Part shown: positions 1 to 64,000 of the stretch, piece after piece
Numbering within the stretch: position 1 is the first letter of the stretch
Layout: each line of letters starts with the position of its first letter
From: Bacteroidota bacterium
GTDB lineage: Bacteria > Bacteroidota > Bacteroidia > AKYH767-A > JAHEYN01
DNA: 64,000 nt
Direction of reading: 5' to 3'
NCBI GenBank assembly: GCA_023251555.1
Contig: JAHEYN010000001.1
Span: forward strand, 75,433 to 139,432
Translations under genes and position numbers: made by a program
The notes under the pieces: generated by a model
Databases searched by the model: none
What the model was told of the DNA's origin: nothing
What the model saw: only the letters and a program-made list of their open reading frames with translations

Positions 1-1112
1 CCAGCTCACAGCTTTTAAAGCAATTGCAGGCTATCAGCGGTGTTTTGAACACGAGTAATCCCCTTCCTATCCTTGATAATTTTCTTTTTGATATATATAA
101 AAGTGAACTGGTTGTTTCTGCTTCGGACCTTGAAACAACCATGACTACCAGGATCTCGATTGAAGCTAAGAAAGCCGGCAGGATTGCCGTTCCTGCCAGG
201 ATTTTGCTTGATACGCTCAAAACATTTCCCGAACAGCCTCTTACCTTCAGCGTGGATGAAAGTACATTTGCCATAGAGATTGTGTCTGATAACGGAAAGT
301 ATAAACTGGCGGGGCACAACGCAGAAGACTATCCCCACATCCCGGAAGTGGCAGGCGCCAAATCGCTTGAACTGCCCGGAGCAGTACTTCTTTCTGCAAT
401 TAATAAGACAATTTTTGCAACAGGAAATGACGAGCTCAGACCTGTAATGTGCGGAGTCTTCTGCCAGATCGGGAAAGAAGCCCTGACATTTGTAGCTACC
501 GATGCACACAAACTGGCACGCTACAGGAGAAAAGACATCGCCGGGCCTGCCGAAGCCGCCTTTATTCTCCCTAAAAAACCGCTTAACCTTCTGAAAAACG
601 TACTTGGAGCCGAGGATACGAGGGTTAAGATAAATTATAATGACTCGAATGCCTTTTTTGAAGCAGGCCAAATTAGCCTGATATGCCGCCTCATAGACGG
701 GCGCTATCCTAATTACGAAGCTGTGATTCCTTCAGATAACCCCAACAAACTTGTTATTGATCGCATGGCTTTTCTTAATTCCATAAAGAGGATTTCAATC
801 TTTTCCAATAAAACAACCTACCAGATAAGGCTAAAGATTGCCGGGAGCGAATTGGAGGTTTCTGCCGAAGACCTTGATTTTTCCAATGCTGCCAATGAAA
901 GACATACCTGCCAGTATAAAGGAAGCGATATGGAAATCGGTTTCAATGCCCGCTTTCTTATGGATATGCTTTCCAATATTGATACGGCCGAGGTACTCCT
1001 CGAAATGTCGGCTCCCAACAGGGCCGGAGTACTTTTCCCTTATGGCAGCCCTGATTCCGCCAAAACCGAAGATTTGCTTATGCTCGTGATGCCTGTGATG
1101 CTCAATGCGTAA
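1..1112 (+). CDS. dnaN: DNA polymerase III beta subunit (sliding clamp), partial at 5' end. The frame is open to the window start and only a few N-terminal residues are missing.
   Basis: The N-terminus SSQLLKQLQAISGVL and the overall beta-clamp sequence pattern are visible in the translation. It is 362 aa from a TTG at 24, with no upstream stop in frame. Confidence 0.9.
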   Translation, partial: SSQLLKQLQAISGVLNTSNPLPILDNFLFDIYKSELVVSASDLETTMTTRISIEAKKAGRIAVPARILLDTLKTFPEQPLTFSVDESTFAIEIVSDNGKYKLAGHNAEDYPHIPEVAGAKSLELPGAVLLSAINKTIFATGNDELRPVMCGVFCQIGKEALTFVATDAHKLARYRRKDIAGPAEAAFILPKKPLNLLKNVLGAEDTRVKINYNDSNAFFEAGQISLICRLIDGRYPNYEAVIPSDNPNKLVIDRMAFLNSIKRISIFSNKTTYQIRLKIAGSELEVSAEDLDFSNAANERHTCQYKGSDMEIGFNARFLMDMLSNIDTAEVLLEMSAPNRAGVLFPYGSPDSAKTEDLLMLVMPVMLNA

Positions 1113-1317
1113 CTTCCTTTTGCAGGCTGGCTGCTAAGGCTTGAGCCGCTTGCAGGTACTCCCCGGTCAGAGGAGTCGTCTATGACCTAGATCATCCTAA
1201 AATATGACGGCCATCATAATCGGCGTTTTCAATTTTCATGAATTTTACAAGCGGAGAAACGGGCGACTTATCTTCAATTCCCCGCCCTGACATAAAGCAA
1301 CAGATGTAAATCTGTTA

Positions 1318-2133
1318 ATGAATGCGGCGGCGGGGTTTACCGGAGTGGTAGTTATTTCCACGCGTATGAAGGCGTGGGGCCCGCAGGATGAAAAAATAAA
1401 TATACCCCCTATGAACTCAAACAGCAAAAAAGGCCATGCCCATGCGGATTGCATGGATTGCCATTCCAGGTACCGTTCGGTATTCTGTGAACTCACCCCC
1501 GAGGAACTGGAAGAAGTGAACAGCTATAAAAGAAGCACAGTATACAAAAAAGGGCAGGTGATTTTTAAGCAGGGTTTTTACCCCCACGGGCTCTATTGTA
1601 TTAATACCGGGAAAACGAAGCTTTACCAGATGGCTGAGAACGGGAGGGAGCAGATTGTAAGAATGGCAAAGCACGGGGATGTTATAGGTTACAGGGCGCT
1701 TCTGAGCGGAGAAAAATATACGTCTTCTGCCGAAACGATTGAGGAGTCGTCTGTTTGTTTTATCCCGAGGGATTTGTTTTTTAAGTTCATCGAAAAGAAT
1801 ACGTCCATCTCTTTCCAGCTGATGAAACTGCTCTCCAGCGACCTGAAAAATGCCGAACACAAGATTACTGATCTTGCCCAGAAGCCTGTCCGGGAAAGAA
1901 TGGCAGAAGCTATCCTTTATATGAAGGAGATATATGGCCTTGAGCCTGACAATGCCACACTCAGCGTGGTTCTTACCAGGGAAGAGATGTCAAATATTGC
2001 AGGAACGGCAACTGAAACGGCTATCCGGATACTTTCGGACTTTAAACAGGAAGGTCTGGTTGAATTTGTCGGGAAGAGGATAAAGGTTGCTGACATGAAA
2101 AAGCTGCTCCAGGCGGCCAACGTGAATGATTAA
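1318..2133 (+). CDS. Crp/Fnr-family transcriptional regulator with a cNMP-binding domain and a C-terminal HTH. An N-terminal Cys cluster (CMDCHS...C) suggests an FNR-like redox sensor. The true start may be the internal Met at about 1411.
   Basis: The translation shows a cNMP-binding-like core (GQVIFKQG...GLYCINTGKTKLY) and an HTH region (REEMSNIAGTATETAIRILSDFKQEGLV). There are three Cys near the N-terminus. Confidence 0.75.
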   Translation: MNAAAGFTGVVVISTRMKAWGPQDEKINIPPMNSNSKKGHAHADCMDCHSRYRSVFCELTPEELEEVNSYKRSTVYKKGQVIFKQGFYPHGLYCINTGKTKLYQMAENGREQIVRMAKHGDVIGYRALLSGEKYTSSAETIEESSVCFIPRDLFFKFIEKNTSISFQLMKLLSSDLKNAEHKITDLAQKPVRERMAEAILYMKEIYGLEPDNATLSVVLTREEMSNIAGTATETAIRILSDFKQEGLVEFVGKRIKVADMKKLLQAANVND

Positions 2134-2136
2134 AAA

Positions 2137-2598
2137 ATGAACGCAGCGCCCCTTGTCCGGATTACCAAAACTTTTGGATTTGAAATGGCGCATGCTTTAT
2201 ATGGCTATGATGGTCCCTGCAGGAATATTCACGGGCATTCCTATGAACTTTCGCTGACAGTTTCCGGCAAACCGCTCCGGGATCCCGGGCACCCCAAGGC
2301 GGGAATGGTTATGGATTTCTCTGTGCTCAGGAGCATTGCGGAAGAGCGGGTGCTGAAACATTTTGACCATGCACTGGTTGTCAACGGGTTATCCCCGCAC
2401 CGGGAAATCAAAAACAACGGCGGCTTGTTTGAAAAGCTGATCAGTGTGGATTACCAGCCCACCTGCGAAAATCTCCTGCTTGACTTTGTTGAAAGAATCA
2501 GGCCTAACCTCCCGGAAGGTGTGTCACTTCATCACATGACGCTCAAAGAAACAGCTTCGTCCTATGCCGAATGGTTTGCTGAAGACAATAACGCCTGA
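2137..2598 (+). CDS. queD: 6-carboxy-5,6,7,8-tetrahydropterin synthase / 6-pyruvoyl-tetrahydropterin synthase family (QueD-like).
   Basis: It has the Cx5HGH zinc motif (CRNIHGHSYEL), a PTPS-like length of 153 aa, and the motif LVRITKTFGFEMAHAL. Confidence 0.8.
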   Translation: MNAAPLVRITKTFGFEMAHALYGYDGPCRNIHGHSYELSLTVSGKPLRDPGHPKAGMVMDFSVLRSIAEERVLKHFDHALVVNGLSPHREIKNNGGLFEKLISVDYQPTCENLLLDFVERIRPNLPEGVSLHHMTLKETASSYAEWFAEDNNA

Positions 2599-3952
2599 GA
2601 GCGCGCTCATTAAAAAATATAATGTCAGCGGGCCGCGGTACACGAGCTACCCCACTGTCCCTTACTGGTCTGATAATCCTTCCCGGGAGCAGTGGGCAGA
2701 AAAAGTGAGAATTGCATATAACGGGACAGCTTCCGGCCAAGGGATCAGTCTTTATATTCATCTTCCTTTCTGTGAAAGTCTCTGCACATATTGTGGCTGC
2801 AATACGCGCATAACAACAAATCACTCCGTAGAGAACCCATATATCAGGGCGCTTGCAAGGGAATGGAAAATGTACCTCGGGATTTTCGGGAGCAGGCCCC
2901 GCATCAGCGAAATTCACCTGGGAGGAGGCACCCCGACTTTTTTCAGCCCTTCGCGGCTGGAGGAACTTATGGATGAAATTCTTTCATCATCCGAGCTGCT
3001 TCCCTCTGCAGAGTTAAGTTTTGAAGCTCATCCCAACAGTACCTCGCTTACGCATTTAGAGGTATTACACCGCCTTGGCTTCAGGAGAATGAGTCTCGGT
3101 ATACAGGATTTTGACCCCCGGGTGCAGGCAATTGTGAACCGGGTACAAACCTTCGGCCAGGTTGAAAAGGTGGTTAATCATGCCAGGGCTACAGGATATA
3201 ATTCAATAAATTTTGATCTTATTTACGGGCTGCCTCTTCAGCAGGAGAGCAGTGTCGTTGGAACCATAGAGAAGGTTAACAGGATCCGCCCCGACAGGAT
3301 CGCATTCTACAGCTATGCCCATGTCCCCTGGATAAAACCCGGGCAGAGAAAGTTTACCGAAGCCGATCTTCCTGCCGATGATGTAAAACGGAAACTTTAT
3401 GAGAGCGGCAGAAGGATGCTCGAAGATGCCGGCTATACGGAAATCGGGATGGATCATTTTGCGCTCGCAACAGACGCACTGTATGCGGCTTCTGAAAAAG
3501 GAACCCTTCACAGGAATTTCATGGGCTACACTGCTTCTTATACCGGCCTTATGATAGGCCTCGGTGTTTCTGCCATAGGTGATACATGGGATTGCTTTGC
3601 ACAGAATGTAAAAAAGGTGGAAGATTATTACCGGATTTTGGAAAATGGCCGGCTCCCTGTGTTCAGGGGACATCTTCTCGACAAAGAAGATCTTGTTCTC
3701 CGAAGGCACATCCTAAATATTATGTGCAGGCTTGAAACCTCCTGGGGAAAAAATGATATGAAAGTTCCTGTTTTAGATGATTGTATATCAAGGCTTTCGG
3801 AGCCTTTATCCGACGGGCTCATTACGCTTTCCCACTCTTCCCTCCGGGTGACCGGGAAAGGAAAGGCTTTTCTCAGGAACATCTGTATGGCTTTTGATGC
3901 AAGGCTGTGGAGAAACATTCCTGCATCTGAAATATTCAGCAAAGTGGTCTGA
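2564..3952 (+). CDS. hemN: Oxygen-independent coproporphyrinogen III oxidase, a radical-SAM HemN.
   Basis: It has the radical-SAM motif YIHLPFCESLCTYCGC, HemN-like length (462 aa) and the N-terminal YNVSGPRYTSYPT motif. It overlaps the upstream gene by about 35 nt, so the true start could be an alternative codon. Confidence 0.85.
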   Translation: MPNGLLKTITPESALIKKYNVSGPRYTSYPTVPYWSDNPSREQWAEKVRIAYNGTASGQGISLYIHLPFCESLCTYCGCNTRITTNHSVENPYIRALAREWKMYLGIFGSRPRISEIHLGGGTPTFFSPSRLEELMDEILSSSELLPSAELSFEAHPNSTSLTHLEVLHRLGFRRMSLGIQDFDPRVQAIVNRVQTFGQVEKVVNHARATGYNSINFDLIYGLPLQQESSVVGTIEKVNRIRPDRIAFYSYAHVPWIKPGQRKFTEADLPADDVKRKLYESGRRMLEDAGYTEIGMDHFALATDALYAASEKGTLHRNFMGYTASYTGLMIGLGVSAIGDTWDCFAQNVKKVEDYYRILENGRLPVFRGHLLDKEDLVLRRHILNIMCRLETSWGKNDMKVPVLDDCISRLSEPLSDGLITLSHSSLRVTGKGKAFLRNICMAFDARLWRNIPASEIFSKVV

Positions 3953-4069
3953 TATCCCTGTAAAAAATCAAAAAGGGTATCAAACAATGGAGTTAAAAGT
4001 ACTTGACTCTTCCCGTTTTTTTTTCTATATTTAAAGCATGTTGAATTTTAACTTAAAACCGGTAAGATT

Positions 4070-7027
4070 ATGAAATACAATGAAAAAATTATCAGGGTTG
4101 CGGCCCTGTCTTTAGTTTGTGCATCCGTACTCCTGTTTTTCCGCGAAAAAGGAGACTCCTTTTCATCAGGAAAAACCGCACACAGTTTTGATCCGTTTGA
4201 AAAGCATGCTGCCCCTGCTTACATAAAATCCCCCCTGAAAAAACCGGGCGTGAAGCCCGGTGAAAGAAGCAATGTAAAGATGGTGGAAAACTTCTTATCA
4301 CTCCCCCTGATCTTCAGGAAGAATATGGGGCAGTGGAACCCTGACGTTTTGTTTTGCGGGATGACATCAGGGGCTTCGGTCGCTTTTAAAAAGAACGGAC
4401 TTGCTTTTTGCGCTTCAAGGGAAGATGAAACTGCAAAGCATGCTGTTTCTCCAAAGGAGAACCAGGAAGATGTGTATGAATATCTGCAGTGGGATATGAC
4501 TTTTTCCGGTGCCAGGTCATCAGTAAAAATTTATGCTGAAGGCGAAGAGGACAGCCGGACAAATTATATTTTTGGCCAGGACGCTTCAAAATGGGTGATG
4601 AATGTTCCGGATTACCGGAGACTGAGATATGACGGCATCTATAAGAATGTTGACCTGCGTTACTATGGCTTGCAAAATAACCAGCTTAAGTATGATTTCG
4701 TGGTTAACCCCGGGGGCGATATCAGGGATATCCGGCTTTCTTTTACAGGGATAGAGTCGCTTTCCCTGAATGATGCGGGAGAACTTGAGATTACAACCCG
4801 CTTTGGTGTGGTGAAAGAGGCTGCTCCTTATTCTTACCAGGCTGCCGGTGGTGTTTCTGCACCTGTGGCGGTGAGGTATGAAATTAAGGATGATGGTAAG
4901 TCTTTCGGGTTCCGGGTTGACGAACAATATGACAAGACGCTCCCGCTTGTGATTGACCCTGTCTCCCTCAAGTGGAGCACATATATGAAAGCCACCGGGA
5001 ATAACTTTAATAATTATTCTTACGATGTGGCTGTTGACGCCTCTAAAAATGTTTATATAGTGGGTAAGTGCGACAATACTTTTCCTACTACCACGGGCGC
5101 AGCATACGGCGGGTCCACCACTGATGCTTTTGTAAGCAAGCTTAATTCTTCGGGTACGGCCCTTGTTTACTCTACCTACCTTGGCGGATCCAATGTGGAT
5201 GGGGCCATGAGCGTTATGGCAAACAGCAATGGGGAGGCTTATGTGGCGGGTTACACTACATCTACAAATTTCCCCACTACTGCGGGAGTTAAGCAAACTG
5301 CCTACGCCGGAGGCTTTGGGAATGATTGTTTTGTAACCAAACTCAACAGTGCGGGAGGTATCGGGTTTTCCACCTACCTCGGGGGAGGGGGAGAAGACCA
5401 GGCATGGTCACTTTTCTTAGCCAGCGGGGGAGAAATATATCTCACAGGGTTCTCTTCTTCAGTGAATTTCCCTGTTACTGCGGGTGCCTACCAGACTACA
5501 AACGCCATGGCAGGTATGAATGATGCGATTATTGTAAAACTTAATTCCTCGGCCAGCACCCTGTTGTATTCCACCTATCTGGGCGGAGCCGGACAGGTGG
5601 TTGCATGCCCCCAGGTCGACTGCGACAATATGTTTTGTTATGACAATGTCGCCTGTACAAATTTCAATGTGCTGAATGACTGGGGCTATGGTATCTGGGT
5701 GAACTCTTCGGGCGAAGCTTATGTTGCAGGAACTACCGAATCTCCCGAATTCCCTGTTACTGCGGGTGCGAAGCAGACTGTATTCGGAGGCGGGACAAAG
5801 GACGGGTTTGCAGTAAAACTGAACTCTGCCGGCACAGCTCTTTCCTATGCTACTTTCCTCGGCGGTTCCGCTGACGATTTTGCCGCTGATGTGTATGTTA
5901 ACGGCAGCGGTGAGGCTTATGTGGCCGGCAGGACGGAGTCAGGTAATTTTCCCACTACAGCAGGCGTTTACCAGACATCGCTCGGGGGAACTTCAGACGC
6001 TTTCGTTGCGAAACTCAATGCAACGGGAACGGCTTTAACATATTCTACCTATGTTGGAAAGTCGGGCTGGGATTATGCCACGGGAATCACAGTGAATACC
6101 AATGGAGAAGCGTATATCGCCGGGCGGACACAGTCCACCAACTTCCCTACTACGAGCAATGCATACCAGGCGGCATGGGGAGGGGGGAGCTGGGATATTT
6201 TTGCCTCGGTGCTCAACTCCACTGCCTCGTCTCTTCTCTGCTCATCTCTTATGGGCGGAAATGCAGATGATTATATGACCTGCCAGCTTGGAATAGATAT
6301 TACAGGTACTGTTGATACCATATACATCAATGGTACGACACACTCGACTAACTTCCCTACCACTACAGGAGTTTACCAGGCTACCAAGCTTAATTCCACG
6401 GGAGACCAGCCTGCGCTTTTTAAGATGGCAAGCTGCACCAACTCTGTACTTCCGGTCGAATTACTTGACTTTAAAGGAAATAATAACCAGGGCATAAACA
6501 TACTGCAGTGGCGGACAGTGTCGGAAACCAACTGCAATTCGTTTACCCTTGAGAGGAGCCTGGATGGTAATTCTTTTGAGCGGGTTGGAATGGTTTCATG
6601 CAGCGGTACAAGCAGTATTCCGCATGCTTATGAGTACAGGGATGACGTCGTTTCTTTTATGACAGAAGACAATACTTTTTATTACCGCCTCCGGCAGTTT
6701 GATTATGACGGCAATTATAAATATTCCGGAACCATCGCTATTGATGTGAAGGCAAGGCGCGAACTTCCTTACGTGCTTAATGTGAGCCCTGTCCCTGTTA
6801 CGAAGGAACTGAATTTTACTTTCAACAATCCTTCTGACGGACCGCTTTCTGCGGAGATTGTGGATATTGTCGGGAAGGTAGTTTACCGGCAGGACATGCC
6901 CGCCGTAAAACGGGGAATATCCGTTTCAAAAGTTACTGTTGATTTTCTCCCCGGAGGCTTATATATCCTCAGGATTGCCCGACAGGGAAGTGCAGGGGGG
7001 AGCGGAGCAAAATTTATAAAGGAGTAA
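4070..7027 (+). CDS. Large secreted protein (985 aa) with multiple SBBP beta-propeller repeats and a C-terminal T9SS sorting domain.
   Basis: An N-terminal signal/TM segment is present. Repeated units of the form YSTYLGG..D.A..V..SGEAYVAG.T.S.NFPTTAG occur about 8 times. The C-terminal ~80 aa (…VDIVGKVVYRQDM…LPGGLYILRIA…) match the T9SS CTD pattern. Confidence 0.7.
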   Translation: MKYNEKIIRVAALSLVCASVLLFFREKGDSFSSGKTAHSFDPFEKHAAPAYIKSPLKKPGVKPGERSNVKMVENFLSLPLIFRKNMGQWNPDVLFCGMTSGASVAFKKNGLAFCASREDETAKHAVSPKENQEDVYEYLQWDMTFSGARSSVKIYAEGEEDSRTNYIFGQDASKWVMNVPDYRRLRYDGIYKNVDLRYYGLQNNQLKYDFVVNPGGDIRDIRLSFTGIESLSLNDAGELEITTRFGVVKEAAPYSYQAAGGVSAPVAVRYEIKDDGKSFGFRVDEQYDKTLPLVIDPVSLKWSTYMKATGNNFNNYSYDVAVDASKNVYIVGKCDNTFPTTTGAAYGGSTTDAFVSKLNSSGTALVYSTYLGGSNVDGAMSVMANSNGEAYVAGYTTSTNFPTTAGVKQTAYAGGFGNDCFVTKLNSAGGIGFSTYLGGGGEDQAWSLFLASGGEIYLTGFSSSVNFPVTAGAYQTTNAMAGMNDAIIVKLNSSASTLLYSTYLGGAGQVVACPQVDCDNMFCYDNVACTNFNVLNDWGYGIWVNSSGEAYVAGTTESPEFPVTAGAKQTVFGGGTKDGFAVKLNSAGTALSYATFLGGSADDFAADVYVNGSGEAYVAGRTESGNFPTTAGVYQTSLGGTSDAFVAKLNATGTALTYSTYVGKSGWDYATGITVNTNGEAYIAGRTQSTNFPTTSNAYQAAWGGGSWDIFASVLNSTASSLLCSSLMGGNADDYMTCQLGIDITGTVDTIYINGTTHSTNFPTTTGVYQATKLNSTGDQPALFKMASCTNSVLPVELLDFKGNNNQGINILQWRTVSETNCNSFTLERSLDGNSFERVGMVSCSGTSSIPHAYEYRDDVVSFMTEDNTFYYRLRQFDYDGNYKYSGTIAIDVKARRELPYVLNVSPVPVTKELNFTFNNPSDGPLSAEIVDIVGKVVYRQDMPAVKRGISVSKVTVDFLPGGLYILRIARQGSAGGSGAKFIKE

Positions 7028-7169
7028 AAATTGATTACTTCTTGAAAATATTGTAGTCGTTACAAAAGGCCATGAAAAAGTGTGGCCTGAGGAAGCTTAC
7101 TTCTTCAAGTTTTCCATAATAAATTTCTTTTATTGTGTTTTGGCAATATGAGTTTCGGTTTATTAATAA

Positions 7170-7481
7170 TTGCAATTTGTTTCTATCATAGTAAAAATTC
7201 AAAAAAAAGTAATGCAGACAATATTTTACGCATATCAATTCTATTCAGCATTAGGCCTAATTTTAGACATAATTGGCGTTTTAATTTTATTTAAATATGG
7301 ACTTCCGAGCAAAATAAAAGAGTACGGGGGAGGGCTGTTACTTGAAGAAAATTTTGAAGAAGAAAAATTGAGAGTTTCAGAAAACAAAAAGATAACTAAA
7401 CGAGCATACCTTGGTTTGAGTCTTTTATTAGCTGGTTTTTTATTTCAATTTATAGGGACATTGTTATCGGTGAACAGTTAA
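7170..7481 (+). CDS. Hypothetical small membrane protein with two predicted TM helices. The start is uncertain and may be at about 7212.
   Basis: Hydrophobic stretches LGLILDIIGVLILF and LGLSLLLAGFLFQFIGTLL are the evidence. It lies in an A+T-rich region and nothing else supports it. Confidence 0.3.
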   Translation: MQFVSIIVKIQKKVMQTIFYAYQFYSALGLILDIIGVLILFKYGLPSKIKEYGGGLLLEENFEEEKLRVSENKKITKRAYLGLSLLLAGFLFQFIGTLLSVNS

Positions 7482-7547
7482 TTTAATATCAGAAACGGAG
7501 GACAATGAAGAAAAGAAAAACGAGTGCTAACAAGGGTTTTTAATTAT

Positions 7548-7627
7548 GCGGGAGTGGATAATTATTACTATAGAGTTTCAATTGACGGGCAAGCTATTAT
7601 AAGTAAAAAAATAGTTATTATCAAGTA
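7548..7627 (+). pseudogene. 3'-terminal remnant of a fourth member of the tandem T9SS-cargo paralog family (last ~25 codons only).
   Basis: In frame it translates to …GVDNYYYRVSIDGQAIISKKIVIIK*. This is homologous to the C-termini …GVYFYELKINNASILIDKIVIIK* and …GIYFYQITIDKQAIINDKIVIIK* of the downstream paralogs. Confidence 0.45.
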
Positions 7628-8599
7628 ATGAAAAATATATGTATTTACACATCATTATTTTTATTGCCATTTCGTCTTTGGTCTCAAACCAACTTAGTAC
7701 CCAATTATAGTTTTGAAGATACTATGAGTTGCCCGTCTATTTCTAAACTTGGAATGGTAAATGTAGTTGCTTGGTACTCTCCAACAAAAGGAACTCCAGA
7801 TTATTATAATCAATGTAGCTCTACTAATTATGCCAGTATCCCTAATAATAGGCATGGAGGTCAAGTGCCTTATTCAGGGGTTGCTTATGTTGGTATAGCT
7901 ACATTTAATTTATCAGCTCAAGAATTTAGGGAATATATAGAAGTGTTACTAAATGACAGTCTTAAATCTGGTAAAAAATATCATGTAGATTTTTACTTAA
8001 GTTTAGGAGATAGTGAACAATATATTTGCAATGATATAGGAGTTTATTTTTCGAATAATTCTATTAATGCAGGTAATTATAGTGTACTGCCGTATATACC
8101 ACAAGTTAGTAATGCAAATAACAATATGTTAAGCGATAAACTAGGATGGACAAAAATTTCAAAAAGTTTTATAGCTAATGGAGGAGAAAAATACATCACT
8201 ATTGGTAATTTTAAAAATGATGCTAATTCAGATACAATGTATGTTGGAGGAGCATGGGGGTATGATGTTGCTTATTATTACATAGACGATATCTCGGTGA
8301 TAGAAGATACTGCAACTGGAGTTGGTAAGATAAGTAATGAAAAAGAAAAATATAAGATAAAACTGTATCCTAATCCAAATGATGGGGGAATGCAGTTGGA
8401 TTATAACTTATCAGAGGGACAAACAGGCGAATTGATAATTTATAACATGATGGGAGAAAAAATAAACACTTATCATTTACTAAGCTCAAAGAATAATATA
8501 AAGATAAGTGAAGCTGCCTTAAAGAATGGGGTTTATTTTTATGAATTAAAAATTAATAACGCAAGTATTCTCATAGATAAAATAGTAATTATAAAATAA
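7628..8599 (+). CDS. Secreted T9SS-sorted protein, paralog 1 of 3. It has a signal peptide, an N-terminal ~210-aa jelly-roll/CBM-like domain and a C-terminal T9SS CTD.
   Basis: The signal peptide and the NLVPN.SFED…YYYIDDISV pattern resemble CBM4/9-type modules (inference). The C-terminal ~85 aa (KIKLYPNPNDG.MQ.DYNL.EGQTGELIIYNMMGEKINTYHLL…) are nearly identical in all three copies. Confidence 0.7.
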   Translation: MKNICIYTSLFLLPFRLWSQTNLVPNYSFEDTMSCPSISKLGMVNVVAWYSPTKGTPDYYNQCSSTNYASIPNNRHGGQVPYSGVAYVGIATFNLSAQEFREYIEVLLNDSLKSGKKYHVDFYLSLGDSEQYICNDIGVYFSNNSINAGNYSVLPYIPQVSNANNNMLSDKLGWTKISKSFIANGGEKYITIGNFKNDANSDTMYVGGAWGYDVAYYYIDDISVIEDTATGVGKISNEKEKYKIKLYPNPNDGGMQLDYNLSEGQTGELIIYNMMGEKINTYHLLSSKNNIKISEAALKNGVYFYELKINNASILIDKIVIIK

Positions 8600-8604
8600 C
8601 ATTA

Positions 8605-8637
8605 AAAGCTCTCCGATTTACCGGAGAGCTTTTTTAT
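8605..8637 (+). terminator. Rho-independent terminator candidate after paralog 1.
   Basis: There is a hairpin aaagctctccg-attta-cggagagcttt followed by a T-run. Confidence 0.5.
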
Positions 8638-8643
8638 TAAATC

Positions 8644-9618
8644 ATGAAAAAGATTTTATATTTTTCATTTTTTATTTTACATTCTGCATTTTACATTCCT
8701 TCTTTTGCTCAAAACATAGTACCCAATCCAAGTTTTGAGGATACTGCTAGTTGTCCTGATAATTTAGGAGAAATCTATAGGTCGCTTTATTGGTATTCTC
8801 CAACAACAGGTTCTCCAGATTATTATAATCAATGTAGTTCTTCTGTTTATTGTGGGGTTCCAAATAATTGGTATGGAAGTCAAATACCTAACACAGGTGT
8901 TGCTTTCGTTGGGATGGGCACATTTGTATTAGGAAATACAAACCTTAGAGAATATATACAGACAGTGCTAATTGATACGCTAAAAGGAGGCAAAAAATAT
9001 AATGTAGAATTTTATGTAAGTTTATCTGATAGTTCGCAATATGCTTGCAGTAATATAGGAGCATATTTTTCTATCAATCAGGTTACGAGTGGAAATGATA
9101 AGAATTTACCCGATACTCCACAAATCAGCAATCCCCTCAATAATATCTTATCAGAAAAAATAAATTGGACAAAAATTTCGGGGAGTTTTATTGCATCAGG
9201 GGGAGAAAAATATATTACTATTGGAAATTTTAAAGATGATGCTAATTCGGACACCCTCTATGTTGGAGGGCCTTCTTGGTATACTCTTGCTTATTATTAC
9301 ATAGATGATGTATCAGTGATAGAGGATACTACGACTGGGGTGCGGGAATTCAGTAATGAAAAAGAAAGGTATAAGATAAAACTCTACCCCAACCCAAACA
9401 ATGGTACTATGCAGATGGATTATAATTTAACGGAGGGACAAACAGGTGAATTGATAATTTATAACATGATAGGAGAAAAAATAAACACTTATCATTTACT
9501 AAGCTCAAAGAATAATATAAAGATAAGTGAAGCGGCATTACAAAATGGAATTTATTTTTATCAGATAACTATTGATAAGCAAGCAATTATTAATGATAAA
9601 ATAGTCATCATAAAATAA
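8644..9618 (+). CDS. Secreted T9SS-sorted protein, paralog 2 of 3.
   Basis: It has the same architecture as 7628-8599. The N-terminal domain is diverged and the C-terminal CTD is near-identical. Confidence 0.7.
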   Translation: MKKILYFSFFILHSAFYIPSFAQNIVPNPSFEDTASCPDNLGEIYRSLYWYSPTTGSPDYYNQCSSSVYCGVPNNWYGSQIPNTGVAFVGMGTFVLGNTNLREYIQTVLIDTLKGGKKYNVEFYVSLSDSSQYACSNIGAYFSINQVTSGNDKNLPDTPQISNPLNNILSEKINWTKISGSFIASGGEKYITIGNFKDDANSDTLYVGGPSWYTLAYYYIDDVSVIEDTTTGVREFSNEKERYKIKLYPNPNNGTMQMDYNLTEGQTGELIIYNMIGEKINTYHLLSSKNNIKISEAALQNGIYFYQITIDKQAIINDKIVIIK

Positions 9619-9630
9619 ATTACAAATTAC

Positions 9631-9672
9631 GAAAGAACCTTTGATAAAACTTCATCAAAGGTTCTTCCGTTT
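9631..9672 (+). terminator. Hairpin terminator candidate after paralog 2. This is the intact version of the hairpin that is split by the IS after paralog 3.
   Basis: The hairpin is gaaagaacctttgat - loop - atcaaaggttcttc, followed by a T-containing tail. Confidence 0.45.
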
Positions 9673-9681
9673 ACAATAGGT

Positions 9682-10659
9682 ATGAGAGGAAAAAAATTTG
9701 TTATTTACTGTATATTGTTTATTGTTTGCCATTTGGCATTTTCTCAGGCTAATTTAGTGCCTAATACAAGTTTTGAAGATACTATTGGATGTCCTAATTG
9801 GGTGGGGCAAATCAATAAGGTAACTAGTTGGTACTCTCCTACAACAGGTACTCCCGATTATTATAATAAATGTTGTACTTCCACTTATTGTACGGTTCCT
9901 AATAATTGGTATGGGAATCAAGCGTCTAATGTAGGCGTTGCATACATTGGAATAATTTCATTTTCTTTATCGGCTTCACAATTTAGGGAGTATATTCAGG
10001 TACTACTAAACGATAGTTTGAAAAATGGTAGAAAATATCATGTAGAGTTTTATGTAAGCTTAGCGGATAGTATGAATTATGCTTGTAATAATATCGGAGC
10101 TTATTTTTCAGTAATACCTATTAGTAGCAATAATTATTTATATTTACCATATACACCTCAAGTAAGTAACCCAGATAGTAATTTATTAACCGATAAAATT
10201 TCTTGGACTGAAATATCAGGAAATTTTATTGCAAATGGAGGAGAAAAATATATTACGATAGGAAATTTTAAAAATGACGCTAATTCAGATACGCTTTATG
10301 TTGGGGGTCCAACATGGTCTAATGCTGCTTATTATTTTGTAGACGATGTATCGGTAATAGAAGATACAGCAGCAACAGGATTAAAGGAATTAAGTAATGA
10401 AAAAGAAAAATATAAGATAAAACTGTATCCTAATCCAAATGATGGTACTATGCAGATGGATTATAGTTTAACAGAGGGACAAACAGGCGAATTGATAATT
10501 TATAACATGATGGGAGAAAAAATAAACACTTATCATTTACTAAGCTCAAAGAATAATATAAAGATAAGTGAAGCTGCATTAAAGAATGGTGTTTATTTTT
10601 ATCAGATAACTATTGATAAGCAAGCAATTATTAATGATAAAATAGTCATCATAAAATAA
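9682..10659 (+). CDS. Secreted T9SS-sorted protein, paralog 3 of 3.
   Basis: Same architecture as the other two. Its last ~250 nt and the first ~27 nt of 3' flank are identical to paralog 2. Confidence 0.7.
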   Translation: MRGKKFVIYCILFIVCHLAFSQANLVPNTSFEDTIGCPNWVGQINKVTSWYSPTTGTPDYYNKCCTSTYCTVPNNWYGNQASNVGVAYIGIISFSLSASQFREYIQVLLNDSLKNGRKYHVEFYVSLADSMNYACNNIGAYFSVIPISSNNYLYLPYTPQVSNPDSNLLTDKISWTEISGNFIANGGEKYITIGNFKNDANSDTLYVGGPTWSNAAYYFVDDVSVIEDTAATGLKELSNEKEKYKIKLYPNPNDGTMQMDYSLTEGQTGELIIYNMMGEKINTYHLLSSKNNIKISEAALKNGVYFYQITIDKQAIINDKIVIIK

Positions 10660-10784
10660 ATTACAAATTACGAAAGAACCTTTGATTGTAAATCTTCAGC
10701 GAAAGTTGGATAATTAAAGGTAAAGAAATAAGGTGGTATTTAAAGGGAAATAGTAATTAAATTTAACCTTTAAAATCACTAAAA

Positions 10785-11132
10785 ATGAAAGACAAACAAA
10801 GTGCAAGCTCCTATGTAAGGGAGATCAAAAGAAGAACCCGCAGGAGATTTTCATCAGAAGAAAAAATAAAGATCATTATAGAGGGATTACGGGGAGAAGA
10901 CAGCGTAGCAGCTATCTGCCGTAAGTATTCGGTCCATGAAAACCTGTACTATAAATGGAGTAAAGAATTCATAGAAGCAGGGAAGAGACGTTTGAATGGA
11001 GATACTGTAAGGGAAGCAGGAAGCGATGAGGTAAATGATCTGCGTAAAGAGAACGTGCAGTTGAAAGACGCTGTGGCGGACTTGACAATAGAGAATCGTG
11101 TGCTCAAAAAAAGCTTGAATGGGCTGGAATAA
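10785..11132 (+). CDS. IS3-family transposase OrfA with HTH and leucine-zipper-like regions.
   Basis: It has the typical IS3 OrfA features (RRFSSEEKIKII…ICRKYSV…YYKWSKEF) and a C-terminal heptad Leu region. Confidence 0.85.
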   Translation: MKDKQSASSYVREIKRRTRRRFSSEEKIKIIIEGLRGEDSVAAICRKYSVHENLYYKWSKEFIEAGKRRLNGDTVREAGSDEVNDLRKENVQLKDAVADLTIENRVLKKSLNGLE

Positions 11133-11149
11133 GGGAAAGGAAAAAGCAC

Positions 11150-12157
11150 ATGAGATTCAGTCAAAGTGAAAAGATGGAAATCATCAAGATGGTTGATGGT
11201 TCCAATGTAAGTGCTAACAGGACATTGAAGGAACTGGGAATAAATCCAAGCACGTTCTACATCTGGTATAAACGGTATCTGGAGGGAGGCATTGATGCAC
11301 TTGCCACAGGCAAGAGAGAGCAGAACCGGATATGGAATAAAATACCTGTTCAGGAAAAGAACCGTGTAATTGACGTAGCCTTGGATAAGCCCGAGCTTTC
11401 TTCGCGGGAACTTGCCTGGCATATCACCGATAAGCATAAGCGATACATCAGTGAAAGCAGTGTTTATAGGATACTTAAGGAAAGAGGACTTATAACAGCT
11501 CCGGCACACATTGTTTTATCGGCCGGCGATGAGTTTGAAAAGAAAACAGGATTTGTCAATGAAATGTGGCAGATCGATTTTACTTACTTCAGGATCATTG
11601 CATGGGGTAATTATTACCTGTGTACCATTATCGATGATTATTCCCGCTTTATCGTGGCCTGGGAGCTAAAGGAAAGCATGAAATGGGACGATGCACGGTC
11701 AACAGTTGATAAGGCTGTTTTTAACACCGGATTGACACAAAATCAAATGCCTAAACTTTTATCCGATAATGGCCCCTGTTTCATTGCACATCAGTTCAGG
11801 GATTACCTGAGCGATATGGGTATCAGGCAAATTAACGGAGCTCCATTGCATCCTCAAACGCAAGGAAAGATTGAACGCTATAACAGAACGATGAAAAACG
11901 TTGTAAAGCTTGATAATTATTACAGCCCTGAAGAGCTCAAGCGGGCACTGGATGAGTTTGTTCATCATTACAACTATCACCGCTATCATGAATCGATCAA
12001 CAATCTTACCCCATCTGATGTTTTTTTTAAACGGGGAACTGCTATCATAAAACAGCGTGAAAAAATCAAACTGCAAACAATCAAAAAAAGAAAGGAGGAA
12101 TACTTCAAACTCAAACAAAAATCAACAACACAAAAAATTAACTTAACTTTGAATTGA
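11150..12157 (+). CDS. IS3-family transposase OrfB (DDE integrase core), in the -1 frame relative to OrfA.
   Basis: It has the rve-type motifs WQIDFTYF, IIDDYSRFIVAWEL and SDNGPCFIA. OrfB is in frame 2 and orfA in frame 0. An A7G run lies near the orfA end. Confidence 0.85.
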   Translation: MRFSQSEKMEIIKMVDGSNVSANRTLKELGINPSTFYIWYKRYLEGGIDALATGKREQNRIWNKIPVQEKNRVIDVALDKPELSSRELAWHITDKHKRYISESSVYRILKERGLITAPAHIVLSAGDEFEKKTGFVNEMWQIDFTYFRIIAWGNYYLCTIIDDYSRFIVAWELKESMKWDDARSTVDKAVFNTGLTQNQMPKLLSDNGPCFIAHQFRDYLSDMGIRQINGAPLHPQTQGKIERYNRTMKNVVKLDNYYSPEELKRALDEFVHHYNYHRYHESINNLTPSDVFFKRGTAIIKQREKIKLQTIKKRKEEYFKLKQKSTTQKINLTLN

Positions 12158-12200
12158 TGGCCCGAAATGCCACCTTATTTTTTAAATCAAATTCTCCAAT

Positions 12201-12980
12201 TTACCTTGAAGACGTACACCATGCTATTCTTCTACCCATTATAGGTTTACCATCACTTAGAACATGAACTGGAAAATTTGATGAGACTTTACTGATATCC
12301 AACTGTTGTTTTAATAAATAATTGACAGCACCATTTAATAACATTATAGTTTTTTCATTATAAATATCTTTTATAAATACTTTGCTTAAAAAAACTATTA
12401 CGCTTGACATTCCATGAGCAAGTCCTAAATCGCATCCTTGTATTTCTTTTTCGAAATCAATAATGGTGTTCCATTTTATTGAACCATCTTTATTTTTTAT
12501 ACTTTGTTTTTCTAATTCATCTACTAATTCTTTAATATAATTTATACATTGCTTTTTATATACCCTATTAATTAAATATACTCCGTTTCCAATTGCACCA
12601 TGAAGAAAATCAAAATTTCCATTTTTGATATCATACATCATTTTCCTATAAATAAATTCATCTAAATCATCCAAAAACAAAACATCTTCTTTCTTCATAA
12701 AATTGTTTTGAGTTAAATGCTCCATTGCCCAAGCCAAGCCACCTATTCCATCACAAAAAGTATGAAAGTTATATCCTTTGTTAATAGAGTTTAATACATC
12801 AATAATTAAATTCCGCGCTTTTTTTGCGTAAACTTCTTCTTTGATAAATTTAGAATAATAATAATAAAATAAAGCAATACCACTTTTTCCTGTTAATAGG
12901 CCAATGTTGAGATGCTCCAAATTTTCACTTTCAAGACTTTTGGTAATATTTTTCAAAGTATTTTTTAATTTGGTTATCAT
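12201..12980 (-). CDS. LanC-like (lanthionine-cyclase fold) domain protein, apparently C-terminally truncated. The reading frame runs about 15 nt into the right end of the IS and stops there.
   Basis: It has the LanC-type repeats GLLTGKSGIALFYYY, FLHGAIGNGVYL and GLAHGMSSVIVFL and ends …IAWCTSSR*, just where a WCxG motif would begin. At 259 aa it is much shorter than the ~400 aa typical of LanC. Its composition is extremely A+T-rich. Confidence 0.45.
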   Translation of the reverse strand: MITKLKNTLKNITKSLESENLEHLNIGLLTGKSGIALFYYYYSKFIKEEVYAKKARNLIIDVLNSINKGYNFHTFCDGIGGLAWAMEHLTQNNFMKKEDVLFLDDLDEFIYRKMMYDIKNGNFDFLHGAIGNGVYLINRVYKKQCINYIKELVDELEKQSIKNKDGSIKWNTIIDFEKEIQGCDLGLAHGMSSVIVFLSKVFIKDIYNEKTIMLLNGAVNYLLKQQLDISKVSSNFPVHVLSDGKPIMGRRIAWCTSSR

Positions 12981-12994
12981 TGTTTCATTACTAT

Positions 12995-14731
12995 TTATTT
13001 TCCTGTTCTTATAAACTCCAAAGCGCGTTCTGAAACTTCATCTCTATGTTCTCGAATTCCCTTGATTGTTGGCACTGCATAAATATCAGGTTTTATTCCT
13101 ACCCGTTGAGTTGGTCTTCCATTAGGATAAAAAACAGCATCGGCAGTAAAATATGTAAGAAAATTATTTTGGATAAGAAATGATACAGCTTCTCCATCAG
13201 TGCCTGAAGTATTATTTCCAACTAAATTTATTTTGTATAATGCCTTCATCCCCATAAGTGTCCATTCTTCAGCACTTTGAAGATTTTCATCAATTAATAA
13301 TACCACTTTCCCTCTATATTTTTTATGGAATGCTGGCAATCCCAATAAAAACATATATTTTTGTTTGGTCAATAAATATGTTCCCGGGTATTTCCAATTT
13401 CTAAAATAATAATTTGTAAGTTGTACATTTTTCTTATGTAATTTGGGCAATCTTAACAACACACTATACCATAACCAAACATTATCAACATTTCTAATAT
13501 CAAAAATCAGTGCTTTTGAATTTTTTAAATTTTTATATTTTTTTCTAAAATTTTTCATTGTCCCGATACCCGATAAATTTATATATCCTATTGAATCTTC
13601 TGATGAATATGTAAAATTATTTATTGCCGAACCGGTCATCCACTGTTCTTTTTCAGATAGGTTATTTAGATTAAAAGAGACAGCCTTTGTTATATTAGTT
13701 GAATCAGAAACTGTAATTGTAATATCTTTTCCTTCAGGAACAAAATGAGACATAAATATCCCGTTATCTATTTCACGATCAACGGAAAGTTGATGCGAGC
13801 AACCGCAATACTTTCTCAGATCATTTCTTATTTCATCAATAGGAATTCTATTAATTGAAAGGATTATATCACCCTGCTTTAAATTCGTTTTGACGGCAAC
13901 AAACGAATCAATGTCAGAAATTACGGTTTTATTTTCAATAAATTTTACGATAAATGGAATACTTCTCCAATCTATGTAAGATTTGAGCATGCCTACTTCA
14001 TGATTAAAATTATAATTATCATAATAACCATGACAGTCATTAATTTTTGTTATCAGTTCTGCAATTGTTGAATAAAATTTGGAACTATTTGCGCTCTCAA
14101 GTATTTTGGGAATAAATTGGTTAAGAATGTTATTCCAATTTTCATCTGTTATTTTCTTGTACGCGAAAAAATAATTTATGGCATTCCAATAACGAAAAAA
14201 TGCAAGTAAAGCATGAGCAGTATCCGGATAGTAATCACTTTCATAATAGTATTTATCTTTTCCATTTTCATCATAATATTTGTTTAATTCTCTTTTTAGA
14301 TATATATTTTTCCGCGGTTTGTAATTTTCTATTATTTCCCAAAGCAATCTACTATTATCTTTAGTAAATAAATTTTCATTATTAATCCATGAGAAATCAA
14401 AATTATTATATGATGTGTCTTGAGGTAAGTATTTGTAAGGTCTGTCAAGTTTTTTAACTCTACCCGGCAGCAAGATAAGTTGGTTAATCTTTTCATTATA
14501 CTCTTCGTTATTATTATCTATCAATATTTTGGGTATATATAAAATCAATGTTGTATCCCAATCAATTTTTCCTTTTTGAATTTCATGATGGTAGTATTTT
14601 AAATATCCCCATATTCGACATAATCCTTCAAGTTGCTGAATTTTTAGTGAATCAATAGTATAGATATTTTGACAATATATATGTAATATTGAAAAAAGAA
14701 ATACTAAAGAAATCAATATTTTTTTTTTCAT
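12995..14731 (-). CDS. S41-family (C-terminal processing/tail-specific) peptidase with a PDZ-like segment and a signal peptide.
   Basis: It has the S41-like motifs LIFDIRNVDN, VVLLIDENLQSAEEW and PNGRPTQRVGIKPDI, a PDZ-like LKQGDIILSINRIPIDEI and an N-terminal signal. Confidence 0.6.
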   Translation of the reverse strand: MKKKILISLVFLFSILHIYCQNIYTIDSLKIQQLEGLCRIWGYLKYYHHEIQKGKIDWDTTLILYIPKILIDNNNEEYNEKINQLILLPGRVKKLDRPYKYLPQDTSYNNFDFSWINNENLFTKDNSRLLWEIIENYKPRKNIYLKRELNKYYDENGKDKYYYESDYYPDTAHALLAFFRYWNAINYFFAYKKITDENWNNILNQFIPKILESANSSKFYSTIAELITKINDCHGYYDNYNFNHEVGMLKSYIDWRSIPFIVKFIENKTVISDIDSFVAVKTNLKQGDIILSINRIPIDEIRNDLRKYCGCSHQLSVDREIDNGIFMSHFVPEGKDITITVSDSTNITKAVSFNLNNLSEKEQWMTGSAINNFTYSSEDSIGYINLSGIGTMKNFRKKYKNLKNSKALIFDIRNVDNVWLWYSVLLRLPKLHKKNVQLTNYYFRNWKYPGTYLLTKQKYMFLLGLPAFHKKYRGKVVLLIDENLQSAEEWTLMGMKALYKINLVGNNTSGTDGEAVSFLIQNNFLTYFTADAVFYPNGRPTQRVGIKPDIYAVPTIKGIREHRDEVSERALEFIRTGK

Positions 14732-14774
14732 TGCATATTAAATATGCCAGTAAAGTTATAGTATTTAATTAGAA

Positions 14775-15181
14775 TAAGAATAGTATCAGGCAAATTAACG
14801 GAGCTCCATTGCATCCTCAAACGCAAGGAAAGATTGAACGCTATCACAGAACGATGAAAAACGTTGTAAAGCTTGATAATTATTACAGCCCTGAAGAGCT
14901 CAAGCGGGCACTGGATGAGTTTGTTCATCATTACAACTATCACCGATATCATGAATCGATCAATAATCTTACCCCATCGGATGTTTTTTTTAAACGGGGA
15001 ACTGCTATCATAAAACAGCGTGAAAAAATCAAACTGCAAACAATCAAAAAAAGAAAGGAGGAATACTTAAAACTCAAACAAAAATCAACAACACAAAAAA
15101 TTAACTTAACTTTGAATTGATGACCCGAAATGCCACCTTATTTTTTAAATCAAATTCTCCAATTTACCTTGAAGACGTACA
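14775..15181 (+). mobile_element. 5'-truncated second copy of the same IS3-family element (3' ~400 bp only: the orfB C-terminus plus the right IR).
   Basis: The sequence is near-identical to 11820-12218. The orfB C-terminal 103 aa are identical apart from an H/N and an L/F substitution, and the same right terminus …gaagacgtaca is present. Confidence 0.8.
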
Positions 15182-15208
15182 ATTAGTAATTACCGACTGA
15201 CACGGGCC

Positions 15209-15595
15209 ATGAAAAAGTATTTTCTTTCTGTTCCTTTGTTTATTGCGGCTTCTCTCTTCATTATCTCCTGTAAAAAAAACGGGACCGGGGGGGAGGCTGT
15301 TGTTACTGCATCCGTTAAACACCACGATAAAAATATTTACGGGGCCACCGTTTACCTTAAGTTTAATGCAAAAGAGATGCCATCCGATCCCGCCGTTAAT
15401 TATGATCTGAAGCTTACGGCTGACTCAGCCGGGGAGCATGTGCATTTTAAAGGGCTTTTGTACGGTAATTATTACCTGTATGGGCGGGGCTACGACAGTT
15501 CTATTGCACAGACTGTTAGCGGAGGTATTCCTTTGAAAATAAAATGGAGTGAAAGGAAACAGGAGATTGAAGTGACTGTACCGGTAACGGAATAA
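15209..15595 (+). CDS. Hypothetical lipoprotein.
   Basis: It has a signal peptide with a lipobox (…LFIISCKK) and is small (128 aa). Confidence 0.5.
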   Translation: MKKYFLSVPLFIAASLFIISCKKNGTGGEAVVTASVKHHDKNIYGATVYLKFNAKEMPSDPAVNYDLKLTADSAGEHVHFKGLLYGNYYLYGRGYDSSIAQTVSGGIPLKIKWSERKQEIEVTVPVTE

Positions 15596-15611
15596 CCAGA
15601 TGGCTTCCAGG

Positions 15612-16595
15612 CTACTCTTCCGTATGCCCCTTCAGCAAAAGTTTTCCTTTAAATGATTTTTCATCTCCGGAAGTTGTATCTGCAGGATTTTTGTTTTCTA
15701 TGTCACTAAGGTCCGGCTGCCCTGCATTTACCCATGCAGTATACCAGAAGCAGCCCGTACTGTGAATAGCCTGAAGCATCCTTCTTTCTATCATGCCGCC
15801 CAGCAATTTGCTGTATGCTTCTGAATAGGATTCTGAATAAGCCTTTTGCATTTTCTCTCCTTTCTGCACGAAAGAAAATTTCCTGTCATCTGGAAATTCA
15901 AGGCTTAGTTTTTTTTCCAGTGCAAGCACAGAATCCTTTTTCAGGTGGCTTTCCCGTATGATGTTCCATATTTTTACGGCAGGCTTGTCAAGATATTCCG
16001 CCTGTCCTGCAAAAAAATCATAATGTTCACCCATCAGTTCCGGGATTCTTGACTCCCATAACCCGTGGATGCCGGTTTGCCCCGTGAACTGCCCGTTGTA
16101 GTTGCTTGTTGTGTGCAGGGGGACATGGGCATCGGCAATATAGTGGCCGATGTTGGCAGACAGGTATAGTATTTTATCCACATCTTTTGCCTTGAATGCT
16201 TCTGTAAGTTTATAAAGAATGCGGTCAAGATACCAGGGAAGAATTCCATGTTGCACCATGCTGTCCATGGAATATTTTTTTACTGCCGCGTTCCATTGCC
16301 TTGGGATGCTGTCAATATTTTCAAACCTGTAAAATTCCATATCCATAAAATGTCTCGGAGCTTCATTTTTGTCGCTGTATCTCCTGCGGTCTGCGTCCAC
16401 AGCGTGTGCGGACAGGTACTCAATATGTTTTTTGTAAAATCCGAAAAGCTCCGGCGGCATGGTGAAAACAGCCATGTAATTGATTTTTTTATGCCCCCAG
16501 AATCCCCATGGATAAGTAACGGAGGTGAAGATAACCGGAACGATGACAATACATGCGGCAACAAATATTTTCAGAATAGGAAACCTTTTTTTCAT
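15612..16595 (-). CDS. S1/P1-type zinc-dependent nuclease family protein.
   Basis: It has an N-terminal signal followed by WGFWGH, then HFMDME, GHYIADAHVPLH and HGLWESR. These match the conserved metal-ligand blocks of P1 nuclease. Confidence 0.55.
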   Translation of the reverse strand: MKKRFPILKIFVAACIVIVPVIFTSVTYPWGFWGHKKINYMAVFTMPPELFGFYKKHIEYLSAHAVDADRRRYSDKNEAPRHFMDMEFYRFENIDSIPRQWNAAVKKYSMDSMVQHGILPWYLDRILYKLTEAFKAKDVDKILYLSANIGHYIADAHVPLHTTSNYNGQFTGQTGIHGLWESRIPELMGEHYDFFAGQAEYLDKPAVKIWNIIRESHLKKDSVLALEKKLSLEFPDDRKFSFVQKGEKMQKAYSESYSEAYSKLLGGMIERRMLQAIHSTGCFWYTAWVNAGQPDLSDIENKNPADTTSGDEKSFKGKLLLKGHTEE

Positions 16596-16655
16596 ATGAT
16601 ATAAAAACCGGAGAAAAAATTTTACTGCTTATCAGTCTCCTGCTGTCTGCCTGTT

Positions 16656-17384
16656 TTACGAATTTAAATTCACGAGAAAATCTCCTTCCAATACCGGGAT
16701 AACTGAAGTCTGGTCAGGGGTGAGGCAGTAGGCAATGTCTTTTTCTATATGTAATCTCTGTAATCTTTTCCTGTGGGAAGAATTCTCAAGGAAGTTATAA
16801 AGGTCAGGCTTTGCTTTTTCATATAAGTGTGATGCTGCGAGCGCGGAATCGCATTCGGTATAAAAGCCGGCCTTACCTGTCAGATAGCTCACTACAGCAC
16901 CTGCAAAAAGGGTGTCTTCAAGGTTAAACTTATTTTTCCAGCCTGCACACAGGCAGATTACATTTTTTCCCTCCCCGGCCATCCAGCGGCAGAGTGCGCT
17001 GATATTCAGGAAAGATCCAATTGCAACCTTATATGATCCGGCAGCCGCCCTGATCGCCCTTGTCCCGTTGGTGGTGGTCAGGGCAATGGTTTTTCCTTTA
17101 AGGTCCCGGGACATAAAACTGAAGGGGGAATTTCCAAGGTCAAACCCGGGAACCATTTCTCCTTTGCGTTCGGCAGCCACAATGAAACCCTTATTACGGT
17201 ATGCCATGCTCTCTTCCGTGGTCTCAACAGGAACAATACGCCCGGCCCCATGTTCAAAAGCCACGCAGATGGATGAGGTGGCACGCAAAACATCAGCCAC
17301 TACCACTATGCAGTCTTTACTGTCGAACAGCCCGAACAAAGCGGGAGAAAAGCAAACCTCTATTGTGTTTCCTGCTTTCTGCAT
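16656..17384 (-). CDS. 2-phosphosulfolactate phosphatase (ComB) family protein.
   Basis: It has the IVVVADVLRATSSI block characteristic of ComB and a ComB-like length of 242 aa. Confidence 0.6.
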   Translation of the reverse strand: MQKAGNTIEVCFSPALFGLFDSKDCIVVVADVLRATSSICVAFEHGAGRIVPVETTEESMAYRNKGFIVAAERKGEMVPGFDLGNSPFSFMSRDLKGKTIALTTTNGTRAIRAAAGSYKVAIGSFLNISALCRWMAGEGKNVICLCAGWKNKFNLEDTLFAGAVVSYLTGKAGFYTECDSALAASHLYEKAKPDLYNFLENSSHRKRLQRLHIEKDIAYCLTPDQTSVIPVLEGDFLVNLNS

Positions 17385-17386
17385 GA

Positions 17387-18472
17387 TTAGCTTTTTATAT
17401 AGAAAGGCATTTTCACCACCCTGGCTCTGAGCGCTTTATCGCGTACGGGGATAAATATTTCAGCACCTTCATGTGCAAAGGAAGAGTTTACATATCCCAT
17501 GCCAATGCCTTTCTGAAGGGTAGGGGACTGTGTCCCGGAAGTGGTTACCCCGATAGTGTTTCCCCCGCTGTCTTTTATTTCATAACCATGGCGCGGGATG
17601 CCCCTGTCAATCATTTCAAAGCCCACAAGTTTTTTTTCCGTTCCTTTTTCTTTCTGATTCTTTAATGCCTGGCAATTGGTGAAATCCTTTGTAAACTTTG
17701 TAATCCAGCCCAGGCCTGCTTCAATGGGAGAGGTGGTATCGTCAATATCATTTCCATAAAGGCAGAACCCCATTTCGAGGCGGAGGGTATCCCTGGCTCC
17801 GAGACCTATAGGCCTGATACCAAACTCCTCCCCGGCTTTCATGACAGCACTCCATATTTTTTCTGCATGTTCATTAGGGAAATAGATTTCAAATCCTCCT
17901 GAACCGGTATAGCCGGTGTTGGAAATTATTACTCCCTCAACACCAGAGAACACACCGCGCCTGAAGCAGTAGTATGGAATTTCCGCGAGATTGACAGGCG
18001 TAAGTTTCTGGAGTGTAGCCTGTGCCTTCGGGCCCTGCACTGCAAGAAGCGAGGTTTTGTCCGAAATATTTTTCATCTCCGCGCCCATGGTATTGAAGGA
18101 GGAAATCCATTGCCAGTCCTTTTCAATGTTGGATGCATTCACTACCAGCATGTATTCATCATGCGTAAGCTTATACACAATCAAATCATCTACAATCCCG
18201 CCCTGCTTGTTAGGGAGGCAGGAGTACTGGGCTTTTCCTTCGGAAAGCTTTGAGGCGTCATTAGAGGTGACTTTTTGTATGAGATCAAGGGCATGCGGGC
18301 CTTTTATTATAAATTCTCCCATGTGGGAAACATCAAAGATACCTGCGCTTTTCCTGACTGTTTCATGTTCGGCATTAATGCTGCTGTACAGAACAGGCAT
18401 ATTGTATCCGGCGAAGGAAACCATCTTGGCTCCAAGAGCTATGTGGGTTTGTGTTAAAGCAGTGTTTTTCAT
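17387..18472 (-). CDS. gcvT: Glycine cleavage system T protein (aminomethyltransferase).
   Basis: It has the N-terminal [37 protein letters not shown], and GcvT length and pattern throughout. Confidence 0.9.
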
Positions 18473-18477
18473 AATAA

Positions 18478-19071
18478 TTATTTTTTCCGTCCTGTTTTTT
18501 GTACCCGGTTATTGCGGAGCTCATATTCTTCATGACTTTCAGGGCAGTATGCATAGCCATCCCTGTTAAAGTCAAGGCGGTGCCCGGATTCGCTCATCCA
18601 GCCTGTTTGGCGTGCAGGGTTGCCGACCACCAGTGCATAGGGAGGCACTTCCTTTGTTACCACGGCTCCTGCGCCTATGAACGCATATTCTCCTATATTA
18701 TGCCCGCACACAATAGTGGCGTTGGCTCCTATGCTTGCACCTTTTCTGACAAGCGTTTTTTCGTACTTGTCTCTTCTCACCACCGCGCTTCTCGGGTTGG
18801 TAATATTTGTAAAAACCATGGAAGGGCCGAGGAAAACATCATCTTCGCAGGTTACCCCGGTATAGATGGAAACATTGTTCTGTACCTTCACATTGTTGCC
18901 GAGTATTACGCCGGGGGATATCACCACGTTTTGTCCTATGTTACAGCGTTCTCCTATGGTGCATCCGGGCATCAGGTGAGAGAAGTGCCATATTTTTGAG
19001 TCTTTGCCGATGGTGCAGCCTTCATCAACCACCGCCGTCGGATGAGCAAAGTATTCCTGGTTTTTCTTCAT
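18478..19071 (-). CDS. Left-handed beta-helix (hexapeptide-repeat) sugar N-acetyltransferase (WbpD/WxcM-like). This is the first gene of the glycan locus.
   Basis: It has repeated [LIV]-G-x-x-x-x-I hexapeptides ([26 protein letters not shown]) and a 197-aa size typical of NDP-aminosugar acetyltransferases. Confidence 0.7.
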
Positions 19072-20045
19072 GAGAAACGGTGTTCTTTTTTAAACAAGTC
19101 TTCCCGGGAGAGCTCTTTGAAGTAGTTGTATGTGATTTTCAGTCCTTCGGAGCGGGAAACCCGTGGTTCCCACCCGAGTATTTTTTTTGCTCTTGAAATA
19201 TCCGGCTGCCGTTGCCTGGGGTCGTCCTGAGGCAGGGGTTTGTATATTGCTTTTTGCTTTGTGCCTGTAAGCTTTATTATTTCTTCCGCAAACTGACTGA
19301 TAGTGATTTCATCCGGATTTCCCAGATTTACAGGCAAGGCGTAGTCGCTCATGAGCAGCCTGCAGATACCTTCCACGAGGTCATCCACGAAACAAAAAGA
19401 CCGTGTCTGGGAGCCATCCCCGAAAATGGTGAGATCTTCTCCCCTGAGTGCCTGTCCTATGAATGCGGGAAGTACCCGGCCGTCATTAAGGCGCATACGG
19501 GGGCCATAGGTGTTGAATATCCTGGCTATCCGTGTTTCGAGCTTATGGTATGTATGGTAAGCCATGGTAATCGCTTCCTGGAACCTTTTGGCTTCGTCAT
19601 AAACACCGCGCGGCCCGACAGGGTTCACGTTGCCCCAGTATTCTTCATTCTGGGGATGAACCAGCGGGTCGCCGTACACTTCGGAGGTGGAAGCGACAAG
19701 AATTCTTGCATTTTTTGCTTTGGCGAGGCCGAGAAGGTTATGTGTCCCTAGGGAACCTACTTTTAATGTTTGTATGGGTATTTTCAGGTAGTCAATGGGG
19801 CTTGCGGGGGAGGCGAAATGAAGAATGTAATGAAGATCGCCGGGGACGTGTACGAACTTCGTGATATCGTGGTGAAAAAATTCAAATGTTTCCAGGTGGA
19901 AAAGATGTTCCACGTTTTTCCGGTCGCCTGTGATGAGATTGTCCATCCCGATCACATGGAATCCTTCTTTTGTGAAGCGTTCGCAGAGATGGGAGCCGAG
20001 AAATCCGGCGGCCCCGGTAATAAGGATTTTTTTCTTTGCCGGCAT
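19068..20045 (-). CDS. UDP-glucuronate decarboxylase (UDP-xylose synthase) / NAD-dependent epimerase-dehydratase.
   Basis: It has [42 protein letters not shown] (a UXS signature) and a YxxxK motif. Confidence 0.8.
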
Positions 20046-20050
20046 GAGAT

Positions 20051-21373
20051 TCAGTTTTTGTTCGCAGCAGGGTTGTCACGGCCTATGCTGCTGTACAAGA
20101 AGCCCATCTCTTTCATGTGGGCAGGGTCATAGAGGTTTCTTCCGTCGAAAATAACTTTCTTCCGGAGGAGTTTTTCCACTTTCTCAAAGTCAGGTGTACG
20201 GAATTCAGGCCACTCGGTGGCAATGATGAGGGCATCGGCTCCTTTCAGGGCTTCGTATTCATTTTCAGCGTATTCAATCTTATCACCGAGGATGCGTTTG
20301 ACATTGGGTATGGCTTCGGGGTCAAAGGCGGAAACGGAGGCTCCGCCGGCAAGAAGAGATCTGATGATGTGCAGGGAGGGGGCTTCCCGGATGTCATCGG
20401 TATCAGGCTTGAAAGCGAGACCCCATACAGCGATCTTTTTCCCTTTAAGGTTTCCCGAAAAAAACTTCCTGATTCTTTCCGTAAACAGTTCTTTCTGTTG
20501 CGCGTTTACTGTCATTACGGATTTCAGAATGCGGAAATCATAATGGTATTCTTCTGCAGTTTTGACGAGGGCCTGCACGTCTTTCGGGAAGCAGCTGCCT
20601 CCGTATCCGATGCCGGCAAAGAGGAATCTTTTTCCTATTCTTTCATCTGATCCGATGCCGATGCGCACTTTGTCCACGTCTGCCCCCACGCGCTCGCAGA
20701 GGTTGGCGATCTCGTTCATGAAAGAAATTTTGGCTGCGAGGAAAGAGTTGGCTGCGTATTTGGTCAGTTCTGCAGAACGTTCGTCCATGAAATAGATAGG
20801 ATTTCCCTGACGGACAAAAGGAGCATAAAGTTCATTCATCAGCTTGTTCGCTTTTTCCGAGCTGCTTCCAACGATCACCCGGTCAGGCTTCATAAAATCA
20901 TCTACTGCAAAGCCTTCCCTGAGGAATTCCGGATTTGAAACCACATCAAAAGTACACCTGGCATTTTCAGCAACAGCCTTTTTTACTTTTTCGGCGGTGC
21001 CTACGGGGACAGTGCTTTTGTTTATAATTACTTTATAGCTGTTGATTATTTTTCCGAGCTGAGTAGCGACGCCAAGTATGTAGGAAAGATCCGCAGACCC
21101 GTCTTCTCCCGGGGGGGTTGGGAGTGCGAGGAATATGACGTTTGCTTCGCTTACGGCCTCTTCGATCCTGGTGGTAAAGTGTAGCCGCCCGAGTTTGATG
21201 TTGCGTTCAAACAATCCGCTGAGATGAGGTTCATAGATAGGGATCTGCCCGCTGCGAAGCTTTGATACTTTTTCCGCATCTATATCCACGCAGGTAACAT
21301 CATTACCGGTTTCAGCAAAGCAAGTTCCTGTAACCAGTCCTACATACCCGGTGCCCACTACGGCTATTTTCAT
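20051..21373 (-). CDS. ugd: UDP-glucose 6-dehydrogenase.
   Basis: It has [21 protein letters not shown], the catalytic GGSCFPKDV block, and a length of 440 aa. Confidence 0.85.
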
Positions 21374-21375
21374 AA

Positions 21376-22521
21376 TCAGTGTGTAAAATATTTAAGGACA
21401 GAGGAAGTGATATATTCAAGGGTGTTCCCGTCCAGCTCGGTATGCATGGGGAGGGAGAGCACGGAAGAACATAAATTTTCTGTTACGGGGAAATCCCCCT
21501 GCTTATACCGTTTGTTCTGATAGGCCTTCTGAAGATGGAGGGGAACAGGGTAGTAAATCATAGAAGGGATTTCCATGGATTTCAGGTAATCCCTCAGGCC
21601 GTCGCGCCTGTTATCCTGTATTTGTAATGTATACTGGTGAAATACATGCGTTGATTGCGGATTCCGGACCGGTATTTTTATTATTTCCGGATGGCCGGAA
21701 AAGGCTTTGTCATAGCAGTCGGCGGCACGGTTTCTTGCTCCGGCGTATTCGTCGAGGTGTTTTAATTTAACCCTGAGGACGGCGGCCTGGAGGCTGTCGA
21801 GCCGGGAATTTACACCAATCTCGTCATGGTAATACTGTACAGCCTGACCATGGTTGCATATCATTTTTATTTTACCGGCGAGGCCGGCATCGCGGGTAAA
21901 AAGAGCGCCCCCGTCGCCGAAGCACCCCAGGTTTTTGGAAGGAAAAAAGGAAGTGCAGCCTATGGTTCCTATGGTTCCTGCTTTTTGTCTTTGTCCACCG
22001 GCAAAGATGTAATCTGCGCCTATAGCCTGGGCAGTGTCCTCAATGACATAAAGGTTATGGCGGCGTGCAATATTCATAATCTCTTCCATATCCGCGCATT
22101 GCCCGAAGAGATGAACGGGAACGATTGCTTTTGTATTGGGGGTAATGGCTTTTTCGATTGCCCCGGGCGAAATGGTAAAAGTGCCTGGGTTCACATCCAC
22201 AAGCACCGGTGTTAGTTTGAGCAGGGCTATCACTTCGGCAGTAGCGGCATAGGTGAAGTCAGCGGTGATTACTTCATCTCCCGGCTGCAGGCCGAGAGCC
22301 ATCATAGCCACCTGCAGGGCATCAGTGCCGTTGGCGCAGGGAATCACATGGATTCCTCCAAGGTAATACTCAAGCTCAGACTGGAAAGCCTTTACTTCGG
22401 GTCCGTTGATAAATGCGGCGGAGGCGATAACTCTGCCAAGGGCCTGATCGACCTCCGGCTTTATCTTCTCATACTGCCCTGTAAGGTCAACCATTTGTAT
22501 TTTCCGGAGCACTTTTTCCAT
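21376..22521 (-). CDS. DegT/DnrJ/EryC1/StrS-family PLP-dependent sugar aminotransferase.
   Basis: It has the DegT-type fold blocks (…GTDALQVAMMALGLQPGDEVI…, …SFFPSKNLG…) and a length of 381 aa. Confidence 0.8.
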   Translation of the reverse strand: MEKVLRKIQMVDLTGQYEKIKPEVDQALGRVIASAAFINGPEVKAFQSELEYYLGGIHVIPCANGTDALQVAMMALGLQPGDEVITADFTYAATAEVIALLKLTPVLVDVNPGTFTISPGAIEKAITPNTKAIVPVHLFGQCADMEEIMNIARRHNLYVIEDTAQAIGADYIFAGGQRQKAGTIGTIGCTSFFPSKNLGCFGDGGALFTRDAGLAGKIKMICNHGQAVQYYHDEIGVNSRLDSLQAAVLRVKLKHLDEYAGARNRAADCYDKAFSGHPEIIKIPVRNPQSTHVFHQYTLQIQDNRRDGLRDYLKSMEIPSMIYYPVPLHLQKAYQNKRYKQGDFPVTENLCSSVLSLPMHTELDGNTLEYITSSVLKYFTH

Positions 22522-22624
22522 GCCTGAATTTTGAACTGCGAATATAATGAATTTTGGGTGAGGGCAGGCGGTTTTACCCTAACTTCAGGCGGGAAGGGAT
22601 ATGGATGAAAAGAAGAAAGCTATA

Positions 22625-24448
22625 TCATGAAAAAATTCTGAAAAGGGGGGAAAGCAGCTTGTTGAGCAGGTAGTCGTTTGATTTTCCGTCAATGGCGATG
22701 ACTGTTTGCCCATTCCATTCAATGGTATGCAGGTGGTGGCCGCCGGTGTTATTCCAATATTTGTTTCTCCTGAGTATATCATGCTCTGCCGGCTCTTCCC
22801 TGTATGAGAACGGAGAAATCTCCTTCACCTGCATAAGATGCAGTTTTTTGCCGTAGCTTTCCGAGCAATCCTGTACCGGCCTGAAGAGGCGGCCTTCGTG
22901 CATAAAGAGTACGCCTCCCGGCTGGGCATATTTCTTATTATCAGTAAGCGGACTGGATGGATGTTCTTTCCACCCTTCTGTCAGAGAAGGGGAGAAGAAG
23001 AGGCGAAGGTAACCACTGGAATCCATGGTGAAGAGATACCATGTTCCTTCGTGGAAAAAGGGAGAAGGATCAATGAAGTCTCCTTCAATAATACGTTTCA
23101 CAAAAGTCCATTTCAGGATGTTTCCCGATGCTTTGTATAAGCGTATGGATGCATCGTCGAGTGTTTCGGGAATCATATAGATGTCCTCTCCGTGTTTAAA
23201 TACATAAGGATAGGAGAGGTGAAAATTTTCTTCAAGGACTATCCCGTGGGAGTTCCAGCTGAGGAGATCCCGGGTGCTGTGTGCGGTTATTTTTCCTATC
23301 CCGCCGTCCATCTGCTGCTCGGAGAACATGTACAGGATCTCACCGTTTGCAAAGAGAAACGGGTCTGCAATGATGTGAGGATGTTTTTTTCCCGTCCTGA
23401 TTTTTTTTGAGGAAAACAGGGCAACGGGCTTTGTTAATGACTGCCCGGGAACATAAGATTTTTTTTGTCTGAAAACTGCTGCTGACCATATTGAGCTCCT
23501 CCTGAATTTGCTCATGAGCTTATTAAGTATTCTTGAAAGAAATGAAAACGGATAACGGAAAAGCAGTAACAGCAGTATTTCCCGGTTGAGGCCGGTTCTT
23601 CCTGCCAGTGCATCCCTGTAAAATAATTTATCATAGGTCAGGTAAAATTTTATTTTTCCTGCCATCCCGGTGAGGGGTTTGAAATCTATGCGGAAGAAAA
23701 GGCTATTGTCGTCATGCTTTGGATCACTGCCCATTGCCGAAAACAGTGCGCTGTATATGCGCGTGCTGTCCTCCTGAAATTTTGCGAGGTCTCTGACCGA
23801 CTTTGCATCATCATGCATCAGCACGCAGGCGAGGGTATCGTCAACATATTTCACACCTTCATAACCATACCTGCATATATATTTCAGCCAGGTGTACTGA
23901 TCCATCATAAAGTGAAGACTCTCATCAAGAGGCGTAAGTTCTTCGAAAATTTTTTTTCTGAAGAAAGTGGCCGGCTGCACAAAAATTTCGAGACCGAGTG
24001 CCCTGGGGATATTTGCAGGTCCGGGGGTTCTTTTCCGGTAGCGGGTTCCTTTAAAAGTCAGGTAGTTGGCATAGCCGCACACGATATTCGTTCCGGGATC
24101 TTTAAAGGCTTCTGCAAGCTTAAACAGTGCTTTATAGCCAAGCTTGTCATCGGAATTGAGCCAGTTGATGATATCGCCGGAAGCATGACTTAATCCTTTG
24201 TTGATCGCGTGGCTCTGCCCCCTGTCGGATTCGCTGATCCAGAAAGAAATATGCTGCTCATATTTCCTGATGATGTCAATGGTATTGTCGGTACTTCCTC
24301 CGTCGATAATTATAAATTCAAGATTGGGATATCCCTGCCCGATAACCGAAAGAATGGTACGCTCAATATATTTCCCCTGGTTGAAGGAGGGCGTGATGAC
24401 AGATATTTTGGGGAGAGATTCCAAAAGGGCTGTGTTATCGGGAATCAT
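22625..24448 (-). CDS. Two-domain protein with an N-terminal family-2 glycosyltransferase fused to a C-terminal beta-propeller (GH32/43-like blade) domain.
   Basis: The GT2 blocks are ISVITPSFNQGKYIERTILSV…IIIDGGSTD…NSDD. The C-terminal ~270 aa have DP…F..G…Y and SYPYVF…G.YMIPE blade-like motifs. Confidence 0.6.
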   Translation of the reverse strand: MIPDNTALLESLPKISVITPSFNQGKYIERTILSVIGQGYPNLEFIIIDGGSTDNTIDIIRKYEQHISFWISESDRGQSHAINKGLSHASGDIINWLNSDDKLGYKALFKLAEAFKDPGTNIVCGYANYLTFKGTRYRKRTPGPANIPRALGLEIFVQPATFFRKKIFEELTPLDESLHFMMDQYTWLKYICRYGYEGVKYVDDTLACVLMHDDAKSVRDLAKFQEDSTRIYSALFSAMGSDPKHDDNSLFFRIDFKPLTGMAGKIKFYLTYDKLFYRDALAGRTGLNREILLLLLFRYPFSFLSRILNKLMSKFRRSSIWSAAVFRQKKSYVPGQSLTKPVALFSSKKIRTGKKHPHIIADPFLFANGEILYMFSEQQMDGGIGKITAHSTRDLLSWNSHGIVLEENFHLSYPYVFKHGEDIYMIPETLDDASIRLYKASGNILKWTFVKRIIEGDFIDPSPFFHEGTWYLFTMDSSGYLRLFFSPSLTEGWKEHPSSPLTDNKKYAQPGGVLFMHEGRLFRPVQDCSESYGKKLHLMQVKEISPFSYREEPAEHDILRRNKYWNNTGGHHLHTIEWNGQTVIAIDGKSNDYLLNKLLSPLFRIFS

Positions 24449-25560
24449 ACCTGGTTGTTTTTTTTATTAAAAGCATAGTTGAAGGAAGCGCTGTTGACAG
24501 TGCTGTATTTTTCTTTGATGGAGAGAAAGCGTTTCTCGAAAACTTCGTATGAGATGTATGCAATAATGACAGTGGCTGCGGGTACGCCGGAATATACAAG
24601 CAGCTGTATAGAAAAAGGTGATAAGAAATTATTAAAAGAGGAGAATATTTTTGAAAGGAGGAAAAGAATTAATGGGTGGTAAACATATATCCCGAACGAA
24701 ATTTTTCCGAGGAAATCAAAAGGCCTGGTGTTAAGGTTAAGAATGCTTTTTTTATTTGATGAGACATTGATGATGAGCAGTATTGTTAATACAGCAATGA
24801 TCTCATGGTCAATTACAGAAGCGATATGAAACCGGTTGAGGGCCATAAGCGTGATTGTAACCCAGCAAACAGCCTGGGTAATAACTGAACAGGCAAGAGT
24901 TAACAGCAATTTGTTTCCCGAATGAAACAGCACGGCCCCCAATGCACCTATGGCCATACAGTCAAAACGGCTGACATGAGCAAGGAGATAGGGCTTATGA
25001 AAGTCTGTAGCAGAGTCAAGTATGCGAAACAAAAATCTTGCAATGAGAAATGCGGATATAAATAAGACGAGCGTACGCAATATGTTTTTTGACTTGCTTA
25101 CTATCCATGGCCAGAAGAGATAAAATTGCTCTTCTACTCCTAATGACCAGTAATGATCAAGGAAGGGGAGGGGGGTGTAAAAAACATAAGGAATATTGGC
25201 AGATAAAAGCAGGTAAAAAACAAGGCTTGTAGCGGAAATGTTTTTCTGATAAAGAAAAGCACAAATCAAGGCCATGAAAAAATAAAAAAAATACAATGGC
25301 CAGATTCTGAGTATGCGTCTGATATAAAAATTTTTTACATTGATATTTCCGGATTTGTTTTTTTCTATTATTAAAAGGTAGGTGATCAGGAATCCGCTGA
25401 GGGAGAAAAAGATGGTTACACCGAACCCGGCCAGGTCGAGGCTTTTCCCTTTTGGCAAACCGAAAGATTCCAGCCCCAGTTCAATATGAGAAAAGACAAC
25501 TGCGAGGGCTGCTATTGCCCGGAGCCCGTTAAGCCCGGCAAGATGTACCCGGCTGTTCAC
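24445..25560 (-). CDS. Acyltransferase family 3 (integral membrane O-acyltransferase).
   Basis: It has LNGLRAIAALAVVFSHI and about 10 hydrophobic helices over 371 aa. Confidence 0.7.
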   Translation of the reverse strand: MNSRVHLAGLNGLRAIAALAVVFSHIELGLESFGLPKGKSLDLAGFGVTIFFSLSGFLITYLLIIEKNKSGNINVKNFYIRRILRIWPLYFFYFFMALICAFLYQKNISATSLVFYLLLSANIPYVFYTPLPFLDHYWSLGVEEQFYLFWPWIVSKSKNILRTLVLFISAFLIARFLFRILDSATDFHKPYLLAHVSRFDCMAIGALGAVLFHSGNKLLLTLACSVITQAVCWVTITLMALNRFHIASVIDHEIIAVLTILLIINVSSNKKSILNLNTRPFDFLGKISFGIYVYHPLILFLLSKIFSSFNNFLSPFSIQLLVYSGVPAATVIIAYISYEVFEKRFLSIKEKYSTVNSASFNYAFNKKNNQV

Positions 25561-25632
25561 GTTATGGTAATAAAATTATAATAGCTAAAAGTAGTAAATA
25601 TTCGACTGCTTCACGGTTTGGTTATGGGTTAT

Positions 25633-26850
25633 TTATTTTTTCAGGATAACTTCCCCATAGAGGTTTTCGTAGGCAGCATACATTGTACGTACATCGTATC
25701 TTGTTTTTACAGTCACGGATGCTTTTTCACCGGTCTTTCTTGCCTCATGTAAATTCTCAAGGCTGGCTTTAGTTATATTTATTGCTTCTTCCGGGTTATC
25801 CGGATTAAAGAGTATGCCATTCCCATCCTGTAGCTGTTCGGTGATCCCGCCTACAGATGAGCCGATAACACAGACTCCGCAGCTCATAGCAGCGAGCACT
25901 GTCAGCGGAAAATTTTCGGCCCGTGAGGAGAAAAAGAGAAAATCAATTTCATTAAACAGATTACACAGGTCGGTTTTATTATTCATATAAGCATGATACA
26001 CCGCCTTTTTCGAGTTGGGTTTTGTCCGCAGCGGAGGGCCGATTATATGCAAATCAAAATCGCCCTTTATCCGGGAAAACACAAAATCGAGAATATCGGA
26101 TCCTTTAAAGGGGCTGTCAGAATTGATTATAAGTACTCTGGGAGTTTCCCACCTTCTCCCGTGTTTATTGATGAATGCTGAACTGTCAATGCATTCATGA
26201 ATCATTTTCACGTTCATGGAGTGATCATAGACGGATGAAGCGGTTAAACATTCCCTGAGCCAGTTTGATCCGGGCACGAAAACGATATTCCGGGAGATTG
26301 ATTTGTATATCTTTTTTTTCTTTTCTATGTAGTGCTGTCTCCGGTCAATTAAAGGATTGTAAAGGGGATAGGCATAGTCATAGGGGGTTGTCCCGATTCC
26401 CTTCCGGTAGTTTTCATCGCCAAATGTAAAAGCTTCTCCTCCCGTGAGCGCCCACATGTCATGAAGTGACCATACAATGGGTTTTTCTGCAGCAATGTCA
26501 ATCAGCGCATCCAGGTCGAAGTACCCTCCATGTATGTTATGAAGGTGGATAATTCCGGCCTCCCGGTAGGCCTTCATTTCTCTCAGCTTACGCACTGTGA
26601 AATTAAACTCTTCTCCAAGAGAAAATATTTGCCGGAGAGTCTTTTTTATGCCTGCCTTCCAGAGCACTTTATCCGCTAAAGAAAGGCTTTGATCCAGCAG
26701 TGAGGAGGGGAGTTCGATGACTTTTTCAGAAGAGGTTCTTCTGGATTTCACCAGCAACCTGCAATCCATTCCGGAAAAGTGTACAAAATCGTACGAAAAT
26801 TGTTCAGCGCCCCCACCGCTATCGTAGGTATTTACATGTAAAATCTTCAT
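25633..26850 (-). CDS. Glycosyltransferase family 4 (GT-B, group 1).
   Basis: It has a C-terminal E-x7-E-type block (FFSSRAENFPLTVLAAMSCGVCVIGSSVGGITEQL). Confidence 0.7.
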   Translation of the reverse strand: MKILHVNTYDSGGGAEQFSYDFVHFSGMDCRLLVKSRRTSSEKVIELPSSLLDQSLSLADKVLWKAGIKKTLRQIFSLGEEFNFTVRKLREMKAYREAGIIHLHNIHGGYFDLDALIDIAAEKPIVWSLHDMWALTGGEAFTFGDENYRKGIGTTPYDYAYPLYNPLIDRRQHYIEKKKKIYKSISRNIVFVPGSNWLRECLTASSVYDHSMNVKMIHECIDSSAFINKHGRRWETPRVLIINSDSPFKGSDILDFVFSRIKGDFDLHIIGPPLRTKPNSKKAVYHAYMNNKTDLCNLFNEIDFLFFSSRAENFPLTVLAAMSCGVCVIGSSVGGITEQLQDGNGILFNPDNPEEAINITKASLENLHEARKTGEKASVTVKTRYDVRTMYAAYENLYGEVILKK

Positions 26851-27809
26851 TTCCCCGAATACTCTTCCAGAATTCTTTTTTGCTCTTTCACCCAGTCTCT
26901 GAATCTGTATCCATACGAATAGCGGGTCATCTGTTCTATTGCTGAGGAATCAAAAATGGTATCTCCCGATTCTGTTTCCAGGGACAGCGGCGGCCAGGGG
27001 CTATGTATCACCCTGACCCCGTAAATGCGGGCAATGGCTTTTGCGACATTTGAAATACTCAGTGTGTCGGGTCCCCCGATGTTCAGAATCCGGTTTCTCG
27101 ATTTGCCGGACAGAATGGCGCTAAGAAGTATATTTATTAAGTCTTCAATATGAATAAAAGATCTTTTTTGCAGTCCGCTGCCAAAAATTACAATGTCTTT
27201 CTTTTCCGCTGCCTGTGATAAAAAATGTCCAAGTGTCCCATACGAGGTTTTCCCGTCTATTTTATTCCCATACGGGACACAGATCCTGAAGATTGAATAA
27301 GTCATCCCGAAACAGTTATGATAAATATGAAGGATGTTTTCGCAGAAAAATTTATTCAGGGAATATATTGTCTTGAAGGCCAGTTCCCCATCCTCTCTGA
27401 CAGGAATATTCTTTTTCCCTTTGTAAACAAGTCTTGTAGACGGGAAGATGATACGGGACTTACTTTTTGTCTTTCTCATTGCAGAAAGTATATTCAGAAG
27501 TCCTTTCTCGTTTACATCAATAAAGTCGGCATATTTTTCAAATCCGGCAGTAGTTCCTGTAAGTCCCGAGAAAACAAAAGTATAGTCAGACCGGAAATTT
27601 ATTTTCTCAACGGAAGCCGGTTCTCTGATATCAACGGAGGCGTAATGTTCGTGGTGGTCAATAGAATTTTGCTGAAGATCATACAGAAAGCATTTGCACT
27701 CTAAGGCTTTTAATGTACTGACAATGTGCCTTGCAATGTAGCTGTTGGCGCCGATAACAGTGAATGACTTTCCTTTTAACTTTCTTCGGACGGAGGGCGT
27801 AAGCATCAT
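26847..27809 (-). CDS. NAD(P)-dependent epimerase/dehydratase (SDR) family protein. It is a candidate NDP-sugar 4-ketoreductase or epimerase.
   Basis: It has an N-terminal Rossmann block (FTVIGANSYIARHIV) and a YxxxK motif. It overlaps its neighbour by 4 nt. Confidence 0.6.
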   Translation of the reverse strand: MMLTPSVRRKLKGKSFTVIGANSYIARHIVSTLKALECKCFLYDLQQNSIDHHEHYASVDIREPASVEKINFRSDYTFVFSGLTGTTAGFEKYADFIDVNEKGLLNILSAMRKTKSKSRIIFPSTRLVYKGKKNIPVREDGELAFKTIYSLNKFFCENILHIYHNCFGMTYSIFRICVPYGNKIDGKTSYGTLGHFLSQAAEKKDIVIFGSGLQKRSFIHIEDLINILLSAILSGKSRNRILNIGGPDTLSISNVAKAIARIYGVRVIHSPWPPLSLETESGDTIFDSSAIEQMTRYSYGYRFRDWVKEQKRILEEYSGK

Positions 27810-27810
27810 G

Positions 27811-28788
27811 TCATTTTTTTAACACCTTCTCGTACAGGCCTGAGATGATTTTCATCCTGTTTATTATTTCTTCGCCCTGGTTGATTTTGCCTGCTTGTCC
27901 AGGTTGATTGACTTTAAGTGCAAAATCATCAAGCATGAGCTCAAACTGGTTAGCTGCTTCAATGGGAATCAGCTTCCTTTCATTTTGTTTTATGACTACA
28001 ATGTCTCCCTGTTCTTGGGGAGGTCTTGAAAAGACCCGTTCGGCGGACAGGTATCCGCTGCTGCCCCAAAGGCAATAGCTGTTCCTGTACATAAGCCCGA
28101 ACCCGTATACAATGTGAGCGGTGATATCGCCTAAGACAAGCTGAATGGCACCCCGCTCATCAATACCCATCCTGGAATTATATTGTATAGCCGGGAATAT
28201 CCCGGACGGGGTGCTGCCTGTAATATTCATGCAAAAGCTCAGGGGGTATATCAGGTTGTCGAGAATGGCACCCCCGCCCAGTTCCGGTTTATTCCTGATA
28301 TCTTCTGCCGGCGGGTAAGGGAATCCAAAATAAGCATCAATATGCCTGAGGTTGCCAATTTCATTACTGTTTACAAGGGAGTGTACTTTTTTGTAAAGAG
28401 GATGATAAATGTAGACCAGGGCTTCCATTGCGACGAGTTTTTTTGCGGCCGCCAGGTCAATTAAATGTTGTGTTGTTTTGAGGCTGTGGGTAAAAGGTTT
28501 TTCCATCAGCAGGTGCTTTCCGGCATTTAATACCTTAAGCCCCCATTCATAGTGAAGGGCTGCGGGAAGAGACACGTAAACCGCAGTTACTTCCGGGTCA
28601 TCAAGGAGGTTCTCATAGGTTCCGGGTTTGCAGGAGTATTTCCGTGAAAACTCAAGGGCCTTTTCCGGGCTTCTTGAAGCTACGCATGCAAGTTCCAGTT
28701 TTTTGCTGTTGCATATCGCAGGCAACACCAGCCTGTCTGCTATAGAGCTGCATCCCAGGACACCTATTTTTATTTTATTGTTATTCAT
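27811..28788 (-). CDS. Gfo/Idh/MocA-family oxidoreductase, possibly an NDP-hexose 3-ketoreductase acting with the adjacent 2,3-dehydratase.
   Basis: It has KIGVLGCSSIADRLVLPA…LLMEKP, the classic Gfo/Idh/MocA N-terminus. The ketoreductase role is an inference from gene context. Confidence 0.7.
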   Translation of the reverse strand: MNNNKIKIGVLGCSSIADRLVLPAICNSKKLELACVASRSPEKALEFSRKYSCKPGTYENLLDDPEVTAVYVSLPAALHYEWGLKVLNAGKHLLMEKPFTHSLKTTQHLIDLAAAKKLVAMEALVYIYHPLYKKVHSLVNSNEIGNLRHIDAYFGFPYPPAEDIRNKPELGGGAILDNLIYPLSFCMNITGSTPSGIFPAIQYNSRMGIDERGAIQLVLGDITAHIVYGFGLMYRNSYCLWGSSGYLSAERVFSRPPQEQGDIVVIKQNERKLIPIEAANQFELMLDDFALKVNQPGQAGKINQGEEIINRMKIISGLYEKVLKK

Positions 28789-30166
28789 GGTAGCTGATGC
28801 ATGAAATAAGGCTTCTCGCCTCTATATTTACGTATCCCGGCTGCATTACCAGTTGTTTTATCTGCCTGAGGGTTGCCCACATAAAGCCCGGCTGCAGAGG
28901 AATGTCATCTGTTGTTAAAACAACCATATGCAGGTTTTGGACCCTGTAAAAACGGCCTCCTTCATCTGACTGCATGGATGATATAATAATATTTTTCTTT
29001 TCCGGTGCGATAAAATACTTTGCAAACAATTCGGGTGAAGATGCGAGATATGACAATGGAATTCCCTGGATCGTCGGCCCTATCTCTGCTCCATTAATGC
29101 TGCCCGGTTCCTCTTTACCCCTTACAAGGAAATGCAGAATATCATTTATTTTTTTGGCAAGCATTCCATGAATCCGGATATGAGAATCGCAGATGACAGG
29201 CTGGGTCCAGGATCCGACTTCTCTTTCAGCCATAATGCTTAATGCGATAATTTTAAAATCCGGATCAGGACCGCAGGAAAACTCCATATCAGTCCGGTTA
29301 ATATGGGCCATGTTTTTTATAGATTTAAGCTTCGCTTTTATCTCAGAATGTGTCTTCATCTCGTCTATCCATGACTTAAAACCTGCTGCGTCTGTGTATG
29401 TCCCGTCCAGGTTTAAAGAGGAAATGAATAAGTCTTTTCCATGAGGGGAAGGAGTGTTTTTTCTGAAGGAATCATATAATAAGCCGGCGTCTTTTAACGT
29501 ATATTTTTCTTCTTCCTCACCTAACAGGATACCTGAAATAATACTGCGGGCGTTCATGTTTACCACATTATCCTCCTTAATAAATCTGAGAATTTGAGAC
29601 AGCGTCATCCACTGAAACCCGGGGAGCAGCTCAATATGTTCGCTTTCGTCGTATATACGGATAGAATTCCTGTTCTCTTTTTTGAAAAACCTGCTTGCCT
29701 GTTCAGAAAGAGGAAGGTCAAACAGGGTATTTTTATCCGACAGGAAATAATCCAGGTATGGAACAGGTTTTCCCTTATGAACCGCAGTGTAGTTGCTTTT
29801 GGTAGCTTGTACGGTGGGGGAGAGCTGAACTTCCCCGATGTTTCCGGGTTCAAATTTAAATTGCATCAGAAAGTGAAGAATGCCATTGACCTTTTTACCT
29901 AGTATTCCAAGTATTCCTGTTTCAGGTTGATTTAATATAAGCTGCTCTCTTCTGCCCGGGCCGGAGGTTTGCCCGTAGCTTAGACCCTGTACGGTAAAAA
30001 ATTTTCCCGACTCATGCACAAGATTTCCGTTAGCGTCAAAATGCCATTTCAGAAGCTTGCTAAAAGGGATGCGTATTGTTTTAGAGTGCTTTATTTCATG
30101 GGCTGTGCGGGTGGTTGAAGAATCTGAAAAAATGGAGGAAAGAATATCCACGTTGATTTTTCTCAT
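28781..30166 (-). CDS. NDP-hexose 2,3-dehydratase family protein (EvaA/TylX3-like) with two tandem homologous halves.
   Basis: Internal duplication is visible: GILGILGKKVNGILHFLMQFKFEPGNIGEVQLSPTVQATKSNY is echoed by HGMLAKKINDILHFLVRGKEEPGSINGAEIGPTIQG. Its length of about 460 aa is typical for this family. Confidence 0.55.
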   Translation of the reverse strand: MRKINVDILSSIFSDSSTTRTAHEIKHSKTIRIPFSKLLKWHFDANGNLVHESGKFFTVQGLSYGQTSGPGRREQLILNQPETGILGILGKKVNGILHFLMQFKFEPGNIGEVQLSPTVQATKSNYTAVHKGKPVPYLDYFLSDKNTLFDLPLSEQASRFFKKENRNSIRIYDESEHIELLPGFQWMTLSQILRFIKEDNVVNMNARSIISGILLGEEEEKYTLKDAGLLYDSFRKNTPSPHGKDLFISSLNLDGTYTDAAGFKSWIDEMKTHSEIKAKLKSIKNMAHINRTDMEFSCGPDPDFKIIALSIMAEREVGSWTQPVICDSHIRIHGMLAKKINDILHFLVRGKEEPGSINGAEIGPTIQGIPLSYLASSPELFAKYFIAPEKKNIIISSMQSDEGGRFYRVQNLHMVVLTTDDIPLQPGFMWATLRQIKQLVMQPGYVNIEARSLISCISYHE

Positions 30167-30184
30167 GACTGCCTGGGGAGTACG

Positions 30185-30994
30185 CTATTGTTTTGTGCGA
30201 AAGGCAAATATGTTGAACTGAAGGTCAATTCCCATGTAACTGTGAATTTCCTTAAAGGGCTGCGGAGAATGGCCAACGGGTAGTGCATGCACCCGGAACC
30301 CGGCCTTGTGAAGGACAGCCAGCAACTCATGCAGCGACTGTTCTTTTCCTTCAAAAGAATGGTATTCAATGAACAGGTGATCCACATTGATAAGCATACC
30401 GGCACAATCTTTTAAGACTGTGGTTTCTGCTCCTTCGATATCTATTTTCAGAAAATCCACTTTTTCATTTTCAAGAAAATTTCTCAGGCGTAATGTCTTT
30501 ATGAAACTGTTACCGGGTTTGTTGTCTGAAAGGGATGAAATTCTTCCTCCGTCAGCGCCTTCAGAAGTGAAATGCAGTGTTGTTTCTTCATTCCACACGC
30601 CGTAATTCATCAGCTTTACATTATCAAGTTTGAAGGAATTAACATTAGAATCAAGGGCGGCAAAGATTAAAGGGTCTGGTTCAAATGCAAGGATCTTTGC
30701 CTGCGGGTACAACCGTTTGAAGTAGATAATGCTGAGCCCTATGTTGGCTCCGCAGTCGATAATATAAGGAGCATTACTCCGCGCAGAAAAATTATAAATG
30801 CATTTCCTGAAGATTTCATGGTAAGTGAAGACAAAAGATGCCCCATCCGTAAGCGTGAGCTCATGTCCGAGTATGTTGGTTTTCAGCGTGGTGTATCTCG
30901 GCTTTCCGGAAATTCTTGATAGTTCACGGAACTCAGGGTCAAAGAGATATTTGGCCGGATTAATTAGCAGCTTACGCAGAACATTTTTCAACAT
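30185..30994 (-). CDS. FkbM-family SAM-dependent methyltransferase.
   Basis: It has IIDCGANIGLSIIYF, FEPDP and FLKIDIEGAE. Confidence 0.7.
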   Translation of the reverse strand: MLKNVLRKLLINPAKYLFDPEFRELSRISGKPRYTTLKTNILGHELTLTDGASFVFTYHEIFRKCIYNFSARSNAPYIIDCGANIGLSIIYFKRLYPQAKILAFEPDPLIFAALDSNVNSFKLDNVKLMNYGVWNEETTLHFTSEGADGGRISSLSDNKPGNSFIKTLRLRNFLENEKVDFLKIDIEGAETTVLKDCAGMLINVDHLFIEYHSFEGKEQSLHELLAVLHKAGFRVHALPVGHSPQPFKEIHSYMGIDLQFNIFAFRTKQ

Positions 30995-31025
30995 ACAGGG
31001 TCAGTTAACAGGAACATGGAGACTT

Positions 31026-32171
31026 TCAGAAAGTCAGGAAAGATACAAATTCATTTACTCTTTTCTGAAAGGAATGTGTGCTGCATGTTTTTTTCTGTCC
31101 TTCAAGGGCAATTTTTTTTCTTTCAGATTCATGCCTGAGCAGGTAATTTACCTTCTCTATACATTCATCTATGGTTTTGTAGGTCACGACTTCTTTTCCG
31201 GGTTCGAAAAAATCACGGATGTTTTCTTTCCAGTCAGTGATAAGGCAGGTGCCTGCTCCTGTTGCTTCGACCATCCGGATATTGGCGGCATTTTTTCCTG
31301 CAGCGTCAATGTGGGAGTTAAAGGTGAGCCTGGAGTCAGCAAGTGTCTGATACATTGCCAGGCCGAACAATCCGCCATGGTTTTTTCCCTGGAGGCGGAG
31401 TACATCCCTGTACTCTTTAAACCGCAACTGCTTTAGTCTTGAAAGTTGTTCGCGTGAAAAATAATTTTTTTTCGTATCAAGCATGTTAATCCACAGCTCT
31501 ATCGGCGTTTTACGGGCAAGATTTGTGATGTCACGAAAGCGTTTATGGTGTGCATTCTGATAAAAGCTGATTGAGCCGACAAAGCTTAATTCGTGTACAG
31601 GCGGCCTTGAAATAATATGATCTAAGATGGAACTTTCAAAACCAAATTTAAAGTAATAGCCTTTATACCCTGTTGTTTTATTATAAAACTCTGCACAGTC
31701 TGATATGCATGACAGAATAATATCACTGCCTTCATATTTCTCCGGGTTATTGTATTGCAATCCATCCCATCCAAGGATGATTTTAACTGAGGGGCAATTT
31801 TTTCTTATCCTCTTTCTGAACGAAGGATTTATTATTTCATAGTCATGTGCAAAAAATATTTCAGGCTCGAACTCCATAATCTGCGCTTCAAGGATTTCTT
31901 GCTGCCATTTCTCAGGGTTGTACTTTAAATTCCGCTCTTTTGCCCACTGCTTTTGGAGTGTCCCGGCGTTGGTAATTATTTCCAAGGCTTCAAACTTTCC
32001 GGTCAGTTCCAGGTTTTTTTTCCAGAAGTTGCTCCATCCAAAGCAGTCAGACATGATTTCCTCAAGCTGAAGTGTATAGTTCTTTTTTCCGAGCTCCGGC
32101 CTGGTATTATATAAAAAACTAAGGTATTGCGGATAGAAAGAAGAAGCCTTTAAAAATTTCGTTTTCCCCAT
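31026..32171 (-). CDS. Putative glycosyltransferase of the GT1/CgeB-like type. The GT-B C-terminal half is recognisable.
   Basis: The C-terminal block RMVEATGAGTCLITD…FEPGKEVVTYKTIDECIEKVNYLL resembles group-1 GT C-termini. The N-terminal half is not assignable. Confidence 0.4.
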   Translation of the reverse strand: MGKTKFLKASSFYPQYLSFLYNTRPELGKKNYTLQLEEIMSDCFGWSNFWKKNLELTGKFEALEIITNAGTLQKQWAKERNLKYNPEKWQQEILEAQIMEFEPEIFFAHDYEIINPSFRKRIRKNCPSVKIILGWDGLQYNNPEKYEGSDIILSCISDCAEFYNKTTGYKGYYFKFGFESSILDHIISRPPVHELSFVGSISFYQNAHHKRFRDITNLARKTPIELWINMLDTKKNYFSREQLSRLKQLRFKEYRDVLRLQGKNHGGLFGLAMYQTLADSRLTFNSHIDAAGKNAANIRMVEATGAGTCLITDWKENIRDFFEPGKEVVTYKTIDECIEKVNYLLRHESERKKIALEGQKKTCSTHSFQKRVNEFVSFLTF

Positions 32172-32234
32172 GAATTACACATTGTCAGTCAGCAAATTCC
32201 GGATTAAGGTTATCCCCGATGCGGGGCATATCAT

Positions 32235-33176
32235 ATGTTATCCAAAATAAAAAAAGAAATTGAGATGAACAAATGGGATACCTCATACCCATTTTTTCAC
32301 GGGAGGCTTTACCCCTTAAAAAAAACTATCTTTGCTGGTAACAATTCTGGCTATATGTTATCGCGCAAGACTGTCATTGACAGCAACAGGGCCGGCTCCC
32401 ATGTGAGTATCAGAGAACTATACCGCTACAGGGACCTCTTCATTACGCTTGCTTACCGTGATTTCAAGGTCCGCTACGCCCAGACCTTCCTTGGGTTTTT
32501 ATGGGCAATCCTCCAGCCGTTGGTAACGCTGCTTATTTTTATCGTGGTTTTCCAGAGAGCAATAAAAATAGAAACAGGTAATATTCCTTACCCGGTATAT
32601 GTCCTTGCAGGAATGACGATATGGTCCTATTTTTCTTTTGTCATGGTGCAGGCAGGGCAATCTATCATATCTGCCCAGCAGATGGTACAGAAAATATTTT
32701 TCCCCAGGCTGGTCATACCGGTTTCAAAAGCTGTAGTCGGACTGGTAGATTTTCTCATTTCACTTATGCTTCTTTTTCTGGCCATGTGGTACTATCATTA
32801 TATTCCTGCGGCACATGCCGTTTTTATTCCGCTGGTGGTCGTATTACTAATAATGTTTTCTCTTGGTATCGGCATCTGGCTTAGTGCACTGACAGTCCGC
32901 TTCCGGGACTTTCAGCATATCATTCCTTTTGTTGTCCAGATTGGACTATATGCCACCCCGGTTGCTTATCCGTCTTCAGTAATCCCGGAAAAATATCATC
33001 TTATATATTACCTGAACCCTGTGACAGGTATTGTGGACATTTTCCGGTGGAGCCTGCTGGGTACGGAAATGAACAGGTTTTATGTTTGTATTTCCATGTC
33101 TGTTGCCGTACTGATCCTCCTGACATCCTTTTGGTATTTCAGGAAAACAGAACGTGTGATGGCGGATATAGTATGA
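32235..33176 (+). CDS. wzm: ABC-2 type polysaccharide exporter permease (Wzm/TagG/KpsM-like). The start is probably an internal Met near 32355.
   Basis: It has RELYRYRDLFITLAYRDFKVRYAQTFLGFLWAILQPL (a Wzm signature) and 6 TM segments. Confidence 0.75.
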   Translation: MLSKIKKEIEMNKWDTSYPFFHGRLYPLKKTIFAGNNSGYMLSRKTVIDSNRAGSHVSIRELYRYRDLFITLAYRDFKVRYAQTFLGFLWAILQPLVTLLIFIVVFQRAIKIETGNIPYPVYVLAGMTIWSYFSFVMVQAGQSIISAQQMVQKIFFPRLVIPVSKAVVGLVDFLISLMLLFLAMWYYHYIPAAHAVFIPLVVVLLIMFSLGIGIWLSALTVRFRDFQHIIPFVVQIGLYATPVAYPSSVIPEKYHLIYYLNPVTGIVDIFRWSLLGTEMNRFYVCISMSVAVLILLTSFWYFRKTERVMADIV

Positions 33177-33183
33177 TGCATTT

Positions 33184-34428
33184 ATGAGCAACATTTCTTT
33201 ACAGATAGAAAATATCTCCAAGCGCTATCTTATAGGCAGGAAGGTCAGTGCTTCCCTGAGTGAGACGGCAGGGAAATTTATCAATTATTTTTCAGGTGGG
33301 AGGGATAGAAAAAGTACTTCCGTTTTCTGGGCGCTGAAAGATGTTTCTTTCTCTGTGAAAGAAGGAGAGGTTGTTGGGATTATTGGAAAAAACGGTGCAG
33401 GGAAGAGCACCCTCCTGAAGATTCTCTCGAGGATAACGGAACCCACAAAGGGTAGAATAGAAATCAACGGAAGGGTGGCTTCTCTTCTTGAGGTTGGAAC
33501 GGGATTTCATCCTGAGCTTACCGGCCGGGAAAATATTTACCTCAACGGAACCATTCTGGGAATGAGCCGCAGGGAGGTGAAAAGCAAGTTTGATGAAATA
33601 GTTGACTTCAGCGGGGTGGAGCGTTTTATCGACACCCCTGTCAAGAGGTATAGCAGCGGCATGTACGTGCGTCTTGCTTTTGCCGTTGCAGCCCACCTTG
33701 AACCTGAAATACTGCTTGTAGACGAAGTGCTTGCAGTGGGAGATGCGGAGTTTCAGAAAAAATGCCTCGGGAAAATGAATGAAGTCTCCCAAAGCGGGAG
33801 AACAATTCTATTCGTAAGCCACAACATGGGGGCCATCAGCGAACTATGCTCTAGAGCTGTTTTCCTGCAGAACGGAGGTGTAAAAATGGATGATGAGGTA
33901 AATAAGGTATTAGGGGCTTATCTGGAAGATTATGAGGATGTCGCTAATTCGGTGGAGATAACCTCCCTTCCTGACAGCATTTGCGTTTTCAATAAAGTCA
34001 TGGTTGCCGGGGAAGACGGGAAAAGCAGGTTCGAATACCTTCTCGGCGATCCTATACAGGTGCATATTTCATATGCCATCCGGGGGGATTACAAAGATTT
34101 TAATATTGAGTTTAATTTATTCAGGGGTGTTAACTGCGTTTTCACAACTTTTAATACAGACACGGGTGATCCTGTTGAATACTGGAGGAAAGGAAAATAT
34201 TCGGCTGTTGTCCAAATCCCCGGCGGATTGCTGAAAGCAGGGCATTATGTTATCAGCCTTAAGATGAGAAGAAACAGTGATGGAGCGCATTTACACGGAT
34301 TACATGAGGTGGTCGGGTTTAAAATTTCTGAGGTGAATGTGAATCTCACACACGTAGGCTACCAGCAGGACAGGGCAGGGGATATTATTTTCCCGGGTAA
34401 CTGGAATATCATCAAACAGGAAAAATAA
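33184..34428 (+). CDS. wzt: ABC transporter ATP-binding protein Wzt with a C-terminal ~170-aa extension, putatively a glycan-terminus-binding domain.
   Basis: It has Walker A GKNGAGKST, the ABC signature YSSGM, Walker B ILLVDE and a non-NBD C-terminal domain. Confidence 0.8.
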   Translation: MSNISLQIENISKRYLIGRKVSASLSETAGKFINYFSGGRDRKSTSVFWALKDVSFSVKEGEVVGIIGKNGAGKSTLLKILSRITEPTKGRIEINGRVASLLEVGTGFHPELTGRENIYLNGTILGMSRREVKSKFDEIVDFSGVERFIDTPVKRYSSGMYVRLAFAVAAHLEPEILLVDEVLAVGDAEFQKKCLGKMNEVSQSGRTILFVSHNMGAISELCSRAVFLQNGGVKMDDEVNKVLGAYLEDYEDVANSVEITSLPDSICVFNKVMVAGEDGKSRFEYLLGDPIQVHISYAIRGDYKDFNIEFNLFRGVNCVFTTFNTDTGDPVEYWRKGKYSAVVQIPGGLLKAGHYVISLKMRRNSDGAHLHGLHEVVGFKISEVNVNLTHVGYQQDRAGDIIFPGNWNIIKQEK

Positions 34429-34437
34429 TTTACAAAA

Positions 34438-35232
34438 ATGCTGTCTCGTATTATCCTGCCATTAAGAATGTTGCGATCTGATATGGCGATCTATTGGAGG
34501 AGAAAAAATTATACCCCTTTGCTCCCCCTTAGTGAGAAGCAGAAAAAATGCCTCGATATATTGAGGAGAGACGGCATCTGCACAGTTGAGAATTACTGGA
34601 CGGCAGAGCGGTGCACTGAATTCAGGGAATTACTGGAGAAGGAGGTGCAGGAGCAGAAAGACCGCAATTATGATAATGGTGCATATATACGCTTTAACCG
34701 TGGCAAGAACCCCAAAGACCAGGGTGTGGTGAGAATCTATCATGCAGAAAAGTTCCTCCCGCCGCTCGGGGATTTCAGGAATGACCCGTTTATTCTCGGG
34801 ATTGCATCTGCGTATTTTGGTATCCCCATGTTCAGCGGTTTTGTTGCATTCCAGCACAACCTTCCTTCGGTTTCCGATACCCGCGAATATCATGTTGACT
34901 GGTGGGAAAAAGAATTCAAAGCGTTTATATATCTCGGGGATGTGGATTTGACTAATGGTCCTTTTGCATACATCCCCGGTTCACACAGGGCTTATTTTTC
35001 CCGGTATAGAAAAGTCTTTTTGAGCGGAAAGGGATTGGCAGACACCAGTTTCTTTGCCAGAGATCTCGGAGGGTGGATGGATCGTGAAAAAATTATGACA
35101 GGTAAGGCGGGAACCCTTCTTCTCGCCGATGTTACAGGTTTTCACCGCGGCCTTCCGCAAACAGGGAGGACAAGGTCATTGCTGTACAACAATATTTATC
35201 CGAAAAAGGAAGATATTTTTCCTGATCGTTAA
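34438..35232 (+). CDS. Hypothetical protein, possibly a PhyH-like Fe(II)/2-oxoglutarate oxygenase.
   Basis: It has an HxD (YHVDW) and a distal His (GFHRG) with spacing reminiscent of PhyH. The assignment is weak. Confidence 0.3.
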   Translation: MLSRIILPLRMLRSDMAIYWRRKNYTPLLPLSEKQKKCLDILRRDGICTVENYWTAERCTEFRELLEKEVQEQKDRNYDNGAYIRFNRGKNPKDQGVVRIYHAEKFLPPLGDFRNDPFILGIASAYFGIPMFSGFVAFQHNLPSVSDTREYHVDWWEKEFKAFIYLGDVDLTNGPFAYIPGSHRAYFSRYRKVFLSGKGLADTSFFARDLGGWMDREKIMTGKAGTLLLADVTGFHRGLPQTGRTRSLLYNNIYPKKEDIFPDR

Positions 35233-35310
35233 GGGGTCATAAAAATAATTAAGACAACTTTTGAATAGCTCTCTGAGTGTACAGGTGATTACCTTTATTT
35301 CCTGTGCAGG

Positions 35311-35390
35311 TTAAATCCTGCCTTCGCATTCCGCTACGGCAGACAAGAGAGTCGGGCCTTGCCCTGAGGTTAATGCCAACTTATAAACAA
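35311..35390 (+). repeat. Palindromic intergenic repeat element, copy a (diverged).
   Basis: It shares the …ctgccttcgcattccgctacggcagacaagaga-gtcgggccttgccctgaggttaatgccaac… consensus with the copies at 51.0, 56.8, 57.7 and 64.0 kb. Confidence 0.7.
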
Positions 35391-36656
35391 TTCTTTGAAG
35401 GCACTGATAATTTTTTCCTGCACTTCATTCCTGAACTTCCCTTTAAGGCTGAAAAGAGGAATAAAACCATCGGCCTCATAGCCTCCTTCCTTAACCTGCC
35501 TGTCGGTGGGAAGATAGAGATGTACCGAGTCTGTATAGCCGCACAAAAGAGTACCTTTTCCGGCGATACCTTTCAGCAAATCCTCGTATTCGATCAGTGG
35601 TTCGGCAGAGATACAGGCTATACTTAACTGGTCAGAAAACTGTACTGCCTGGAAATACAGGTATTTATTGACTGTATTTTCTCCTTCAAAAATTTCAGAA
35701 AGAGGTTTCTTTATGATTGCAGTTTCCATGCGGGAGACTGCAATCTCCGGTGAGTTGACGTTCAGACATTCTATTACAGCGCGGGAAAGGGAAAGTGTCC
35801 ATTCTGCATATATTTTTTCTGTTGAGGCAGGGATCTTCTGCGGTAACAGCAGTAGGCTTTTAAGGTAATCCCATCTAGTCAGCTTTCCAAACCTTGGCCG
35901 TATATCGCCTGCAAATCCCTGCAGGAAGCAAACGGAGATATTTTTTCCCGTGCTGTTGCGAAGTTTAGTTCTCACCGCACCGGGAAAGTCTGCACTCAGG
36001 GTGTTAAATTCGTAAAAGGCTACGGGGTGGCATGCAAAATGCCATATTAATCCAACAGTCTGGCTTTCTCTGTTCTTAAATTCTATTACAGAGCCATTGC
36101 GGTTTTTTTTGCCCAAAGGGGCATAGGCATTTTTATAAGATATGGATGGAAAACGCCTGAGCGACAGGTTAATAATTTTTCTCCGGCGATTAATAGTGTG
36201 ATCTGTATTAAAGTGGTGCAGGTGCATTGTAACGGGTGTTCCCGGCTCGCTTAACACTTGTTCAAGGGTATGAAAAAGTTTTTCTTTTACCGAGAGCAGG
36301 TATTCATTATTTAACTCCCCGAGCATTGGTTTCCCGGCTTCTACCGGAGGGGCAAAATGAGTATGGCTTGCATTAAAAATAAAATCCTCCTCCCTGATAT
36401 TTTCACCATGTTTCCGGTTCAGTTCCCGGATAGCCTCCGTTTTCAATTCATGGCTTGTAAAAAGCGCATCAATGCTTACAATAAATATTTTTCTTTCCTG
36501 GTGGCGGAGCAGAATTACATTGATTTCGAGAGGGTCATTGATACGGTCAAAGGGGGCGTTTCTCACTACCTGATAGCCGGCAAGGTGAACGGGCTTTACA
36601 GGAGTGATGTCAGCGGTAGAACCGGAAAATAAAACCGGACTATTCAGGCTCTCCAT
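35370..36656 (-). CDS. Neutral/alkaline ceramidase-like hydrolase family protein (N-terminal domain pattern).
   Basis: It has GSTADITPVKPVHLAGYQ and NASHTHFAP, which match the conserved G.ADITP…GY and THTHSGP blocks of neutral ceramidases. The last codons lie in the repeat element. Confidence 0.35.
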   Translation of the reverse strand: MESLNSPVLFSGSTADITPVKPVHLAGYQVVRNAPFDRINDPLEINVILLRHQERKIFIVSIDALFTSHELKTEAIRELNRKHGENIREEDFIFNASHTHFAPPVEAGKPMLGELNNEYLLSVKEKLFHTLEQVLSEPGTPVTMHLHHFNTDHTINRRRKIINLSLRRFPSISYKNAYAPLGKKNRNGSVIEFKNRESQTVGLIWHFACHPVAFYEFNTLSADFPGAVRTKLRNSTGKNISVCFLQGFAGDIRPRFGKLTRWDYLKSLLLLPQKIPASTEKIYAEWTLSLSRAVIECLNVNSPEIAVSRMETAIIKKPLSEIFEGENTVNKYLYFQAVQFSDQLSIACISAEPLIEYEDLLKGIAGKGTLLCGYTDSVHLYLPTDRQVKEGGYEADGFIPLFSLKGKFRNEVQEKIISAFKELFISWH

Positions 36657-36657
36657 T

Positions 36658-38166
36658 TCATAAAGGTTTATTTAGACCGCATAACTTTTCAATCTGCGAT
36701 TTCATATACGTGCAATCTGCTATGATTTTTTCATCATCATCCAGGATTTTTCCGGCAGGCTGAGCTATTTTTTTCAGCAGGGCATCGGGCGATGTTATAT
36801 ATTCAATGTAATCCCGGCTGATAAAGTCATAAAAACATTCGTATCCGTTTTTAGTGAGCACTACGCTTGGTACATTAAATGAGAGGGCCTCCATTGCCAC
36901 GGTGGAGTCGAGGGTTACATGCAGGTTTGCTTTTTCAAGTAAAAGATAAAGGTTAACCCGGGAAGATTGATGCACCAGGATATTTTCGGGGAAGGGATAC
37001 CCAAATTCTGTTTTCAGCCAGTCTTCAACTTCGGGGAAATGGGGATGTAATCGTATAATCCAAAGTATTTCACTGCCTGACTTCCTGATAGTATTAATAA
37101 CTACGTTGCTAAAAATAAGCTTGTCATACCCCGGCATATTGTTTAGGGTAATGAGTATCATTTTTGAGGATTTATTAATACTCTCTTTTAGGCTTTGCGG
37201 GAAGGAACAAAGGCTGCGGTTATTTCTGATAAAGCAGAGGTATGGATTTCCGCCAAGGATAGGTTTATGTTTTGATAATGACGCATTCCATTTCTCCAGG
37301 TTTCGTAAGGAGTTCCTGTCCCAAACCCAAAAATAATCGGGTAAAAGCTGATATCCTTCAGGAGGGACATTCAGCCATTTGACGTATGCGAAGTGAGTAT
37401 TGCCATGCACTCCATGCTGGATTTCTATACTTTTTATTTTTAATTTTCCGGCTGCGAATATAGCGGCCATGTTTTTTTCGGAGTAATAAATATCCGTAAA
37501 AAGATGTTCAGGCCGGATCTCCGAAAAGAGTTTCTCGAAAGCTTCCGAATACCGGTAAATGAGTTCTGTTTTCTCGGCACACGCTTCCTCCGGGAAATCA
37601 AACACAATCAATTTTGACGAAAGAAAATCAATGAATTCAGGATACCGGTTTATTGTTTTTTGCCTGAGTGAAGGAAAAGAGAAGAGCAGATTCCGGAACA
37701 ATTCTTTCTCAAGAAATTCGTCTGCATTGAAAACATCTGCCCTTCCCGGCTTTTCAACATCTCCGTCATAGGCAAAAGATTCCATGTAAAAACATTTTCC
37801 GTAACCATGCAACAGGTAACCAATGCTTTCCGTGCAGCGGTTAAAAAATTTTTCATTAATCAGTTCGGATCTGTGGCTGGAAAGTCCGTACAGAATAAAC
37901 CTGGCTGAAAATGGCCTGGATCTTTTTCCCCTGTGCCGGAAGCGTTTTCTGAGAAGCCAGAAAAGGTCGGCATAATGTTTCCTCAGTCTCGAGAGTGGAG
38001 TGCGGTTACCTGTATTTTTCCGCGGGCTCTTTTTCAGATGGTTATAAAGTTCGAGCCTGATAACGGGCCAGGCGTAGAGTTCTTTGTATTTCAGACTGTT
38101 GACATCGAAATTCAACTCAATATCATTGAGGATCCTGATAATTTCCTTTTCATCAACGCTCTGCAT
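36658..38166 (-). CDS. Putative polysaccharide-modifying transferase (TagF/KpsC/KpsS-like GT-B fold); hypothetical.
   Basis: It has IIRLHPHFPE and a C-terminal VTLDSTVAMEALSFNVPSVVL block like CDP-glycerol glycerophosphotransferase and capsule-synthesis families. The match is low-specificity. Confidence 0.3.
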   Translation of the reverse strand: MQSVDEKEIIRILNDIELNFDVNSLKYKELYAWPVIRLELYNHLKKSPRKNTGNRTPLSRLRKHYADLFWLLRKRFRHRGKRSRPFSARFILYGLSSHRSELINEKFFNRCTESIGYLLHGYGKCFYMESFAYDGDVEKPGRADVFNADEFLEKELFRNLLFSFPSLRQKTINRYPEFIDFLSSKLIVFDFPEEACAEKTELIYRYSEAFEKLFSEIRPEHLFTDIYYSEKNMAAIFAAGKLKIKSIEIQHGVHGNTHFAYVKWLNVPPEGYQLLPDYFWVWDRNSLRNLEKWNASLSKHKPILGGNPYLCFIRNNRSLCSFPQSLKESINKSSKMILITLNNMPGYDKLIFSNVVINTIRKSGSEILWIIRLHPHFPEVEDWLKTEFGYPFPENILVHQSSRVNLYLLLEKANLHVTLDSTVAMEALSFNVPSVVLTKNGYECFYDFISRDYIEYITSPDALLKKIAQPAGKILDDDEKIIADCTYMKSQIEKLCGLNKPL

Positions 38167-38193
38167 TGTATAAATGATTAGCGAAGGGGAAAG

Positions 38194-39033
38194 TTATTTT
38201 CCGGGGCACACAAATGTATAGATGGTAAACTTTCCGCTGGGTTCTTTACAGCGTTCAACGGATAGTACTTCATACCCGCATATATTACATAACATGACCA
38301 GGCTTAAGGGCGAATATACATGGTAGTGTCCATAGCCGAAGGCTTCGTTATCGGGCCCATCTTCAAAAAAACTCAATGTATCAGGAAGTTCGATGTACAG
38401 GATACCATTGCCGGCGAGATATTTTTTTACTTCTTTCAGGAATGATACGGGGTCGAAAATATGTTCAAGTACCCGGTTGAGCGTAATCAGACTGAATTTT
38501 CCGGTTGTGCCTACATCGCTGAGATAACCTTTTACCACCCTGGCTTCCGGCATGTGTTTCTGAATATGCGCAGATGCGTGGGGGTCAGGCTCTACCGCTG
38601 TTCCCTGCCATTTTTCAGCTGACAGGAATTTGTACAGGAAAACACCCATCCCTGCGCCGATATCAAGTACTGTATACTGTTTTTCTTTTTGCAGGGGCTG
38701 GTAATTTTCAATGAAAGCATTTATGCGCTTCACTCTTGCATGGTTGTCTGATTTTTCTTCGGGGAGATTAATTACAAAGCTGAATCGTTTCTCAAAAAAC
38801 TCTTCAGGTGTTCCTTCTGCCCCGTAATAAAATCCTTCAGAGTAAACATTTTCATAGTCAGGAGTGTCGTGCAGGTACATCAACCGGCAGAAACTGCATT
38901 CGCTGTAACGTGCAGGGGTTTTACGCCTTGTTTCAGTTATTGCGAACTTGTCTTCGCGCGAAACAGTAAAATCTCTTATTGTTTCTTTAGTGCCGCATAC
39001 AGGGCATGAGGAAACGGGTTTAGTTTCTTTCAT
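38194..39033 (-). CDS. Class I SAM-dependent methyltransferase with an N-terminal Cys4 zinc-ribbon.
   Basis: The ribbon is CPVCG…CSFC. The MTase motif I is VLDIGAGMGVF and the post-I acidic residue is in TAVEPD. Confidence 0.65.
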   Translation of the reverse strand: MKETKPVSSCPVCGTKETIRDFTVSREDKFAITETRRKTPARYSECSFCRLMYLHDTPDYENVYSEGFYYGAEGTPEEFFEKRFSFVINLPEEKSDNHARVKRINAFIENYQPLQKEKQYTVLDIGAGMGVFLYKFLSAEKWQGTAVEPDPHASAHIQKHMPEARVVKGYLSDVGTTGKFSLITLNRVLEHIFDPVSFLKEVKKYLAGNGILYIELPDTLSFFEDGPDNEAFGYGHYHVYSPLSLVMLCNICGYEVLSVERCKEPSGKFTIYTFVCPGK

Positions 39034-39364
39034 CGAGCCATTCTATAAGGGTTTCCCGGTGTTTACGGAGGTAATTTTTAAATGAACCTGTTTTACCATA
39101 TTCCACGAGCATTATAAAATACCTGTTTGTACTGTTTTTTACGAGAGCTGTTTTGTAGCCTTCCTTCATCAGGCGGGAGTTTATAGAAGGAGTTGCATAA
39201 TATCCCCATGATTTAGCCACGATATCATAGTTGGCGCCTTTGCTGCTGCGAAGTGTAATTTGTTCATCAGCCTCTATGGTTATGGATCCGAAATCTCTTA
39301 TAACGACCCTGCCTTTTTTGTCGGGCTTGAATTTTCTTGGACTCCTGAGAATATTCAGCTTCAT
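39020..39364 (-). CDS. Hypothetical protein (114 aa) with no recognisable motif. It is translationally coupled into the operon.
   Basis: It is an ORF only, with a 4-nt gap or overlap to its neighbours. Confidence 0.3.
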   Translation of the reverse strand: MKLNILRSPRKFKPDKKGRVVIRDFGSITIEADEQITLRSSKGANYDIVAKSWGYYATPSINSRLMKEGYKTALVKNSTNRYFIMLVEYGKTGSFKNYLRKHRETLIEWLDERN

Positions 39365-39367
39365 TGT

Positions 39368-40525
39368 TCAGATGGGAGTATTGGAAAACCTGTCGGGAAC
39401 TTTATCTCCTCCAATCCATCCTTCAATATACCATTCCCCGTTTGAATCCTTTTTCCATATATTTTTATTGCGGAATTTTTCCGCAGTTTCCCAGAAACTT
39501 TTTTCAGTAATATTAATTTGCCTGCAGAAGGCGGCAATATATTCCTTAGGCGGCTTCACGCCATCTCTTTCTTTTACCAGCCTGACCGCTTCCTCTCTTG
39601 TCATACGCCCTTTCCTGATTTCATTGGAGGCATTGTCGGTAATCCTGTTGAAGCCGAATTTAAGCCACTTGAAATAGTGATGAATGACAATATTCATGCA
39701 GTCCAGGTCGGCATAATCATAAAGCCCCATGACAGGCCCCTTCTCTCTTACTTTAAACCCATAGCGCACTGCCACTTCCATGTTTGTTTTTGCATCCCAT
39801 GGAATATAATACCCAAGGAAGATGGGATGATACCCGATACTCTCCAGTTCATTATCCTCTGGATAAATCATAGATTGAATTTCAAAAGCAGAAAGGTTAT
39901 CGCTGACCCAGTCTTCCCACGATCGCCCTTTCAGGATATCATGTTTTTTCAAGAAATCCCTGTTAAGCCTTGCTACTTCAAAATCTGATTCTGAGCCCCC
40001 GTATTCCATGAGCGGGTTTTCTCCCCATATTATTAATGGAATTCCAAGTTTTACAGCAAGGTTTGGGATGATACTGTATATGGCAAGGTGATCTACAAGT
40101 GAGCAATCTCCAAGTTCGTTGAAAGCTTTTTTTGTGAGTTTGTTTATTCCCACAGGATTGGGAGAGAAATCTACGTGGTCAACTCCTATGTTTCTGAGAG
40201 CCTGGAGGTTTTCCTCTCCTCTCGGGGTTCGTGCAAGTGTTCTGAAAGTGATACAGAGCGGATTCATACGGTACTCGTTTTTTACCATATGAACCTGATA
40301 GGTGCTGTCCTTTCCGCCGCTTACGGGTACAATACAGTCATATTTTCCCGGTATATTTAAGCGATACTTGTCAAATATTTCACCGAGAGACTTTTTTCTT
40401 GCGTCCCAGTCAATGGATGCCATCTTTTTTTCCGATGCAATACATGCGCTGCAGATACCATTTTCATTAAATTCAATGTGCGGACGGGAGTCAGGGGTTA
40501 CGCACCGTTTGCAATACTTTAGCAT
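39368..40525 (-). CDS. N-acetyl sugar amidotransferase (PP-loop ATP pyrophosphatase; WbuX/PseA-like).
   Basis: It has an N-terminal CxxC…CxxC ribbon (CKRCVTPDS…CSAC) and a PP-loop SGGKDS. Confidence 0.65.
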   Translation of the reverse strand: MLKYCKRCVTPDSRPHIEFNENGICSACIASEKKMASIDWDARKKSLGEIFDKYRLNIPGKYDCIVPVSGGKDSTYQVHMVKNEYRMNPLCITFRTLARTPRGEENLQALRNIGVDHVDFSPNPVGINKLTKKAFNELGDCSLVDHLAIYSIIPNLAVKLGIPLIIWGENPLMEYGGSESDFEVARLNRDFLKKHDILKGRSWEDWVSDNLSAFEIQSMIYPEDNELESIGYHPIFLGYYIPWDAKTNMEVAVRYGFKVREKGPVMGLYDYADLDCMNIVIHHYFKWLKFGFNRITDNASNEIRKGRMTREEAVRLVKERDGVKPPKEYIAAFCRQINITEKSFWETAEKFRNKNIWKKDSNGEWYIEGWIGGDKVPDRFSNTPI

Positions 40526-41418
40526 AAATCAGTTGTTTTTTTGCAGTATAAAATTACTGTCCTTCCGAGCCCGAGCCCGGAAAGAACTTTATAAAATAAT
40601 CTTCTTACAGGGTTAAGATGATTTCTGTACAAAAAGATTTCAAATTTGATCCTGATATTATGAGCGCTCCTGCCTTTGGCTTTATGGCGGATAAAATTAT
40701 ATCCCAGCAGGAGGAGGGCATAGATGGGGAATGTAGTTGCCTGAGCAGAGATCTTAAAGCCATTCCGCCGCATCAGCTTTTTAAGGCTCCTGAAGTTAAA
40801 GTAATTGATGTGATCAGGGATAGCCAGCCATGACTTTTTTTCACGAAGCAGGAAAACCCCGAGGCGCTGGGTAAACTCGTAGTCATTTGGAACCTCTGCG
40901 TAAAGAATACCTCCCTTAACCAGGATCCGGTAGCATTCTTCTATAATTTCAATGGGGTTCAGAACATGTTCCAGTACATTCTTCAGGTGGATAACATCAA
41001 ATTTCCTGTTGTTGTTCCTGATAAAGTCATTGAAGGTGGTGTTTAGTATATCCAGGTTATTTTTTCTCCCGTGTTCCGCAGCAGAGTCCGACGGTTCTAT
41101 ACCAATGCAGCTCCAGCCTTTCTTTACAGCATAGCTCATAAACTCTCCGGATCCGCACCCGATATCAAGAAGGTTTTTTCCGGGGGCATATTTTTCAAAC
41201 ATTCTTATACGGTCCTCATATGCAATTTCCCAGAAAAGGCGGTCCCTTTGGTCTTCCTCGATGTAAGATGGTTTATGTGTATCATAGTACTGGGTCCTGT
41301 AGAATTCATCCAGGACTTTCTGGTCGGGAATCGGATGCAGATGTTTAAACCCGCAAACATCACACTCAAGAATCCCGTACCCGCTTACTGTGTCTGTTAT
41401 GTTCCCTTTGTGGTTCAA
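40519..41418 (-). CDS. Class I SAM-dependent methyltransferase with an N-terminal CxxC motif.
   Basis: It has ECDVCGF, then LLDIGCGSGEF (motif I) and IGIEPSD. Confidence 0.65.
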   Translation of the reverse strand: MNHKGNITDTVSGYGILECDVCGFKHLHPIPDQKVLDEFYRTQYYDTHKPSYIEEDQRDRLFWEIAYEDRIRMFEKYAPGKNLLDIGCGSGEFMSYAVKKGWSCIGIEPSDSAAEHGRKNNLDILNTTFNDFIRNNNRKFDVIHLKNVLEHVLNPIEIIEECYRILVKGGILYAEVPNDYEFTQRLGVFLLREKKSWLAIPDHINYFNFRSLKKLMRRNGFKISAQATTFPIYALLLLGYNFIRHKAKGRSAHNIRIKFEIFLYRNHLNPVRRLFYKVLSGLGLGRTVILYCKKTTDLC

Positions 41419-43235
41419 TTCTGCTCCAGGAATATTTTAGCGTTGAGGAAGTTAAAAACAAATTTACTATAACTATTGGAATCGGTCATTCCCTGCAGCA
41501 GTTTCAGCAGTTTTTCCCTGTCCACATAATCAAAAATCCTGGAGGGCTCCATCAGGTAATCCATATTTTTTGAAGATTTGAGGTCAATGATGGAATTAAT
41601 AGATGCATTGAATCCTTTTTTCTGTTTGTCCAGCCGGACAAAGTCATTCAGGATACCTTTCATAGCCTCCCTCAGCAGGTACTTGCCAAGACCCTTCTGA
41701 ATCATATGCTCAGTGGGGATGGAGTATGCAAACCTGAAAAGCCGCGAGTCAAGGTAGGGGCAGCGGTTCTCTATAGAAAACATCATGGCGTTGAGGTCGT
41801 CTTCATGCAGGATAAGTCTTACACCTTCATGAAACAACTCGTTTAGCATGCGGCTTCTGAGCATTGAGGAAGAAGCATATTTTGTTTCATAAAACTCTTC
41901 ATAAAAAGGAATTTTAAGGATGGACCTGAATTCCTCATTGTTCAGGTAAATATGTTTGCGGTTATTCGGATCGCTGAAATATAATTCCGGATTTTTAAGA
42001 TATGGATTTCTTACAATTGTACCAATATTTTTATGCCAGTCAGACAGAAATTCCCTGTATCGCGGATGGTTCCGCATTTCATAAAGATAGAGGTTGAAAT
42101 GGTCGTAATAGCCTGTAAAAAGCTCATCCGCAGCATGTCCGGAAAAAATCACTTTATAGCCATTCCTGGCTACCGCCTCGGTGATAAAAGAGTGCACAAA
42201 AAAAGTAATAGTGGCAAGCGGAACGTCATGGTATTCTATAAGATCTGTCAGGCGCTCAAGCGTATTTTCATGAGACACATGAATGATGGTATTCTTACAG
42301 TTGATGTCTTTAATAGTATGTTGAATGTTTTCGTATTCGTTATACCGTTCATCATTATCAATAATTGAAAAGGTATGAATATTGAGGTTGAAAATTTTTG
42401 CGGCGATGGAAGCAAGAGACGAGGAATCAATTCCTCCGCTCAGGCAGAAAGCAATAGGCACATCACTTCTGAGGCGGATTTTCAGGCTTTCCGTAAGATG
42501 GTGTTTAATCCCCTCGATGGCATCTTCTGATGACATGGGAACCGGCATATAGCGGGGGAACCAATACCGTGTGATCTTTTTTTCCAGTTCCGGTCCTATG
42601 ATCAGATTAGAGGCATAGGGGACTTCGCTGATCTCATTGAAAAAAGTCTCATCATTCTTATAGAGTGATTTATATCCATTGGTAAGATAGCGCAGCACCT
42701 GGTTATCATTTACAGTGAGTCTCTTATTGCAGAGGGAACGTACTGCTTTTATTTCCGAACCAAAATAAAAACCGTCGGAAGTTTCAAGATAATAAAACGG
42801 TTTCTCTGCAAACCGGTCACGGGAAAGGAACAAATTCTGTTTTCTGCTGTCGTAAATTGCAAAGCTCCACATGCCTTCAAAATAGTCCACGCAATTTTCG
42901 CCATAGAGGGCATAATAATGCATGAGGACTTCGGTATCGGACGAAGTGGAAAGGCGGATACCTTTTTTTACCAGTTCCTCCCGCAGTTCGAGGTAGTTGT
43001 ATATCTCCCCGTTATACACAATGGTGTTGTCTCCTATGGTGAGTGGCTGGTTGGCACGCTTGTCGAGGTCAATAATGCTGAGGCGGGAATGAAGCAGGTA
43101 GATATGACAGTCTTTTACTGAATTCTTTGTGTAGGAACGGGCATCAGGGCCTCGTTTTCCCATCAGTGAAAGCGTTCGCTCAAGGATATTTTCCTCAATA
43201 ACCTGTTTGCCGATATAACCTGCTATTCCGCACAT
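41415..43235 (-). CDS. asnB: Asparagine synthetase (glutamine-hydrolysing) homolog, likely a glycan amidotransferase (WbpS-like) in this context.
   Basis: It has the N-terminal MCGIAGYIG (Ntn Cys2), a PP-loop SGGIDSS and a length of 606 aa. Confidence 0.85.
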   Translation of the reverse strand: MCGIAGYIGKQVIEENILERTLSLMGKRGPDARSYTKNSVKDCHIYLLHSRLSIIDLDKRANQPLTIGDNTIVYNGEIYNYLELREELVKKGIRLSTSSDTEVLMHYYALYGENCVDYFEGMWSFAIYDSRKQNLFLSRDRFAEKPFYYLETSDGFYFGSEIKAVRSLCNKRLTVNDNQVLRYLTNGYKSLYKNDETFFNEISEVPYASNLIIGPELEKKITRYWFPRYMPVPMSSEDAIEGIKHHLTESLKIRLRSDVPIAFCLSGGIDSSSLASIAAKIFNLNIHTFSIIDNDERYNEYENIQHTIKDINCKNTIIHVSHENTLERLTDLIEYHDVPLATITFFVHSFITEAVARNGYKVIFSGHAADELFTGYYDHFNLYLYEMRNHPRYREFLSDWHKNIGTIVRNPYLKNPELYFSDPNNRKHIYLNNEEFRSILKIPFYEEFYETKYASSSMLRSRMLNELFHEGVRLILHEDDLNAMMFSIENRCPYLDSRLFRFAYSIPTEHMIQKGLGKYLLREAMKGILNDFVRLDKQKKGFNASINSIIDLKSSKNMDYLMEPSRIFDYVDREKLLKLLQGMTDSNSYSKFVFNFLNAKIFLEQN

Positions 43236-43243
43236 AGATTTAT

Positions 43244-44257
43244 TTAATTGAAATGATTCATACTTACCGGTTCTCCTGCTGCTATGCCTTTTGTGATTTT
43301 CCTGCCGATGATGTTATTTTCCATTCCTGCGGGGAGTTCTCCTTTTATTCTCAGCCAGGTAATGTCGTTCGTGGAAACAATATGGCCGGGCATGAGATTT
43401 ATTTTTGCCACGATAAACCGGCGGATGTTATTCTGGAGTTCCTTCTTTTCGGCATCCCGGGGTTCTTTTATCCCTGTTCCCATCAGGATTTCAATGTCAC
43501 GAATGGTTTTTACCATACTTTTCATTTCAGCGGGATCCGCCGAAAGACGATGGTCGCGGAAGTCGGAATAATTTTTATCCAGCGTAAAGTGCTTTTCGAT
43601 AATTCTTGCGCCCATTGAAACGGCAGCCGTTACGGCAGTTGTTCCCATGGTATGGTCAGAATACCCTATGGTACACCCGAATTCTTTCTGAAGGTGCCGG
43701 ATGGCATTCAGGTTTGCATCTTCCGGGAGGGTGGGGTAGCTTGTAACACAGTGTAACACGGCTAATTCTCCGTTTATATTCCTGTTGTTCCAGATAGTTT
43801 CGATATAATTTTTTGAATGCCTGATTTCATTTATATCTACCAGTCCTGACGAAATAATAACAGGTTTTCCTGTCCCTGCAACAAATTGCAGAAGAGGGAA
43901 AAAATTGTTATCCGCAGATGCAATTTTGAAAGCAGGAACGATTTTATTCAGGAACTCTGCGCTTTCCAGGTCAAAAGGAGTGGAAAGAAATAACACACCC
44001 GCTTTTTGGGCCACATGGTAAAGCTTCATAAAAACCTCCTGGCTGAGCTCAAATGATTTCAGTCTCTCAAACCTGGCAGTATTGTTCCTGTCAATGAAAA
44101 GTTCTGTTTTGAATGTCTGGAACTTTACCGCATCTGCCCCGGCCGCAGCAGCTTCCAGAATCATTTTCTCGGCAGTGTCAGGATTGCCTTCATGATTATT
44201 GCCTATCTCGGCGATAACCAGTACATTCTTATCAGTATTAAATCTGTTGATCCGCAT
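43244..44257 (-). CDS. NeuB-family nonulosonic-acid synthase homolog (sialic/pseudaminic/legionaminic acid synthase family) with a C-terminal SAF domain.
   Basis: It has IAEIGNNHEGN, KFQTF, FKIASADNNF and YSDHTMG, then a C-terminal SAF-like segment. Confidence 0.8.
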   Translation of the reverse strand: MRINRFNTDKNVLVIAEIGNNHEGNPDTAEKMILEAAAAGADAVKFQTFKTELFIDRNNTARFERLKSFELSQEVFMKLYHVAQKAGVLFLSTPFDLESAEFLNKIVPAFKIASADNNFFPLLQFVAGTGKPVIISSGLVDINEIRHSKNYIETIWNNRNINGELAVLHCVTSYPTLPEDANLNAIRHLQKEFGCTIGYSDHTMGTTAVTAAVSMGARIIEKHFTLDKNYSDFRDHRLSADPAEMKSMVKTIRDIEILMGTGIKEPRDAEKKELQNNIRRFIVAKINLMPGHIVSTNDITWLRIKGELPAGMENNIIGRKITKGIAAGEPVSMNHFN

Positions 44258-44260
44258 AGG

Positions 44261-44929
44261 TTAGTAGAAACTGTCTGGCCCGCAGTTCATGGCATAGTCA
44301 AGGATACTTAAGCCCGGGATGAAAGGGCCGTGCATCTGAGGGTATGTTTGATTGGTAGCAGTAAAGTATTCAAAGTCAATGCCGCCATTTTGAAAATATT
44401 CTTTAGGATGATATTCTTCTGTGCCGGGTTTTACTATAAATTTTGTTGCTCCGAAGTGGTGGCAGAGATTGATAAGTTTATCATTGGCTGTTCCTTCGAC
44501 TGTTATTTCAGATGATCGGTAGCAGGGCGTTTTAATTCCCAGGTAATTTCTGAAGCTTTCAATAAAAGCGATATTGAGATCGGCGAGGGTTTCATATTGT
44601 TTAAAAAGAATTTCTTTTACCATTGCTCCGGCCTCCCAGAAAAACGGAGATTTAGCATAGCTGTACTCGATTGATTTCCAGTGTTTGGCTTGCCAGTTCT
44701 GTTTGTAATCAATATTTATACTGTTAATAAATTTTTTACTGTTACCGCTGTACAAAACAGGAACAGTCAGGGTAAGCGGGCCGTTTGATGTTTTTATCCT
44801 GTTCCTGTTATGGAAACTGTTCTTTGAATATTCCACATCATCAAGGTAGATGAAAACATCAGACTTTTTGACCCTTTCAAGAAAGGGAATCCATGCCAGG
44901 TAAGACGGTTGTATACTGCCGAGGATCAT
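44261..44929 (-). CDS. WbqC-like family protein.
   Basis: Its N-terminus MILGSIQPSYLAWIPFLERVKKSDVFIYLDDVEYSKNSFHNRNRI matches the WbqC-like family pattern. Confidence 0.6.
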   Translation of the reverse strand: MILGSIQPSYLAWIPFLERVKKSDVFIYLDDVEYSKNSFHNRNRIKTSNGPLTLTVPVLYSGNSKKFINSINIDYKQNWQAKHWKSIEYSYAKSPFFWEAGAMVKEILFKQYETLADLNIAFIESFRNYLGIKTPCYRSSEITVEGTANDKLINLCHHFGATKFIVKPGTEEYHPKEYFQNGGIDFEYFTATNQTYPQMHGPFIPGLSILDYAMNCGPDSFY

Positions 44930-45999
44930 CGCATTTTCCTCCTGCGGGGCTTCGGGTTCTGTGGGCTTTCCTGCTTCGGTTGGAATTGTTGCAGGTTTTT
45001 CAGGGATAACATCCTCTGTGCCTTTTGTAGTTGCGTAAGATTCTGAAATAAGTAGAGAGGTTGAAGTATCCTGAACTTTTCAGGATTGGTCATATATTCT
45101 TTTATCTCATTCAATCCTTTTGCCAGGTTGAACACAGGGGAATAGCCCATGACTTTTTTTGCTTTGTCAATGGGATAGTTGTTCCGGTTAAGGTCTTCTT
45201 TTTTTTCTATGTATTTTATTTGGGTGCGGGTTTCCGGAAATAATTTTATTATTGATTCGGCAAGATGTTTCATTGACACAGATTCTCCTCCTGTGATGTT
45301 GAATACTCCCGTGATTTGCTTTTCTATGGCAAGCTGACAGGCCATGCCTATATCCTGAACGAAGGTAAAAGTTTGTTCCCTTTCACCTTTGCCATATAAA
45401 ACAAGTTCTTCCGACAATTGAATTTTTTTCAGGAAGAGAGGTATTACTGCATTGCTGGTATTAAGGTATCCGTAAGGAGCGCTTATTCTGAGAATACTGC
45501 AGGGGAATGTCTTTTGCAGGATGTACTGATTGCATATCAGTTCTGCGCAAAGTTTACTGGTGTCATAGCAGCTTTTGTTGTTATACGGGACTTCTTCGGG
45601 TGTAATATTTTCTTTTAATGAAGACAGCCTGGTTCCTGAAATATAAACAAAAGGCCGGGAATATTTTTCACACAACTGCAGCAGCCGGAAGGTTCCAATG
45701 GTATTAGCCTGAAAATATTCATTGAAAACATCCATGCTTTCTTTCTCTCCTTTGGGAATTTTTGCGGCATTGTGGATAACTGCATCCGAAGATGCCACGA
45801 AGGATTCAAGATTGGCGATACTCTCCCCGGATAAGAGGTCGAGCTTTACTATTGAAAGATTTGGGTGAGCAGATTCGGTATTATTTCTGCTGGTTCCTGT
45901 TACTGAGAACCCTTTGTTCAGAAGATAGTAGGTGATGCCGTGACCTACAAGTCCGTCACATCCTGTTACGAGGATTTTTTTTTCTGTCACTACCTGCAT
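44926..45999 (-). CDS. NAD-dependent epimerase/dehydratase (SDR) with a basic C-terminal tail.
   Basis: It has ILVTGCDGLVGHGI (Rossmann) and a YxxxK motif. It ends with …PKPRRRKMR. Confidence 0.6.
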   Translation of the reverse strand: MQVVTEKKILVTGCDGLVGHGITYYLLNKGFSVTGTSRNNTESAHPNLSIVKLDLLSGESIANLESFVASSDAVIHNAAKIPKGEKESMDVFNEYFQANTIGTFRLLQLCEKYSRPFVYISGTRLSSLKENITPEEVPYNNKSCYDTSKLCAELICNQYILQKTFPCSILRISAPYGYLNTSNAVIPLFLKKIQLSEELVLYGKGEREQTFTFVQDIGMACQLAIEKQITGVFNITGGESVSMKHLAESIIKLFPETRTQIKYIEKKEDLNRNNYPIDKAKKVMGYSPVFNLAKGLNEIKEYMTNPEKFRILQPLYLFQNLTQLQKAQRMLSLKNLQQFQPKQESPQNPKPRRRKMR

Positions 46000-47117
46000 C
46001 CGGGAAGTTCTTTTTTGAGAGCGTTTGTAACCCTTTTCAGGTCATTGTCTGAAAGGGCGAGGTGAGTGGGCAGGCATATGAGTCTTTCCATGCAGTATTC
46101 TGCAACCGGGAAATCTCCTTTTCGGTGTCTGTGTGATTTTCTGAACAGAGGCTGAAGATGACAAAGTGGCTCGTACATCCATGTAATCCTCACTCCATGG
46201 TTCCCGGCCATAAGTTTCTGGAGTTCTTTTCTTGCAGATGGGTTTTTTAACAGAACCGGGAACCGCCAGTAGCTGTGTTGCAGTCCCCGGGCAGACTGGG
46301 AGAGGAGCTGGATCTCTTCCACGCCGCGCAGTTCATGCGTGTAATAAGCTGCAATTTCATTTCTCCGCCTGATGTTTTTTTCCATTGCAGAGAGCTGATG
46401 CCTTCCCAGTATGGAAGGAATTTCGGCAAGCCTGTAGTTGTTGCTGACAAGTTCGAATGTGTCGCCTTCAAGGCTTTTTCCGTGGTTTCTCAGCATCAGG
46501 ATTTTTTTATAAAGATCTTTGTCATTAGTGGTAATGACACCGCCCTCTCCCGTTGTGATTACTTTGGTAGCGTAGAAAGAAAAACAGGCTGCATTTCCGA
46601 TGGATCCGGCCATTGCGTTTTTGTAGGAGGCGCCGTGTGCGTGGGCTGCATCCTCAATCAGGAAGAGACCATGTTTTCTGCACAGAGCCTTTATGCTATT
46701 CATATACCCGGGAATGATTCCGAACATATAGACAATCATAATTCCCCTGGTCCTGGGTGTTATCCTGTTTTCAATACTTTTTATGTCAAGAGCCAGCGTA
46801 TCGCGATTAATATCGGCAAAGACAACTTTTCCGCCCCCAAGTATCACGGAAGATGCGGACGCGACAAAGGTGTTGGTGGGAACAATGATTTCTCCTCCCT
46901 GCAGGTCAAGTGCCCTCACTATAAGCTCCAGCCCGCTTCCGCCGGAATGGACGCCCGCCGCATAACGGGTTCCTGTAAACCGTGAAAATTCTTTTTCAAA
47001 GGCCTCGAGGTGAGGGCCCTGTGTAAGCTGGCCGGTTTTTAAAACAGATTTGACATCACGAAGAATGGGACCGACAGCGCTTCCGAAATAGGGTTGTGCG
47101 CCTAGTATGTCTTTCAT
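45990..47117 (-). CDS. DegT/DnrJ/EryC1/StrS-family sugar aminotransferase.
   Basis: It has the DegT fold blocks, a PLP-Lys region (…SFYATKVITTGEGG…) and a length of 375 aa. Confidence 0.8.
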   Translation of the reverse strand: MKDILGAQPYFGSAVGPILRDVKSVLKTGQLTQGPHLEAFEKEFSRFTGTRYAAGVHSGGSGLELIVRALDLQGGEIIVPTNTFVASASSVILGGGKVVFADINRDTLALDIKSIENRITPRTRGIMIVYMFGIIPGYMNSIKALCRKHGLFLIEDAAHAHGASYKNAMAGSIGNAACFSFYATKVITTGEGGVITTNDKDLYKKILMLRNHGKSLEGDTFELVSNNYRLAEIPSILGRHQLSAMEKNIRRRNEIAAYYTHELRGVEEIQLLSQSARGLQHSYWRFPVLLKNPSARKELQKLMAGNHGVRITWMYEPLCHLQPLFRKSHRHRKGDFPVAEYCMERLICLPTHLALSDNDLKRVTNALKKELPGCR

Positions 47118-48139
47118 TGATGTAAAGGCTTTAAAAAGCTCCGGTACCAGTCAATGTATTGTTTCAGGCCCTTTTCAATCGGGTGCTGGGGATTATACCC
47201 GATCATTTTTTTTGCTTTATCAACAGAGAGTGTGCCGCGTTCAGGCATCAGTTTATCTTTCGGGAGGTAGTTTATTTTGATGTCCGGGAAATGCTGGTGT
47301 ACGATCTTTGCCATGTCATTCAGAGAGCGGCCATCGCCATAGGTGAGGTTAAAAGTCTGGTTGATGGAGTTCTTGTTTTCAATCACATTCACCACGCCGC
47401 CGACGAGATCTTTGATATATGTGAAGTCGAGGCAGTCAGTGCCGTCGCCTTTGATATTGATATCTTTTCCCTGGATAGCATTTTCAATGAATATTTGCGC
47501 TACCCGCATGCTCACGCAGCGTTCCCCGTAAAGGGCCGATGGTCTTACGATGGTATAAGGAAGATCAAATACCTGGTTATACGCGATGACTAATTTTTCT
47601 CCTGCAAATTTCAGGGCTCCATAGATTCCAATCGGGTTACAGTTGGTGTCTTCATCAACTTTTCCTGCGGTAAAGTTTCCATATACCATACTGGATGAAA
47701 AATAGACGAAGTGTTCCACGGTACCTCTTGCATTGTCGAGGGCATTCTCAAGTGTCCTGAAGCTGTGGTCGAAGGTGGAGTAAGGGTCTTTGTTGGACCG
47801 GTCAGCATGGGAAACTGCGGCCAGCAGCACAATGACCTGGGGTTTTATCTCTCCGAGAGTTTTGGAGAGCAGGTGGTAGTCCCGGGCATCCTGTACATAA
47901 ATCGGTATCCCGGCATTCTCAAGCAGTTTCATCCGCTCGTTGAGCATGGCAAGGTACAGCGTCCTGTTTTTTACCTGCTTGTCGGTAGAGGAGAAATGAA
48001 GAAAATTATTGACCTGCAGGCTGTCAATAATACTTACTGAAGCACCCCGGCTGTGAAGTTCCAGTGCCAGGTTGTGGCCGATAAAACCGGATCCGCCTAT
48101 GAGAGTGATGCGCTTGTCTTTTAAAGGTATTACAGGCAT
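47114..48139 (-). CDS. NAD-dependent epimerase/dehydratase (SDR).
   Basis: It has ITLIGGSGFIGHNL (Rossmann) and YGALKFAGEK (YxxxK). Confidence 0.65.
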   Translation of the reverse strand: MPVIPLKDKRITLIGGSGFIGHNLALELHSRGASVSIIDSLQVNNFLHFSSTDKQVKNRTLYLAMLNERMKLLENAGIPIYVQDARDYHLLSKTLGEIKPQVIVLLAAVSHADRSNKDPYSTFDHSFRTLENALDNARGTVEHFVYFSSSMVYGNFTAGKVDEDTNCNPIGIYGALKFAGEKLVIAYNQVFDLPYTIVRPSALYGERCVSMRVAQIFIENAIQGKDINIKGDGTDCLDFTYIKDLVGGVVNVIENKNSINQTFNLTYGDGRSLNDMAKIVHQHFPDIKINYLPKDKLMPERGTLSVDKAKKMIGYNPQHPIEKGLKQYIDWYRSFLKPLHQ

Positions 48140-48177
48140 AGTTATATAGAATTATTTTTGAGTTTGGTGAGAGTGTC

Positions 48178-49323
48178 TTATGCAAGGCTTTTGAGGGCAT
48201 CTTTCATTGTTGTTGCTATGTAATCCATGTCCTCCGTGTTTAGGTGAGGCCCTACTGAAAGAGCGATGGAGCTGTAGCTTATCTTAGAAGCAACGGGGAA
48301 AGCGTTTTCCGGGTGCTTGTATTTCTGGCGGTAATAGGTGAAATGCGGGACAGGCCTCGGGTAATAAACACTGGTGCCCACTCCTTTTTTGTTAAGGTAA
48401 TCAACGATTTCAAACCGTTTGGGCGTAAGCCTGTCATTCAGCATTACGGAAAGGCAGTAGTAGCTGCTTTTGAAATCTCCATGCGTAGAATCGAAGAGGC
48501 TTACTTCGTCAATTTCCCTGAGGGCTTTGTCAAGGCAGAAATAATTTTCTTCTCTCTGGCTGAGGAATCCGGGTATCTTCTTAACCTGTTCTATCCCGAT
48601 GGCTGCATGGATTTCGCTCATGCGGTAGTTGAATCCAAGCATAGTTACGTCATAAATTCCGGGTATGCTTCTTTCGGAAGGAGTCCTGTCCACGCCAAAG
48701 GCCCTCTGCCTGGTGATGCCGGCGGCCACGCTGGCATGTTTGGTGATGATCATTCCTCCCTCTGCGGTGGTGATATGCTTGACAGGGTAAAAGGAAAAAC
48801 ATCCCACATCCCCGAACAGGCCGACATGCCTGTTTTTGAAATAAGTGCCGATGGCAAGGGCACAGTCTTCTATGACAAGGAGTTTATGCTTAGAGGCGAT
48901 AGCCATGATTTTGTCCATATCCACGGGCATTCCGAGGTAATGAACAATCGAAATGGCTTTGGTGCGGGGTGTGATGGCGGATTCAACCTGGCTGATGTCA
49001 ACATTGCCTGTTTTTATTTCTGCATCAATGAAAACCGGCTTGCCACCTGCGAGCTCAACCGCATGTACTGTGGCATTGTGTGTCTGGGCGGGAACAATCA
49101 CCTCGTCTCCCGGCCCTATTCCATAATGAAAATAAGAAAGATGCAGGGCGGCTGTGCAGGAGGAGAGGGAAACAGCATGCGGGGCTGTGGTAAATGATGC
49201 AAATGAGGTTTCAAACTCTTTTGATACAGGTCCGTGGACAAGAATATCGCCCTCCAGTACTTTTTTTACCGCACTTTTTTCTGCTTCGCCGATCATGGGT
49301 TTCCCGAACTTGATATTGCGCAT
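48178..49323 (-). CDS. DegT/DnrJ/EryC1/StrS-family sugar aminotransferase. This is the first gene of the operon, at the right edge of the locus.
   Basis: It has the DegT fold, FSFYPVKHITTAEGG (PLP-Lys) and a length of 381 aa. Confidence 0.8.
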   Translation of the reverse strand: MRNIKFGKPMIGEAEKSAVKKVLEGDILVHGPVSKEFETSFASFTTAPHAVSLSSCTAALHLSYFHYGIGPGDEVIVPAQTHNATVHAVELAGGKPVFIDAEIKTGNVDISQVESAITPRTKAISIVHYLGMPVDMDKIMAIASKHKLLVIEDCALAIGTYFKNRHVGLFGDVGCFSFYPVKHITTAEGGMIITKHASVAAGITRQRAFGVDRTPSERSIPGIYDVTMLGFNYRMSEIHAAIGIEQVKKIPGFLSQREENYFCLDKALREIDEVSLFDSTHGDFKSSYYCLSVMLNDRLTPKRFEIVDYLNKKGVGTSVYYPRPVPHFTYYRQKYKHPENAFPVASKISYSSIALSVGPHLNTEDMDYIATTMKDALKSLA

Positions 49324-49645
49324 AATTAACAGAGTTGAATGGTTTTTAATTTCTTTTTACCGGTTTCCGGCAACGGGTCACAAAGATAAAAATTTATCTG
49401 AACCTGTATGAGCCGGGAGTAAGGGCGAGCCCTGAACAAAACAAGAGCCCGGATCGCATTTACCCGGGTCCTTTTTCACACCCCTGTCAGGAGCAGTTAT
49501 TTCACCTTCTCCATTCTCGTTGATATCAGGGATTTAGGATACTGCAGGTCTGAAATTCGCTTGTCTTGCTTCCTGCAAACACCTGGAATTATCCCGAACC
49601 CGCTTTCCATTTACAGTTCCATATAACTCCCGGCTTGTACCTTTT

Positions 49646-51016
49646 TTGTATCTTCACGGCATAGAAATAATCATGGATCTGAACGAACTTACAACTATTT
49701 CTCCTGTTGACGGCCGGTACAGGAATGCCTGTGAGGAGCTTGCTCCCTTTTTTTCGGAGTCGGCGCTCATCAGGTACAGGGTGCGGGTGGAGGCAGAATA
49801 CTTCATAGCGCTTTGCGAATGGCCGCTCCCCGAGCTGCGGGGTGTAAAAAAAAGTGTTTTCCCCGGACTGAGAAAACTGTATACCGGTTTTTCTCTTTCT
49901 GATGCACGGGAGATAAAGTCTGTCGAAAAGACGACCAACCACGATGTAAAAGCCGTGGAGTATTTCCTGAAGAAAAAATTTGACAGCATGGGGCTTTCTT
50001 CTTACAGGGAGTTCATCCATTTTGGCCTTACTTCGCAGGATATCAACAATACTGCCATGCCCCTGCTAGTGAAAGAAGCTGTGGAGCATGTGTATCTTCC
50101 GTTGTTGGCCCGCTGCGTTAATAAAATAAAACAGCTTGCTGCGGAGTGGAAGAATATAGCCATGCTGGCCCGTACCCACGGGCAGCCGGCTTCGCCTACG
50201 CGCCTCGGGAAGGAATTTCTCGTATTTTCCGAACGCATGGAGGCGCAGTTGAATCTTCTGAGGCAAATCCCTTATTCTGCCAAGTTCGGAGGGGCTACCG
50301 GGAATTTTAATGCCCACCATGCAGCCTATCCCGGAACAGACTGGAAAAAATTTGCCGACCGCTTTGTTAATGTCAGGCTCGGGCTTCACCGCTCGCAGCA
50401 TACTACGCAGATTGAACATTATGATAATTTTGCAGCGCTCTGTGATAATCTTAAAAGAATCAACACCATACTTATTGATTTTAACCGTGATGTATGGCAG
50501 TATATTTCCATGGGGTATTTCCGTCAGCAAATCAGGAAAGGGGAGGTGGGTTCTTCTGCCATGCCGCATAAAGTAAACCCCATTGACTTTGAAAATTCAG
50601 AGGGTAACCTCGGGATTGCAAATGCCTTGTTTGAACATCTTTCTGCGAAACTCCCGGTGTCCCGCCTGCAGCGGGATCTCACGGACTCAACTGTACAGCG
50701 TAACACGGGAGTTCCTTTTGCACATACGGTAATTGCATTCAAGTCATTACTCAAAGGCCTGGATAAACTCCTGGTGGATAAGGAGGTTATAAAGAAAGAT
50801 CTTGACGGGAACTGGGCTGTGGTTGCTGAAGCAATACAAACGATCCTCCGCAGGGAGGGTTACCATGAGCCTTATGAGGCGCTGAAAGGCCTCACAAGAA
50901 CAGGGGAAGCTGTGTCGGAGAAAAGTATTTCCCGTTTTATTGATACCCTGAAAATAAGCCCCGGGCTGAAGTCTCAGCTTAAATCAATTACTCCGCATAA
51001 TTATACCGGTATTTAG
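49646..51016 (+). CDS. purB: Adenylosuccinate lyase. The start is probably at the internal Met near 49673.
   Basis: It has LTTISPVDGRYRN…, the fumarate-lyase signature region GSSAMPHKVNP, and a length of about 447 aa. Confidence 0.9.
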   Translation: MYLHGIEIIMDLNELTTISPVDGRYRNACEELAPFFSESALIRYRVRVEAEYFIALCEWPLPELRGVKKSVFPGLRKLYTGFSLSDAREIKSVEKTTNHDVKAVEYFLKKKFDSMGLSSYREFIHFGLTSQDINNTAMPLLVKEAVEHVYLPLLARCVNKIKQLAAEWKNIAMLARTHGQPASPTRLGKEFLVFSERMEAQLNLLRQIPYSAKFGGATGNFNAHHAAYPGTDWKKFADRFVNVRLGLHRSQHTTQIEHYDNFAALCDNLKRINTILIDFNRDVWQYISMGYFRQQIRKGEVGSSAMPHKVNPIDFENSEGNLGIANALFEHLSAKLPVSRLQRDLTDSTVQRNTGVPFAHTVIAFKSLLKGLDKLLVDKEVIKKDLDGNWAVVAEAIQTILRREGYHEPYEALKGLTRTGEAVSEKSISRFIDTLKISPGLKSQLKSITPHNYTGI

Positions 51017-51024
51017 CAGGGTCA

Positions 51025-51100
51025 TTAATCCGCCTTTGCGTTCCGCTACGGCGGACAAGAGGGTCCGGGGCCTGCCCCGGGGTTAATACCAATTTATTAA
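51025..51100 (+). repeat. Palindromic intergenic repeat element, copy b, between the convergent purB and peptidase genes.
   Basis: ttaatccgcctttgcgttccgctacggcggacaagagggtccggggcctgccccggggttaataccaatttatt. Confidence 0.75.
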
Positions 51101-51109
51101 GAAGCGGAG

Positions 51110-51868
51110 TTATTTTTCACCGGCACATTCACCGTTAATTCCTTTTACATAAGACTCTATGGCTCTTACATCTTTTGCGTATGCGGATCCCGTAAACCCC
51201 GTGATGTCACTATAGGATATTTTTTCTATGTAAGACGAATAAAAAACAGCGGAGAGGGGCATATACGACCAGTGCCACTTTTCTTCTTCATATCCATCGG
51301 GACGTTTTTCGTTTTTCTCTGTGTAAGGCTGGCAGAAGCCAAATTCGTGTGCATGATCATGCAGCCACAGGTATACCTTCCTGCCGGCGGGCGTATCAAA
51401 ATATTCCTTATTCAGGTTCACAAGGTCAACCTCCGTACCCCAGTGGTGGCGGGATGTTCCCGGCATGGAGCTGTAATGCATAATTGCCCTTGCCCTCACT
51501 GAAGGATCTTTTATCGTTTCGGAAAGATCCTGTCCGTTCACTTTTGTTTTCCCGCTCCATTTATTTTCCCAGATTGTTTTCTGGTCAGAGAATGTGCGGG
51601 TGGAAGAAAGGACGGTCAGTATGATACCATCTTTCGCAGCGGCTTCGTACATTTTAACAAAGGAAAGGTATGCTTCATTGCGGAGATAATGCCCGCTTCT
51701 TGCGCAGTACCTGTTTCCCAGTAAGGTGAAACCGCTGTCGCGTGCAGGATTGATTTTACCCAGAAGGTCGGCTGCCGTAATCAGGGATTCATGAGGAGGA
51801 GCAAAGGCTACACTGCTTATCATCATGATGGCTGTGAAGGCAGGGAAAAGGAAGGTTCTTGTTTTCAT
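51110..51868 (-). CDS. Peptidase M15B/VanY-like D-alanyl-D-alanine carboxypeptidase family protein with a signal peptide.
   Basis: It has SRHHWGTEVDL (Sx-H-x-x-G-x-A/E-x-D) and EKWHWSY (E-x-WH-W) zinc-peptidase blocks. Confidence 0.55.
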   Translation of the reverse strand: MKTRTFLFPAFTAIMMISSVAFAPPHESLITAADLLGKINPARDSGFTLLGNRYCARSGHYLRNEAYLSFVKMYEAAAKDGIILTVLSSTRTFSDQKTIWENKWSGKTKVNGQDLSETIKDPSVRARAIMHYSSMPGTSRHHWGTEVDLVNLNKEYFDTPAGRKVYLWLHDHAHEFGFCQPYTEKNEKRPDGYEEEKWHWSYMPLSAVFYSSYIEKISYSDITGFTGSAYAKDVRAIESYVKGINGECAGEK

Positions 51869-53629
51869 TCAGAAATAGCTTATGATCCCGAAGTGCACTT
51901 TCCCCGACCTGAACTGCAGGGCGTTTGCGAATTCCTTCCCGATGGCATAGTTTACCGAAAATATTCCCGGTTTGGTTTCAAAGGTAATACCGGCCCCGAA
52001 TCCGTAAGGCATATCATAGCGGTCGCCGGTGAAGTTCGTACTCCGGTTTTCATAATAGGCGCCGTTTGCAAATAGGCATAAATAAGAGTTTTGCTCAAGC
52101 AGGTACCTGTATTCCATCTTCATGATGTCAAACGAAGATGCAAAGATAGATTCCTCATCAAATCCCCGGATTGTTTTTAGTCCGCCGATACGGAACAATT
52201 CATTCTGCATGATTGAACGGGAGATGAGATGCGCTCCTTTCAGCCCGAAATTGATTACGTTTCTTTCGCGCACAGGGAAATAAAAATCAAAGGTATAGTC
52301 GCTGTGGTACTGGGTAGCGTTTAGAAGCAGGCTGTCATACAGTTCCGGTTTAATTTTCCTGTTTTTTTCAATGTGCTTGTTCCCGGCTCCTGCATTGACT
52401 TCTATTGAGTAACCCTGTCTTGGATTCATCCGGTAATCTACCTTTTCCGATTTGATACCCATACCGTATATCGTGGAGCTTAGATCTGCAAACGGGAGAT
52501 TCGCGGAGAGCGATTTGGTTGAAAGAAGACTGGTGGTTTTATTATTTACGAAAACTTTCAGGTAGTTTCCTCCCGTAAGGAGATACTGTATCCCTATATT
52601 TTTAATCACATCTATGTATGAGGTGTCTTTCTTATACAATGAAAAATCAATATTAAGTCCGTACCTCAGCACCACAAAGGGATAAGTGAAGTGTGTTCTG
52701 AGATCCTGTGTTTTGTACGATGGATTTTTCCAGTTGATATCAATTAGTTCTCCGTTGCCCAGGGCGTTATGCAGCTTCATGTGGGCTTCCCCTGTCAGCA
52801 GAACTTTTCCGGTGTTCTGCTTGTCTGATACAATACCTACAATCCCATCGAGCTGGTTAGCTTTTTTTGTTTCGAGAAAAAGATTTATCCTGCATTTCTT
52901 TTCAAAGAACACCACGTTAAAAGGCTGCTTTTCCCGTACAAACGGGAGTTCCCTGATCCGGTTACCGATCCTGCTTACGACGGCTTCATTATAGTAATCG
53001 CCCTGTTTTATCCCCAGGTAATTCTGCAGGTATATTTCGGAGATATTCGCCTGCCCTTTGTCCGCGATACTGTCTATAATTATGAGGTTGTTTTTTTCGA
53101 GGCGTATTCTGGCGTTCAGGAGGGTATCGCCGAAGGTTACACTGTCGAGCCCGGCTGCGGCGAACGGGTATCCGTGATTTTCATAGTAATGCACAAGGGT
53201 CCTGAGTAATGCTGATACATTCTTATAGGAGACAGGTTTCCCCGTAAAAAGTTTCCGGCCGAATCCTGATTCGGCAAGGGCTGCGTCATCTGCATTGCCT
53301 TTTTCAAGAGATGCCCAGAGGTAAGCGTTTCCTGCATGGAGGAAAGCTTTTGTGCCTGCCGAATCCTGCACAATGCTGTCGAAAGAAGCTGCGAGATATC
53401 CGTTGTCATACATTTTCAGCAGCATTCCCGACAGTTCCTTTCTTGCATCGCCGGCGGAATGGGTGTTTTTTCTGAAGGAGAATTCTTTGAGGAGGAAGCT
53501 GGGAGAAGATGTTTGGGAGCTGTCGCTGCAGAGGATTTCCAGCGTGTGCTGGGCTGAAGTATGTATGGAGATGCCCGTAGCAAGGAGGATAGCAGGAAAT
53601 ATTTTTTTCTTATAAGGTGAGCAGGACAT
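51869..53629 (-). CDS. Omp85-superfamily (BamA/TamA-like) outer-membrane beta-barrel protein.
   Basis: It has a signal peptide. The C-terminal barrel ends in an aromatic residue (…GIISYF). Its length is 586 aa. The match is not specific. Confidence 0.4.
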   Translation of the reverse strand: MSCSPYKKKIFPAILLATGISIHTSAQHTLEILCSDSSQTSSPSFLLKEFSFRKNTHSAGDARKELSGMLLKMYDNGYLAASFDSIVQDSAGTKAFLHAGNAYLWASLEKGNADDAALAESGFGRKLFTGKPVSYKNVSALLRTLVHYYENHGYPFAAAGLDSVTFGDTLLNARIRLEKNNLIIIDSIADKGQANISEIYLQNYLGIKQGDYYNEAVVSRIGNRIRELPFVREKQPFNVVFFEKKCRINLFLETKKANQLDGIVGIVSDKQNTGKVLLTGEAHMKLHNALGNGELIDINWKNPSYKTQDLRTHFTYPFVVLRYGLNIDFSLYKKDTSYIDVIKNIGIQYLLTGGNYLKVFVNNKTTSLLSTKSLSANLPFADLSSTIYGMGIKSEKVDYRMNPRQGYSIEVNAGAGNKHIEKNRKIKPELYDSLLLNATQYHSDYTFDFYFPVRERNVINFGLKGAHLISRSIMQNELFRIGGLKTIRGFDEESIFASSFDIMKMEYRYLLEQNSYLCLFANGAYYENRSTNFTGDRYDMPYGFGAGITFETKPGIFSVNYAIGKEFANALQFRSGKVHFGIISYF

Positions 53630-53632
53630 GTG

Positions 53633-54313
53633 TTATAGTCTCCAGTCAATTTCTTCCTTGCCCTGGCTGCGGAGTATTTCGTTTGTCCTGGAGAAATGCC
53701 TGCAGCCGAAGAACCCGTTGTTTGCGGAATAGGGGGAAGGATGGGCGGCCTTGAGTATATAATGTTTATTTGCGTCAATTATTGCCTCCTTGGATTTGGC
53801 AAAATTTCCCCAGAGCAGGAATACAAGCCCTTTTTTTTGTGCAGACAGGTTTCCTATAACGCTGTCGGTGAATTGTTCCCATCCTTTTTCCTGGTGGGAT
53901 CCCGGCTTGCCTGCCCTTACGGTGAGCGTGGCATTTAGAAGAAGCACCCCCTGCCTTGCCCAGTGTTCGAGGCTTCCCTTAGCGGGGATGGGCAGTCCGA
54001 GGTCGCTGTGTATTTCTTTGAAGATATTCACGAGCGAAGGCGGGGGTTTGGTTCCTTCCTGTACCGAGAAGCAGAGCCCGTGTGCCTGGCCCTTGCCGTG
54101 GTAGGGGTCCTGTCCTATGATTACTGCCTTAACTTTATCGAAAGGAGTGAGGTTGAAGGCTGAGAATATCTGGTTTCCGGGAGGATAGACGGTTTGCCCC
54201 CCGGATTTTTCCCGGAGCAGAAAATTTTTCAGTGTGCCGAAATAATCGGAATGAAAATCCTTTTCGAGAATTAGTTTCCAGCTGTCTTCAATCTGCGGGT
54301 TGACCTGCGTCAT
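53633..54313 (-). CDS. ung: Uracil-DNA glycosylase (family 1).
   Basis: It has GQDPYHG (the water-activating loop), a HPSPYS C-terminal motif and a length of 226 aa. Confidence 0.85.
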   Translation of the reverse strand: MTQVNPQIEDSWKLILEKDFHSDYFGTLKNFLLREKSGGQTVYPPGNQIFSAFNLTPFDKVKAVIIGQDPYHGKGQAHGLCFSVQEGTKPPPSLVNIFKEIHSDLGLPIPAKGSLEHWARQGVLLLNATLTVRAGKPGSHQEKGWEQFTDSVIGNLSAQKKGLVFLLWGNFAKSKEAIIDANKHYILKAAHPSPYSANNGFFGCRHFSRTNEILRSQGKEEIDWRL

Positions 54314-54917
54314 CGGGATCAGGGGGATAAGCGGGTTATGCCGTATTAAAACAATACACCTGTTTGCGTTCTAAGTCAAAGCCTTTCCATGGTCTCCTTC
54401 CGGGTTTTACCGGGTTCCTTGTCTTCATAGGAAATAATCAGAATGCCAGGTTATGTTACTGGTGCCGAAGGTAAGTTACTTACTTCAAAAGCGCAAAGCC
54501 TGTTTCAGGTAAACTGTGAATATTCCTGTATTGAGGTCGCAACGGAGGACTCATTTTTATGATTGCAGGAAACGCCTCAGGGATAAATGAAGTTTAAAAA
54601 AGGGGGATTAGAAGCGATGTCTGTCCGTGTTAGCGCTGTGCGTTTGGGTTTTAATTTTTTTTGCTTTTTATTTTCTGTTATCCAATTCAATTTTCTCAAT
54701 GTCTTTGATGCGTATGTTTTCATTTTCTTTAAGCACCAGAATTTCTGAATTGAATACTTTGTGTTGATGTAAAACTTGTCCGCTTTTCAAAATCACTTTC
54801 ACAATCTCATACCCATTCCGCTATCGGGAACATTGACAAGAATATTTATAAAACTGCAGGGCAATTTTAAGTCTCTTGTTATCATGATGAAATATTTTTA
54901 GTAAGAGATTTGCTTTT

Positions 54918-55730
54918 TTATTGTAGTTTCTTCTTTTCTTTTGAAGGAGGTAAAAAATTTTCTCCTGTCACCACACTTTTACCTGTTTTTGCCTCTAATT
55001 CTTTTCTTGCATTTTTAGCTACGGCACCGCCTTTAGCGTTTTCAATCACACCCTTTGCCTTTTCGGTTTCGGCTATCTGTCTTGTTGAAAGTTCTGCCAA
55101 TGCAGTAAAAATTAACTCAGCTTCACTCATGTGGTCTCTCAAGTTTTGAGATTTCAATCCTTTCAAATCCTTATGATTTTTTACAGTTAATCCTGTCCAT
55201 TCCTGATGAATGATATTGGTGAGGAATGCAAACTCATCCGATTTTTGAACACCGCTTTCTTTCCAGTAGTCGGTTAATTTATTTCTGGTTTCCTGCCCCG
55301 TCATTCGTTGTTGAATCCACTTTTCGCTTCTGCCCAACTTCTGCCAATTCTCTCTTGCTCTTTCCAAACTCTGTTCCGGGTTGCTGATTTCCTGCATCCG
55401 CTCATAACCAACTTTTGCCAGCCACTGTTTGAAGGGCTCTGCTTTGGGGGATGGGATGGATTGAATGATGCGTAATAAAGTTTCGGTATCGGCCACATCA
55501 GTTTCTCTTAGTTTACCATCAGAGGCTTCCATTTTCAAGTGTCCGATTTTTTCGGACACTTTAGATCCTTCCTTTGTCAGCTTGGATTTCAGATCACTCC
55601 AGTATTTTCTGGCTCTTTTATTATCAACCAAAATTTCAATCACATCAATGATGCTGAAATACCATTTTTGCTCTTCTTCATTAAAGGCAGAACGAACCTT
55701 TTTGCTTTCAAATAATTTTATGTTGCTCAT
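54918..55730 (-). CDS. DNA-damage-inducible protein D (DinD)-like, with a Bro-N-like N-terminal domain.
   Basis: The N-terminus IKLFESKKVRSAFNEEEQKWYFSIIDVIEIL has a Bro-N pattern. The C-terminal …RDHMSEAELIFTALAELST…KAKGV… region is collinear with E. coli DinD. Confidence 0.5.
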   Translation of the reverse strand: MSNIKLFESKKVRSAFNEEEQKWYFSIIDVIEILVDNKRARKYWSDLKSKLTKEGSKVSEKIGHLKMEASDGKLRETDVADTETLLRIIQSIPSPKAEPFKQWLAKVGYERMQEISNPEQSLERARENWQKLGRSEKWIQQRMTGQETRNKLTDYWKESGVQKSDEFAFLTNIIHQEWTGLTVKNHKDLKGLKSQNLRDHMSEAELIFTALAELSTRQIAETEKAKGVIENAKGGAVAKNARKELEAKTGKSVVTGENFLPPSKEKKKLQ

Positions 55731-56203
55731 ATCAGTAAATTTGTGTGTGTGTGGGCTTTTTATCCTTCTGTTTCAGTAACGGATTCTTTCTTGTTTATTC
55801 TTTCAAACAATTCGCTTACAATGTTGCGTTGGTTCTCTCCTATTTTGCGATATTCTTGATACGCTACAATATAATTTTAAAGCTGCTTTCGGTTATGAAA
55901 TGCAACATACTTTTTTGCTTGATGAATCAATACCATAACTGTAAGTTTCAAGTCGTCAGTTGTATAGCTATACTCCGATTGGTCAAAGTGGTTGAAGTTA
56001 CGAATAAAGCGGTGGCTGGTCGTTAAAAAGATATGTTTTTTGTCTTGTGTCAAGTTGATTAAAAGCTCGTCAGTTTCGGGTTAGCAGTGTTGTCCCAATA
56101 AAGTTGCATGAAACAGGAAACACAAGGCTTCACAAACGATACGTTGTGTATTAAAAATAAATAATTACCTTTGACATGCGAGAAAAAACCCTTCGTGAGA
56201 ATT

Positions 56204-56326
56204 ATGAAAAAGTTTGTTTATACCCTTGTTGCCCTGTTTGTTATGACAGTTTTCTTTTCCTGCAAGAGCCAGGAAAAATGTCCTGCTTACGGCAAGGTGA
56301 ATGTGAAGACTGAAAAACTAAGCTGA
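56204..56326 (+). CDS. Small putative lipoprotein (40 aa), below the ORF-track length cutoff.
   Basis: It reads atg…MKKFVYTLVALFVMTVFFSCKSQEKCPAYGKVNVKTEKLS*. It has a signal peptide with lipobox FFSC. It may be spurious. Confidence 0.25.
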   Translation: MKKFVYTLVALFVMTVFFSCKSQEKCPAYGKVNVKTEKLS

Positions 56327-56734
56327 GTAGTTAAAGATCACTGTTTGCTTCAGTTCCGGGTGCAGGCTTTTCGCTACCGGGCAGTTTACAGCCGCGATTT
56401 TCAGCATTTTCTTCTGCTCTTCCGAGTATATATTTTCCGGCATATCAAATTCCACAATTATTTCTGAAACCCTTCTTGGGTTGGATTCCATTATCTTGGT
56501 TACTTTCAGTTTCATCCCGTCAATGCTGAAATTATTTTTGCCGGCATTGATACCCATGATGGTTGCCATACAGTTCCCGAGCGAGGTTGCAAGGAGGTCA
56601 GTGGGGGAGAATGCTTCTCCTTTTCCCTGGTTGTCGAGGGGGGCATCGGTGATGATCTCCTGTCCGGACCTTACATGAGTGGCTTTTGTCCGGAGTCCGC
56701 CGGTGTATATTATACTTGAAGTTTCCATAGATGC
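56318..56734 (-). CDS. OsmC/Ohr-family peroxiredoxin-like protein. The ORF-track start at 56806 is probably an over-extension into the repeat element; the likely start is METSSIIYTGG.
   Basis: It has OsmC-like blocks FSPTDLLATSLGNCMATIMGI and AAVNCPVAKSL with two conserved Cys. Confidence 0.6.
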   Translation of the reverse strand, partial: ASMETSSIIYTGGLRTKATHVRSGQEIITDAPLDNQGKGEAFSPTDLLATSLGNCMATIMGINAGKNNFSIDGMKLKVTKIMESNPRRVSEIIVEFDMPENIYSEEQKKMLKIAAVNCPVAKSLHPELKQTVIFNYSA

Positions 56735-56756
56735 AAAGATATGAAACCGGAAGTTT

Positions 56757-56873
56757 TTTAATCCGCCTTCGCGTTCCGCTACGGCGGACGGGAAGGCCTG
56801 GTTCAATTCCCCGCAGCTTGCTGCGGAAATCTGAGTCCGGAACTTGTTCCGGGGTTAAGACCAATTTATTTAA
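56757..56873 (+). repeat. Palindromic intergenic repeat element, copy c, with a ~35-bp internal insertion carrying an extra hairpin.
   Basis: ttaatccgccttcgcgttccgctacggcggacgggaaggcc-[tggttcaattccccgcagcttgctgcggaaatctgag]-tccggaacttgttccggggttaagaccaatttatt. Confidence 0.7.
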
Positions 56874-56957
56874 GATTTGTCGTGTGTTTAAGAAATTACA
56901 ATTACTACAAGATCATTTCAACAAAAACGTTCAGTTTATAGGGGGTTAGTACAATTG

Positions 56958-57284
56958 TTACGCAATTAGCAAACTAATACGTCTGCCAAGTCCGAATTCA
57001 AAAATGCGGTACAGTGTGGATAATTGAATATCACACTTTCCATTTTCGATTCTGGAGATATAACTTTTTTTTGTTCCCAACTTTTCAGCCAGTTCGTCTT
57101 GCGTCATGTGAGCTGCTTTACGTCCTTCTCTGAGCATTTCGCTTATCACAAAATACTGTGCTTTCTCCTCGAACTTGTCGCGTTTGCTTGTCCCAATTGC
57201 ACCGTATTTAATATTTAGTAATTCGTCTACGGAGCGGGCATCTTTTATATTCTTTGTTTTCATGATCTTATTTTTTTGTTGCAA
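56958..57284 (-). CDS. XRE-family HTH DNA-binding protein, a putative HigA-like antitoxin. The likely start is at 57263.
   Basis: It has the HTH MTQDELAEKLGTKKSYISRIENGK. It sits immediately downstream of the RelE/HigB-like gene and overlaps it slightly. Confidence 0.6.
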   Translation of the reverse strand: MQQKNKIMKTKNIKDARSVDELLNIKYGAIGTSKRDKFEEKAQYFVISEMLREGRKAAHMTQDELAEKLGTKKSYISRIENGKCDIQLSTLYRIFEFGLGRRISLLIA

Positions 57285-57609
57285 AGTATTCTTTTTTTAA
57301 TTTTTCAGCCAAATCAATTTCTTGTTTTGGCGTCTTTTGTGTTTTCTTTTGAAATCCATTAAATAATACAACCAAATTACCTTTGTCGAAGCAACAGAAT
57401 ATTCTAAAGATATTGCTTCCGTATTCAATCCGGATTTCATAAATCCCATCAGTCCCGGTCATGTGGTCGAGAAATTTTTTGGGAACCCTTTCCACTGTAC
57501 GGAGTAAAATGAACACGTAATCTATCTTTTCCTGAACACCTTTCGGTTGAGCCGCATAAAACCCGGTGAAATAGTGTCTGTAGAAAATAATAGTTCTTTC
57601 GGTTTTCAC
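57268..57609 (-). CDS. RelE/ParE-superfamily toxin, HigB/Gp49-like. This is the upstream gene of the two-gene TA module.
   Basis: It is 113 aa with IYEIRIEYGSNIFRIFCCFDKGNLVVLFNGFQKKTQKTP, a pattern typical of phage-Gp49/HigB-like toxins. It has the toxin-first gene order. Confidence 0.55.
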   Translation of the reverse strand: MKTERTIIFYRHYFTGFYAAQPKGVQEKIDYVFILLRTVERVPKKFLDHMTGTDGIYEIRIEYGSNIFRIFCCFDKGNLVVLFNGFQKKTQKTPKQEIDLAEKLKKEYFATKK

Positions 57610-57650
57610 AATACAAAGTTAACTTTATAGTTAACACAATACAAATTTAT

Positions 57651-57726
57651 TTTAATCCGCCGTAGCGGAACGCTACGGCGGACGAGAGGGTCCGGGGCTT
57701 GCCCCGGGGTTAATACCAATTTATTT
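57651..57726 (+). repeat. Palindromic intergenic repeat element, copy d, with the best-preserved palindromes.
   Basis: ttaatccgccgtagcggaacgctacggcggacgagagggtccggggcttgccccggggttaataccaatttatt. This gives two perfect hairpins, ccgccgtagcg/cgctacggcgg and ccgggg/ccccgg. Confidence 0.8.
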
Positions 57727-57788
57727 GAAAATTGCCGTGTGTCCTGTCTTTTTCTCTTCTCCCTGAAAATATGTAATATTGTATAACG

Positions 57789-58532
57789 ATGAAGGCCCTG
57801 TATTCCATTGCATTTTTTCTTTTTTCCGTTTCACTTTATGCCCAGCAGCAGAGCGAGCTTTATGAAGAAGACGTGCCTCTCATCTATCATCACGAAATGA
57901 GCATCGGGTGGAATGTTCATTCCAACGGGATGGGTGCTGTGTTCAGGAAGGGGAAACAAAAGACAGTGAGCCGGAAACATTACTATGAGGTGGAAGCGGT
58001 GGGTATGCAGCATCCGAAGGAATACAAGTTCACGTATTATGAAGACGGCGGGAAGTTTGTGTTCGGCAAGCTGAATTCGCTTATGCTTGTCCGCACAGGC
58101 CTGGGTGTGCAGCGCATTATCTGCGGGAAGGGGGACAGGCTGGGGGTAGAGGTACGCTTTAATAACTTTGCCGGGATTTCCTGGGGTTTTGCCAAGCCGG
58201 TTTACCTGTATGTGCTTGTTCCTGCAAAGGATGGATCGCAAAAAAGAGAGCCCGAGATAAGAAAATACGACCCGTACAGATACAATGTTGATGACATCTA
58301 TGCCCAGGCTGATTATAAGTACGGGCTCAGCGAGCTGTCTGTATACCCTGGCCTTTATGCAAAGACAGGTTTCAGCTTTGACTTTGCTTCTTTTGATACA
58401 GGGATAAAGGGTCTCGAAACCGGTGTGGTTATTGATGCCTTCCCGAAAGTTATACCTGTCATGGCTTTCACGAGGAATCCGCAGGTATATTTAAGTTTTT
58501 ATTTTACGGTGTACTTCGGAACGAAGTGGTAA
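57789..58532 (+). CDS. Hypothetical secreted protein, possibly an outer-membrane beta-barrel.
   Basis: It has a signal peptide (…SVSLYAQQ), alternating hydrophobic beta-strand-like segments and a C-terminal aromatic (…YFGTKW). Confidence 0.4.
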
Positions 58533-58542
58533 TGCCTATCCT

Positions 58543-59412
58543 ATGAGCGAAACAGGTATCCGTCCCGGTGATGTTAAAAGGAAGCCGTCCTGGCTGAAAG
58601 TGAAATTGCCTGTAGGAAAGGAGTATGCATCAGTGCGTGAGATCGTAGAAACCCATCGCCTTCATACCATCTGTGAGAGCGGGAATTGTCCCAATATGGG
58701 TGAATGCTGGGGGGCCGGTACGGCTACTTTCATGATACTCGGGAATGTGTGCACCCGTTCGTGCGGCTTTTGTGCTGTGGCTACGGGCAGGCCTTCGGCT
58801 GTTGACAGGGGAGAGCCGGCAAGGGTAGCAAATTCCGTCCGCCTCATGAAAATAAAACACTGTGTCATCACTTCGGTTGACCGTGACGACCTTGAAGACG
58901 GAGGCTCCGTAATATGGGCGGAAACAATCCTGGAAATCCGGAAACAGTCGCCGGGGACTACCATGGAAACACTGATTCCCGATTTTCAGGGCAAATGGGA
59001 AAATCTCCGCAGGATTGTTGATGCCGCCCCGGAGATTATCTCCCATAATCTTGAGACCGTAAGGAGGCTTACAAAGCAGGTGAGGGTACAGGCAAAGTAC
59101 GACAGGAGTCTTGAGGTGCTTGGAAAAGTAAAGGAGGCGGGTATTCGGACCAAGTCCGGCATTATGCTGGGCCTGGGGGAAACAAAAGAAGAAGTGCTGG
59201 AAACAATTAATGATATCAGGAATGCCGGCGTGGAGATATTAACGGTAGGGCAATACCTTCAGCCCACAAGAGAGCATCTGCCGGTGGCTGAATTTATCCG
59301 CCCAGAGGTTTTTGAAGAATACCGGAATACAGCATTAGGCATGGGTTTCCGTTATGTTGAAAGCGGCCCCCTGGTGCGCTCTTCCTACCACGCAGAACGG
59401 CATATCGGCTGA
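58543..59412 (+). CDS. lipA: Lipoyl synthase.
   Basis: It has the two Cys clusters [13 protein letters not shown] and [10 protein letters not shown] (radical SAM) and a length of 289 aa. Confidence 0.9.
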
Positions 59413-59441
59413 TGCGGTATTTTGTTTAGCCAAAGTGTATT

Positions 59442-60671
59442 TTATTGTATTGTTGTTTTGATTGCCCCACTGTATTGATGATCGCAAATGATAGAGATAA
59501 AATACGATCCATCTGATAAATCGTCCCGTTCAATATTTATTTCAGAAGTGTCGTATGCTGTCAGTTTTTTTACAATTTGCCCGAAGGTGTTGTAGATGAA
59601 AACCATAATGTTTTTGTACTGTTTGTCTAAAATTATTTTAGACTTGTCTGTAACCGGATTCGGGGAAAAGCTGCAAATGTTACTATTGTTTTTATAGTCT
59701 TGTATTGCCTCAGCGATTGTTCCCCAATGCACCGCGTAAAAAATTCCTGTTAAACTGTCCGCTTCTGACATAAGTACATTTTCACCGGGATTGGGAAGCA
59801 CAGGAAAAATCGGATTAGAAATTATATTACCTGTTAGTGCATCAACTGAATACAAATAGGAGTTTCCACTATTGTCACCACCTGTAAAAATGTATCGCTT
59901 GTTCAAATCATCAAAAGTTGTGTTGCTATTAACAATCCACGTAACGCCAGATAAGCTATTGATATTTGTGAATGCTCCGGTAGTTGTATTTATTGCAGCC
60001 AGGTACTCTGTACTTGAAGAATTGTCCCAATGCAGTGCGTAAAGTGTATCCATTGAATTACTGTATTGTAATCCAATAAAATTTCCCGGAATTGGGGGAT
60101 TTGCAATTACACTCCCATTATTTGCGTCTATTGAATACAAATACCAATTACCGTTGTCGCCTCCAATGAAAATGAAACGATTGTTTATATTGTCAAAAGC
60201 TTTTTCACCTTGTAACCACTTAACTCCGGGTAAGCTGTCAATGAGTGTAACGGCACCTGTGGTCGTGTTAATAGAAATAAAATATTCGGTAGATATAGAG
60301 TTGTCCCAGCGGAGGCCCAATAATTTATTCATTGAATTGGAATATTCCCAACAAGAAACATTAGCGGGAAACGGTGGATTTGAAATAATGTTTCCTGTAT
60401 TGACATCTACGGAATAAAGTCCCCAGTTGTTATTTGCATCCGCCCCCCTGAAAATATAATGCTGATTTACATTGTCAAAAGTTGATGATGGCACAGATAC
60501 CCATTTAACACCTGGCAAACTATCCACTTTGGTAAAGTTGCCGTTGCCTGGATTAACTGTCACCAAATATTCCGTCTGCGCCTGGACAGCTGTCAAGGTG
60601 AAAAAGGTTACCATGATTAATAAATACGACTCGTCCTGAAATAAGTTGACACATTTTAGAAGCCTTTTCAT
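59442..60671 (-). CDS. Secreted repeat protein with three ~90-aa internal repeats and a C-terminal T9SS sorting domain. The ORF-track start at 60788 is probably over-extended; the likely start is MKRLLK….
   Basis: It has repeats of the type SLPGVKW…FDN.N..YIF.G.D…N..LYS.D..TGN.ISNPP.P, and a C-terminal …FSPNPVTDKSKIIL…GSYFISI… CTD. Confidence 0.6.
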   Translation of the reverse strand: MKRLLKCVNLFQDESYLLIMVTFFTLTAVQAQTEYLVTVNPGNGNFTKVDSLPGVKWVSVPSSTFDNVNQHYIFRGADANNNWGLYSVDVNTGNIISNPPFPANVSCWEYSNSMNKLLGLRWDNSISTEYFISINTTTGAVTLIDSLPGVKWLQGEKAFDNINNRFIFIGGDNGNWYLYSIDANNGSVIANPPIPGNFIGLQYSNSMDTLYALHWDNSSSTEYLAAINTTTGAFTNINSLSGVTWIVNSNTTFDDLNKRYIFTGGDNSGNSYLYSVDALTGNIISNPIFPVLPNPGENVLMSEADSLTGIFYAVHWGTIAEAIQDYKNNSNICSFSPNPVTDKSKIILDKQYKNIMVFIYNTFGQIVKKLTAYDTSEINIERDDLSDGSYFISIICDHQYSGAIKTTIQ

Positions 60672-60883
60672 CGTTTTGATTTTTTTTGAAATACTGTGAA
60701 TCGGGACAGTTTGCGATGTGCGGGATTTTGAAATACAAAATTGTCTGCCATTAAGATACAATTTTAAAACTAAAACGTCAGCCCGCATAGAGCAAATGCG
60801 CTGTTAGCTCAAGTGCATTTCTGTCTTGCGAAATTGCCTACCGAGTGCAAAATGTTTTAAAAAAACAATTGTCAAGCAAGAAA

Positions 60884-61798
60884 TTATTTGTCCGCTATTA
60901 CTAATTTTTTTGTCGCGATTAATTGGTTGTCCTGTGTCACGTGAACGAAATACAGTCCGCCTGCGAGATTGTCACGCGAGAAAGTAACTGTTTGCCCGCT
61001 GATGTTTTTTATTTGTTTTACTGTCTGCCCGAAACAATTGTCTACCGTGATAGTTGCGTTATTTAAAGTCATGTATGTCTGCAAAGTTGTCTGTATGGAA
61101 AAAGGGTTGGGATAGATTGCTAATGCTCGGTTGTCGTTTTGTTCTGCGACATTTAGAGGAGGAGATTGGCAATAGCCCACTACAGAATCCATATAAAGAT
61201 TTTGACTATTTTGTGTATAGCAATTAAGCTTAGAACCATGTTCTACGCCCTTGTCCATGGGGAGGAGTAGTCCATATGAGCTACCAATGCCTTCAATTAA
61301 AATTTCTATGCTGTCAATTCCGGCAATATGGAATCGCTTCCGATAAGTTGCCCCAATCAAAATTGAATCAATCGAATAAATTGTATTCCAAGGATAGAGC
61401 GGATTAACATACCATCGAGGAATTGTGTCCCCTATTGAAAGATTAAAATCGTATAGAAGAGTGTCCGCTGTCGCAGATGGCAACCTAAGAAATATTTGTC
61501 TCTGAGAAGTATCTTGTCGAAATGCACCAACATATCCAAAAGATGTTGCACCGTCATTTTGTCTGTAAGTGTATTCTTGAATTTTTTTGTAAGTATAAAT
61601 TCCAATTATTGTGTCGCCTGTAATCCAGTTCCAAATATTTACTTGTATGCCAACATAAGGTGGACAAGGGCACCAACCTTTCCCTGAAAACCAAGTTGCA
61701 TTACTATCTGGGAATGGATGATACTTTGCTGTCTGACTGAACGAAACAGTGAAGGTTAGAGAAACTGTCAAGCCGAGAAGAACTTTTTTCATTGACAT
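60884..61798 (-). CDS. Secreted hypothetical protein with a T9SS C-terminal sorting domain.
   Basis: It has a signal peptide and a C-terminal LAIYPNPFS…GGLYFVHV…KLVIAD CTD pattern. Confidence 0.55.
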   Translation of the reverse strand: MSMKKVLLGLTVSLTFTVSFSQTAKYHPFPDSNATWFSGKGWCPCPPYVGIQVNIWNWITGDTIIGIYTYKKIQEYTYRQNDGATSFGYVGAFRQDTSQRQIFLRLPSATADTLLYDFNLSIGDTIPRWYVNPLYPWNTIYSIDSILIGATYRKRFHIAGIDSIEILIEGIGSSYGLLLPMDKGVEHGSKLNCYTQNSQNLYMDSVVGYCQSPPLNVAEQNDNRALAIYPNPFSIQTTLQTYMTLNNATITVDNCFGQTVKQIKNISGQTVTFSRDNLAGGLYFVHVTQDNQLIATKKLVIADK

Positions 61799-62378
61799 GG
61801 ATACTGTAAAGATACAAAGTTACTGTCGAAAGTCAAGTCGCTGTCCGGCTGTTGGGTGTTTTTGCTAACTATTAATTATCGCTACTTTTTATGCTCAAAG
61901 GTAGCGTTATCATGCCAACTAAGGCGGCTTACGCTACCTGCTCCAAAAATATACGCTACCTCATTTTTCATCGTTCTTCTGATTTTTTATGTCAAGATTT
62001 AACTTGTCCAATGGACTTTGTACTACTATGCGCTTTTCCCATGGAGTTTTATTTAAGAGAATAAGGATGAGATAAATTTAAATATAAATTTTAAATCCAT
62101 ATTTCAGTGTGCCTTTCAGGAAGTATTCATAGGTGGCTGATTTGTCATGTTAACAGCAAATTTTTCCGATACTGTTCCCGTAGCAAAAATGAAAGGGATT
62201 GTGATATTTTTTTCTTTTCAAATAGCAAGATCACCGGCGGAGCTGAAGACCGGAGCCGGTGGCCGGAGGGCCAATTTTCAATGCCCCGGAACATGATAAT
62301 AATCATGGTTCCCGGTGATGCCTGTCATTCAGTCTGAGGGGATGCCCGGGTAATTTCGTATCATAAAATCGGGATCTT

Positions 62379-62801
62379 ATGATGCTTCATGTATATAATG
62401 AAATTGCCGCCAGTTTCACTGCGAGGGTATTTCTGGGACTTTTGTTCTTTTTTCAGGGATATGATGCTGTGTTCCGCGTGAAGGTGAAGGGTGTGATTGA
62501 GGCATTTGAATATCCTGCCGGCCTTAAGCACCTCGGCTTCTTGCTTGTCCCCGCTGCCTATTATACTTCTTATGTAGAATTGGTGGGAGGGCTTTTTCTT
62601 ACTGCGGGGTTGTGCAGGGATTACGCACTATACCTTCTCGGAACAGACATACTGATAGCCTCCGTTGCTTTCGGCATTGTGAGGCCCATGTGGGATATGA
62701 AATATGTGTTTCCGAGGCTGGCGCTGCTTCTCTTCCTGCTTGTTATCCCGTCGGAATGGGATGTTATTTCCCTGGATCACTACCTGCTTCACATTAAATG
62801 A
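62379..62801 (+). CDS. DoxX-family membrane protein.
   Basis: It has 3 to 4 TM helices and FLGLLFFFQGYDAV, a DoxX-like N-terminus. Confidence 0.45.
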   Translation: MMLHVYNEIAASFTARVFLGLLFFFQGYDAVFRVKVKGVIEAFEYPAGLKHLGFLLVPAAYYTSYVELVGGLFLTAGLCRDYALYLLGTDILIASVAFGIVRPMWDMKYVFPRLALLLFLLVIPSEWDVISLDHYLLHIK

Positions 62802-63091
62802 AAATGAAGAACAATCTTTTCCCGTTACTGATGGCTGCACTTTTTACCTGTGTATTATTTTCCTGCATGCCTGACAATGGAGCCGGGAGTGGCGCAGGTG
62901 ACAGCCTTGGAATAGAAAATCCTGCTGTCGAAGAGCCTTTTGAAATAGACTACAATAAGGTTTATGCCTGCCCTGATCATACGGATCAGCACAGCGTTTC
63001 ACCCGGAAAATGTCCTGTATGCGGGAAGGATATGAAACTTGTAAAACCTGCTGAGGGAAAAGGCAGCAGCGATTCATCATCGGCAAAATAA
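62798..63091 (+). CDS. Lipoprotein with a heavy-metal-binding domain (HMBD) of the type found at the N-terminus of copper/silver efflux adaptor proteins.
   Basis: It has lipobox LFSCM and YACPDHTDQHSVSPGKCPVCGKDM, which matches the YxCPMHP…GKCPxCGMxL HMBD signature. It overlaps the DoxX gene by 4 nt. Confidence 0.45.
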   Translation: MKMKNNLFPLLMAALFTCVLFSCMPDNGAGSGAGDSLGIENPAVEEPFEIDYNKVYACPDHTDQHSVSPGKCPVCGKDMKLVKPAEGKGSSDSSSAK

Positions 63092-63095
63092 GAAT

Positions 63096-64000
63096 ATGAA
63101 GAGGATACTTGTCCCCATCGATTTTTCTTCCAATGCAGGCGATGCGCTCCGCTTTGCGTCGGAGATTGCACATCGTCTGGGTCTTGGCATATTTTTATTT
63201 CATGCATACCATGAAGCCTTGCAGGACCCCGATGTTTCCGAGGCTGCCATCGGCAGGATCCGGATCGGCGAAAAGAGAAAAATATATAAACGTCTTCATA
63301 AGATCCGGGAGGGCATACTTGCGGAGTTCATGCGGAAAAAATCCGATATAAAATGCTGGGTGGAAGGTGGAATAGGGCTTGCCGCAGAAGAGATTCTTGA
63401 TTTTGCAGGGAGCAGAAAAGTACCTGTGATTGTTATGGGTGCAAGGGGAGAAAGCGCGGCAGCCCGTTTTTTTTTCGGGAGTGTATCAACCAGGGTTGCC
63501 GCCGGAGCGGCTTGTCCTGTAATGGTTATTCCGCCGGGGTACAGGGCAGGGAAAAAAATAAAAATGCTTTTTGCCGTGGGCGACGTCCTCCCCCCGGCGG
63601 GCATTATACGGCATTTTTTTGATTTTGCAGACAGGTTAGATGCCGCGGCCGAATTTGTTCATGTGTGCAGGCCGGGAGAAGAAAATGCTGCGGCCCGGGT
63701 AGAGGGTGCTTTCAGGGAAATGCCGGAGAGGCGTTCGAACACCCGCCTGAGAATAATCAAAAGCCCGGATGTGGCGGGCGGACTTAACAAATACGCTGTT
63801 AAGTGCAGGGCAGGAATGTTAATTATGTATGCCCGTCACGAGGCACTCCTGAAAAAAATACTGAACCGGAGTGTGAGCACTTCCATGATATACCATACAA
63901 CTATCCCTCTTCTTATTTATCCTGCTGATTTCAGGGAAGAGAACAAGCGGAAATATTCAATCCGCCGTAGCGGAACACGAAGGTCCGGGGCTTACTCCGG
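63096..64000 (+). CDS. Universal stress protein (tandem UspA domains), 3' partial. The frame is open to the window end, and the ORF track omits it because it has no stop in the window.
   Basis: My own translation from the ATG at 63096 gives MKRILVPIDFSSNAGDALRFASEIAHRLG…VIVMGARGES… for the first Usp domain and …KMLFAVGDV… for the second. About 301 codons have no stop. Confidence 0.55.
   Translation, partial: MKRILVPIDFSSNAGDALRFASEIAHRLGLGIFLFHAYHEALQDPDVSEAAIGRIRIGEKRKIYKRLHKIREGILAEFMRKKSDIKCWVEGGIGLAAEEILDFAGSRKVPVIVMGARGESAAARFFFGSVSTRVAAGAACPVMVIPPGYRAGKKIKMLFAVGDVLPPAGIIRHFFDFADRLDAAAEFVHVCRPGEENAAARVEGAFREMPERRSNTRLRIIKSPDVAGGLNKYAVKCRAGMLIMYARHEALLKKILNRSVSTSMIYHTTIPLLIYPADFREENKRKYSIRRSGTRRSGAYS
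63958..64000 (+). repeat. Palindromic repeat element, copy e, truncated by the window end.
   Basis: tcaatccgccgtagcggaacacgaaggtccggggcttactccgg. Confidence 0.6.

Follow-up and report, generated by a model that had tools for sequence, protein, structure and literature searches.

A sharply bounded A+T-rich, IS-remodelled island in a Bacteroidota contig, probably acquired from a low-G+C donor

The 64-kb stretch of Bacteroidota DNA analysed here (the window) contains a single block of low G+C content, whose features are listed in Table 1. We propose that this block took shape in a Bacteroidota genome far richer in A+T (~27-31% G+C) and afterwards entered a ~44% G+C organism, where it separates a T9SS/SBBP gene from a lipoprotein gene, both native, and persists as an IS-remodelled, decaying island. 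We assign this reading a probability of about 0.8; horizontal transfer is deduced from composition, whereas the anatomy of the block can be read directly.

Table 1. Features of the A+T-rich block and its borders (window coordinates)
Feature	Position	Strand	Description
A+T-rich island, whole	7028..15181	.	8154 bp, 31.5% G+C vs 44.4% outside
14-nt exact direct repeat GGCCATGAAAAAGT, left copy	7068..7081	+	inside hairpin 7067-7088
Small two-TM ORF	7170..7481	+	103 aa from TTG (89 aa in public assembly); hydrophobic N- and C-terminal segments
Fourth T9SS paralogue, C-terminal remnant	7541..7627 (about)	+	..AGVDNYYYRVSIDGQAIISKKIVIIK*
T9a	7628..8599	+	323-aa secreted protein; CBM4/16/22-like jelly roll and T9SS type A C-terminal sorting domain
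T9b	8644..9618	+	paralogue, 66% identity to T9a
T9c	9682..10659	+	paralogue, 68% identity to T9a
Complete IS3-family IS	10687..12218	+	1532 bp; TGT...ACA ends
orfA of IS	10785-11132
A7G slippery site (frameshift)	11106-11113
orfB of IS	11150-12157		-1 frame, open from 11111
lanC pseudogene (lanC')	12219..12980	-	codons 1-254 of a stand-alone LanC cyclase gene of roughly 400 codons
PDZ/S41 peptidase	12995..14731	-	intact, 578 aa
Partial second IS copy	14783..15181	+	3' 399 nt, same orientation as complete IS
14-nt direct repeat, right copy	15205..15218	+	overlaps ATG (15209) of lipoprotein gene

The G+C content of the block is 0.315, against 0.444 in the remaining 56 kb of the window. Among 1-kb windows outside it, the standard deviation is 0.034 and the lowest value 0.369; every 1-kb window with G+C below 0.36 lies inside the island or across its left edge. 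A two-change-point maximum-likelihood fit (log-likelihood gain 274) placed the left border at 7009 (support 7001-7016) and the right border at 15279 (support 15166-15285), agreeing within resolution with the borders at 7028 and 15181 that the first-pass annotation had estimated by eye. Codon, amino-acid and oligonucleotide usage deviate as well: GC3 is 0.20-0.23 in the five island cargo genes and 0.483±0.051 in 46 ORFs outside (minimum 0.338), the FYMINK fraction is 0.40-0.42 against 0.318±0.036 (maximum 0.392), and the tetranucleotide z-scores of the island correlate with those of the host at 0.408, whereas host chunks matched in size give 0.646±0.065 (minimum 0.537). These four signatures bear out the proposed A+T-rich island, and they point to a foreign origin of its cargo. 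Within the block, G+C is 0.305 in the T9SS part (7028-10700), about 0.40 in the IS, 0.34 in the partial IS and 0.277 in the lanC'-S41 part (measured over 12191-14740); the last is the lowest, as had been suspected for this gene pair, although its tetranucleotide correlation taken alone (0.381 vs 0.49±0.093) lies within the host range.

In other genomes, homologues of the T9SS and S41 genes fall 4-13 G+C points below the DNA around them. Part of the deviation of the island could therefore be a property of these gene families, with values of 0.42 vs 0.47, 0.32 vs 0.36 and 0.34 vs 0.37 for T9SS-family homologues and 0.305 vs 0.364, 0.357 vs 0.406 and 0.324 vs 0.456 for S41 homologues. It is nevertheless very improbable that the region is native and owes its A+T-richness, without any transfer, to secreted-protein families intrinsically rich in Asn, Lys, Ile and Tyr or to relaxed selection. 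The gap here is 14-17 points and extends to GC3, which is synonymous and not protein-driven (0.20 vs 0.48); the native T9SS/SBBP gene adjoining the island has host composition (0.48), the island's T9SS paralogues are under purifying selection, the non-coding stretches are as A+T-rich as the genes, and the compositional break is sharp, falling within tens of bases.

The small membrane ORF, the gene-fragment remnant and the three tandem T9SS-CTD genes described from the first reading are all present. No family match was found for the small ORF, while the end of the remnant, ..AGVDNYYYRVSIDGQAIISKKIVIIK, corresponds to that of the intact T9SS copies, ..NGVYFYQITIDKQAIINDKIVIIK. The TIGR04183/PF18962 sorting domain scored 42-44 bits in all three paralogues (curated cutoff 27), and T9a also passed a further scan (39.8 bits, cutoff 23). 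The accompanying domain has a CBM-like jelly-roll fold, with a sequence identity of at most 14% to any solved structure; the family has more than 4000 members, which frequently occur in tandem. Purifying selection acts on the three paralogues (dN/dS 0.24-0.31). Their duplications are old, as dS of about 1 in the N-terminal domain indicates, and the copies have nonetheless not been ameliorated. T9a has its own terminator hairpin (8604-8633) and that of T9b is intact (9629-9670), but only the first arm of the T9c hairpin is left (to 10686), the remainder having been cut off by the IS end.

At the other end of the IS, lanC is cut after the Trp codon of AWCYGD, the first zinc-ligand motif, and its reading frame continues for 6 codons into the IS (stop at 12201). 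Alignment with homologues of roughly 400 aa shows that AWCYGD...CHG is lacking: none of the three Cys/Cys/His zinc ligands is present in lanC', the CHG motif is absent, and the LanC profile is matched at positions 4-222 of 350 only. Judged from its sequence, lanC' is a pseudogene and a non-functional remnant.

The S41 gene shares its strand with lanC', which it precedes by 14 nt, and its subfamily recurs within Bacteroidota class I lanthipeptide clusters, in the order S41, LanC, LanB_N, LanB_C in one case (L084) and LanC, S41, LanB_N, LanB_C, C39-ABC in another (L099), whose S41 protein aligns end to end with that of the island (E=3e-68). None of the closest S41 orthologues (51-60%) has LanC as its neighbour. 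The closest LanC relative (55-56% identity) is found on a contig (L055) of 27% G+C and GC3 0.17-0.20 that carries T9SS-CTD, LanC, LanB_N and LanB_C genes, the T9SS-CTD gene directly adjoining lanC. Split-LanB class I clusters are common in Bacteroidetes (PMC7268733), and the best family matches of Bacteroidetes LanCs are the C-terminal domains of LanM (Walker et al. 2020, PMC7268733). The "LanC-like plus S41 pair" first noted here is present and is more aptly regarded as the 5' stump, cut by the IS, of a split-LanB Bacteroidota class I lanthipeptide cluster to which the S41 gene appears once to have belonged. No Lant_dehydr match and no LanB was found among the island ORFs scanned, and the remnant in the island contains neither a precursor gene nor a transporter. 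Genome mining should accordingly not take this remnant for a lanthipeptide producer, and the value of the observation lies mainly in annotation, with lanC flagged as a pseudogene. More tentatively, and with the odds against it, the S41 subfamily may be a dedicated, so far undescribed leader-removal (maturation) protease of split-LanB clusters that here has outlived its cluster; if so, an intact S41 gene beside a dead lanC would imply a second, cluster-independent role. Those looking for the missing leader peptidases of Bacteroidota lanthipeptide clusters may find a modest lead in the S41 genes that recur there.

The element between the two cargoes is, as first annotated, a full IS3 element, with orfA and a -1-frame orfB, an A7G site and an NCBIfam IS3 model score above cutoff (171 bits, cutoff 160; rve domain 82 bits). 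An IS481 model gave a higher score than the IS3 model, 214 bits, yet one below its own cutoff of 224, and homologues of the IS on plasmids are annotated as IS3. The element runs from 10687 (TGTAAATC...) to 12218 (...GACGTACA), with imperfect terminal inverted repeats of about 55 nt (76% complementary over 55 nt). It is single-copy in the sample and differs in composition from the cargo, not being A+T-rich. Its flanks are ..TTTGAT on the left and CCATGC.. on the right; GAT and CCA differ, and no target-site duplication of 3-4 bp surrounds it. In our view the missing duplication points to recombination or deletion after the insertion and does not speak against IS3 membership.

The partial second copy differs from positions 11820-12218 of the complete IS by 6 mismatches (98.5% identity), and the low-GC block ends on the right at its terminus (15181), in keeping with the proposal of a right border at an IS terminus. 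Together with the cutting of lanC and of the T9c hairpin at the IS ends and the absence of a target duplication, this 5'-truncated copy makes IS-mediated remodelling directly visible. A composite transposon mobilising lanC'-S41 was considered and rejected: the second copy consists of the 3' 399 nt alone, and the outer flanks, GAT in island DNA on the left and ATT in host DNA on the right, differ.

A history consistent with this anatomy can be outlined. The inserted DNA would have brought in at least two components: a row of four or more paralogous genes whose T9SS-secreted products are CBM-like beta-sandwich proteins, and a split-LanB class I lanthipeptide cluster in the order S41 peptidase, LanC, LanB. 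IS3-family copies would then have landed in the island, and recombination or deletion between or beside them would have eliminated the last third of lanC together with all that followed it. The same rearrangement would have fused lanC' to the T9c terminator via one hybrid IS, without target duplication, and left just the last 399 nt of the second copy at the junction with host DNA. The presumed outcome is the present state: working genes for surface or secreted proteins, an orphan peptidase and a dead lanC.

It is also possible, though we favour it less, that the T9SS array (7028-10686) did not originally lie beside the lanthipeptide stump (12219-14782), the two stemming from separate acquisitions or from distant parts of one larger foreign region. 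They would then have been joined by recombination between IS copies, perhaps through the Campbell-type integration of a circle that bore the 399-nt IS piece and lanC'-S41. The unrelated flanks of the IS and its lack of a target duplication mean that the T9c|IS and IS|lanC' joints are recombinant, a segment bracketed by 399-nt direct repeats has the topology of a single crossover, and G+C differs slightly between the parts (0.305 for T9SS vs 0.277 for lanC'-S41). GC3, however, is alike in both (0.20-0.23 vs 0.20-0.21), the T9SS-CTD gene beside lanC on the contig of the best LanC homologue indicates that such neighbourhoods occur in low-GC donors, and the 6 differences between the 399-nt copies indicate that the duplication is not very recent.

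The window derives from a metagenome-assembled contig (476,781 bp, ERZ27297570) in which internal repeats (paralogue CTDs, IS pieces) break short-read contigs, and a low-GC block from another organism in the sample might in principle have been joined to it through repeats during assembly or binning. We compared it with an independent short-read de Bruijn assembly (Logan, SRR14366766), whose contigs reproduce window positions 1-8360, 10657-11849, 12189-14812 and 15152-25595 with 0 mismatches. The first of these spans the left G+C break and reaches 1333 nt into the island, with no repeat at the junction; all other breaks fall exactly 30 nt (k-1) into a repeat that is present locally, and the left end of the IS has a single context. 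In addition, reads can phase the two 399-nt copies, because neighbouring differences among the six are never more than 101 nt from each other. Since the independent contigs reproduce the unique junctions, chimerism at the island is unlikely and we give an artefact hardly any credence; that the MAG contig is sound at this locus is useful for annotation.

The 14-nt sequence GGCCATGAAAAAGT may be a border repeat. Its left copy begins 41 nt after the SBBP stop, and its right copy touches a host-like lipoprotein gene of 128 aa. An improbable alternative is that the block is the remnant of a site-specifically integrated element, with GGCCATGAAAAAGT as its attL/attR core and its integrase and mobility genes lost in IS-linked deletions; in a related form, the candidate repeat would mark a site-specific integration of unknown type into the start of the lipoprotein gene. 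The predicted island-free junction, ...AAAAGGCCATGAAAAAGTATTTTC..., would put the lipoprotein ATG 44 nt past the SBBP stop, a plausible native arrangement. The only two exact copies of GGCCATGAAAAAGT in the 64 kb stand at the two borders, and 0.4% of random 220-nt segment pairs reach its alignment score (p about 0.004, post hoc). Against this, the repeat was itself noticed post hoc, 35 chance 14-mer pairs occur in the window, ATGAAAAAG is a frequent gene start (9 copies), a near copy lies within an unrelated gene at 25268, and there is no similarity past the 14 nt. A transposase is present in the island, but neither an integrase nor a tRNA was found in the 64-kb window.

Acquisition from a low-GC Bacteroidota donor remains the reading we prefer. 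To our knowledge, no T9SS type A sorting domain occurs outside the Bacteroidota and their close relatives. A Bacteroidota source fits because the cargo carries this domain and because the closest LanC relative lies on a 27% G+C contig. The donor sequence itself was not found, the best outside homologues being 46% (T9SS family), 60% (S41) and 52-56% (LanC) identical. Nor were close relatives of the host found among 5.8 billion proteins and the GTDB species representatives, where the flanking nuclease has best identities of 53-60%. In a distant relative (L008), the nuclease-to-dnaN interval holds Kelch-T9SS, SprB and RHS genes for secreted or surface proteins, and no low-GC block. If our reading is correct, the island documents gene flow from a very A+T-rich Bacteroidota into a mid-GC lineage without sequenced close relatives.

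The components of the island can be compared with known systems. The IS shares with the IS3 family its length (1.5 kb; family 1.2-1.55 kb), TG..CA ends, imperfect inverted repeats, and an orfA (HTH_Tnp_1, leucine-zipper-like end) joined by A7G to a -1-frame orfB (rve DDE); unlike the IS3 norm, its orfB bears IS481-like HTH domains at the N-terminus, and its nearest annotated relatives, on alphaproteobacterial plasmids, are only about 50% identical. Like T9SS type A cargo with CBM-like or adhesin-like beta-sandwich domains, such as the cleaved-adhesin domains of gingipains, the paralogues have an N-terminal signal-like segment and a C-terminal TIGR04183 domain, and their one jelly-roll domain resembles CBM4/16/22 and the K1-K3 adhesin domains of gingipains; a difference is that they have no catalytic domain. 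As in pinensin-type split-LanB clusters, the LanC is of the stand-alone Bacteroidota type whose best matches are LanM C-terminal domains, and Lant_dehydr_N and Lant_dehydr_C genes follow its intact homologues, whereas the island, unlike complete clusters, keeps S41 and the first 254 lanC codons alone. As a whole, the block differs from genomic islands in having no tRNA target, integrase or proven flanking repeats, but as an IS-remodelled island (a "genomic islet") it shares with them an abrupt change in composition, atypical codon and oligonucleotide usage, a cargo of surface/secreted and secondary-metabolite genes, an IS at the border, and gene fragments.

The first-pass annotation had described, by eye, an abrupt block of low G+C at 7028-15181, and the measured composition bears this out. 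G+C is 31.5% in this interval (the island) versus 44.4% in the remaining 55.8 kb of the window, where the lowest 1-kb value is 36.9% (sd 3.4 points); all 1-kb windows below 36% G+C lie in the island or straddle its left edge. A two-change-point likelihood fit (log-likelihood gain 274) puts the left border at 7009 (support 7001-7016) and the right one at 15279 (support 15166-15285), in agreement, within resolution, with 7028 and 15181. The five cargo genes, namely the three tandem T9SS paralogues (T9a, T9b and T9c), the truncated LanC-like gene lanC' and the PDZ/S41 peptidase gene (S41), have GC3 values of 0.20-0.23, versus 0.483±0.051 in the 46 ORFs compared from the rest of the window, and a FYMINK fraction of 0.40-0.42 versus 0.318±0.036 outside (maximum 0.392). 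Between the composition-normalised tetranucleotide signature of the island, excluding its insertion sequence (IS), and that of the host, the correlation is r = 0.408, whereas host chunks of equal size reach 0.646±0.065 (minimum 0.537). By itself the T9SS part falls under the host range (r = 0.332), and the lanC'-S41 part is low yet inside it (r = 0.381). The compositional break is therefore sharp and genuine. It is possible that part of the deviation stems from the T9SS and S41 gene families themselves, or that these genes are habitual travellers; indeed, their homologues in other genomes lie 4-13 G+C points below their own surroundings. However, family bias cannot account for a synonymous-site G+C of 0.20 beside a native T9SS gene at 0.48.

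The window belongs to a metagenome-assembled contig of 476,781 bp (ENA ERZ27297570), which we compared with an independent short-read de Bruijn assembly (Logan, SRR14366766). Logan contigs are identical to window positions 1-8360, 10657-11849, 12189-14812 and 15152-25595. The first of these spans the left G+C break, where there is no repeat, and reaches 1333 nt inside the island. Each of the other contig ends lies exactly 30 nt inside a local repeat (the 399-nt IS piece or the 3' end of a T9SS paralogue), as a k=31 graph yields (k deduced from the 30-nt overlaps). In SRR14366766 the left end of the IS has a single context, which means that this sample holds one copy of the full IS. Together, these observations make a chimeric join at the island unlikely.

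Features of the island, its flanks and the loci compared with it (window positions unless a locus is named)
Feature	Position	Strand	Remarks
Native DUF7948/SBBP/T9SS gene	4070-7027		left flank; 48% G+C
Spacer after SBBP stop, with hairpin 7067-7088	within 7028-7169		left border
Small ORF, hydrophobic ends	7170-7481		no family match
Remnant, C-terminal end of a fourth T9SS paralogue	about 7541-7627		translation ends AGVDNYYYRVSIDGQAIISKKIVIIK, then stop
T9a, T9b, T9c	7628-8599, 8644-9618, 9682-10659	+	tandem; 323-325-aa products
Complete IS, 1532 bp	10687-12218		begins TGTAAATC, ends GACGTACA
orfA (HTH_Tnp_1)	ends 11132		in IS
A7G slippery run	11106-11113		in IS
lanC'	12219-12980	-	truncated LanC-like gene
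S41, intact 578-aa PDZ/S41 peptidase	12995-14731	-	14 nt upstream of lanC'
Last 399 nt of second IS copy	14783-15181	as full IS	six substitutions, 98.5% identity
Host-like lipoprotein gene	15209-15595		right flank; 43% G+C
REP/MITE-like repeats	51025-51098, 56758-56831, 57652-57725, 63956-63983
L084 (homologous locus)	5507-12303		glycosyltransferase, S41, LanC, LanB_N, LanB_C (Pfam)
L099 (homologous locus)	1-8352		LanC, S41, LanB_N, LanB_C, C39-ABC exporter (Pfam; LanC from tblastn match)

The T9SS paralogues are 66-68% identical to the first copy, and all of them score above cutoff for a T9SS type A sorting domain. Their dN/dS is 0.24-0.31, with dS of about 1 in the N-terminal domain, and a 90-nt sorting-domain block is 98-100% identical across all three. 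It follows that the copies arose long ago, are under selection and have had their 3' ends homogenised. Because the diverged copies all keep a GC3 of about 0.2, we infer that they diverged from one another in an A+T-rich genome and came in together, already as an array. An AlphaFold model of the T9SS protein (mean pLDDT 79) has one jelly-roll domain, whose predicted fold is similar to that of CBM4/CBM16/CBM22 modules and of gingipain cleaved-adhesin domains. This protein family has over 4000 members in metagenomes, with the best match outside this contig at 46% identity. The small ORF near the left border has no match in Pfam, NCBIfam, PADLOC or PHROGs; a defence or phage role for it and the cargo was discarded, since PADLOC and PHROGs yielded nothing meaningful. 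Promoter and terminator scans gave counts not above the shuffled expectation, and the paralogue hairpins were their sole useful output: that of T9b is intact (9629-9670), while the left end of the IS cuts the T9c terminator hairpin after its first arm. The second arm, sought as the original other flank of the IS, is absent elsewhere in the window.

The ends of the IS are 76% complementary over 55 nt. Its -1 frame is free of stops from 11111 past the orfB ATG (11150); with the A7G run, this forms the classic frameshift arrangement of IS3. The orfB product (11150-12157) has an rve domain and scores 171 bits on the NCBIfam IS3 model, over the cutoff of 160; the IS481 model gives it more bits (214), yet fewer than that model's cutoff of 224. 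Its N-terminal HTH domains are IS481-like, while the architecture of the element is that of IS3, and most of the plasmid homologues listed, at about 50% identity, are annotated as IS3-family transposases. In composition the IS is unlike the surrounding cargo (GC3 0.43; tetranucleotide r = 0.448, versus 0.407±0.098 for host chunks). Its flanks (..TTTGAT to the left, CCATGC.. to the right) differ and thus show no target duplication, and its right end abuts codon 254 of the LanC-like gene. The second IS copy begins 51 nt beyond the start of S41 and terminates 27 nt ahead of the lipoprotein ATG. A composite transposon is excluded by this anatomy, as both a second complete IS and a target duplication are missing.

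Acquisition from a low-G+C Bacteroidota donor with IS-mediated remodelling, as first proposed, thus holds: the composition deviates, and the IS cuts both the T9c hairpin and lanC. We regard the island as a conventional, decaying, horizontally acquired one with IS scars. The foreign DNA would have come from a Bacteroidota genome with a G+C of about 27-31% and integrated between the SBBP and lipoprotein genes, and IS3-family copies would then have entered it at no fewer than three places (the T9c terminator, lanC and near the right end). Recombination of direct IS copies could have joined the T9c flank to the lanC' flank via one hybrid IS, which would explain why the target duplication and the cluster genes are missing. 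A further deletion would have taken the 5' 1133 nt of the right-hand IS copy and whatever was upstream of S41. The same topology would be given by a Campbell-type insertion of a circle bearing the 399-nt IS piece and lanC'-S41, which is possible, as are two separate acquisitions.

For the integration itself, a 14-nt exact direct repeat, GGCCATGAAAAAGT, is found at 7068-7081, just inside the left border, and at 15205-15218, just outside the right border, where it covers the ATG of the lipoprotein gene; the 64 kb hold no third exact copy. As few as 0.4% of random segment pairs match the alignment score of the border repeat, which was noticed post hoc; the window contains 35 chance 14-mer pairs, and ATGAAAAAG is a common start context there. 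A near-copy at 25268, inside an acyltransferase gene on the other strand, was treated as chance. That the repeat is an att-like core, or microhomology used at integration, seems doubtful.

No near-identical island DNA was found in the plasmids or phages searched, and searches of viral contigs gave no relative for either the S41 or the T9SS genes; cargo proteins are at most 60% identical to anything outside this contig. The host is an orphan lineage: relatives of the S1/P1-type nuclease of the flank reach no more than 60% identity in a set of 5.8 billion proteins and no more than 57% in the GTDB species representatives, and look-ups with this nuclease and other flank proteins returned only the source contig, one short-read assembly (SRR14366766) and relatives at no more than 60% identity. 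Searches of the window found no tRNA or structured RNA. The GCVT–phosphatase–nuclease synteny is kept in distant relatives. In one of these (L008), dnaN lies about 8 kb past the nuclease, and the interval (10959-18454), of uniform G+C, encodes a Kelch-repeat T9SS protein, a SprB-repeat protein and a 1594-aa RHS protein, which suggests that this neighbourhood is a general hotspot for variable secreted and surface genes.

Beyond the island, 15612-50000 holds the nuclease, phosphatase and GCVT genes, followed by an extended stretch of sugar-nucleotide, aminotransferase, glycosyltransferase and acyltransferase genes, most of them on the minus strand. They make up a surface-polysaccharide locus, with Pfam support for roughly 15.6-26 kb and otherwise read off the ORF layout. 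Its acyltransferase_3 gene (24445-25560) shows a G+C dip to 0.38-0.40. Further right are G+C-rich REP/MITE-like double-hairpin repeats of about 75-90 nt (TCCGCCGTAGCGGAACGCTACGGCGGA and GTCCGGGGCTTGCCCCGGGG), and a minus-strand ORF (59442-60788) with three or four internal repeats every 282 nt and the lowest G+C (0.37) of the long ORFs outside the island.

Intact LanC homologues are about 400 aa long (4375 matches among cluster representatives, the best 52% identical) and have AWCYGD and CHG motifs, which we take, from NisC, to be the source of the three LanC zinc ligands. The reading frame of lanC' leaves the homology after the Trp of AWCYGD and goes six codons into the IS; lanC' is a pseudogene. 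A single-sequence metagenome scan with LanC' came back empty; an alignment-based scan of metagenome contigs yielded 50 LanC loci. L055 is the closest, at 55-56% identity; this contig of 6.9 kb (27% G+C, GC3 0.17-0.20) has genes for a T9SS-CTD protein and a 399-aa LanC, together with ORFs of 748 and 301 aa sitting where Lant_dehydr_N and Lant_dehydr_C stand in L084 and L099 (assigned by position). A homologue of the window S41 occurs in 10 of the 50 loci. The S41-to-LanC order in L084 matches that of the window, and the L099 S41 aligns end to end with ours (28% identity, E=3e-68). This subfamily (560-660 aa) also stands beside LanC in L068, L069, L072, L079, L085, L095, L098 and L100, and a split LanB adjoins it in the LanC loci where checked. 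We found no description of an S41 subfamily in lanthipeptide clusters in the literature consulted, and propose it as a candidate for a protease dedicated to the class I lanthipeptide clusters of Bacteroidota. From this gene content we conclude that 12219-14782 probably represents the 5' stump of a split-LanB class I lanthipeptide cluster, of which the rest of lanC, lanB and the downstream genes would have been lost at the IS. Closer S41 orthologues (51-60% identical, about 11 in the database) have no adjacent LanC in the three contexts that were readable, which makes it likely, but no more than that, that S41 belonged to the lost cluster. One orthologue (55% identical; L051, 276-11579) lies 13 G+C points under its surroundings and has, on the same contig, a Bro-N gene and a tail-fibre-like gene of the collagen/Peptidase_S74 kind, a setting that may point to carriage of the peptidase on mobile or phage-like DNA.

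The first reading is thereby refined in two respects: lanC is a pseudogene and the LanC'-S41 pair is read as a lanthipeptide-cluster remnant, and a recurrent S41 peptidase subfamily emerges in Bacteroidota lanthipeptide clusters. Split-LanB class I clusters are frequent in Bacteroidetes, and their LanCs are related to LanM cyclase domains (PMC7268733); the NCBIfam matches of lanC', which are LanM-type, fit these LanM-related Bacteroidetes LanCs.

Follow-up and report, generated by a model that had tools for sequence, protein, structure and literature searches.

Three open reading frames lie in tandem on the forward strand of the window, the whole 64,000-nucleotide stretch of Bacteroidota DNA that was analyzed. 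They encode proteins of 323, 324, and 325 amino acids, designated p1, p2, and p3. In all three the motif N(L/I)VPNxSFEDT directly follows a hydrophobic leader that ends in S or A before a Gln, and the motif YY(Y/F)(I/V)DD(I/V)SVIEDT marks the end of the amino terminal domain (N-domain). The reading frames and motifs confirm the initial annotation of three co-directional genes of 323 to 325 residues, each with a signal peptide and an N-domain of ~210 residues. The source annotation lists p2 as a 234-residue protein with its start placed at an internal Met. The array has the following features.

7628–8599, + strand: p1, 323 amino acids
p1 residues 1–19, + strand: predicted signal peptide, cleavage between WS and Q
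p1 residues ~21–231 (7688–8320), + strand: jelly-roll N-domain
p1 residues ~246–323 (8363–8596), + strand: type A T9SS C-terminal domain (CTD), PF18962 and TIGR04183
8604–8633, no strand: hairpin in the p1/p2 spacer, 13 bp, GC-containing, T and A runs on both sides, terminator-like
8644–9618, + strand: p2, 324 amino acids
p2 residues 1–22, + strand: predicted signal peptide, cleavage between FA and Q
8710–9342, + strand: p2 N-domain
9382–9615, + strand: p2 CTD, PF18962 and TIGR04183
9629–9670, no strand: hairpin in the p2/p3 spacer, 19 bp, terminator-like
9682–10659, + strand: p3, 325 amino acids
p3 residues 1–21, + strand: predicted signal peptide, cleavage between FS and Q
9745–10386, + strand: p3 N-domain
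10423–10656, + strand: p3 CTD, PF18962 and TIGR04183, a mosaic of p1-like and p2-like tracts

The left arm of the hairpin in the p2/p3 spacer recurs 3′ of p3 and is interrupted there by an IS3 element.

The carboxy terminal regions of all three proteins score above the curated cut-offs of the T9SS models PF18962 (42–44.2 bits; cut-off 27 bits) and TIGR04183 (37.8–40.6 bits; cut-off 23 bits). The matches span residues ~246–323 and give a CTD of ~76–80 residues, so the T9SS domain first proposed stands and its size of ~85 residues does not. Structure prediction gave a β-sandwich that superposes on solved T9SS CTDs. A Sec signal peptide was read by inspection as a basic amino terminus and a hydrophobic helix (residues 3–19 in the AF2 model), followed by S or A and then Q. 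The position of this cleavage site is consistent with the Bacteroidetes Q-rule, according to which signal peptidase I cuts just before Gln (PMC5837995). The T9SS export route and the Q-rule have been described (PMC9143113, PMC10202324, PMC5837995). Indirect evidence for a T9SS machinery (SprA/Sov, PorK/L/M/N, PorV, PorU) in the host is that it belongs to the Bacteroidota and that the window holds two more CTD-bearing genes of host GC content at 4070–7027 and 60884–61798, the CTDs of which are only 20–29% identical to those of the array. The CTD scores support the assignment of p1–p3 as T9SS type A cargo. They share a Sec signal peptide and a C-terminal β-sandwich sorting domain of ~75–80 residues with mirolase, NucA, FspA, and the gingipains, and differ from these in their passenger, an uncharacterized jelly roll.

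The N-domain was modeled as a confident β jelly roll (AF2 pLDDT 94.3). Its best Foldseek matches among solved structures are CBM61, CBM4 (3k4z/3p6b), CBM16, and CBM22. Structure prediction had been posed as the refutation test of the jelly-roll idea, and it returned that fold. The reminiscence of CBM4/9 modules noted at the outset holds for the fold and does not extend to the Pfam CBM_4_9 threshold or to a catalytic module. Against PF02018 (CBM_4_9), which has a gathering score of 25.9, p2 scored 15.0 bits, p3 scored 17.0 bits, and p1 had no match. Weak PF02018 matches occur in 10 of 108 relatives (best E-value 5e-4), and one multi-copy relative reaches 27.7 bits over the whole protein, with no single stretch passing alone. 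No catalytic domain was found in p1–p3, and the sampled relatives have no GH or PL fusion. CAZy defines a CBM as a module appended to a carbohydrate-active catalytic domain, and p1–p3 fall outside this definition. The N-domain shares a first-strand N-x-x-F-E, a last-strand x-D-D-(V/I)-S-(V/L), and the weak PF02018 matches with the CBM4/CBM9/CBM16/CBM22/CBM61 group (PF02018). It differs from that group in its identity of 9–18%, in a score below the Pfam gathering threshold, in an invariant Cys37–Cys64 pair, and in lacking an attached glycoside hydrolase or lyase domain; it is also ~60 residues larger than typical CBMs and belongs to a family far more conserved than theirs. The porphyran-binding CBM of a marine Bacteroidota T9SS protein (PDB 8xmz) is 15% identical over 127 aligned residues, belongs to a different family, and gives no hint of a ligand in common with the array. 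As modeled, the CBM resemblance is at the level of the fold only. We infer a carbohydrate ligand from the fold alone because no CAZyme module is attached and the neighbors of family members elsewhere are other T9SS cargo, not polysaccharide utilization loci.

The N-domain family comprises 12,403 representatives at E ≤ 1e-3 (~12,400 clusters at 50% identity) and has no Pfam or NCBIfam model. Its mean identity is 47%, with about a dozen invariant residues. Members occur as small stand-alone T9SS cargo, as three to four copies in giant adhesin-like proteins, and as OmpA fusions. The N-domain is combined with CTDs of type A or type B and with OmpA domains, and the partner domains in the sampled relatives are CTDs, Ig/PKD/cadherin/HYR/SprB repeats, and OmpA. 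Thousands of Bacteroidota surface proteins now labeled "hypothetical" could be annotated once this family is defined and characterized.

The invariant polar residues are N24, N28, E32, D59, R102, E103, Q160, E188, D221, and D222, and the aromatic residues W50, Y104, Y119, and W175 are invariant as well. So many invariant polar residues are unusual, and the ~210-residue domain exceeds typical CBMs and stands alone without a catalytic partner. These features would suit an enzyme, such as a lyase, hydrolase, or cyclase on a CBM-like scaffold, instead of a passive binder. We consider this reading unlikely. Nearly all of the best-matching structures are CBMs or sugar-binding domains without catalytic activity, and giant cadherin/Big_9/PKD adhesin-like proteins carry the N-domain in three to four copies, as is typical of binding modules. 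E32 and D221/D222, which are among the invariant acidic residues, are located in the first and last strands, which in CBM4/9-type modules usually form a structural Ca2+ site. Ligand binding is the most likely role of the jelly roll as modeled, with a glycan as the probable ligand, and the many invariant polar and aromatic residues suggest that family members share the same ligand. The large N-domain, its unusual conservation, and the periplasmic OmpA fusions of relatives fit poorly with a role in scavenging diverse glycans from the environment.

Among p1–p3 the N-domains are 63–65% identical in amino acids and 71–72% in nucleotides, which agrees with the half to two-thirds originally noted. 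Pairwise dS is 0.91–1.08, dN/dS over the whole domain is 0.23–0.31, and divergence is even along the domain. These values identify p1–p3 as old paralogs under purifying selection. All family-invariant residues are kept. The three proteins differ at 81% of the least conserved family positions compared to 5% of the most conserved, and at 55% of the non-strand positions compared to 34% of the strand positions. The proposal that the functional domain diversifies is thus not borne out in an adaptive sense, since the dN/dS is low and the differences fall at family-variable positions, mostly in loops. Tandem surface-protein genes that differ mainly in loops and adjoin mobile DNA could also be diversity-generating or antigenic-variation cassettes in which positive selection drives the N-domains apart. 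This is very improbable given the whole-domain dN/dS and the ordinary, family-variable sites that vary. A separate start codon and signal peptide are present in every copy, p1 and p2 are each accompanied by a hairpin, and no invertase, invertible promoter, or silent-cassette architecture was found at the array.

The CTDs have a different history. Over the last 246 coding nucleotides, identity is 83.7% for p1/p2, 88.6% for p1/p3, and 93.9% for p2/p3. These values qualify the near identity of the CTDs claimed in the initial annotation, which is closest in a 101-nucleotide core and the 62-nucleotide tract within it. Likewise, the ~250 nucleotides plus flank said to be shared by p2 and p3 are 94% identical over the CTD and 100% identical for 95 nucleotides only. 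The tracts are listed below.

8414–8514 (p1), + strand: CTD core, 101 nucleotides with 2 polymorphic sites across p1–p3
8453–8514, 9472–9533, and 10513–10574, + strand: 62-nucleotide tract identical in p1–p3, inside the core
9551–9645 = 10592–10686, + strand: p2/p3 tract, 95 nucleotides, 100% identical, covering the last 68 coding nucleotides and 27 nucleotides of 3′ flank
8331–8385 (p1) = 10391–10445 (p3), + strand: p1/p3-specific conversion tract, 9 consecutive informative sites (permutation p = 0.004)

In p3, the 95-nucleotide tract stops exactly at the left end of the IS3 element. The p2/p3 pair agrees at 18 consecutive informative sites (permutation p = 1e-4), and the permutation test gave no significant run for p1/p2. 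The segments of p3 run in the order p1-like, p2-like, shared, p1-like, p2-like. The CTD dS is 0.26–0.63 compared to 0.91–1.08 in the N-domains. Of the residues that are identical between paralogs, 0–6% are encoded by different codons in the CTD core and 28–42% in the N-domain, and the contrast in synonymous codons between CTD and N-domain is significant for two of the three pairs (Fisher p ~1e-5); for p1/p2 it is significant in the core only (whole CTD, p = 0.29). Divergence is therefore uneven along the genes. Uniform divergence had been named with the initial annotation as the outcome that would refute homogenized CTDs, and the gene-conversion reading offered there is upheld by the permutation tracts, the p3 mosaic, the identity that extends into non-coding flank, and the lowered CTD dS. 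The companion idea, that the export tag was duplicated very recently, is the less probable of the two because p3 is a mosaic of p1 and p2. These sequence comparisons indicate that repeated short-tract interlocus gene conversion between old paralogs homogenized segments of the CTD. Short identical tracts, a mosaic copy, segment-limited low dS, and extension into the flank are shared with other cases of interlocus gene conversion and concerted evolution of tandem bacterial paralogs. The mechanism is ordinary; what sets the array apart is the retention of conversion in the export tag and not the passenger, a pattern that recurs in other genomes. The gingipain/hemagglutinin "cleaved adhesin" domains (Kgp K1, PDB 4itc) and the recombining 3′ regions of Porphyromonas gingivalis rgpA/kgp/hagA were also compared. 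There the genes are scattered and their products are large proteases or adhesins, whereas the array consists of small single-module genes in tight tandem with homogenization confined to the CTD.

Three other origins of the CTD likeness were weighed. The CTDs must be recognized by a single secretion machine, and the 3′ ends lie directly upstream of the next gene, as does a 3′ gene relic upstream of p1. Stronger purifying selection or nucleotide-level constraint, for instance an embedded promoter for the next gene, might then suffice without conversion. We regard this as highly unlikely. Across the family, conservation is lowest in the CTD (26% identity compared to 47% for the N-domain), and CTD identity exceeds N-domain identity in 0.4% of family pairs. 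Synonymous sites are also identical in the array, identity runs 27 nucleotides beyond the stop codon, p3 switches between p1-like and p2-like tracts, and the two other T9SS CTDs of the window are as divergent as noted above. No promoters were identified, and the Bacteroidetes –7 motif (TAnnTTTG) is absent from the 3′ ends and spacers of the array. Alternatively, recombination could have placed unrelated N-domain cassettes, perhaps taken from another genome, before a common CTD of recent duplication; the CTD would then record the true duplication, and the N-domains would be replacements. This module swapping has somewhat more in its favor and is still improbable. Tandem pairs elsewhere combine saturated N-domains with near-identical CTDs (50% versus 96% amino acid identity in L022 and 49% versus 90% in L007), and the association of the N-domain with both CTD types and OmpA shows that domain shuffling does happen. 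However, the p1–p3 N-domains are closest to one another (63–66% compared to ≤56% for all other sampled sequences) and group as a clade in a neighbor-joining tree. Their even divergence and the several short alternating tracts in the CTD, in place of one breakpoint, also argue against swapping. Finally, the source is a MAG contig (ENA ERZ27297570, 476,781 bp), in which collapsed or chimerically joined repeats could create apparent identical tracts. It is extremely improbable that this explains the pattern, since the exact tracts are only 62–95 nucleotides, below read length, and lie inside well-diverged unique sequence, the three ORFs are intact and in frame, and the pattern recurs in independent assemblies.

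The array lies on DNA that differs sharply in composition from its flanks. The relevant features are as follows.

7028–14782, no strand: low-GC island, 29.3% GC and GC3 ~20%, with flanks of 44.4% GC and GC3 ~49%
7554–7627, + strand: 3′ relic of a CTD gene, the last ~21–25 codons, ending in YYYRVSIDGQAIISKKIVIIK and a stop that abuts the p1 ATG
10687–12218, + strand: IS3-family element, orfA 10785–11132 and orfB 11150–12157

The composition steps at 7028 and ~14783 are sharp in both GC and GC3, which supports the claim of an acquired island. The island holds the array, is interrupted by the full IS3 element, and ends on the right in a 5′-truncated IS3 copy that is 98% identical to the full one. 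We did not detect an integrase in the island, a tRNA gene in positions 1–20000, or direct repeats flanking the island. The best matches elsewhere are 44–56% identical. The terminal inverted repeats of the IS3 element are TGTAAATCTTCAGCGAAAGTTGG and (reverse complement) TGTACGTCTTCAAGGTAAATTGG, and no target-site duplication was found at 10687–12218. This element has cut short both the p3 terminator and a LanC-like gene. Similarity of the relic to the array genes begins at ~7554 in nucleotides or at 7563 in the peptide, and its stop codon is at 7625–7627. The similarity exceeds chance (shuffle p ~0.0003–0.001), and none of 294 control windows in the island reaches its score. The fourth-copy stub placed at 7548–7627 is therefore real and shorter than first drawn. 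The array probably arrived already triplicated, because the copies are old (dS ~1) and yet have a GC3 of ~20% in a host with a GC3 of ~49%. The same values, with a deletion stub on the left and IS3 on the right, do not support the description of an expanding family; an array that was imported complete and is now eroding is more probable.

Taken together, p1–p3 are quite likely old tandem T9SS cargo paralogs with jelly-roll binding modules, whose CTDs were overwritten by gene conversion within an imported array. The sequences show an old divergence of the N-domains (dS ~1) under purifying selection and repeated overwriting of 3′ CTD segments, for p2/p3 including the 3′ flank, which left p3 a mosaic and a core common to the three genes. 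The array would have come as a block on the 29% GC island from a presumed low-GC donor. On its left, nothing but the 3′ tail of another copy remains, and on its right it is cut by IS3. The host is an uncultured MAG, and the route of the proteins is drawn from established T9SS biology. They would be exported by Sec and cut by signal peptidase I just before Gln. In the periplasm, each would fold into a ~210-residue Ca2+-type β jelly roll (CBM4/9/16/22/61 class) and a ~78-residue β-sandwich type A CTD. The T9SS would recognize the CTD and carry the protein across the outer membrane, where a PorU-type sortase would remove the CTD. The mature jelly roll would then either be released or become attached to anionic LPS at the cell surface.

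The pattern is found beyond this locus. Five other arrays have a CTD dS of 0.06–0.8 and saturated N-domains, and three other arrays lack CTD homogenization. CTD identity exceeds N-domain identity in 16 of 34 tandem pairs compared to the 0.4% of random family pairs. Neutral conversion combined with purifying selection against passenger conversion explains these recurrence data equally well as selection for homogenization. The locus is a clean textbook case of tag-confined concerted evolution on an acquired, IS-eroded island; it is no new kind of system and leaves the established picture unchanged. Recurrent CTD-only homogenization offers a comparative handle on the co-evolution of T9SS signals with their machinery. 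A broader proposal, which we hold to be doubtful, is that CTD-restricted homogenization is a recurrent selected feature of tandem T9SS arrays and that the family is a surface-recognition module with S74 coupling. If so, the 3′ segment of the export tag would be a conserved recombination handle that keeps the copies matched to one secretion and anchoring route, or alternatively lets passenger modules shuffle between copies. The jelly-roll family of ~12,000 clusters would represent a major, as yet undescribed module for surface recognition in Bacteroidota, the ligand of which is conserved, and ~10% of family loci would be functionally coupled to a Peptidase_S74 fiber-like T9SS partner. The downstream partner gene is conserved and recurs at family loci elsewhere.

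The three tandem paralogues that make up the array (p1, p2, and p3) were recovered with the sizes, shared direction, and domain layout described by the initial annotation.

7628–8599, + strand: p1, ORF of 323 aa
8604–8633: terminator-like hairpin after p1
8644–9618, + strand: p2, ORF of 324 aa
9629–9670: terminator-like hairpin after p2
9682–10659, + strand: p3, ORF of 325 aa

The spacers are 44 nt between p1 and p2 and 62 nt between p2 and p3. Protein alignment divides each product into a hydrophobic leader that ends in S/A and is followed by Gln, a ~210-aa N-domain that starts with N(L/I)VPNxSFEDT and ends with YY(Y/F)(I/V)DD(I/V)SVIEDT, a short linker, and a C-terminal sorting domain (CTD). 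The CTD occupies residues ~246–323 of p1–p3 and matches the T9SS type A sorting domain models PF18962 (Pfam) and TIGR04183 (NCBIfam) above curated cut-offs. The three N-domains match no curated family; the only hits are sub-threshold ones of p2 and p3 to CBM_4_9, with scores of 15–17 bits against a cut-off of 25.9. The source assembly lists p2 as a 234-aa protein (P0013) called from an internal Met. This call leaves out the signal peptide and the first 90 residues, a stretch of conserved family sequence, and is likely a mis-annotation.

Established T9SS biology (PMC9143113, PMC10202324, PMC12618676) suggests the export route of p1–p3. The proteins would be exported by Sec, with signal peptidase predicted to cut before Gln on the basis of the Q-rule (PMC5837995), and would pass through the T9SS translocon in a CTD-dependent manner. 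The CTD would then be removed and the protein released or anchored to anionic LPS. Two host-GC genes in the window carry T9SS-type CTDs, which points to T9SS use in the recipient genome.

4070–7027, + strand: 985-aa DUF7948/SBBP beta-propeller protein
60884–61798, − strand: 304-aa protein

Divergence along the array genes is uneven, and the homogenized CTD noted in the initial annotation is borne out. Whole-region Nei-Gojobori estimates, which come from three sequences at dS ~1, gave an N-domain dS of 0.91–1.08, dN of 0.25–0.28, and dN/dS of 0.23–0.31 for the p1–p3 pairs, compared to a CTD dS of 0.26–0.63. Sliding identity rises to 97–100% in all three pairs at alignment codons 270–300. Exact comparison located 62 nt that are identical in p1, p2, and p3 (8453–8514, 9472–9533, and 10513–10574), and the 101-nt core around this stretch has 2 polymorphic sites, a binomial probability of ~1e-19 at the N-domain polymorphism rate. 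The p2/p3 identical tract is 95 nt (9551–9645 and 10592–10686) and reaches the 3′ flank, including 27 nt 3′ of the stop codon. In a GENECONV-style permutation of informative sites, the p2/p3 tract (p = 1e-4) and a p1/p3 tract (8331–8385 = 10391–10445; p = 0.004) were significant, and p1/p2 had no significant tract. Segments that are p1-like and p2-like alternate in p3. Codons differ at identical residues in 28–42% of cases in the N-domain, 8–20% in the whole CTD, and 0–6% in the CTD core.

Constraint on the protein could produce similar CTDs, but it is ruled out as the cause here because CTDs across the family diverge more than N-domains. Mean identity among 88 type A relatives is 47% for the N-domain and 26% for the CTD, the CTD is the more similar part in only 0.4% of pairs, and the array CTDs are only 20–29% identical to the CTDs of the two other genes in the window. 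The same contrast could arise if foreign N-domains had been imported wholesale. The N-domains of p1–p3 form a clade, (p1,(p2,p3)), relative to their nearest outside homologues, which makes such import unlikely. Conservation of the 3′ end, and of the relic abutting the p1 ATG, as the promoter of the next gene was not supported by motif searches: TAnnTTTG does not occur in the spacers or 3′ ends of the array genes, and sigma-70-like matches are no more frequent than in shuffled sequence, with the caveat that existing models capture Bacteroidota promoters poorly. Identical tracts arranged as a mosaic, and the contrast at synonymous sites, lead us to conclude that the 3′ segment has undergone repeated short-tract interlocus gene conversion between otherwise old paralogues. 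A literature search on gene conversion of T9SS CTDs returned nothing specific.

The analysis gave no evidence that diversification of the functional domain is adaptive. Family residues that are invariant (N24, N28, F31, E32, C37, W50, C64, P73, Y119, Q160, W175, G194, and F196; numbering of P0001) or nearly invariant (D59, Y60, R102, E103, Y104, E188, D221, and D222) are all kept in p1–p3. Of the least conserved family positions, 81% differ among the paralogues, compared with only 5% of the most conserved, and differences are more common outside strands (55% versus 34%). Together with the low dN/dS, this pattern is, at the level of sequence, one of ordinary purifying selection with free loops.

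Homogenization restricted to the CTD recurs in independent arrays. One-genome-per-species contigs contain at least 583 family loci, mostly in Bacteroidota MAGs, and tandem arrays of 2–5 are common (e.g., loci L002, L007, L024, L028, L044, and L074). Four arrays have a CTD dS of 0.06–0.28 and an N-domain dS that is saturated or >1.3. CTD-only homogenization is absent from arrays L005, L040, and L059.

Amino acid identity in arrays with CTD-restricted homogenization
L022, 2–3145: N-domain 50%; CTD 96%, dS 0.06
L007, 7003–8990: N-domain 49%; CTD 90%
L028, 4955–7670: N-domain 59%; CTD 82%
L042, 3926–6158: N-domain 79%; CTD 86%, dS 0.28

The neighbors of family loci are other T9SS cargo, not SusC/D loci. 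In regions of ~8 kb surrounding the matches, a giant (1,250–2,400 aa) protein with the jelly-roll domain is often followed directly by a small member (L003, L008, L028, L031, L047, L048, L058, and L076). Roughly a tenth of the loci carry a homologous, fibre-like T9SS gene containing Peptidase_S74 immediately 3′ of the family gene; jackhmmer matches to this partner were kept only if they covered its N terminus, and matches to the shared CTD were excluded. Through segmental tandem duplication, some loci carry arrays of as many as six units, each a family gene plus a ~150-aa N-terminal partner fragment. The family gene and the Peptidase_S74 gene may be a functional pair; the window has no such partner. 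A toxin-immunity reading of the alternating 320-aa and 150-aa genes of L084 was dismissed, since this duplication created the 150-aa ORFs, each of which corresponds to the N-terminal part of the Peptidase_S74 gene downstream.

Loci with the family gene and Peptidase_S74 partner or fragments
L084, 1–10300
L120, 6001–12978
L119, 6001–10802
L121, 6001–9035

The relic upstream of p1 was evaluated by alignment to the p2/p3 tails. Its nucleotide score was exceeded in ~0.05–0.1% of shuffles, and 294 control windows taken from the AT-rich island all scored lower. The translation of 7482–7627 ends ...AGVDNYYYRVSIDGQAIISKKIVIIK*; this peptide agrees with the p2/p3 tail at 13 of 20 positions and is co-terminal with it at the stop codon (p ~3e-4). 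These scores and the peptide match identify the stub, on sequence grounds, as a genuine CTD-tail relic of the array's own lineage. The fourth copy postulated earlier is thus represented by a real CTD tail, but the preserved part is ~7554–7627 rather than 7548–7627, and the sequence ahead of it is gone. The family HMM found no other relic in 6900–7640, 10650–10800, or 12150–15700. Directly upstream of the stub, the first gene of the island is a small low-GC ORF (7170–7481, + strand, 89–103 aa) with two predicted hydrophobic helices and no Pfam match.

Compositional foreignness supports the earlier view that the island was acquired. GC drops from 45–50% to 22–37% exactly past the stop codon of the upstream DUF7948/SBBP gene (7027) and regains the host level at ~14783–15200. 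Island GC is 29.3% and GC3 ~20%, compared to 44.4% and ~49% for the host. There is no tRNA or integrase near the island.

10687–12218: complete IS3 element, host-like GC, imperfect 23-bp terminal repeats, no target duplication
12201–12980, − strand: LanC-like (lanthionine-synthetase-type) gene
12995–14731, − strand: S41 (PDZ) peptidase gene, 578 aa, adjoining the LanC-like gene on the island
14783–15181: 5′-truncated IS3 copy, 98% identical to the full IS3 and ending at the same ...GACGTACA

The first nucleotide of IS3 is where the p2/p3 flank identity ends. The LanC-like gene matches only profile positions 4–222 of 350, and so is cut by IS3; together with the S41 gene, it may represent what is left of a lanthipeptide or peptide-processing locus. 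Both are bracketed by the full IS3 and the truncated copy, which lies in direct orientation 2.6 kb downstream, at the right-hand boundary of the island. This arrangement suggests IS-mediated rearrangement or deletion beside the array. Copies this divergent (dS ~1) that still have donor-like GC3 were most likely already triplicated before the transfer. Searches for the donor lineage or a fuller array found no close relatives, with best matches of 45–51% in genome contigs and 44% in metagenome contigs. A GcvT with 76% identity to Flavobacteriales-labelled MAGs places the host among uncultured Bacteroidota; the source contig is ENA ERZ27297570 (476,781 bp). With a deletion relic at one end and an IS at the other, the array of old copies is eroding and not expanding as first proposed. 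Further downstream, a hexapeptide transferase, an NAD-dependent epimerase, and a UDP-glucose/GDP-mannose dehydrogenase (18478–21373, − strand) open a long minus-strand run to ~49 kb that may be a surface-polysaccharide biosynthesis cluster.

The AlphaFold2 model of p3 (108-sequence alignment, mean pLDDT 94.3) consists of an all-beta N-domain, a low-confidence linker (233–235), and a beta-sandwich CTD.

Structural matches of the p3 model, with scores
GH51-associated module 6zps: 12.9
Stig cyclase 6a8x: 12.7
CBM61 2xom: 12.2
CBM4-2 4bj0: 12.1
CBM16 2zew: 11.6
CBM22 4xun/4xup: 11.5–11.6
Porphyran-binding CBM of a T9SS protein, 8xmz: 11.3
Kgp K1 adhesin domain 4itc: 10.9
CTD matches 8qb1 and 8glk_D: 10.6–11.0

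Foldseek was concordant (CBM4 3k4z/3p6b, CBM16, CBM22, and GH2 sugar-binding domains). A family-profile search of PDB sequences gave CTD matches only, and none to the N-domain even at E<=10. The suggested CBM-like jelly roll holds at the level of fold, but membership in CBM_4_9 is not established: the array N-domains fall below the Pfam threshold, show 9–18% identity, are ~60 residues larger, and are attached to no catalytic module. Fold and conservation suggest a Ca2+-stabilized jelly roll that would bind a conserved, probably glycan, ligand, and it is improbable that the N-domain acts as an enzyme.

The array fits known kinds, as tandem paralogues that evolve in concert and encode T9SS type A cargo with a CBM-like jelly roll. 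The analysis bears out the observation in the initial annotation, and most of its interpretation stands. The main value of the array is as a pointer to a very large uncharacterized domain family and to recurrent CTD-restricted homogenization. A word-indexed search returned >1,000 relatives, nearly all unnamed; most are 310–330 aa in length, and their CTD is of type A or type B (CHU_C). One homologue, P0120, is from the cultivable Crocinitomix catalasitica. When 1.84 billion representatives were searched exhaustively with a profile, 12,403 matched at E<=1e-3 and 3,117 reached E<=1e-30; among the matches are 1,700–3,400-aa proteins with 3–4 domain copies. Pfam scans of larger relatives found Big_9, cadherin-like, PKD, Ig_7, HYR, SprB, and CHU_C domains, and in others 2–3 jelly-roll copies followed by OmpA; these OmpA fusions account for some JGI 'OmpA-OmpF porin' labels. 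The jelly-roll domain also occurs, often in long proteins, in contigs labelled Planctomycetota, Pedosphaera (Verrucomicrobiota), Binatia, Phycisphaerae, and Eisenbacteria (L017, L049, L053, L066, and L068), which may reflect genuine spread outside Bacteroidota or binning contamination. By eye, the C-terminal regions of at least L017 and L066 are unlike the T9SS CTD.

Follow-up and report, generated by a model that had tools for sequence, protein, structure and literature searches.

An IS3-family element at the break of a half hairpin behind a T9SS paralog, and its probable part in joining that hairpin to a lanC remnant in a low-GC island of a Bacteroidota bacterium

How does a hairpin that stands complete behind one gene come to be cut in half behind its tandem paralog, with an IS beginning at the cut and a broken, unrelated gene lying against the far end of that IS? 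The question is raised by a 64-kb stretch of DNA from a Bacteroidota bacterium (referred to here as the window, meaning the whole stretch that was analysed), which is part of a metagenome contig of 476,781 bp (assembly ENA ERZ27297570, deposited at NCBI as well). Searches covered the 64-kb window and public collections, and the reality of the junctions was checked independently with Logan contigs (k = 31) from run SRR14366766. In what follows, we describe the hairpin and its half copy, the IS and its two ends, the sequences that lie beyond the right end, and the sequence of events that best explains how they were brought together.

The tandem T9SS paralogs and their hairpin

Three tandem genes encode products of about 324 aa, all three of which carry a type A C-terminal sorting domain (Pfam 1e-10 to 3e-11; TIGR04183 cut-off exceeded). 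The genes and the 3′ flanks on which the comparison is built are the following:

7628-8599: T9SS cargo paralog 1 (Pfam Por_Secre_tail, TIGR04183)
8644..9618, + strand: T9SS cargo paralog 2, 324 aa, with a C-terminal type A sorting domain (Pfam Por_Secre_tail 3.5e-11, TIGR04183)
9628..9670, + strand: intact terminator-like hairpin behind paralog 2, taken as the model of the native structure (first arm 9631-9645, loop 9646-9653, second arm 9654-9667)
9682..10659, + strand: T9SS cargo paralog 3, 325 aa (Pfam Por_Secre_tail 2.5e-11)
10660..10686, + strand: 3′ flank of paralog 3, a copy of 9619-9645 with the whole first hairpin arm (10669-10686) and no loop; the 95-nt identity ends at 10686

A frame at about 7540-7627, ending GVDNYYYRVSIDGQAIISKKIVIIK and a stop codon, resembles the last approximately 25 residues of a fourth T9SS paralog, the remainder of which is absent; its stop codon overlaps the ATG of paralog 1 (TAATG).

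The 3′ flank of paralog 2 reads ATTACAAATTACGAAAGAACCTTTGAT-AAAACTTC-ATCAAAGGTTCTTCCGT. As RNA, it folds into a 13+3-bp structure of -19.5 kcal/mol, with z = -6.5 against dinucleotide shuffles and none of the 200 shuffles equally stable. Paralogs 2 and 3, whose proteins are 70% identical and whose stop codons are located at 9616-9618 and 10657-10659, respectively, align without gaps at 100% identity over 95 nt (9551-9645 = 10592-10686), including 27 nt past the stop, and the identity is lost at the very next base. From 10687 onward, the paralog 3 flank continues with TGTAAATCTTCAGCG, the left end of the IS, and the break falls exactly at the boundary between arm and loop. A preliminary description of this DNA had recognized a clean hairpin behind paralog 2 and the same 27 nt after both stop codons; the fold bears out the first observation, and the alignment enlarges the second to 95 nt.

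The second arm, ATCAAAGGTTCTTC, was sought across the 64-kb window with up to two mismatches, and its sole site is the one behind paralog 2 (9654-9667), two further matches being the reverse complements of the two first arms. It lies beside neither 12218 nor 15181, the two positions at which an IS right end is found, as had been reported earlier. Exact-pattern scans of JGI metagenomes returned no hits for the second arm with its downstream sequence and none for the IS right end.

To call the hairpin a terminator is our reading of its sequence. Intrinsic, Rho-independent terminators combine a stable, GC-containing stem-loop with a U-tract directly behind it on the transcribed strand. Here the stem is stable, and on the plus strand, the tail is CGUUUACAAU, with just UUU past the stem, and a consensus terminator scan accepts the minus strand only. 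The ATG of paralog 3 (9682) lies 11 nt past the end of the folded structure (9670) and 14 nt past the end of the second arm (9667), a spacer too short for a promoter. Paralogs 2 and 3 therefore probably share one transcript that includes the hairpin, and this speaks against a strong terminator. If paralog 3 relies on upstream transcription, the 11-nt gap to its start implies that the hairpin is no complete stop. Its possible roles are those of a partial or a bidirectional terminator, or of a 3′ stem-loop with a stabilising effect. Read-through from paralog 3 into the IS, a predicted effect on transcription, is plausible because orfA has the same orientation as paralog 3 and the hairpin is destroyed. 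The orphan first arm can pair with positions 10710-10721 inside the IS, forming a junction-spanning hairpin (10678-10721; -13.9 kcal/mol, z -3.6) that is probably fortuitous and to which we attach no function. Rfam and tRNA scans found no RNA genes in the window.

The IS3-family element and its ends

The element that begins at the break is full-length, and its coding content is arranged as follows:

10687..12218, + strand: full-length IS3-family IS, 1,532 bp (self-BLAST, alignment of the inverted repeats, homologous ends in relatives)
10785..11132, + strand: orfA, 115 aa, HTH_Tnp_1 (Pfam PF01527 8.2e-13)
11106..11113, + strand: A7G slippery run within the 85-nt overlap of orfA and orfB, a putative -1 frameshift site from which a 457-aa OrfAB is predicted (frame analysis, fused translation)
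11150..12157, + strand: orfB, 335 aa from the first ATG (gene callers: 11174), DDE/rve transposase (Pfam rve 3.4e-23)

Members of the IS3 family have imperfect inverted repeats ending 5′-TG...CA-3′ and a length of about 1.2-1.55 kb (ISfinder), and they generate a target-site duplication of 3-5 bp. Their orfA and orfB overlap, with orfB in the -1 frame and an A-rich slippery motif within the overlap, and they transpose by a copy-out/paste-in route via a circular intermediate. The terminal inverted repeats of the present element are imperfect, TGTA...TACA, reading TGTAAATCTTCA... on the left and ...TGAAGACGTACA on the right, and agree at 22 of their first 29 nt. The orfB frame is the -1 frame relative to orfA and is open from 11048. 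OrfB also matches Pfam rve_3 (5.1e-14) and passes the NCBIfam transpos_IS3 model (171 bits, cut-off 160). Its score is higher against the transpos_IS481 model, at 214.2 bits, yet below the cut-off of 224; an assignment to the IS481 family, whose members have a single transposase ORF without frameshifting, was rejected on this ground and because the element has its own HTH_Tnp_1 orfA, overlapping orfB in the -1 frame. The nearest transposases share approximately 55% identity in GTDB genomes and approximately 50% among annotated plasmid proteins, where they carry the label 'IS3 family transposase'. We classify the element, whose GC content is 39.5%, as a new, previously unnamed member of the IS3 family, to which the preliminary description had already attributed it. 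No further copies of the exact transposase were found in the collections, the single contig being its only source, and in protein clusters at 90% identity, OrfB is represented by the full protein and an 88-aa fragment only and OrfA by one member.

A scan of GTDB with OrfB retrieved a related IS of 1,465 bp from several Bacteroidota metagenome-assembled genomes (MAGs), with approximately 55% protein identity to the window element and 93-94% DNA identity among its own copies. Six left ends of the related IS, in unrelated flanks, all start TGTA(G/A)ATCGTCAGC, and four right ends all finish GACGACGTACA; the positions homologous to these ends are 10687 and 12218. The insertion point had earlier been placed at 10687 to the nucleotide, and this placement is upheld by the paralog comparison, by the element's own inverted repeats, by its second copy and by the related ends; inverted repeats extending upstream of 10687 are contradicted by the six related copies, which begin at the homologous TGTA. 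At the right end, the sequences that follow GTACA in the two window copies are unrelated (CCATGC... vs ATTAGT...). The MAGs that carry the related 1,465-bp IS (loci L007-L009, L011, L012, L014 and L016) are assigned to Flavobacteriales, Chitinophagales and Bacteroidia, and an identity of 93-94% across MAGs of different Bacteroidota orders suggests a recent horizontal spread.

The 3 nt next to the copy at 10687-12218 are GAT at its left end and CCA at its right end, with no target duplication, the flanks being non-contiguous. A target duplication is likewise not visible in any of the three related copies for which both ends were available on MAG contigs, so that a missing duplication is, by itself, weak evidence.

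Each junction recurs in the independent assembly. The Logan contigs are 100% identical to the window and end exactly 30 nt into each repeat, with the following spans:

70-8360: across the host/island GC boundary
10657-11849: contig L017, across the hairpin/IS junction
12189-14812: across both ends of the block formed by the truncated lanC-like gene (lanC′) and the S41 peptidase gene
15152 onward: from the right end of the second IS copy

The junctions of the second IS copy (14783 and 15181) are crossed by contigs L001 and L002. Since the Logan contigs span all four junctions, these junctions exist in the reads. L017 begins 30 nt outside the IS and reaches IS nt 1163 without a branch, which means that the IS has a single left-end context in SRR14366766.

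Beyond the right end: lanC remnant, IS fragment and low-GC island

Three features lie to the right of the full-length IS:

12219..12980, - strand: lanC-like gene, truncated at codon 254 of about 396 (Pfam LANC_like profile positions 4-222 of 350)
12995..14731, - strand: S41-family peptidase, 578 aa, upstream of lanC′ (Pfam Peptidase_S41 2.3e-15)
14783..15181, + strand: 5′-truncated second IS copy, 399 bp, IS nt 1134-1532, in the same orientation and 98.5% identical to the full copy

The open reading frame of the truncated lanC extends from 12201 to 12980, its final six codons and its stop at 12201 being IS sequence. Full-length relatives measure 392-413 aa, and tblastn homology to them ends at residue 255-256, at 12216, that is, at the end of the IS. 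In the closest relatives (L003-L006), a lanB dehydratase gene directly follows lanC; neither lanB nor the 3′ part of lanC was found in the 64-kb window, from which the combination of full-length LanC and LanB that identifies a class I lanthipeptide cluster is absent. Judged by its sequence, the lanC′-S41 block is the remnant of a dead class I lanthipeptide cluster, with no functional cluster predicted. One flank of the IS is a broken lanC and the other the hairpin of paralog 3, without a duplication between them; the two sides therefore come from two places, and at least one rearrangement beyond simple insertion is required. A rearrangement after the insertion had been proposed in the preliminary description, and the lanC homology that stops at the IS end, together with the missing target-site duplication, speaks for it. 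The same description had counted two IS right ends, of which 12218 does end a full IS, whereas 15181 ends the 399-bp 5′-truncated copy and not a complete element.

This second copy differs from the full one by six substitutions, two of them non-synonymous, one of which turns the conserved ERYNRT into ERYHRT. Its right end, 15181, is the final base before DNA of host-like GC content, and a precise right end combined with an internal left break-point points to a further, independent deletion. The left break-point, internal to the IS, lies 51 nt upstream of the S41 peptidase start, a distance so short that the operon may have lost its promoter region. The window contains one IRL and two IRRs only, and no solo inverted-repeat remnant was found at the left border of the island described below. 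A composite transposon with the IRL at 10687 and the IRR at 15181 as its outer ends was considered and rejected, because its flanks, TGAT and ATTA, have no 3-5-bp duplication in common and the hairpin does not continue on the right.

All of these features are contained in a block of approximately 8 kb, from about 7030 to 15181, whose GC content is 27-30% compared with 44-47% in the remaining window, and which comprises the fourth-paralog remnant, the three paralogs, the IS, the lanC′-S41 remnant and the IS fragment. This low-GC island was probably acquired horizontally. A 14-nt direct repeat, GGCCATGAAAAAGT, occurs at its two edges:

7068..7081, + strand: left copy, at the GC drop that opens the island
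15205..15218, + strand: right copy, 23 nt past the IS fragment, overlapping the start codon of a 128-aa gene

The repeat, which was noticed post hoc, may mark the island boundary or be a chance match between common MKK gene starts; the ATGAAAAA sites of the window, true repeats excluded, contain no second pair that agrees at all of these 14 nt. Window scans detected no integrase or tRNA gene at the island borders. No uninterrupted locus or empty site was found in the collections, where the best identities were 49% for paralog 3, 54% for lanC′ and 44% for the 985-aa host neighbour. Elsewhere in the window, a family of GC-rich intergenic repeats of 74 nt is present at 51025-51098, 57652-57725 (91%) and 56758-56831 (61%). 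These repeats hold two short palindromes, CCGCC..GGCGG and CCCCGGGGC..GCCCCGGGG, have no Rfam match and may represent shared terminators or elements of the REP or MITE type.

History of the locus

The locus is probably the product of an IS-associated deletion that followed the insertion and joined the hairpin to lanC. The IS would have transposed into a single site, either lanC or the point where arm and loop meet in the paralog 3 hairpin, and a deletion would then have run from the IS to the other site, so that the hairpin may have received the original insertion or may be where a deletion ended that had begun from an insertion in lanC. The deletion could have been an adjacent deletion made by the transposase or the outcome of homologous recombination with a second, directly oriented copy; as both routes lead to the same end product, they are inseparable here. 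The lost DNA would comprise the loop and second arm, the last approximately 140 codons of lanC and probably lanB; its extent is what we infer rather than see, since the searched collections hold no uninterrupted relative, and parts of the genome beyond the 64-kb window searched could contain the second arm or the 3′ end of lanC. In a separate deletion, the older IS copy at the right edge of the island would have lost its first 1,133 bp. A convergent arrangement, in which paralog 3 and lanC faced each other across the hairpin and only about 0.4 kb was lost, is unlikely, given that the relatives have a lanB after lanC that is missing here.

A precedent is available in IS150 of the IS3 family, for which adjacent deletions without target duplications are common and recombination between two copies is also documented (PMC11708052). 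The IS150 adjacent deletions of the Escherichia coli long-term evolution experiment resemble the present case in the layout of OrfA and OrfB with a -1 frameshift, the rve (DDE) transposase and the TG..CA ends, and also in the non-contiguous flanks, the missing target duplication and the truncated neighbouring gene. Unlike in IS150, the OrfB of the window has N-terminal HTH domains of its own and scores higher against the IS481 model, although below its cut-off, and the deletion is deduced from a paralog comparison and not from an ancestor.

Recombination between two full copies of the IS, inserted in the hairpin loop and in lanC, respectively, could instead have produced an inversion or a translocation, leaving a reciprocal hybrid IS elsewhere; in that case, DNA outside the window would still contain the second arm and the 3′ end of lanC, with an IRL or IRR beside AAAACTTCATCAAAGG. 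The mismatched flanks and the absence of a target duplication are compatible with such an exchange, and the comparison within the genome is limited to the window. We nevertheless regard it as unlikely, since a reciprocal product would require another full copy of the IS in a different left-hand context, whereas L017 is unbranched across the left junction, the protein collection (MAG, ENA and Logan assemblies) contains no second transposase at least 90% identical, and the window has the single IRL noted above for its two IRRs.

It is very unlikely that the order of the segments is an assembly artefact, in which the 399-bp segment shared by the two IS copies was mis-phased, the true order being paralog 3, IS and host DNA (15182 onward), and the lanC′-S41 block with its 399 bp forming a separate circular or tandem molecule or belonging to another strain. 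The source is a metagenome, and the k = 31 graph offers two ways into the shared segment and two ways out of it, which makes another pairing formally possible. However, the six sites that differ between the copies, located between IS nt 1196 and 1474, are at most 101 nt apart, and the outermost of them lie within 62 nt and 58 nt of where the shared segment stops, a spacing that allows ordinary reads to phase the two 399-bp copies, and each segment of the graph is used once in the assembled path. Under the alternative pairing, moreover, the second arm would still be absent after the IS, which would continue as ATTAGTAATT..., and the half hairpin would stand unaffected.

The position of the junction, exactly at the loop base, could also be taken to mean that the IS targets stem-loops in the manner of IS1397 and ISKpn1, which target REP loops, so that its placement at the arm/loop boundary would be structure-directed and not due to chance; IS3-family members inserting into palindromic units are documented (PMC1525189). 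The likeness to IS1397 and ISKpn1 in REP/BIME sequences (PMC1525189) consists of an IS3-family end inside an intergenic palindrome. The window hairpin differs in being no dispersed repeat, as it occurs only behind paralogs 2 and 3, and in having lost the second half of the palindrome, and it is a single case, with just one informative junction. The reconstructed target sites of three related copies show no hairpin across the insertion point and no common motif in their flanks, hence no hairpin preference among the relatives, and the opposite end of the same IS sits in a coding sequence. Since the hairpin occupies most of the 63-nt intergenic spacer, a hit there is not improbable, and structure-directed targeting is, in our judgement, highly unlikely. 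The bolder idea of a stem-loop-seeking Bacteroidota IS3 member that inserts at the loop bases of terminator-like structures, the loss of the terminator coupling transposase expression to read-through from upstream, is a long shot.

Finally, capture of the IS in a single step at the double-strand break of a forming hairpin-lanC deletion, without a target cut made by the transposase, is highly unlikely: movements of IS5 and IS481 without target-site duplication, coupled to large deletions or duplications, have been proposed (PMC11708052) and OrfB scores high against the IS481 model (214 bits), but the end state would be the same as that of a two-step adjacent deletion, and 14 of 14 IS150-associated deletions were resolved as two-step (PMC11708052).

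An insertion followed by an IS-associated deletion thus remains our preferred reading, and it places the locus among the low-GC islands that decay through IS activity, with which it shares accessory genes, gene fragments and, in this instance, one IS and one IS fragment. Unlike typical islands of this kind, the block has no integrase or tRNA gene at its borders and is bracketed only by the 14-nt direct repeat. As regards method, an IS junction can be reconstructed from an internal paralog, and the break-points of independent unitigs can be used to count the contexts in which an IS occurs. For annotation, the analysis provides base-precise ends for an unnamed IS3-family element, marks the adjoining lanC reading frame as a dead fragment and identifies paralog 3 as a gene without its 3′ hairpin. 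The phenomenon itself is already known, the IS-driven erosion of a horizontally acquired island being ordinary genome decay, and it would pose a new question only if the IS proved to be hairpin-preferring.

Follow-up and report, generated by a model that had tools for sequence, protein, structure and literature searches.

The locus described here lies within a 64-kb window, by which we mean the entire stretch of Bacteroidota DNA analysed, and consists of two neighboring minus-strand genes enclosed by two copies of the same insertion sequence (IS), as proposed in the initial annotation (Table 1). The upstream gene encodes an S41-family serine peptidase, whereas the downstream gene specifies a truncated LanC-type lanthipeptide cyclase, referred to as LanC'. 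The two reading frames have the same orientation and an operon-like spacing. Both are extremely rich in A+T, as previously noted, with GC contents of 28.2% for the peptidase gene and 26.4% for the LanC fragment, compared to 44-47% in the flanks. The notion of a compositionally foreign segment holds with respect to base composition, but the AT-rich block extends to the left beyond the IS bracket that was thought to define it. Apart from the relic, this block also contains a reading frame for a 103-aa membrane protein and three tandem genes whose products carry T9SS sorting tails, which are indicative of Bacteroidota.

Table 1. Features of the S41-LanC' locus (positions refer to the 64-kb window).
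Feature	Position	Strand	Size	Basis or remark
AT-rich block	~7030-15181			~30% GC; larger than the IS bracket, contains the relic
Complete IS3-family element	10687-12218	plus	1532 bp	ORFs, ends, Pfam
IS orfA	10785-11132	plus		HTH_Tnp_1 (Pfam)
IS orfB, DDE transposase	11150-12157	plus		rve/rve_3 (Pfam); -1 frame relative to orfA
LanC' pseudogene	12201-12980	minus	259 aa	ORF call, Pfam, alignment A2
Spacer between S41 stop and LanC start	12981-12994	minus	14 nt	same orientation, operon-like
S41-family serine peptidase, intact	12995-14731	minus	578 aa	PF03572, full-length orthologs, alignment A3, AlphaFold2/Foldseek
Native AT-rich remnant upstream of S41	14732-14782	minus	51 bp	all that is left before the truncated IS
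Truncated second IS copy	14783-15181	plus	399 bp	IS positions 1134-1532 only, right end intact

The S41 gene is intact, and its product is probably an exported His/Ser protease, as predicted from its sequence. It gave a significant match to the Peptidase_S41 profile (PF03572; E 2.3e-15, 57 bits with a cut-off of 24) that covers positions 2-164 of 165, and its full-length orthologs are 51-61% identical to it. The protein comprises an N-terminal Sec signal, a helical domain, a PDZ-like segment (residues ~255-305) and the catalytic core. Its PDZ region scores 19.1 bits in Pfam and thus stays below the cut-off of 23.2, but a profile of the S41 family matches the PDZ domains of DegP and site-2 proteases at positions 255-303, with E-values of 4e-6 to 0.01. 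An alignment of 22 sequences (A3) revealed that His234 (in NDCHG) and Ser486 (in ENLQSAEE) are invariant, as is Glu489 within the family. The Lys residue found at the TxGKG position of CtpA-type enzymes is missing, with TSGTDG in its place. S41 peptidases use Lys as the general base in CtpA and Prc, and His in NSR, CPAF and tricorn. An AlphaFold2 model of the protein (pLDDT 82, pTM 0.83) retrieved only S41 proteins as top matches in Foldseek, including 4GHN (E 2.7e-18), CPAF (E 4e-14), 4L8K, D1 protease, CtpA and CtpB. The best matches in sequence and fold are CPAF, a secreted virulence protease of chlamydiae, and the structurally solved S41 proteins 4GHN, 4L8K and 8VCB from Bacteroides/Parabacteroides, whose PDB names are generic (putative protease, putative peptidase, S41 protease, uncharacterized protein). 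Profile comparisons link the window protein to this group with E-values of 1e-19 to 1e-22; identities in the Foldseek matches are only 13-17%.

LanC' shows a highly significant match to the LANC_like profile (PF05147; E 8.9e-24, 84 bits with a cut-off of 23.2), which is, however, restricted to positions 4-222 of 350. Its native part spans positions 12219-12980 and encodes the first 254 residues of a class I lanthipeptide cyclase, ending with the codon for Trp254 (12219-12221). As initially described, it shares the N-terminal and central helical repeats of NisC/SpaC-type LanC proteins, with their GxxG motifs and the conserved LGLAHG histidine. The remaining tail (CTSSR) and the stop codon (12201-12218) are derived from the right end of the complete IS3-family element, whose reverse complement reads TGT ACG TCT TCA AGG TAA, and the same CTSSR-stop tail terminates an ORF (15164-15325) that runs out of the second IS copy. 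Thus, the C-terminal sequence ...IAWCTSSR indeed ends within the IS, but even the Cys of IAWC is IS-encoded (TGT of TGTACG...), so that the apparent 'WC' of this ORF is half IS-derived. Nearly all of the 43 LanC homologs collected are 375-440 aa long, compared to 254 native residues in LanC', and all homologs in an alignment of 21 sequences (A2) extend beyond the break into the sequence AWCYGD...CHG, with an invariant W-C and nearly invariant YGD and CHG motifs. The closest ortholog, encoded in locus L174 (64% identity), crosses the break point without an IS (...GWCYGDMGIG...DAGLCHG...). Unlike NisC/SpaC-type proteins, LanC' therefore has neither the native Cys of the WC motif (WCYG) nor the Cys-His pair of CHG, and it stops short of the C-terminal helices, so that it cannot bind zinc in the manner of LanC. 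The previously suspected loss of the C-terminal third with at least one zinc ligand amounts to ~140 residues and two of the three ligands. LanC' does not comprise a complete alpha,alpha-toroid (~400 aa) and cannot be a cyclase, because two of the three zinc ligands are gone, as is the final third of the fold. Its closest solved relative by sequence is 8BYK. We conclude that LanC' is a fragment of a class I LanC cyclase that was cut by an IS and has lost its C-terminal third.

The initial annotation had left open whether the peptidase was the partner of a lost biosynthetic system or part of an unrelated module. The genomic contexts of related genes favor the first of these readings. In L174 (run ERR10503186), which harbors the closest ortholog of the window S41 (60% identity), the peptidase gene is directly followed by a lanC gene that is intact past the break point. 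Gene order and orientation are those of the window, no IS intervenes, and the S41 stop and the LanC start overlap as TAATG. The sequence of L174 ends inside LanC, and a LanB gene after the S41-LanC pair of this subclade was not seen. Another locus, L094 (contig Ga0265297_10057881), contains an intact S41 gene followed by a decayed, frameshifted LanC stub of ~88 codons. The impression of a coincidental pairing, gained from five S41 ortholog contexts, was overturned by these two loci. When genomic loci were fetched with LanC alone, 8 out of 80 contained an S41 gene of the same family (hmmsearch E 1e-153 to 1e-182), positioned 6-12 nt from LanC or between split LanB genes; conversely, LanB or LanC was present in 7 of the 80 loci fetched with S41 alone. 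The peptidases embedded in clusters carry lipoprotein-type signals (...[GAS]C). One of these clusters (L086) belongs to a cultured strain, Christiangramia sediminicola SM2212.

Three further candidates were discarded: the gene upstream of a LanC with 54% identity in L011 does not encode an S41 peptidase; the S41 of L005/L006 is a different and distant one; and the apparent second S41-LanC pair in L100 involves a secreted LanC-like protein with a T9SS tail and glycoside-hydrolase-like matches.

The association of S41 with LanC is recurrent but not obligatory, since both genes also occur without the other. Six of the nine distinct loci of the window's S41 subclade (L007/8, L009, L010, L013, L175 and L176-8) contain S41 without a trace of LanC, no LanC traces were found beside the other orphan S41 genes, and the closest LanC relatives outside L174 (L001-L004, L011, L012 and L015) have no S41 gene nearby. 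This distribution, in which most close orthologs stand alone in unrelated neighborhoods, would also be expected if the S41 were an envelope or nutritional protease whose adjacency to the LanC fragment had no functional meaning, and S41 peptidases are indeed common in Bacteroidota, as exemplified by a second, unrelated S41 in L007. Nevertheless, we consider this explanation unlikely, because the order, orientation and tight spacing of the S41-LanC pair recur in L174, with a decayed LanC in L094, because LanC is the only neighbor conserved around the subclade, and because 15 independently fetched loci have a member of the family embedded in a LanBC operon, including L093, in which the S41 gene separates the halves of a split LanB. 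Given its conserved LanC partner in related bacteria, the S41 is, as judged from gene order, a real and little-described accessory of such lanthipeptide clusters. It does not simply provide a missing leader peptidase, since PCAT or C39 genes are present alongside S41 in L083, L086 and L121. Nor does it consistently replace the C39 exporter, as judged from these three loci, the majority of the other contigs being too short for this comparison.

The complete IS shows the typical features of the IS3 family, including an orfA (HTH_Tnp_1) and an orfB (rve) in the -1 frame, TG...CA ends and imperfect terminal inverted repeats. Its right end, located exactly where the initial annotation had set it, reads ...GAAGACGTACA/CCATGC, with the slash marking the boundary. 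In contrast to typical members of the family, it is not surrounded by a target-site duplication of 3-4 bp (left flank GAT, right flank CCA), and its flanks are not contiguous with each other. A later deletion or recombination event could account for the missing duplication. The second copy, whose left end had been placed at ~14775 and maps to position 14783, is reduced to the last 399 bp of the element, is 98.5% identical to the complete copy and adjoins a gene of higher GC content (15209-15595). Between this copy and the S41 gene, only the native remnant of 51 bp is left; it cannot be aligned to L174, whose nucleotide similarity begins ~34 nt inside the S41 coding sequence.

An assembler that joined the wrong IS flanks could have produced a similar picture, with the rest of lanC and lanB residing elsewhere in the genome: a 1.5-kb repeat, no target-site duplication and non-contiguous flanks would look alike, and each of the window proteins that were looked up occurs on a single contig only, so that there is no independent assembly. 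However, the junction of the truncated copy differs from the full copy by six mismatches and shows an abrupt internal break. It is therefore not a collapse artefact, which means that an IS-associated deletion demonstrably occurred at this locus. Moreover, lanC is interrupted either way. We thus regard a mis-join as distinctly improbable.

The initial annotation had favored a structure resembling a composite transposon with two direct IS copies. In a true composite transposon, these copies would have captured the S41 gene and the LanC fragment and carried them to this site as a unit. The direct orientation of two copies of the same IS would fit such a scenario, the left inverted repeat at 10687 and the right one at 15181 could in principle act together, and the composition of the cargo differs from that of the flanks. 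But the second copy is a 3' stub that has neither a left end nor a transposase, there is no target-site duplication around the outer ends at 10687 and 15181 (GAT versus ATT) or, as mentioned above, around the complete IS, and the AT-rich block runs 3.6 kb further to the left of the IS, so that the two IS copies do not mark the limits of the foreign DNA. We therefore hold this model to be very unlikely, and the description 'stranded by IS-associated deletions' fits S41 and LanC' better than 'captured'. It is scarcely credible that the 259 residues make up a complete protein from a LanC-like family of naturally short members, because the database homolog of the same length, P0036, is a lone exception among the 43 LanC homologs, is encoded on a 1.8-kb contig, shares only 28% identity with LanC' and does not make a short family to which LanC' would fit over its full length, and because the window ORF terminates in IS-derived codons, whereas its closest ortholog reads on through the break.

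The initial annotation had listed no precursor peptide, dehydratase or transporter inside the IS bracket, and the same is true of the entire 64-kb window. Using tblastn, we detected neither the C-terminal part of LanC nor LanB, LanA, PCAT or HlyD in this region. The only exporter-like match in the window is a generic ABC domain (33334-33960, 24% identity) far from the locus. None of the small ORFs in the 64 kb matched the Bacteroidota leader motif in a motif scan, and neither a JmjC gene nor the upstream genes of L001 and L174 were found elsewhere in the window. An adjacent LanB, a precursor gene and a dedicated exporter, the three hallmarks of a class I cluster, are thus all missing from the window.

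Class I clusters of Bacteroidota comprise LanA precursors with LxLxKx5L...GG leaders, LanC, a full-length or split LanB and a C39-ABC exporter (Walker et al. 2020, PMC7268733). In the orthologous loci for which genes were called (L001-L006, L011 and L012), LanB comes immediately after LanC, and most of the 80 genome loci have it behind LanC or in its vicinity. Precursor ORFs with GG leaders were found in related loci, and PCAT and HlyD genes follow in L005/L006. LanC' is 45-64% identical to LanC proteins that are encoded directly upstream of LanB and close to GG-leader precursors, and related loci are similarly AT-rich (28-31% GC). The window differs from these clusters in that it keeps only two-thirds of LanC and lacks LanA, LanB and LanT. 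The suggested relic of a RiPP-type modification system can thus be specified: the locus is very probably a dead stump left from a class I lanthipeptide gene cluster of Bacteroidota.

In an intact cluster of this kind, a precursor with a KKLxLxKE...GG-type leader would be dehydrated by LanB and cyclised by the zinc enzyme LanC, both acting in the cytoplasm, and some clusters in addition encode an ABC exporter with a C39 peptidase domain. The operon of a subset of clusters also includes the gene for an extracytoplasmic S41 serine peptidase, which in the window's lineage is located directly upstream of lanC. We infer that IS3-family activity then removed everything 3' of LanC codon 254. The simplest route for this loss would be an insertion followed by an adjacent deletion or, alternatively, recombination between two copies of the IS. 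Another deletion, proceeding out of a further IS copy, may have eliminated all sequences beyond the 51 bp that still precede the S41 gene; the order in which these IS events are presented here is likewise a reconstruction.

By analogy, the exported peptide would have been the target of the ancestral S41, which may have trimmed it outside the cytoplasm or, in a manner similar to the nisin resistance protein NSR, degraded it to protect the producing cell. NSR belongs to the S41 proteases, has a Ser236/His98 dyad as well as a TASSAEM motif, and cleaves the C-terminal tail of nisin (PMC4698656). Like NSR, the window S41 displays a His/Ser pair and an SAE core at the nucleophile (LQSAEEW, with QSAEE, as opposed to TASSAEM) and lacks a catalytic Lys residue. 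Both proteins are also genetically linked to lanthipeptides and located, in the window S41 by prediction, outside the cytoplasm. However, the window S41 is larger, with a helical N-terminal domain of ~230 residues and a PDZ-like insert, and NSR is a resistance gene of Firmicutes non-producers rather than a cluster gene. A single-sequence search of the window S41 yielded no match to NSR at E<=1. The profile match to NSR (E 4e-6) ranks behind those to many other S41 proteins, so that the window S41 is no closer to NSR than to other members of the family, and NSR is absent from the top 50 Foldseek matches of the S41 model. The immunity reading is thus an argument by analogy. Nevertheless, we lean slightly towards a resistance-like role that would be useful in the absence of biosynthesis, as relatives retain intact S41 copies longer than they retain LanC.

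In the literature searched, we did not find an S41 peptidase as a component of Bacteroidota lanthipeptide clusters, with NSR being the only relevant case, although an earlier mention elsewhere is possible. The same literature provided no description of the final maturation steps or the self-immunity of Bacteroidota lanthipeptides. The lanthipeptide clusters of this phylum are numerous, with pinensins being the only isolated products listed (Walker et al. 2020, PMC7268733). It is tempting to speculate, if only tentatively, that the S41 family constitutes a so far unrecognised group of dedicated lanthipeptide-acting proteases at the periplasmic side or surface of Gram-negative Bacteroidota, an NSR-like resistance or immunity determinant that was born inside producer clusters. 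Its orphan members, as exemplified by the window, L094 and the stand-alone orthologs, may then persist after biosynthetic decay because they confer protection against the lanthipeptide of relatives.

Taken by itself, the locus represents ordinary genome decay, with a pseudogene next to an IS. Its value lies in pointing to a single S41 family that is repeatedly built into class I lanthipeptide operons of Bacteroidota. This conserved, predicted exported peptidase is a concrete and testable candidate for a factor in final maturation or self-immunity, and a cultured strain carrying it in a cluster exists. The intact S41 gene beside a decayed LanC moreover offers a natural, if small, experiment that shows what in a bacteriocin cluster may stay useful after production has been lost. 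If the S41 family were indeed a dedicated lanthipeptide-acting protease, its orphan copies would be kept for protection against the lanthipeptide of relatives.

The pair of minus-strand genes described in the initial annotation, an S41 peptidase and a LanC-like fragment (LanC′, derived from a class I lanthipeptide cyclase) bracketed by IS copies, was confirmed at its coordinates by ORF calling, Pfam searches and IS mapping. The S41 gene precedes LanC′ in transcription order, separated from it by a 14-nt gap. Its product matches the entire catalytic Pfam profile (E 2.3e-15), with a PDZ match below threshold, and the match of LanC′ (E 8.9e-24) is restricted to positions 4-222 of a 350-position profile. 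GC content is 26% in LanC′ and 28% in S41, as compared with 44-47% in the flanks. Both belong to an AT-rich block (~7030-15181, ~30% GC), in which three tandem genes with T9SS sorting domains are found as well. Since these genes and the membrane ORF ahead of them share the low GC content of the pair, the block of foreign composition exceeds the IS bracket.

Features in and around the AT-rich block of the window
Feature	Position	Strand or placement	Remarks
103-aa membrane ORF	7170-7481	+	ahead of the three tandem T9SS genes, within the same ~30% GC block
Three tandem paralogous genes, ~324 aa each	7628-10659	+	T9SS C-terminal sorting domains; repeat period 1019-1041 bp
Complete IS3-family element, 1532 bp	10687-12218	left of LanC′	orfA HTH_Tnp_1; orfB rve
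LanC′ ORF, 259 aa	12201-12980	-	ORF call; Pfam LANC_like (E 8.9e-24)
S41 peptidase ORF, 578 aa	12995-14731	-	ORF call; Pfam Peptidase_S41
Second IS copy, direct orientation	14783-15181	right of S41	IS positions 1134-1532 only; 98.5% identity to full copy
Spurious 53-aa ORF out of second IS copy	15164-15325	-	same ...CTSSR* end as LanC′

In the complete IS, which directly abuts the interrupted gene, orfB is shifted to the -1 frame with respect to orfA, and the TG...CA ends form imperfect inverted repeats. Trp254 (12219-12221) is the final native LanC codon, and the tail C-T-S-S-R with its stop is encoded by the IS terminus read in reverse complement (TGT ACG TCT TCA AGG TAA), as confirmed by the identical end of the spurious ORF emerging from the second copy. 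The initial annotation needs correction in this one detail: the Cys after Trp254 is already IS-encoded. A database search with the 254 native residues returned 43 homologs, nearly all of them 375-440 aa long. In a 21-sequence alignment, LanC′ breaks off precisely at the W-C of AWCYGD, which is invariant, and all other sequences run on for ~140 residues through a nearly invariant D-x-x-x-C-H-G motif. LanC′ therefore has neither the native Cys that serves as first ligand nor the Cys-His pair, is missing the final third of the toroid and is non-functional as a cyclase. The closest ortholog found (64% identity), encoded on the 3.5-kb contig L174, reads ...RRIGWCYGDMGIG...DAGLCHGTAGIAH... across the break point, free of any IS. 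The surviving 254 codons align to it without frameshifts or stop codons, suggesting that the truncation is not ancient. A naturally short LanC family was considered and rejected, as the sole 259-aa homolog, P0036, shows 28% identity and stems from a 1.8-kb contig. The proposed truncation by an IS is therefore borne out: P0036 does not establish a shorter family, and the L174 ortholog does not end where LanC′ does.

The sequences flanking the full IS (GAT and CCA) are not contiguous, and their comparison revealed no target-site duplication. These features point to a deletion or recombination event, and the 3′ end of lanC was probably lost, together with everything downstream, through an IS-adjacent deletion or recombination between two IS copies. 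A second deletion, which begins within the other IS copy and stops 51 bp short of the S41 gene on its upstream side, would have removed what preceded the peptidase gene. An error of the source assembly that connected different IS copies is improbable as an alternative origin of this arrangement, and lanC would be interrupted even so. The composite transposon envisaged in the initial annotation, carrying the pair as cargo, is not supported, because only a stub of the IS is left on the right, 10687/15181 lack a flanking duplication and AT-rich DNA reaches well past the left IS.

Gene calls placed a LanB dehydratase, either full-length (~1050 aa) or split into N- and C-terminal genes, immediately after LanC in every orthologous locus examined in this way. 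The same order recurs in most of the 80 genome loci that the LanC alignment retrieved. Neighbouring small ORFs combine a Bacteroidota leader (KKLxLxKE...L...GG) with Cys/Ser/Thr-rich cores, as Walker et al. (2020; PMC7268733) describe for class I precursors from Bacteroidetes, and two loci (L005 and L006) additionally contain a C39-ABC exporter and an HlyD-like gene. The absence of precursor, dehydratase and transporter noted previously for the bracket extends over the whole 64 kb: no LanB, leader-bearing precursor, C39-ABC exporter or HlyD-like gene is present in the bracket or the remainder of the window, and the expected LanB site (minus strand, just left of LanC) is now occupied by the IS. 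The locus is a decayed representative of the class I lanthipeptide clusters known from Bacteroidota. Of the intact LanC loci closest to the window (45-50% identity), several, namely L001 (9666-15574), L002, L003, L012, L014 and L015, share a fixed order of a 90-94-aa precursor (core ...HWVDCGAHSPHWCNTKC...), LanC, LanB and a 398-aa JmjC_2/cupin protein. This order suggests an oxygenase tailoring step in this lanthipeptide subfamily.

No S41 gene was found near the closest intact LanC loci examined, and five contexts of close S41 orthologs (51-58% identity) contain stand-alone genes. The first impression of a coincidental adjacency was reversed by contigs L174 and L094 and by linkage at the family level. 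L174 encodes the closest S41 ortholog of all (P0046, 60% identity), whose stop overlaps the LanC start (TAATG); the two genes are arranged and oriented like those of the window. Contig L094 carries an intact S41 gene (59% identity to the window S41 in the alignment) ahead of a frameshifted LanC remnant of approximately the first 88 codons, with homology ending after FCDGLSGFCWT; here the same pair has decayed independently. As no IS is visible on this short contig, the loss of LanC took another course there than in the window. Where the homology ends, a 101-aa multi-pass membrane ORF (3034-3339) starts that is unrelated to LanC. Apart from LanC, S41 has no other conserved neighbours in the subclade of the window, and the two genes form a conserved pair.

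At the family level, eight of the 80 genome loci retrieved by LanC alone (L033, L046, L056, L081, L082, L083, L086 and L093) contain an S41 of the same family (hmmsearch against the profile of a 22-sequence S41 alignment, E 1e-153 to 1e-182), located 6-12 nt from LanC, between LanC and LanB or between split LanB genes. The tightest operonic embedding among the loci seen is found in L093 (3029-7974), where S41 separates the two genes of the split LanB and shares a 4-nt overlap with the N-terminal one, and in L082 (12623-19324), where it adjoins the LanB C-terminal gene and the other strand carries LanC and the LanB N-terminal gene. Conversely, when the S41 alignment alone was used to retrieve 80 metagenome loci, seven of them contained LanB or LanC. 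This count leaves out L100 (379-4109), in which a T9SS-tailed S41 precedes a 545-aa secreted LanC-like protein with a T9SS tail and weak glycoside-hydrolase-like matches; this LanC-fold protein lies outside any lanthipeptide context and is thus a false positive. In a neighbour-joining tree, cluster-linked S41s concentrate in one clade; the window S41 falls into another, in which three of nine distinct loci show S41 followed by LanC or its remnant. Given this linkage in some loci and clades and the stand-alone genes in others, the association is recurrent and operonic but not obligatory. Of the two origins initially considered for the peptidase, a tie to a lost RiPP system is favoured by L174, L094 and the S41 genes within LanB/LanC clusters. 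Among the S41-containing clusters, L033 (815-12113) also encodes an ECF-type sigma factor and two radical-SAM enzymes, and L046 (7740-9011) and L086 (9099-9911) erythromycin-esterase/ChaN-like proteins (PF05139).

The window S41 has the same full length as its orthologs and an N-terminal signal peptide, and cluster-embedded relatives carry canonical lipoprotein signals ending in ...[GAS]C. His234, Ser486 (ENLQSAEE) and Glu489 are invariant across the 22-sequence alignment, in which the Lys at the CtpA-type position is absent. The confident AlphaFold2 model (pLDDT 82, pTM 0.83) is closest to 4GHN, CPAF, 4L8K, D1 C-terminal protease, CtpA/CtpB and 8VCB, in agreement with a profile-to-PDB search. 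These features show an intact, exported protein. Nisin is inactivated through tail cleavage by the nisin resistance protein NSR, which belongs to the S41 proteases and has a Ser/His dyad (PMC4698656). The kinship of NSR to the window S41 is only distant (profile E 4e-6) and it is absent from the top fold matches of the model, so that it is a functional precedent rather than a family assignment.

As an extracytoplasmic protein, S41 of intact clusters must act after export, and since it coexists with C39 exporters in L083, L086 and L121, it is not simply the leader peptidase. In two S41-containing clusters, the precursors (L046, 13605-13853; L081, 3829-4059) have two Cys-rich modules after the GG site, parted by a strongly acidic linker (PEEPEVEPESE / EESEEEEEPESE) that could be a candidate site for an extra proteolytic step. 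The persistence of intact S41 beside decayed LanC (in the window and L094) and as orphan genes lends slight weight to a function that would still pay off once biosynthesis is gone, for instance protection against the peptide; a general proteolytic role or recent loss would fit equally well. An S41 peptidase as a recurrent component of lanthipeptide clusters was not found in the literature searched, and earlier mention is possible. Taken alone, the relic is nothing unusual, and it is the conserved S41-LanC module it reveals that provides a testable lead on maturation or immunity in Gram-negative lanthipeptide producers.
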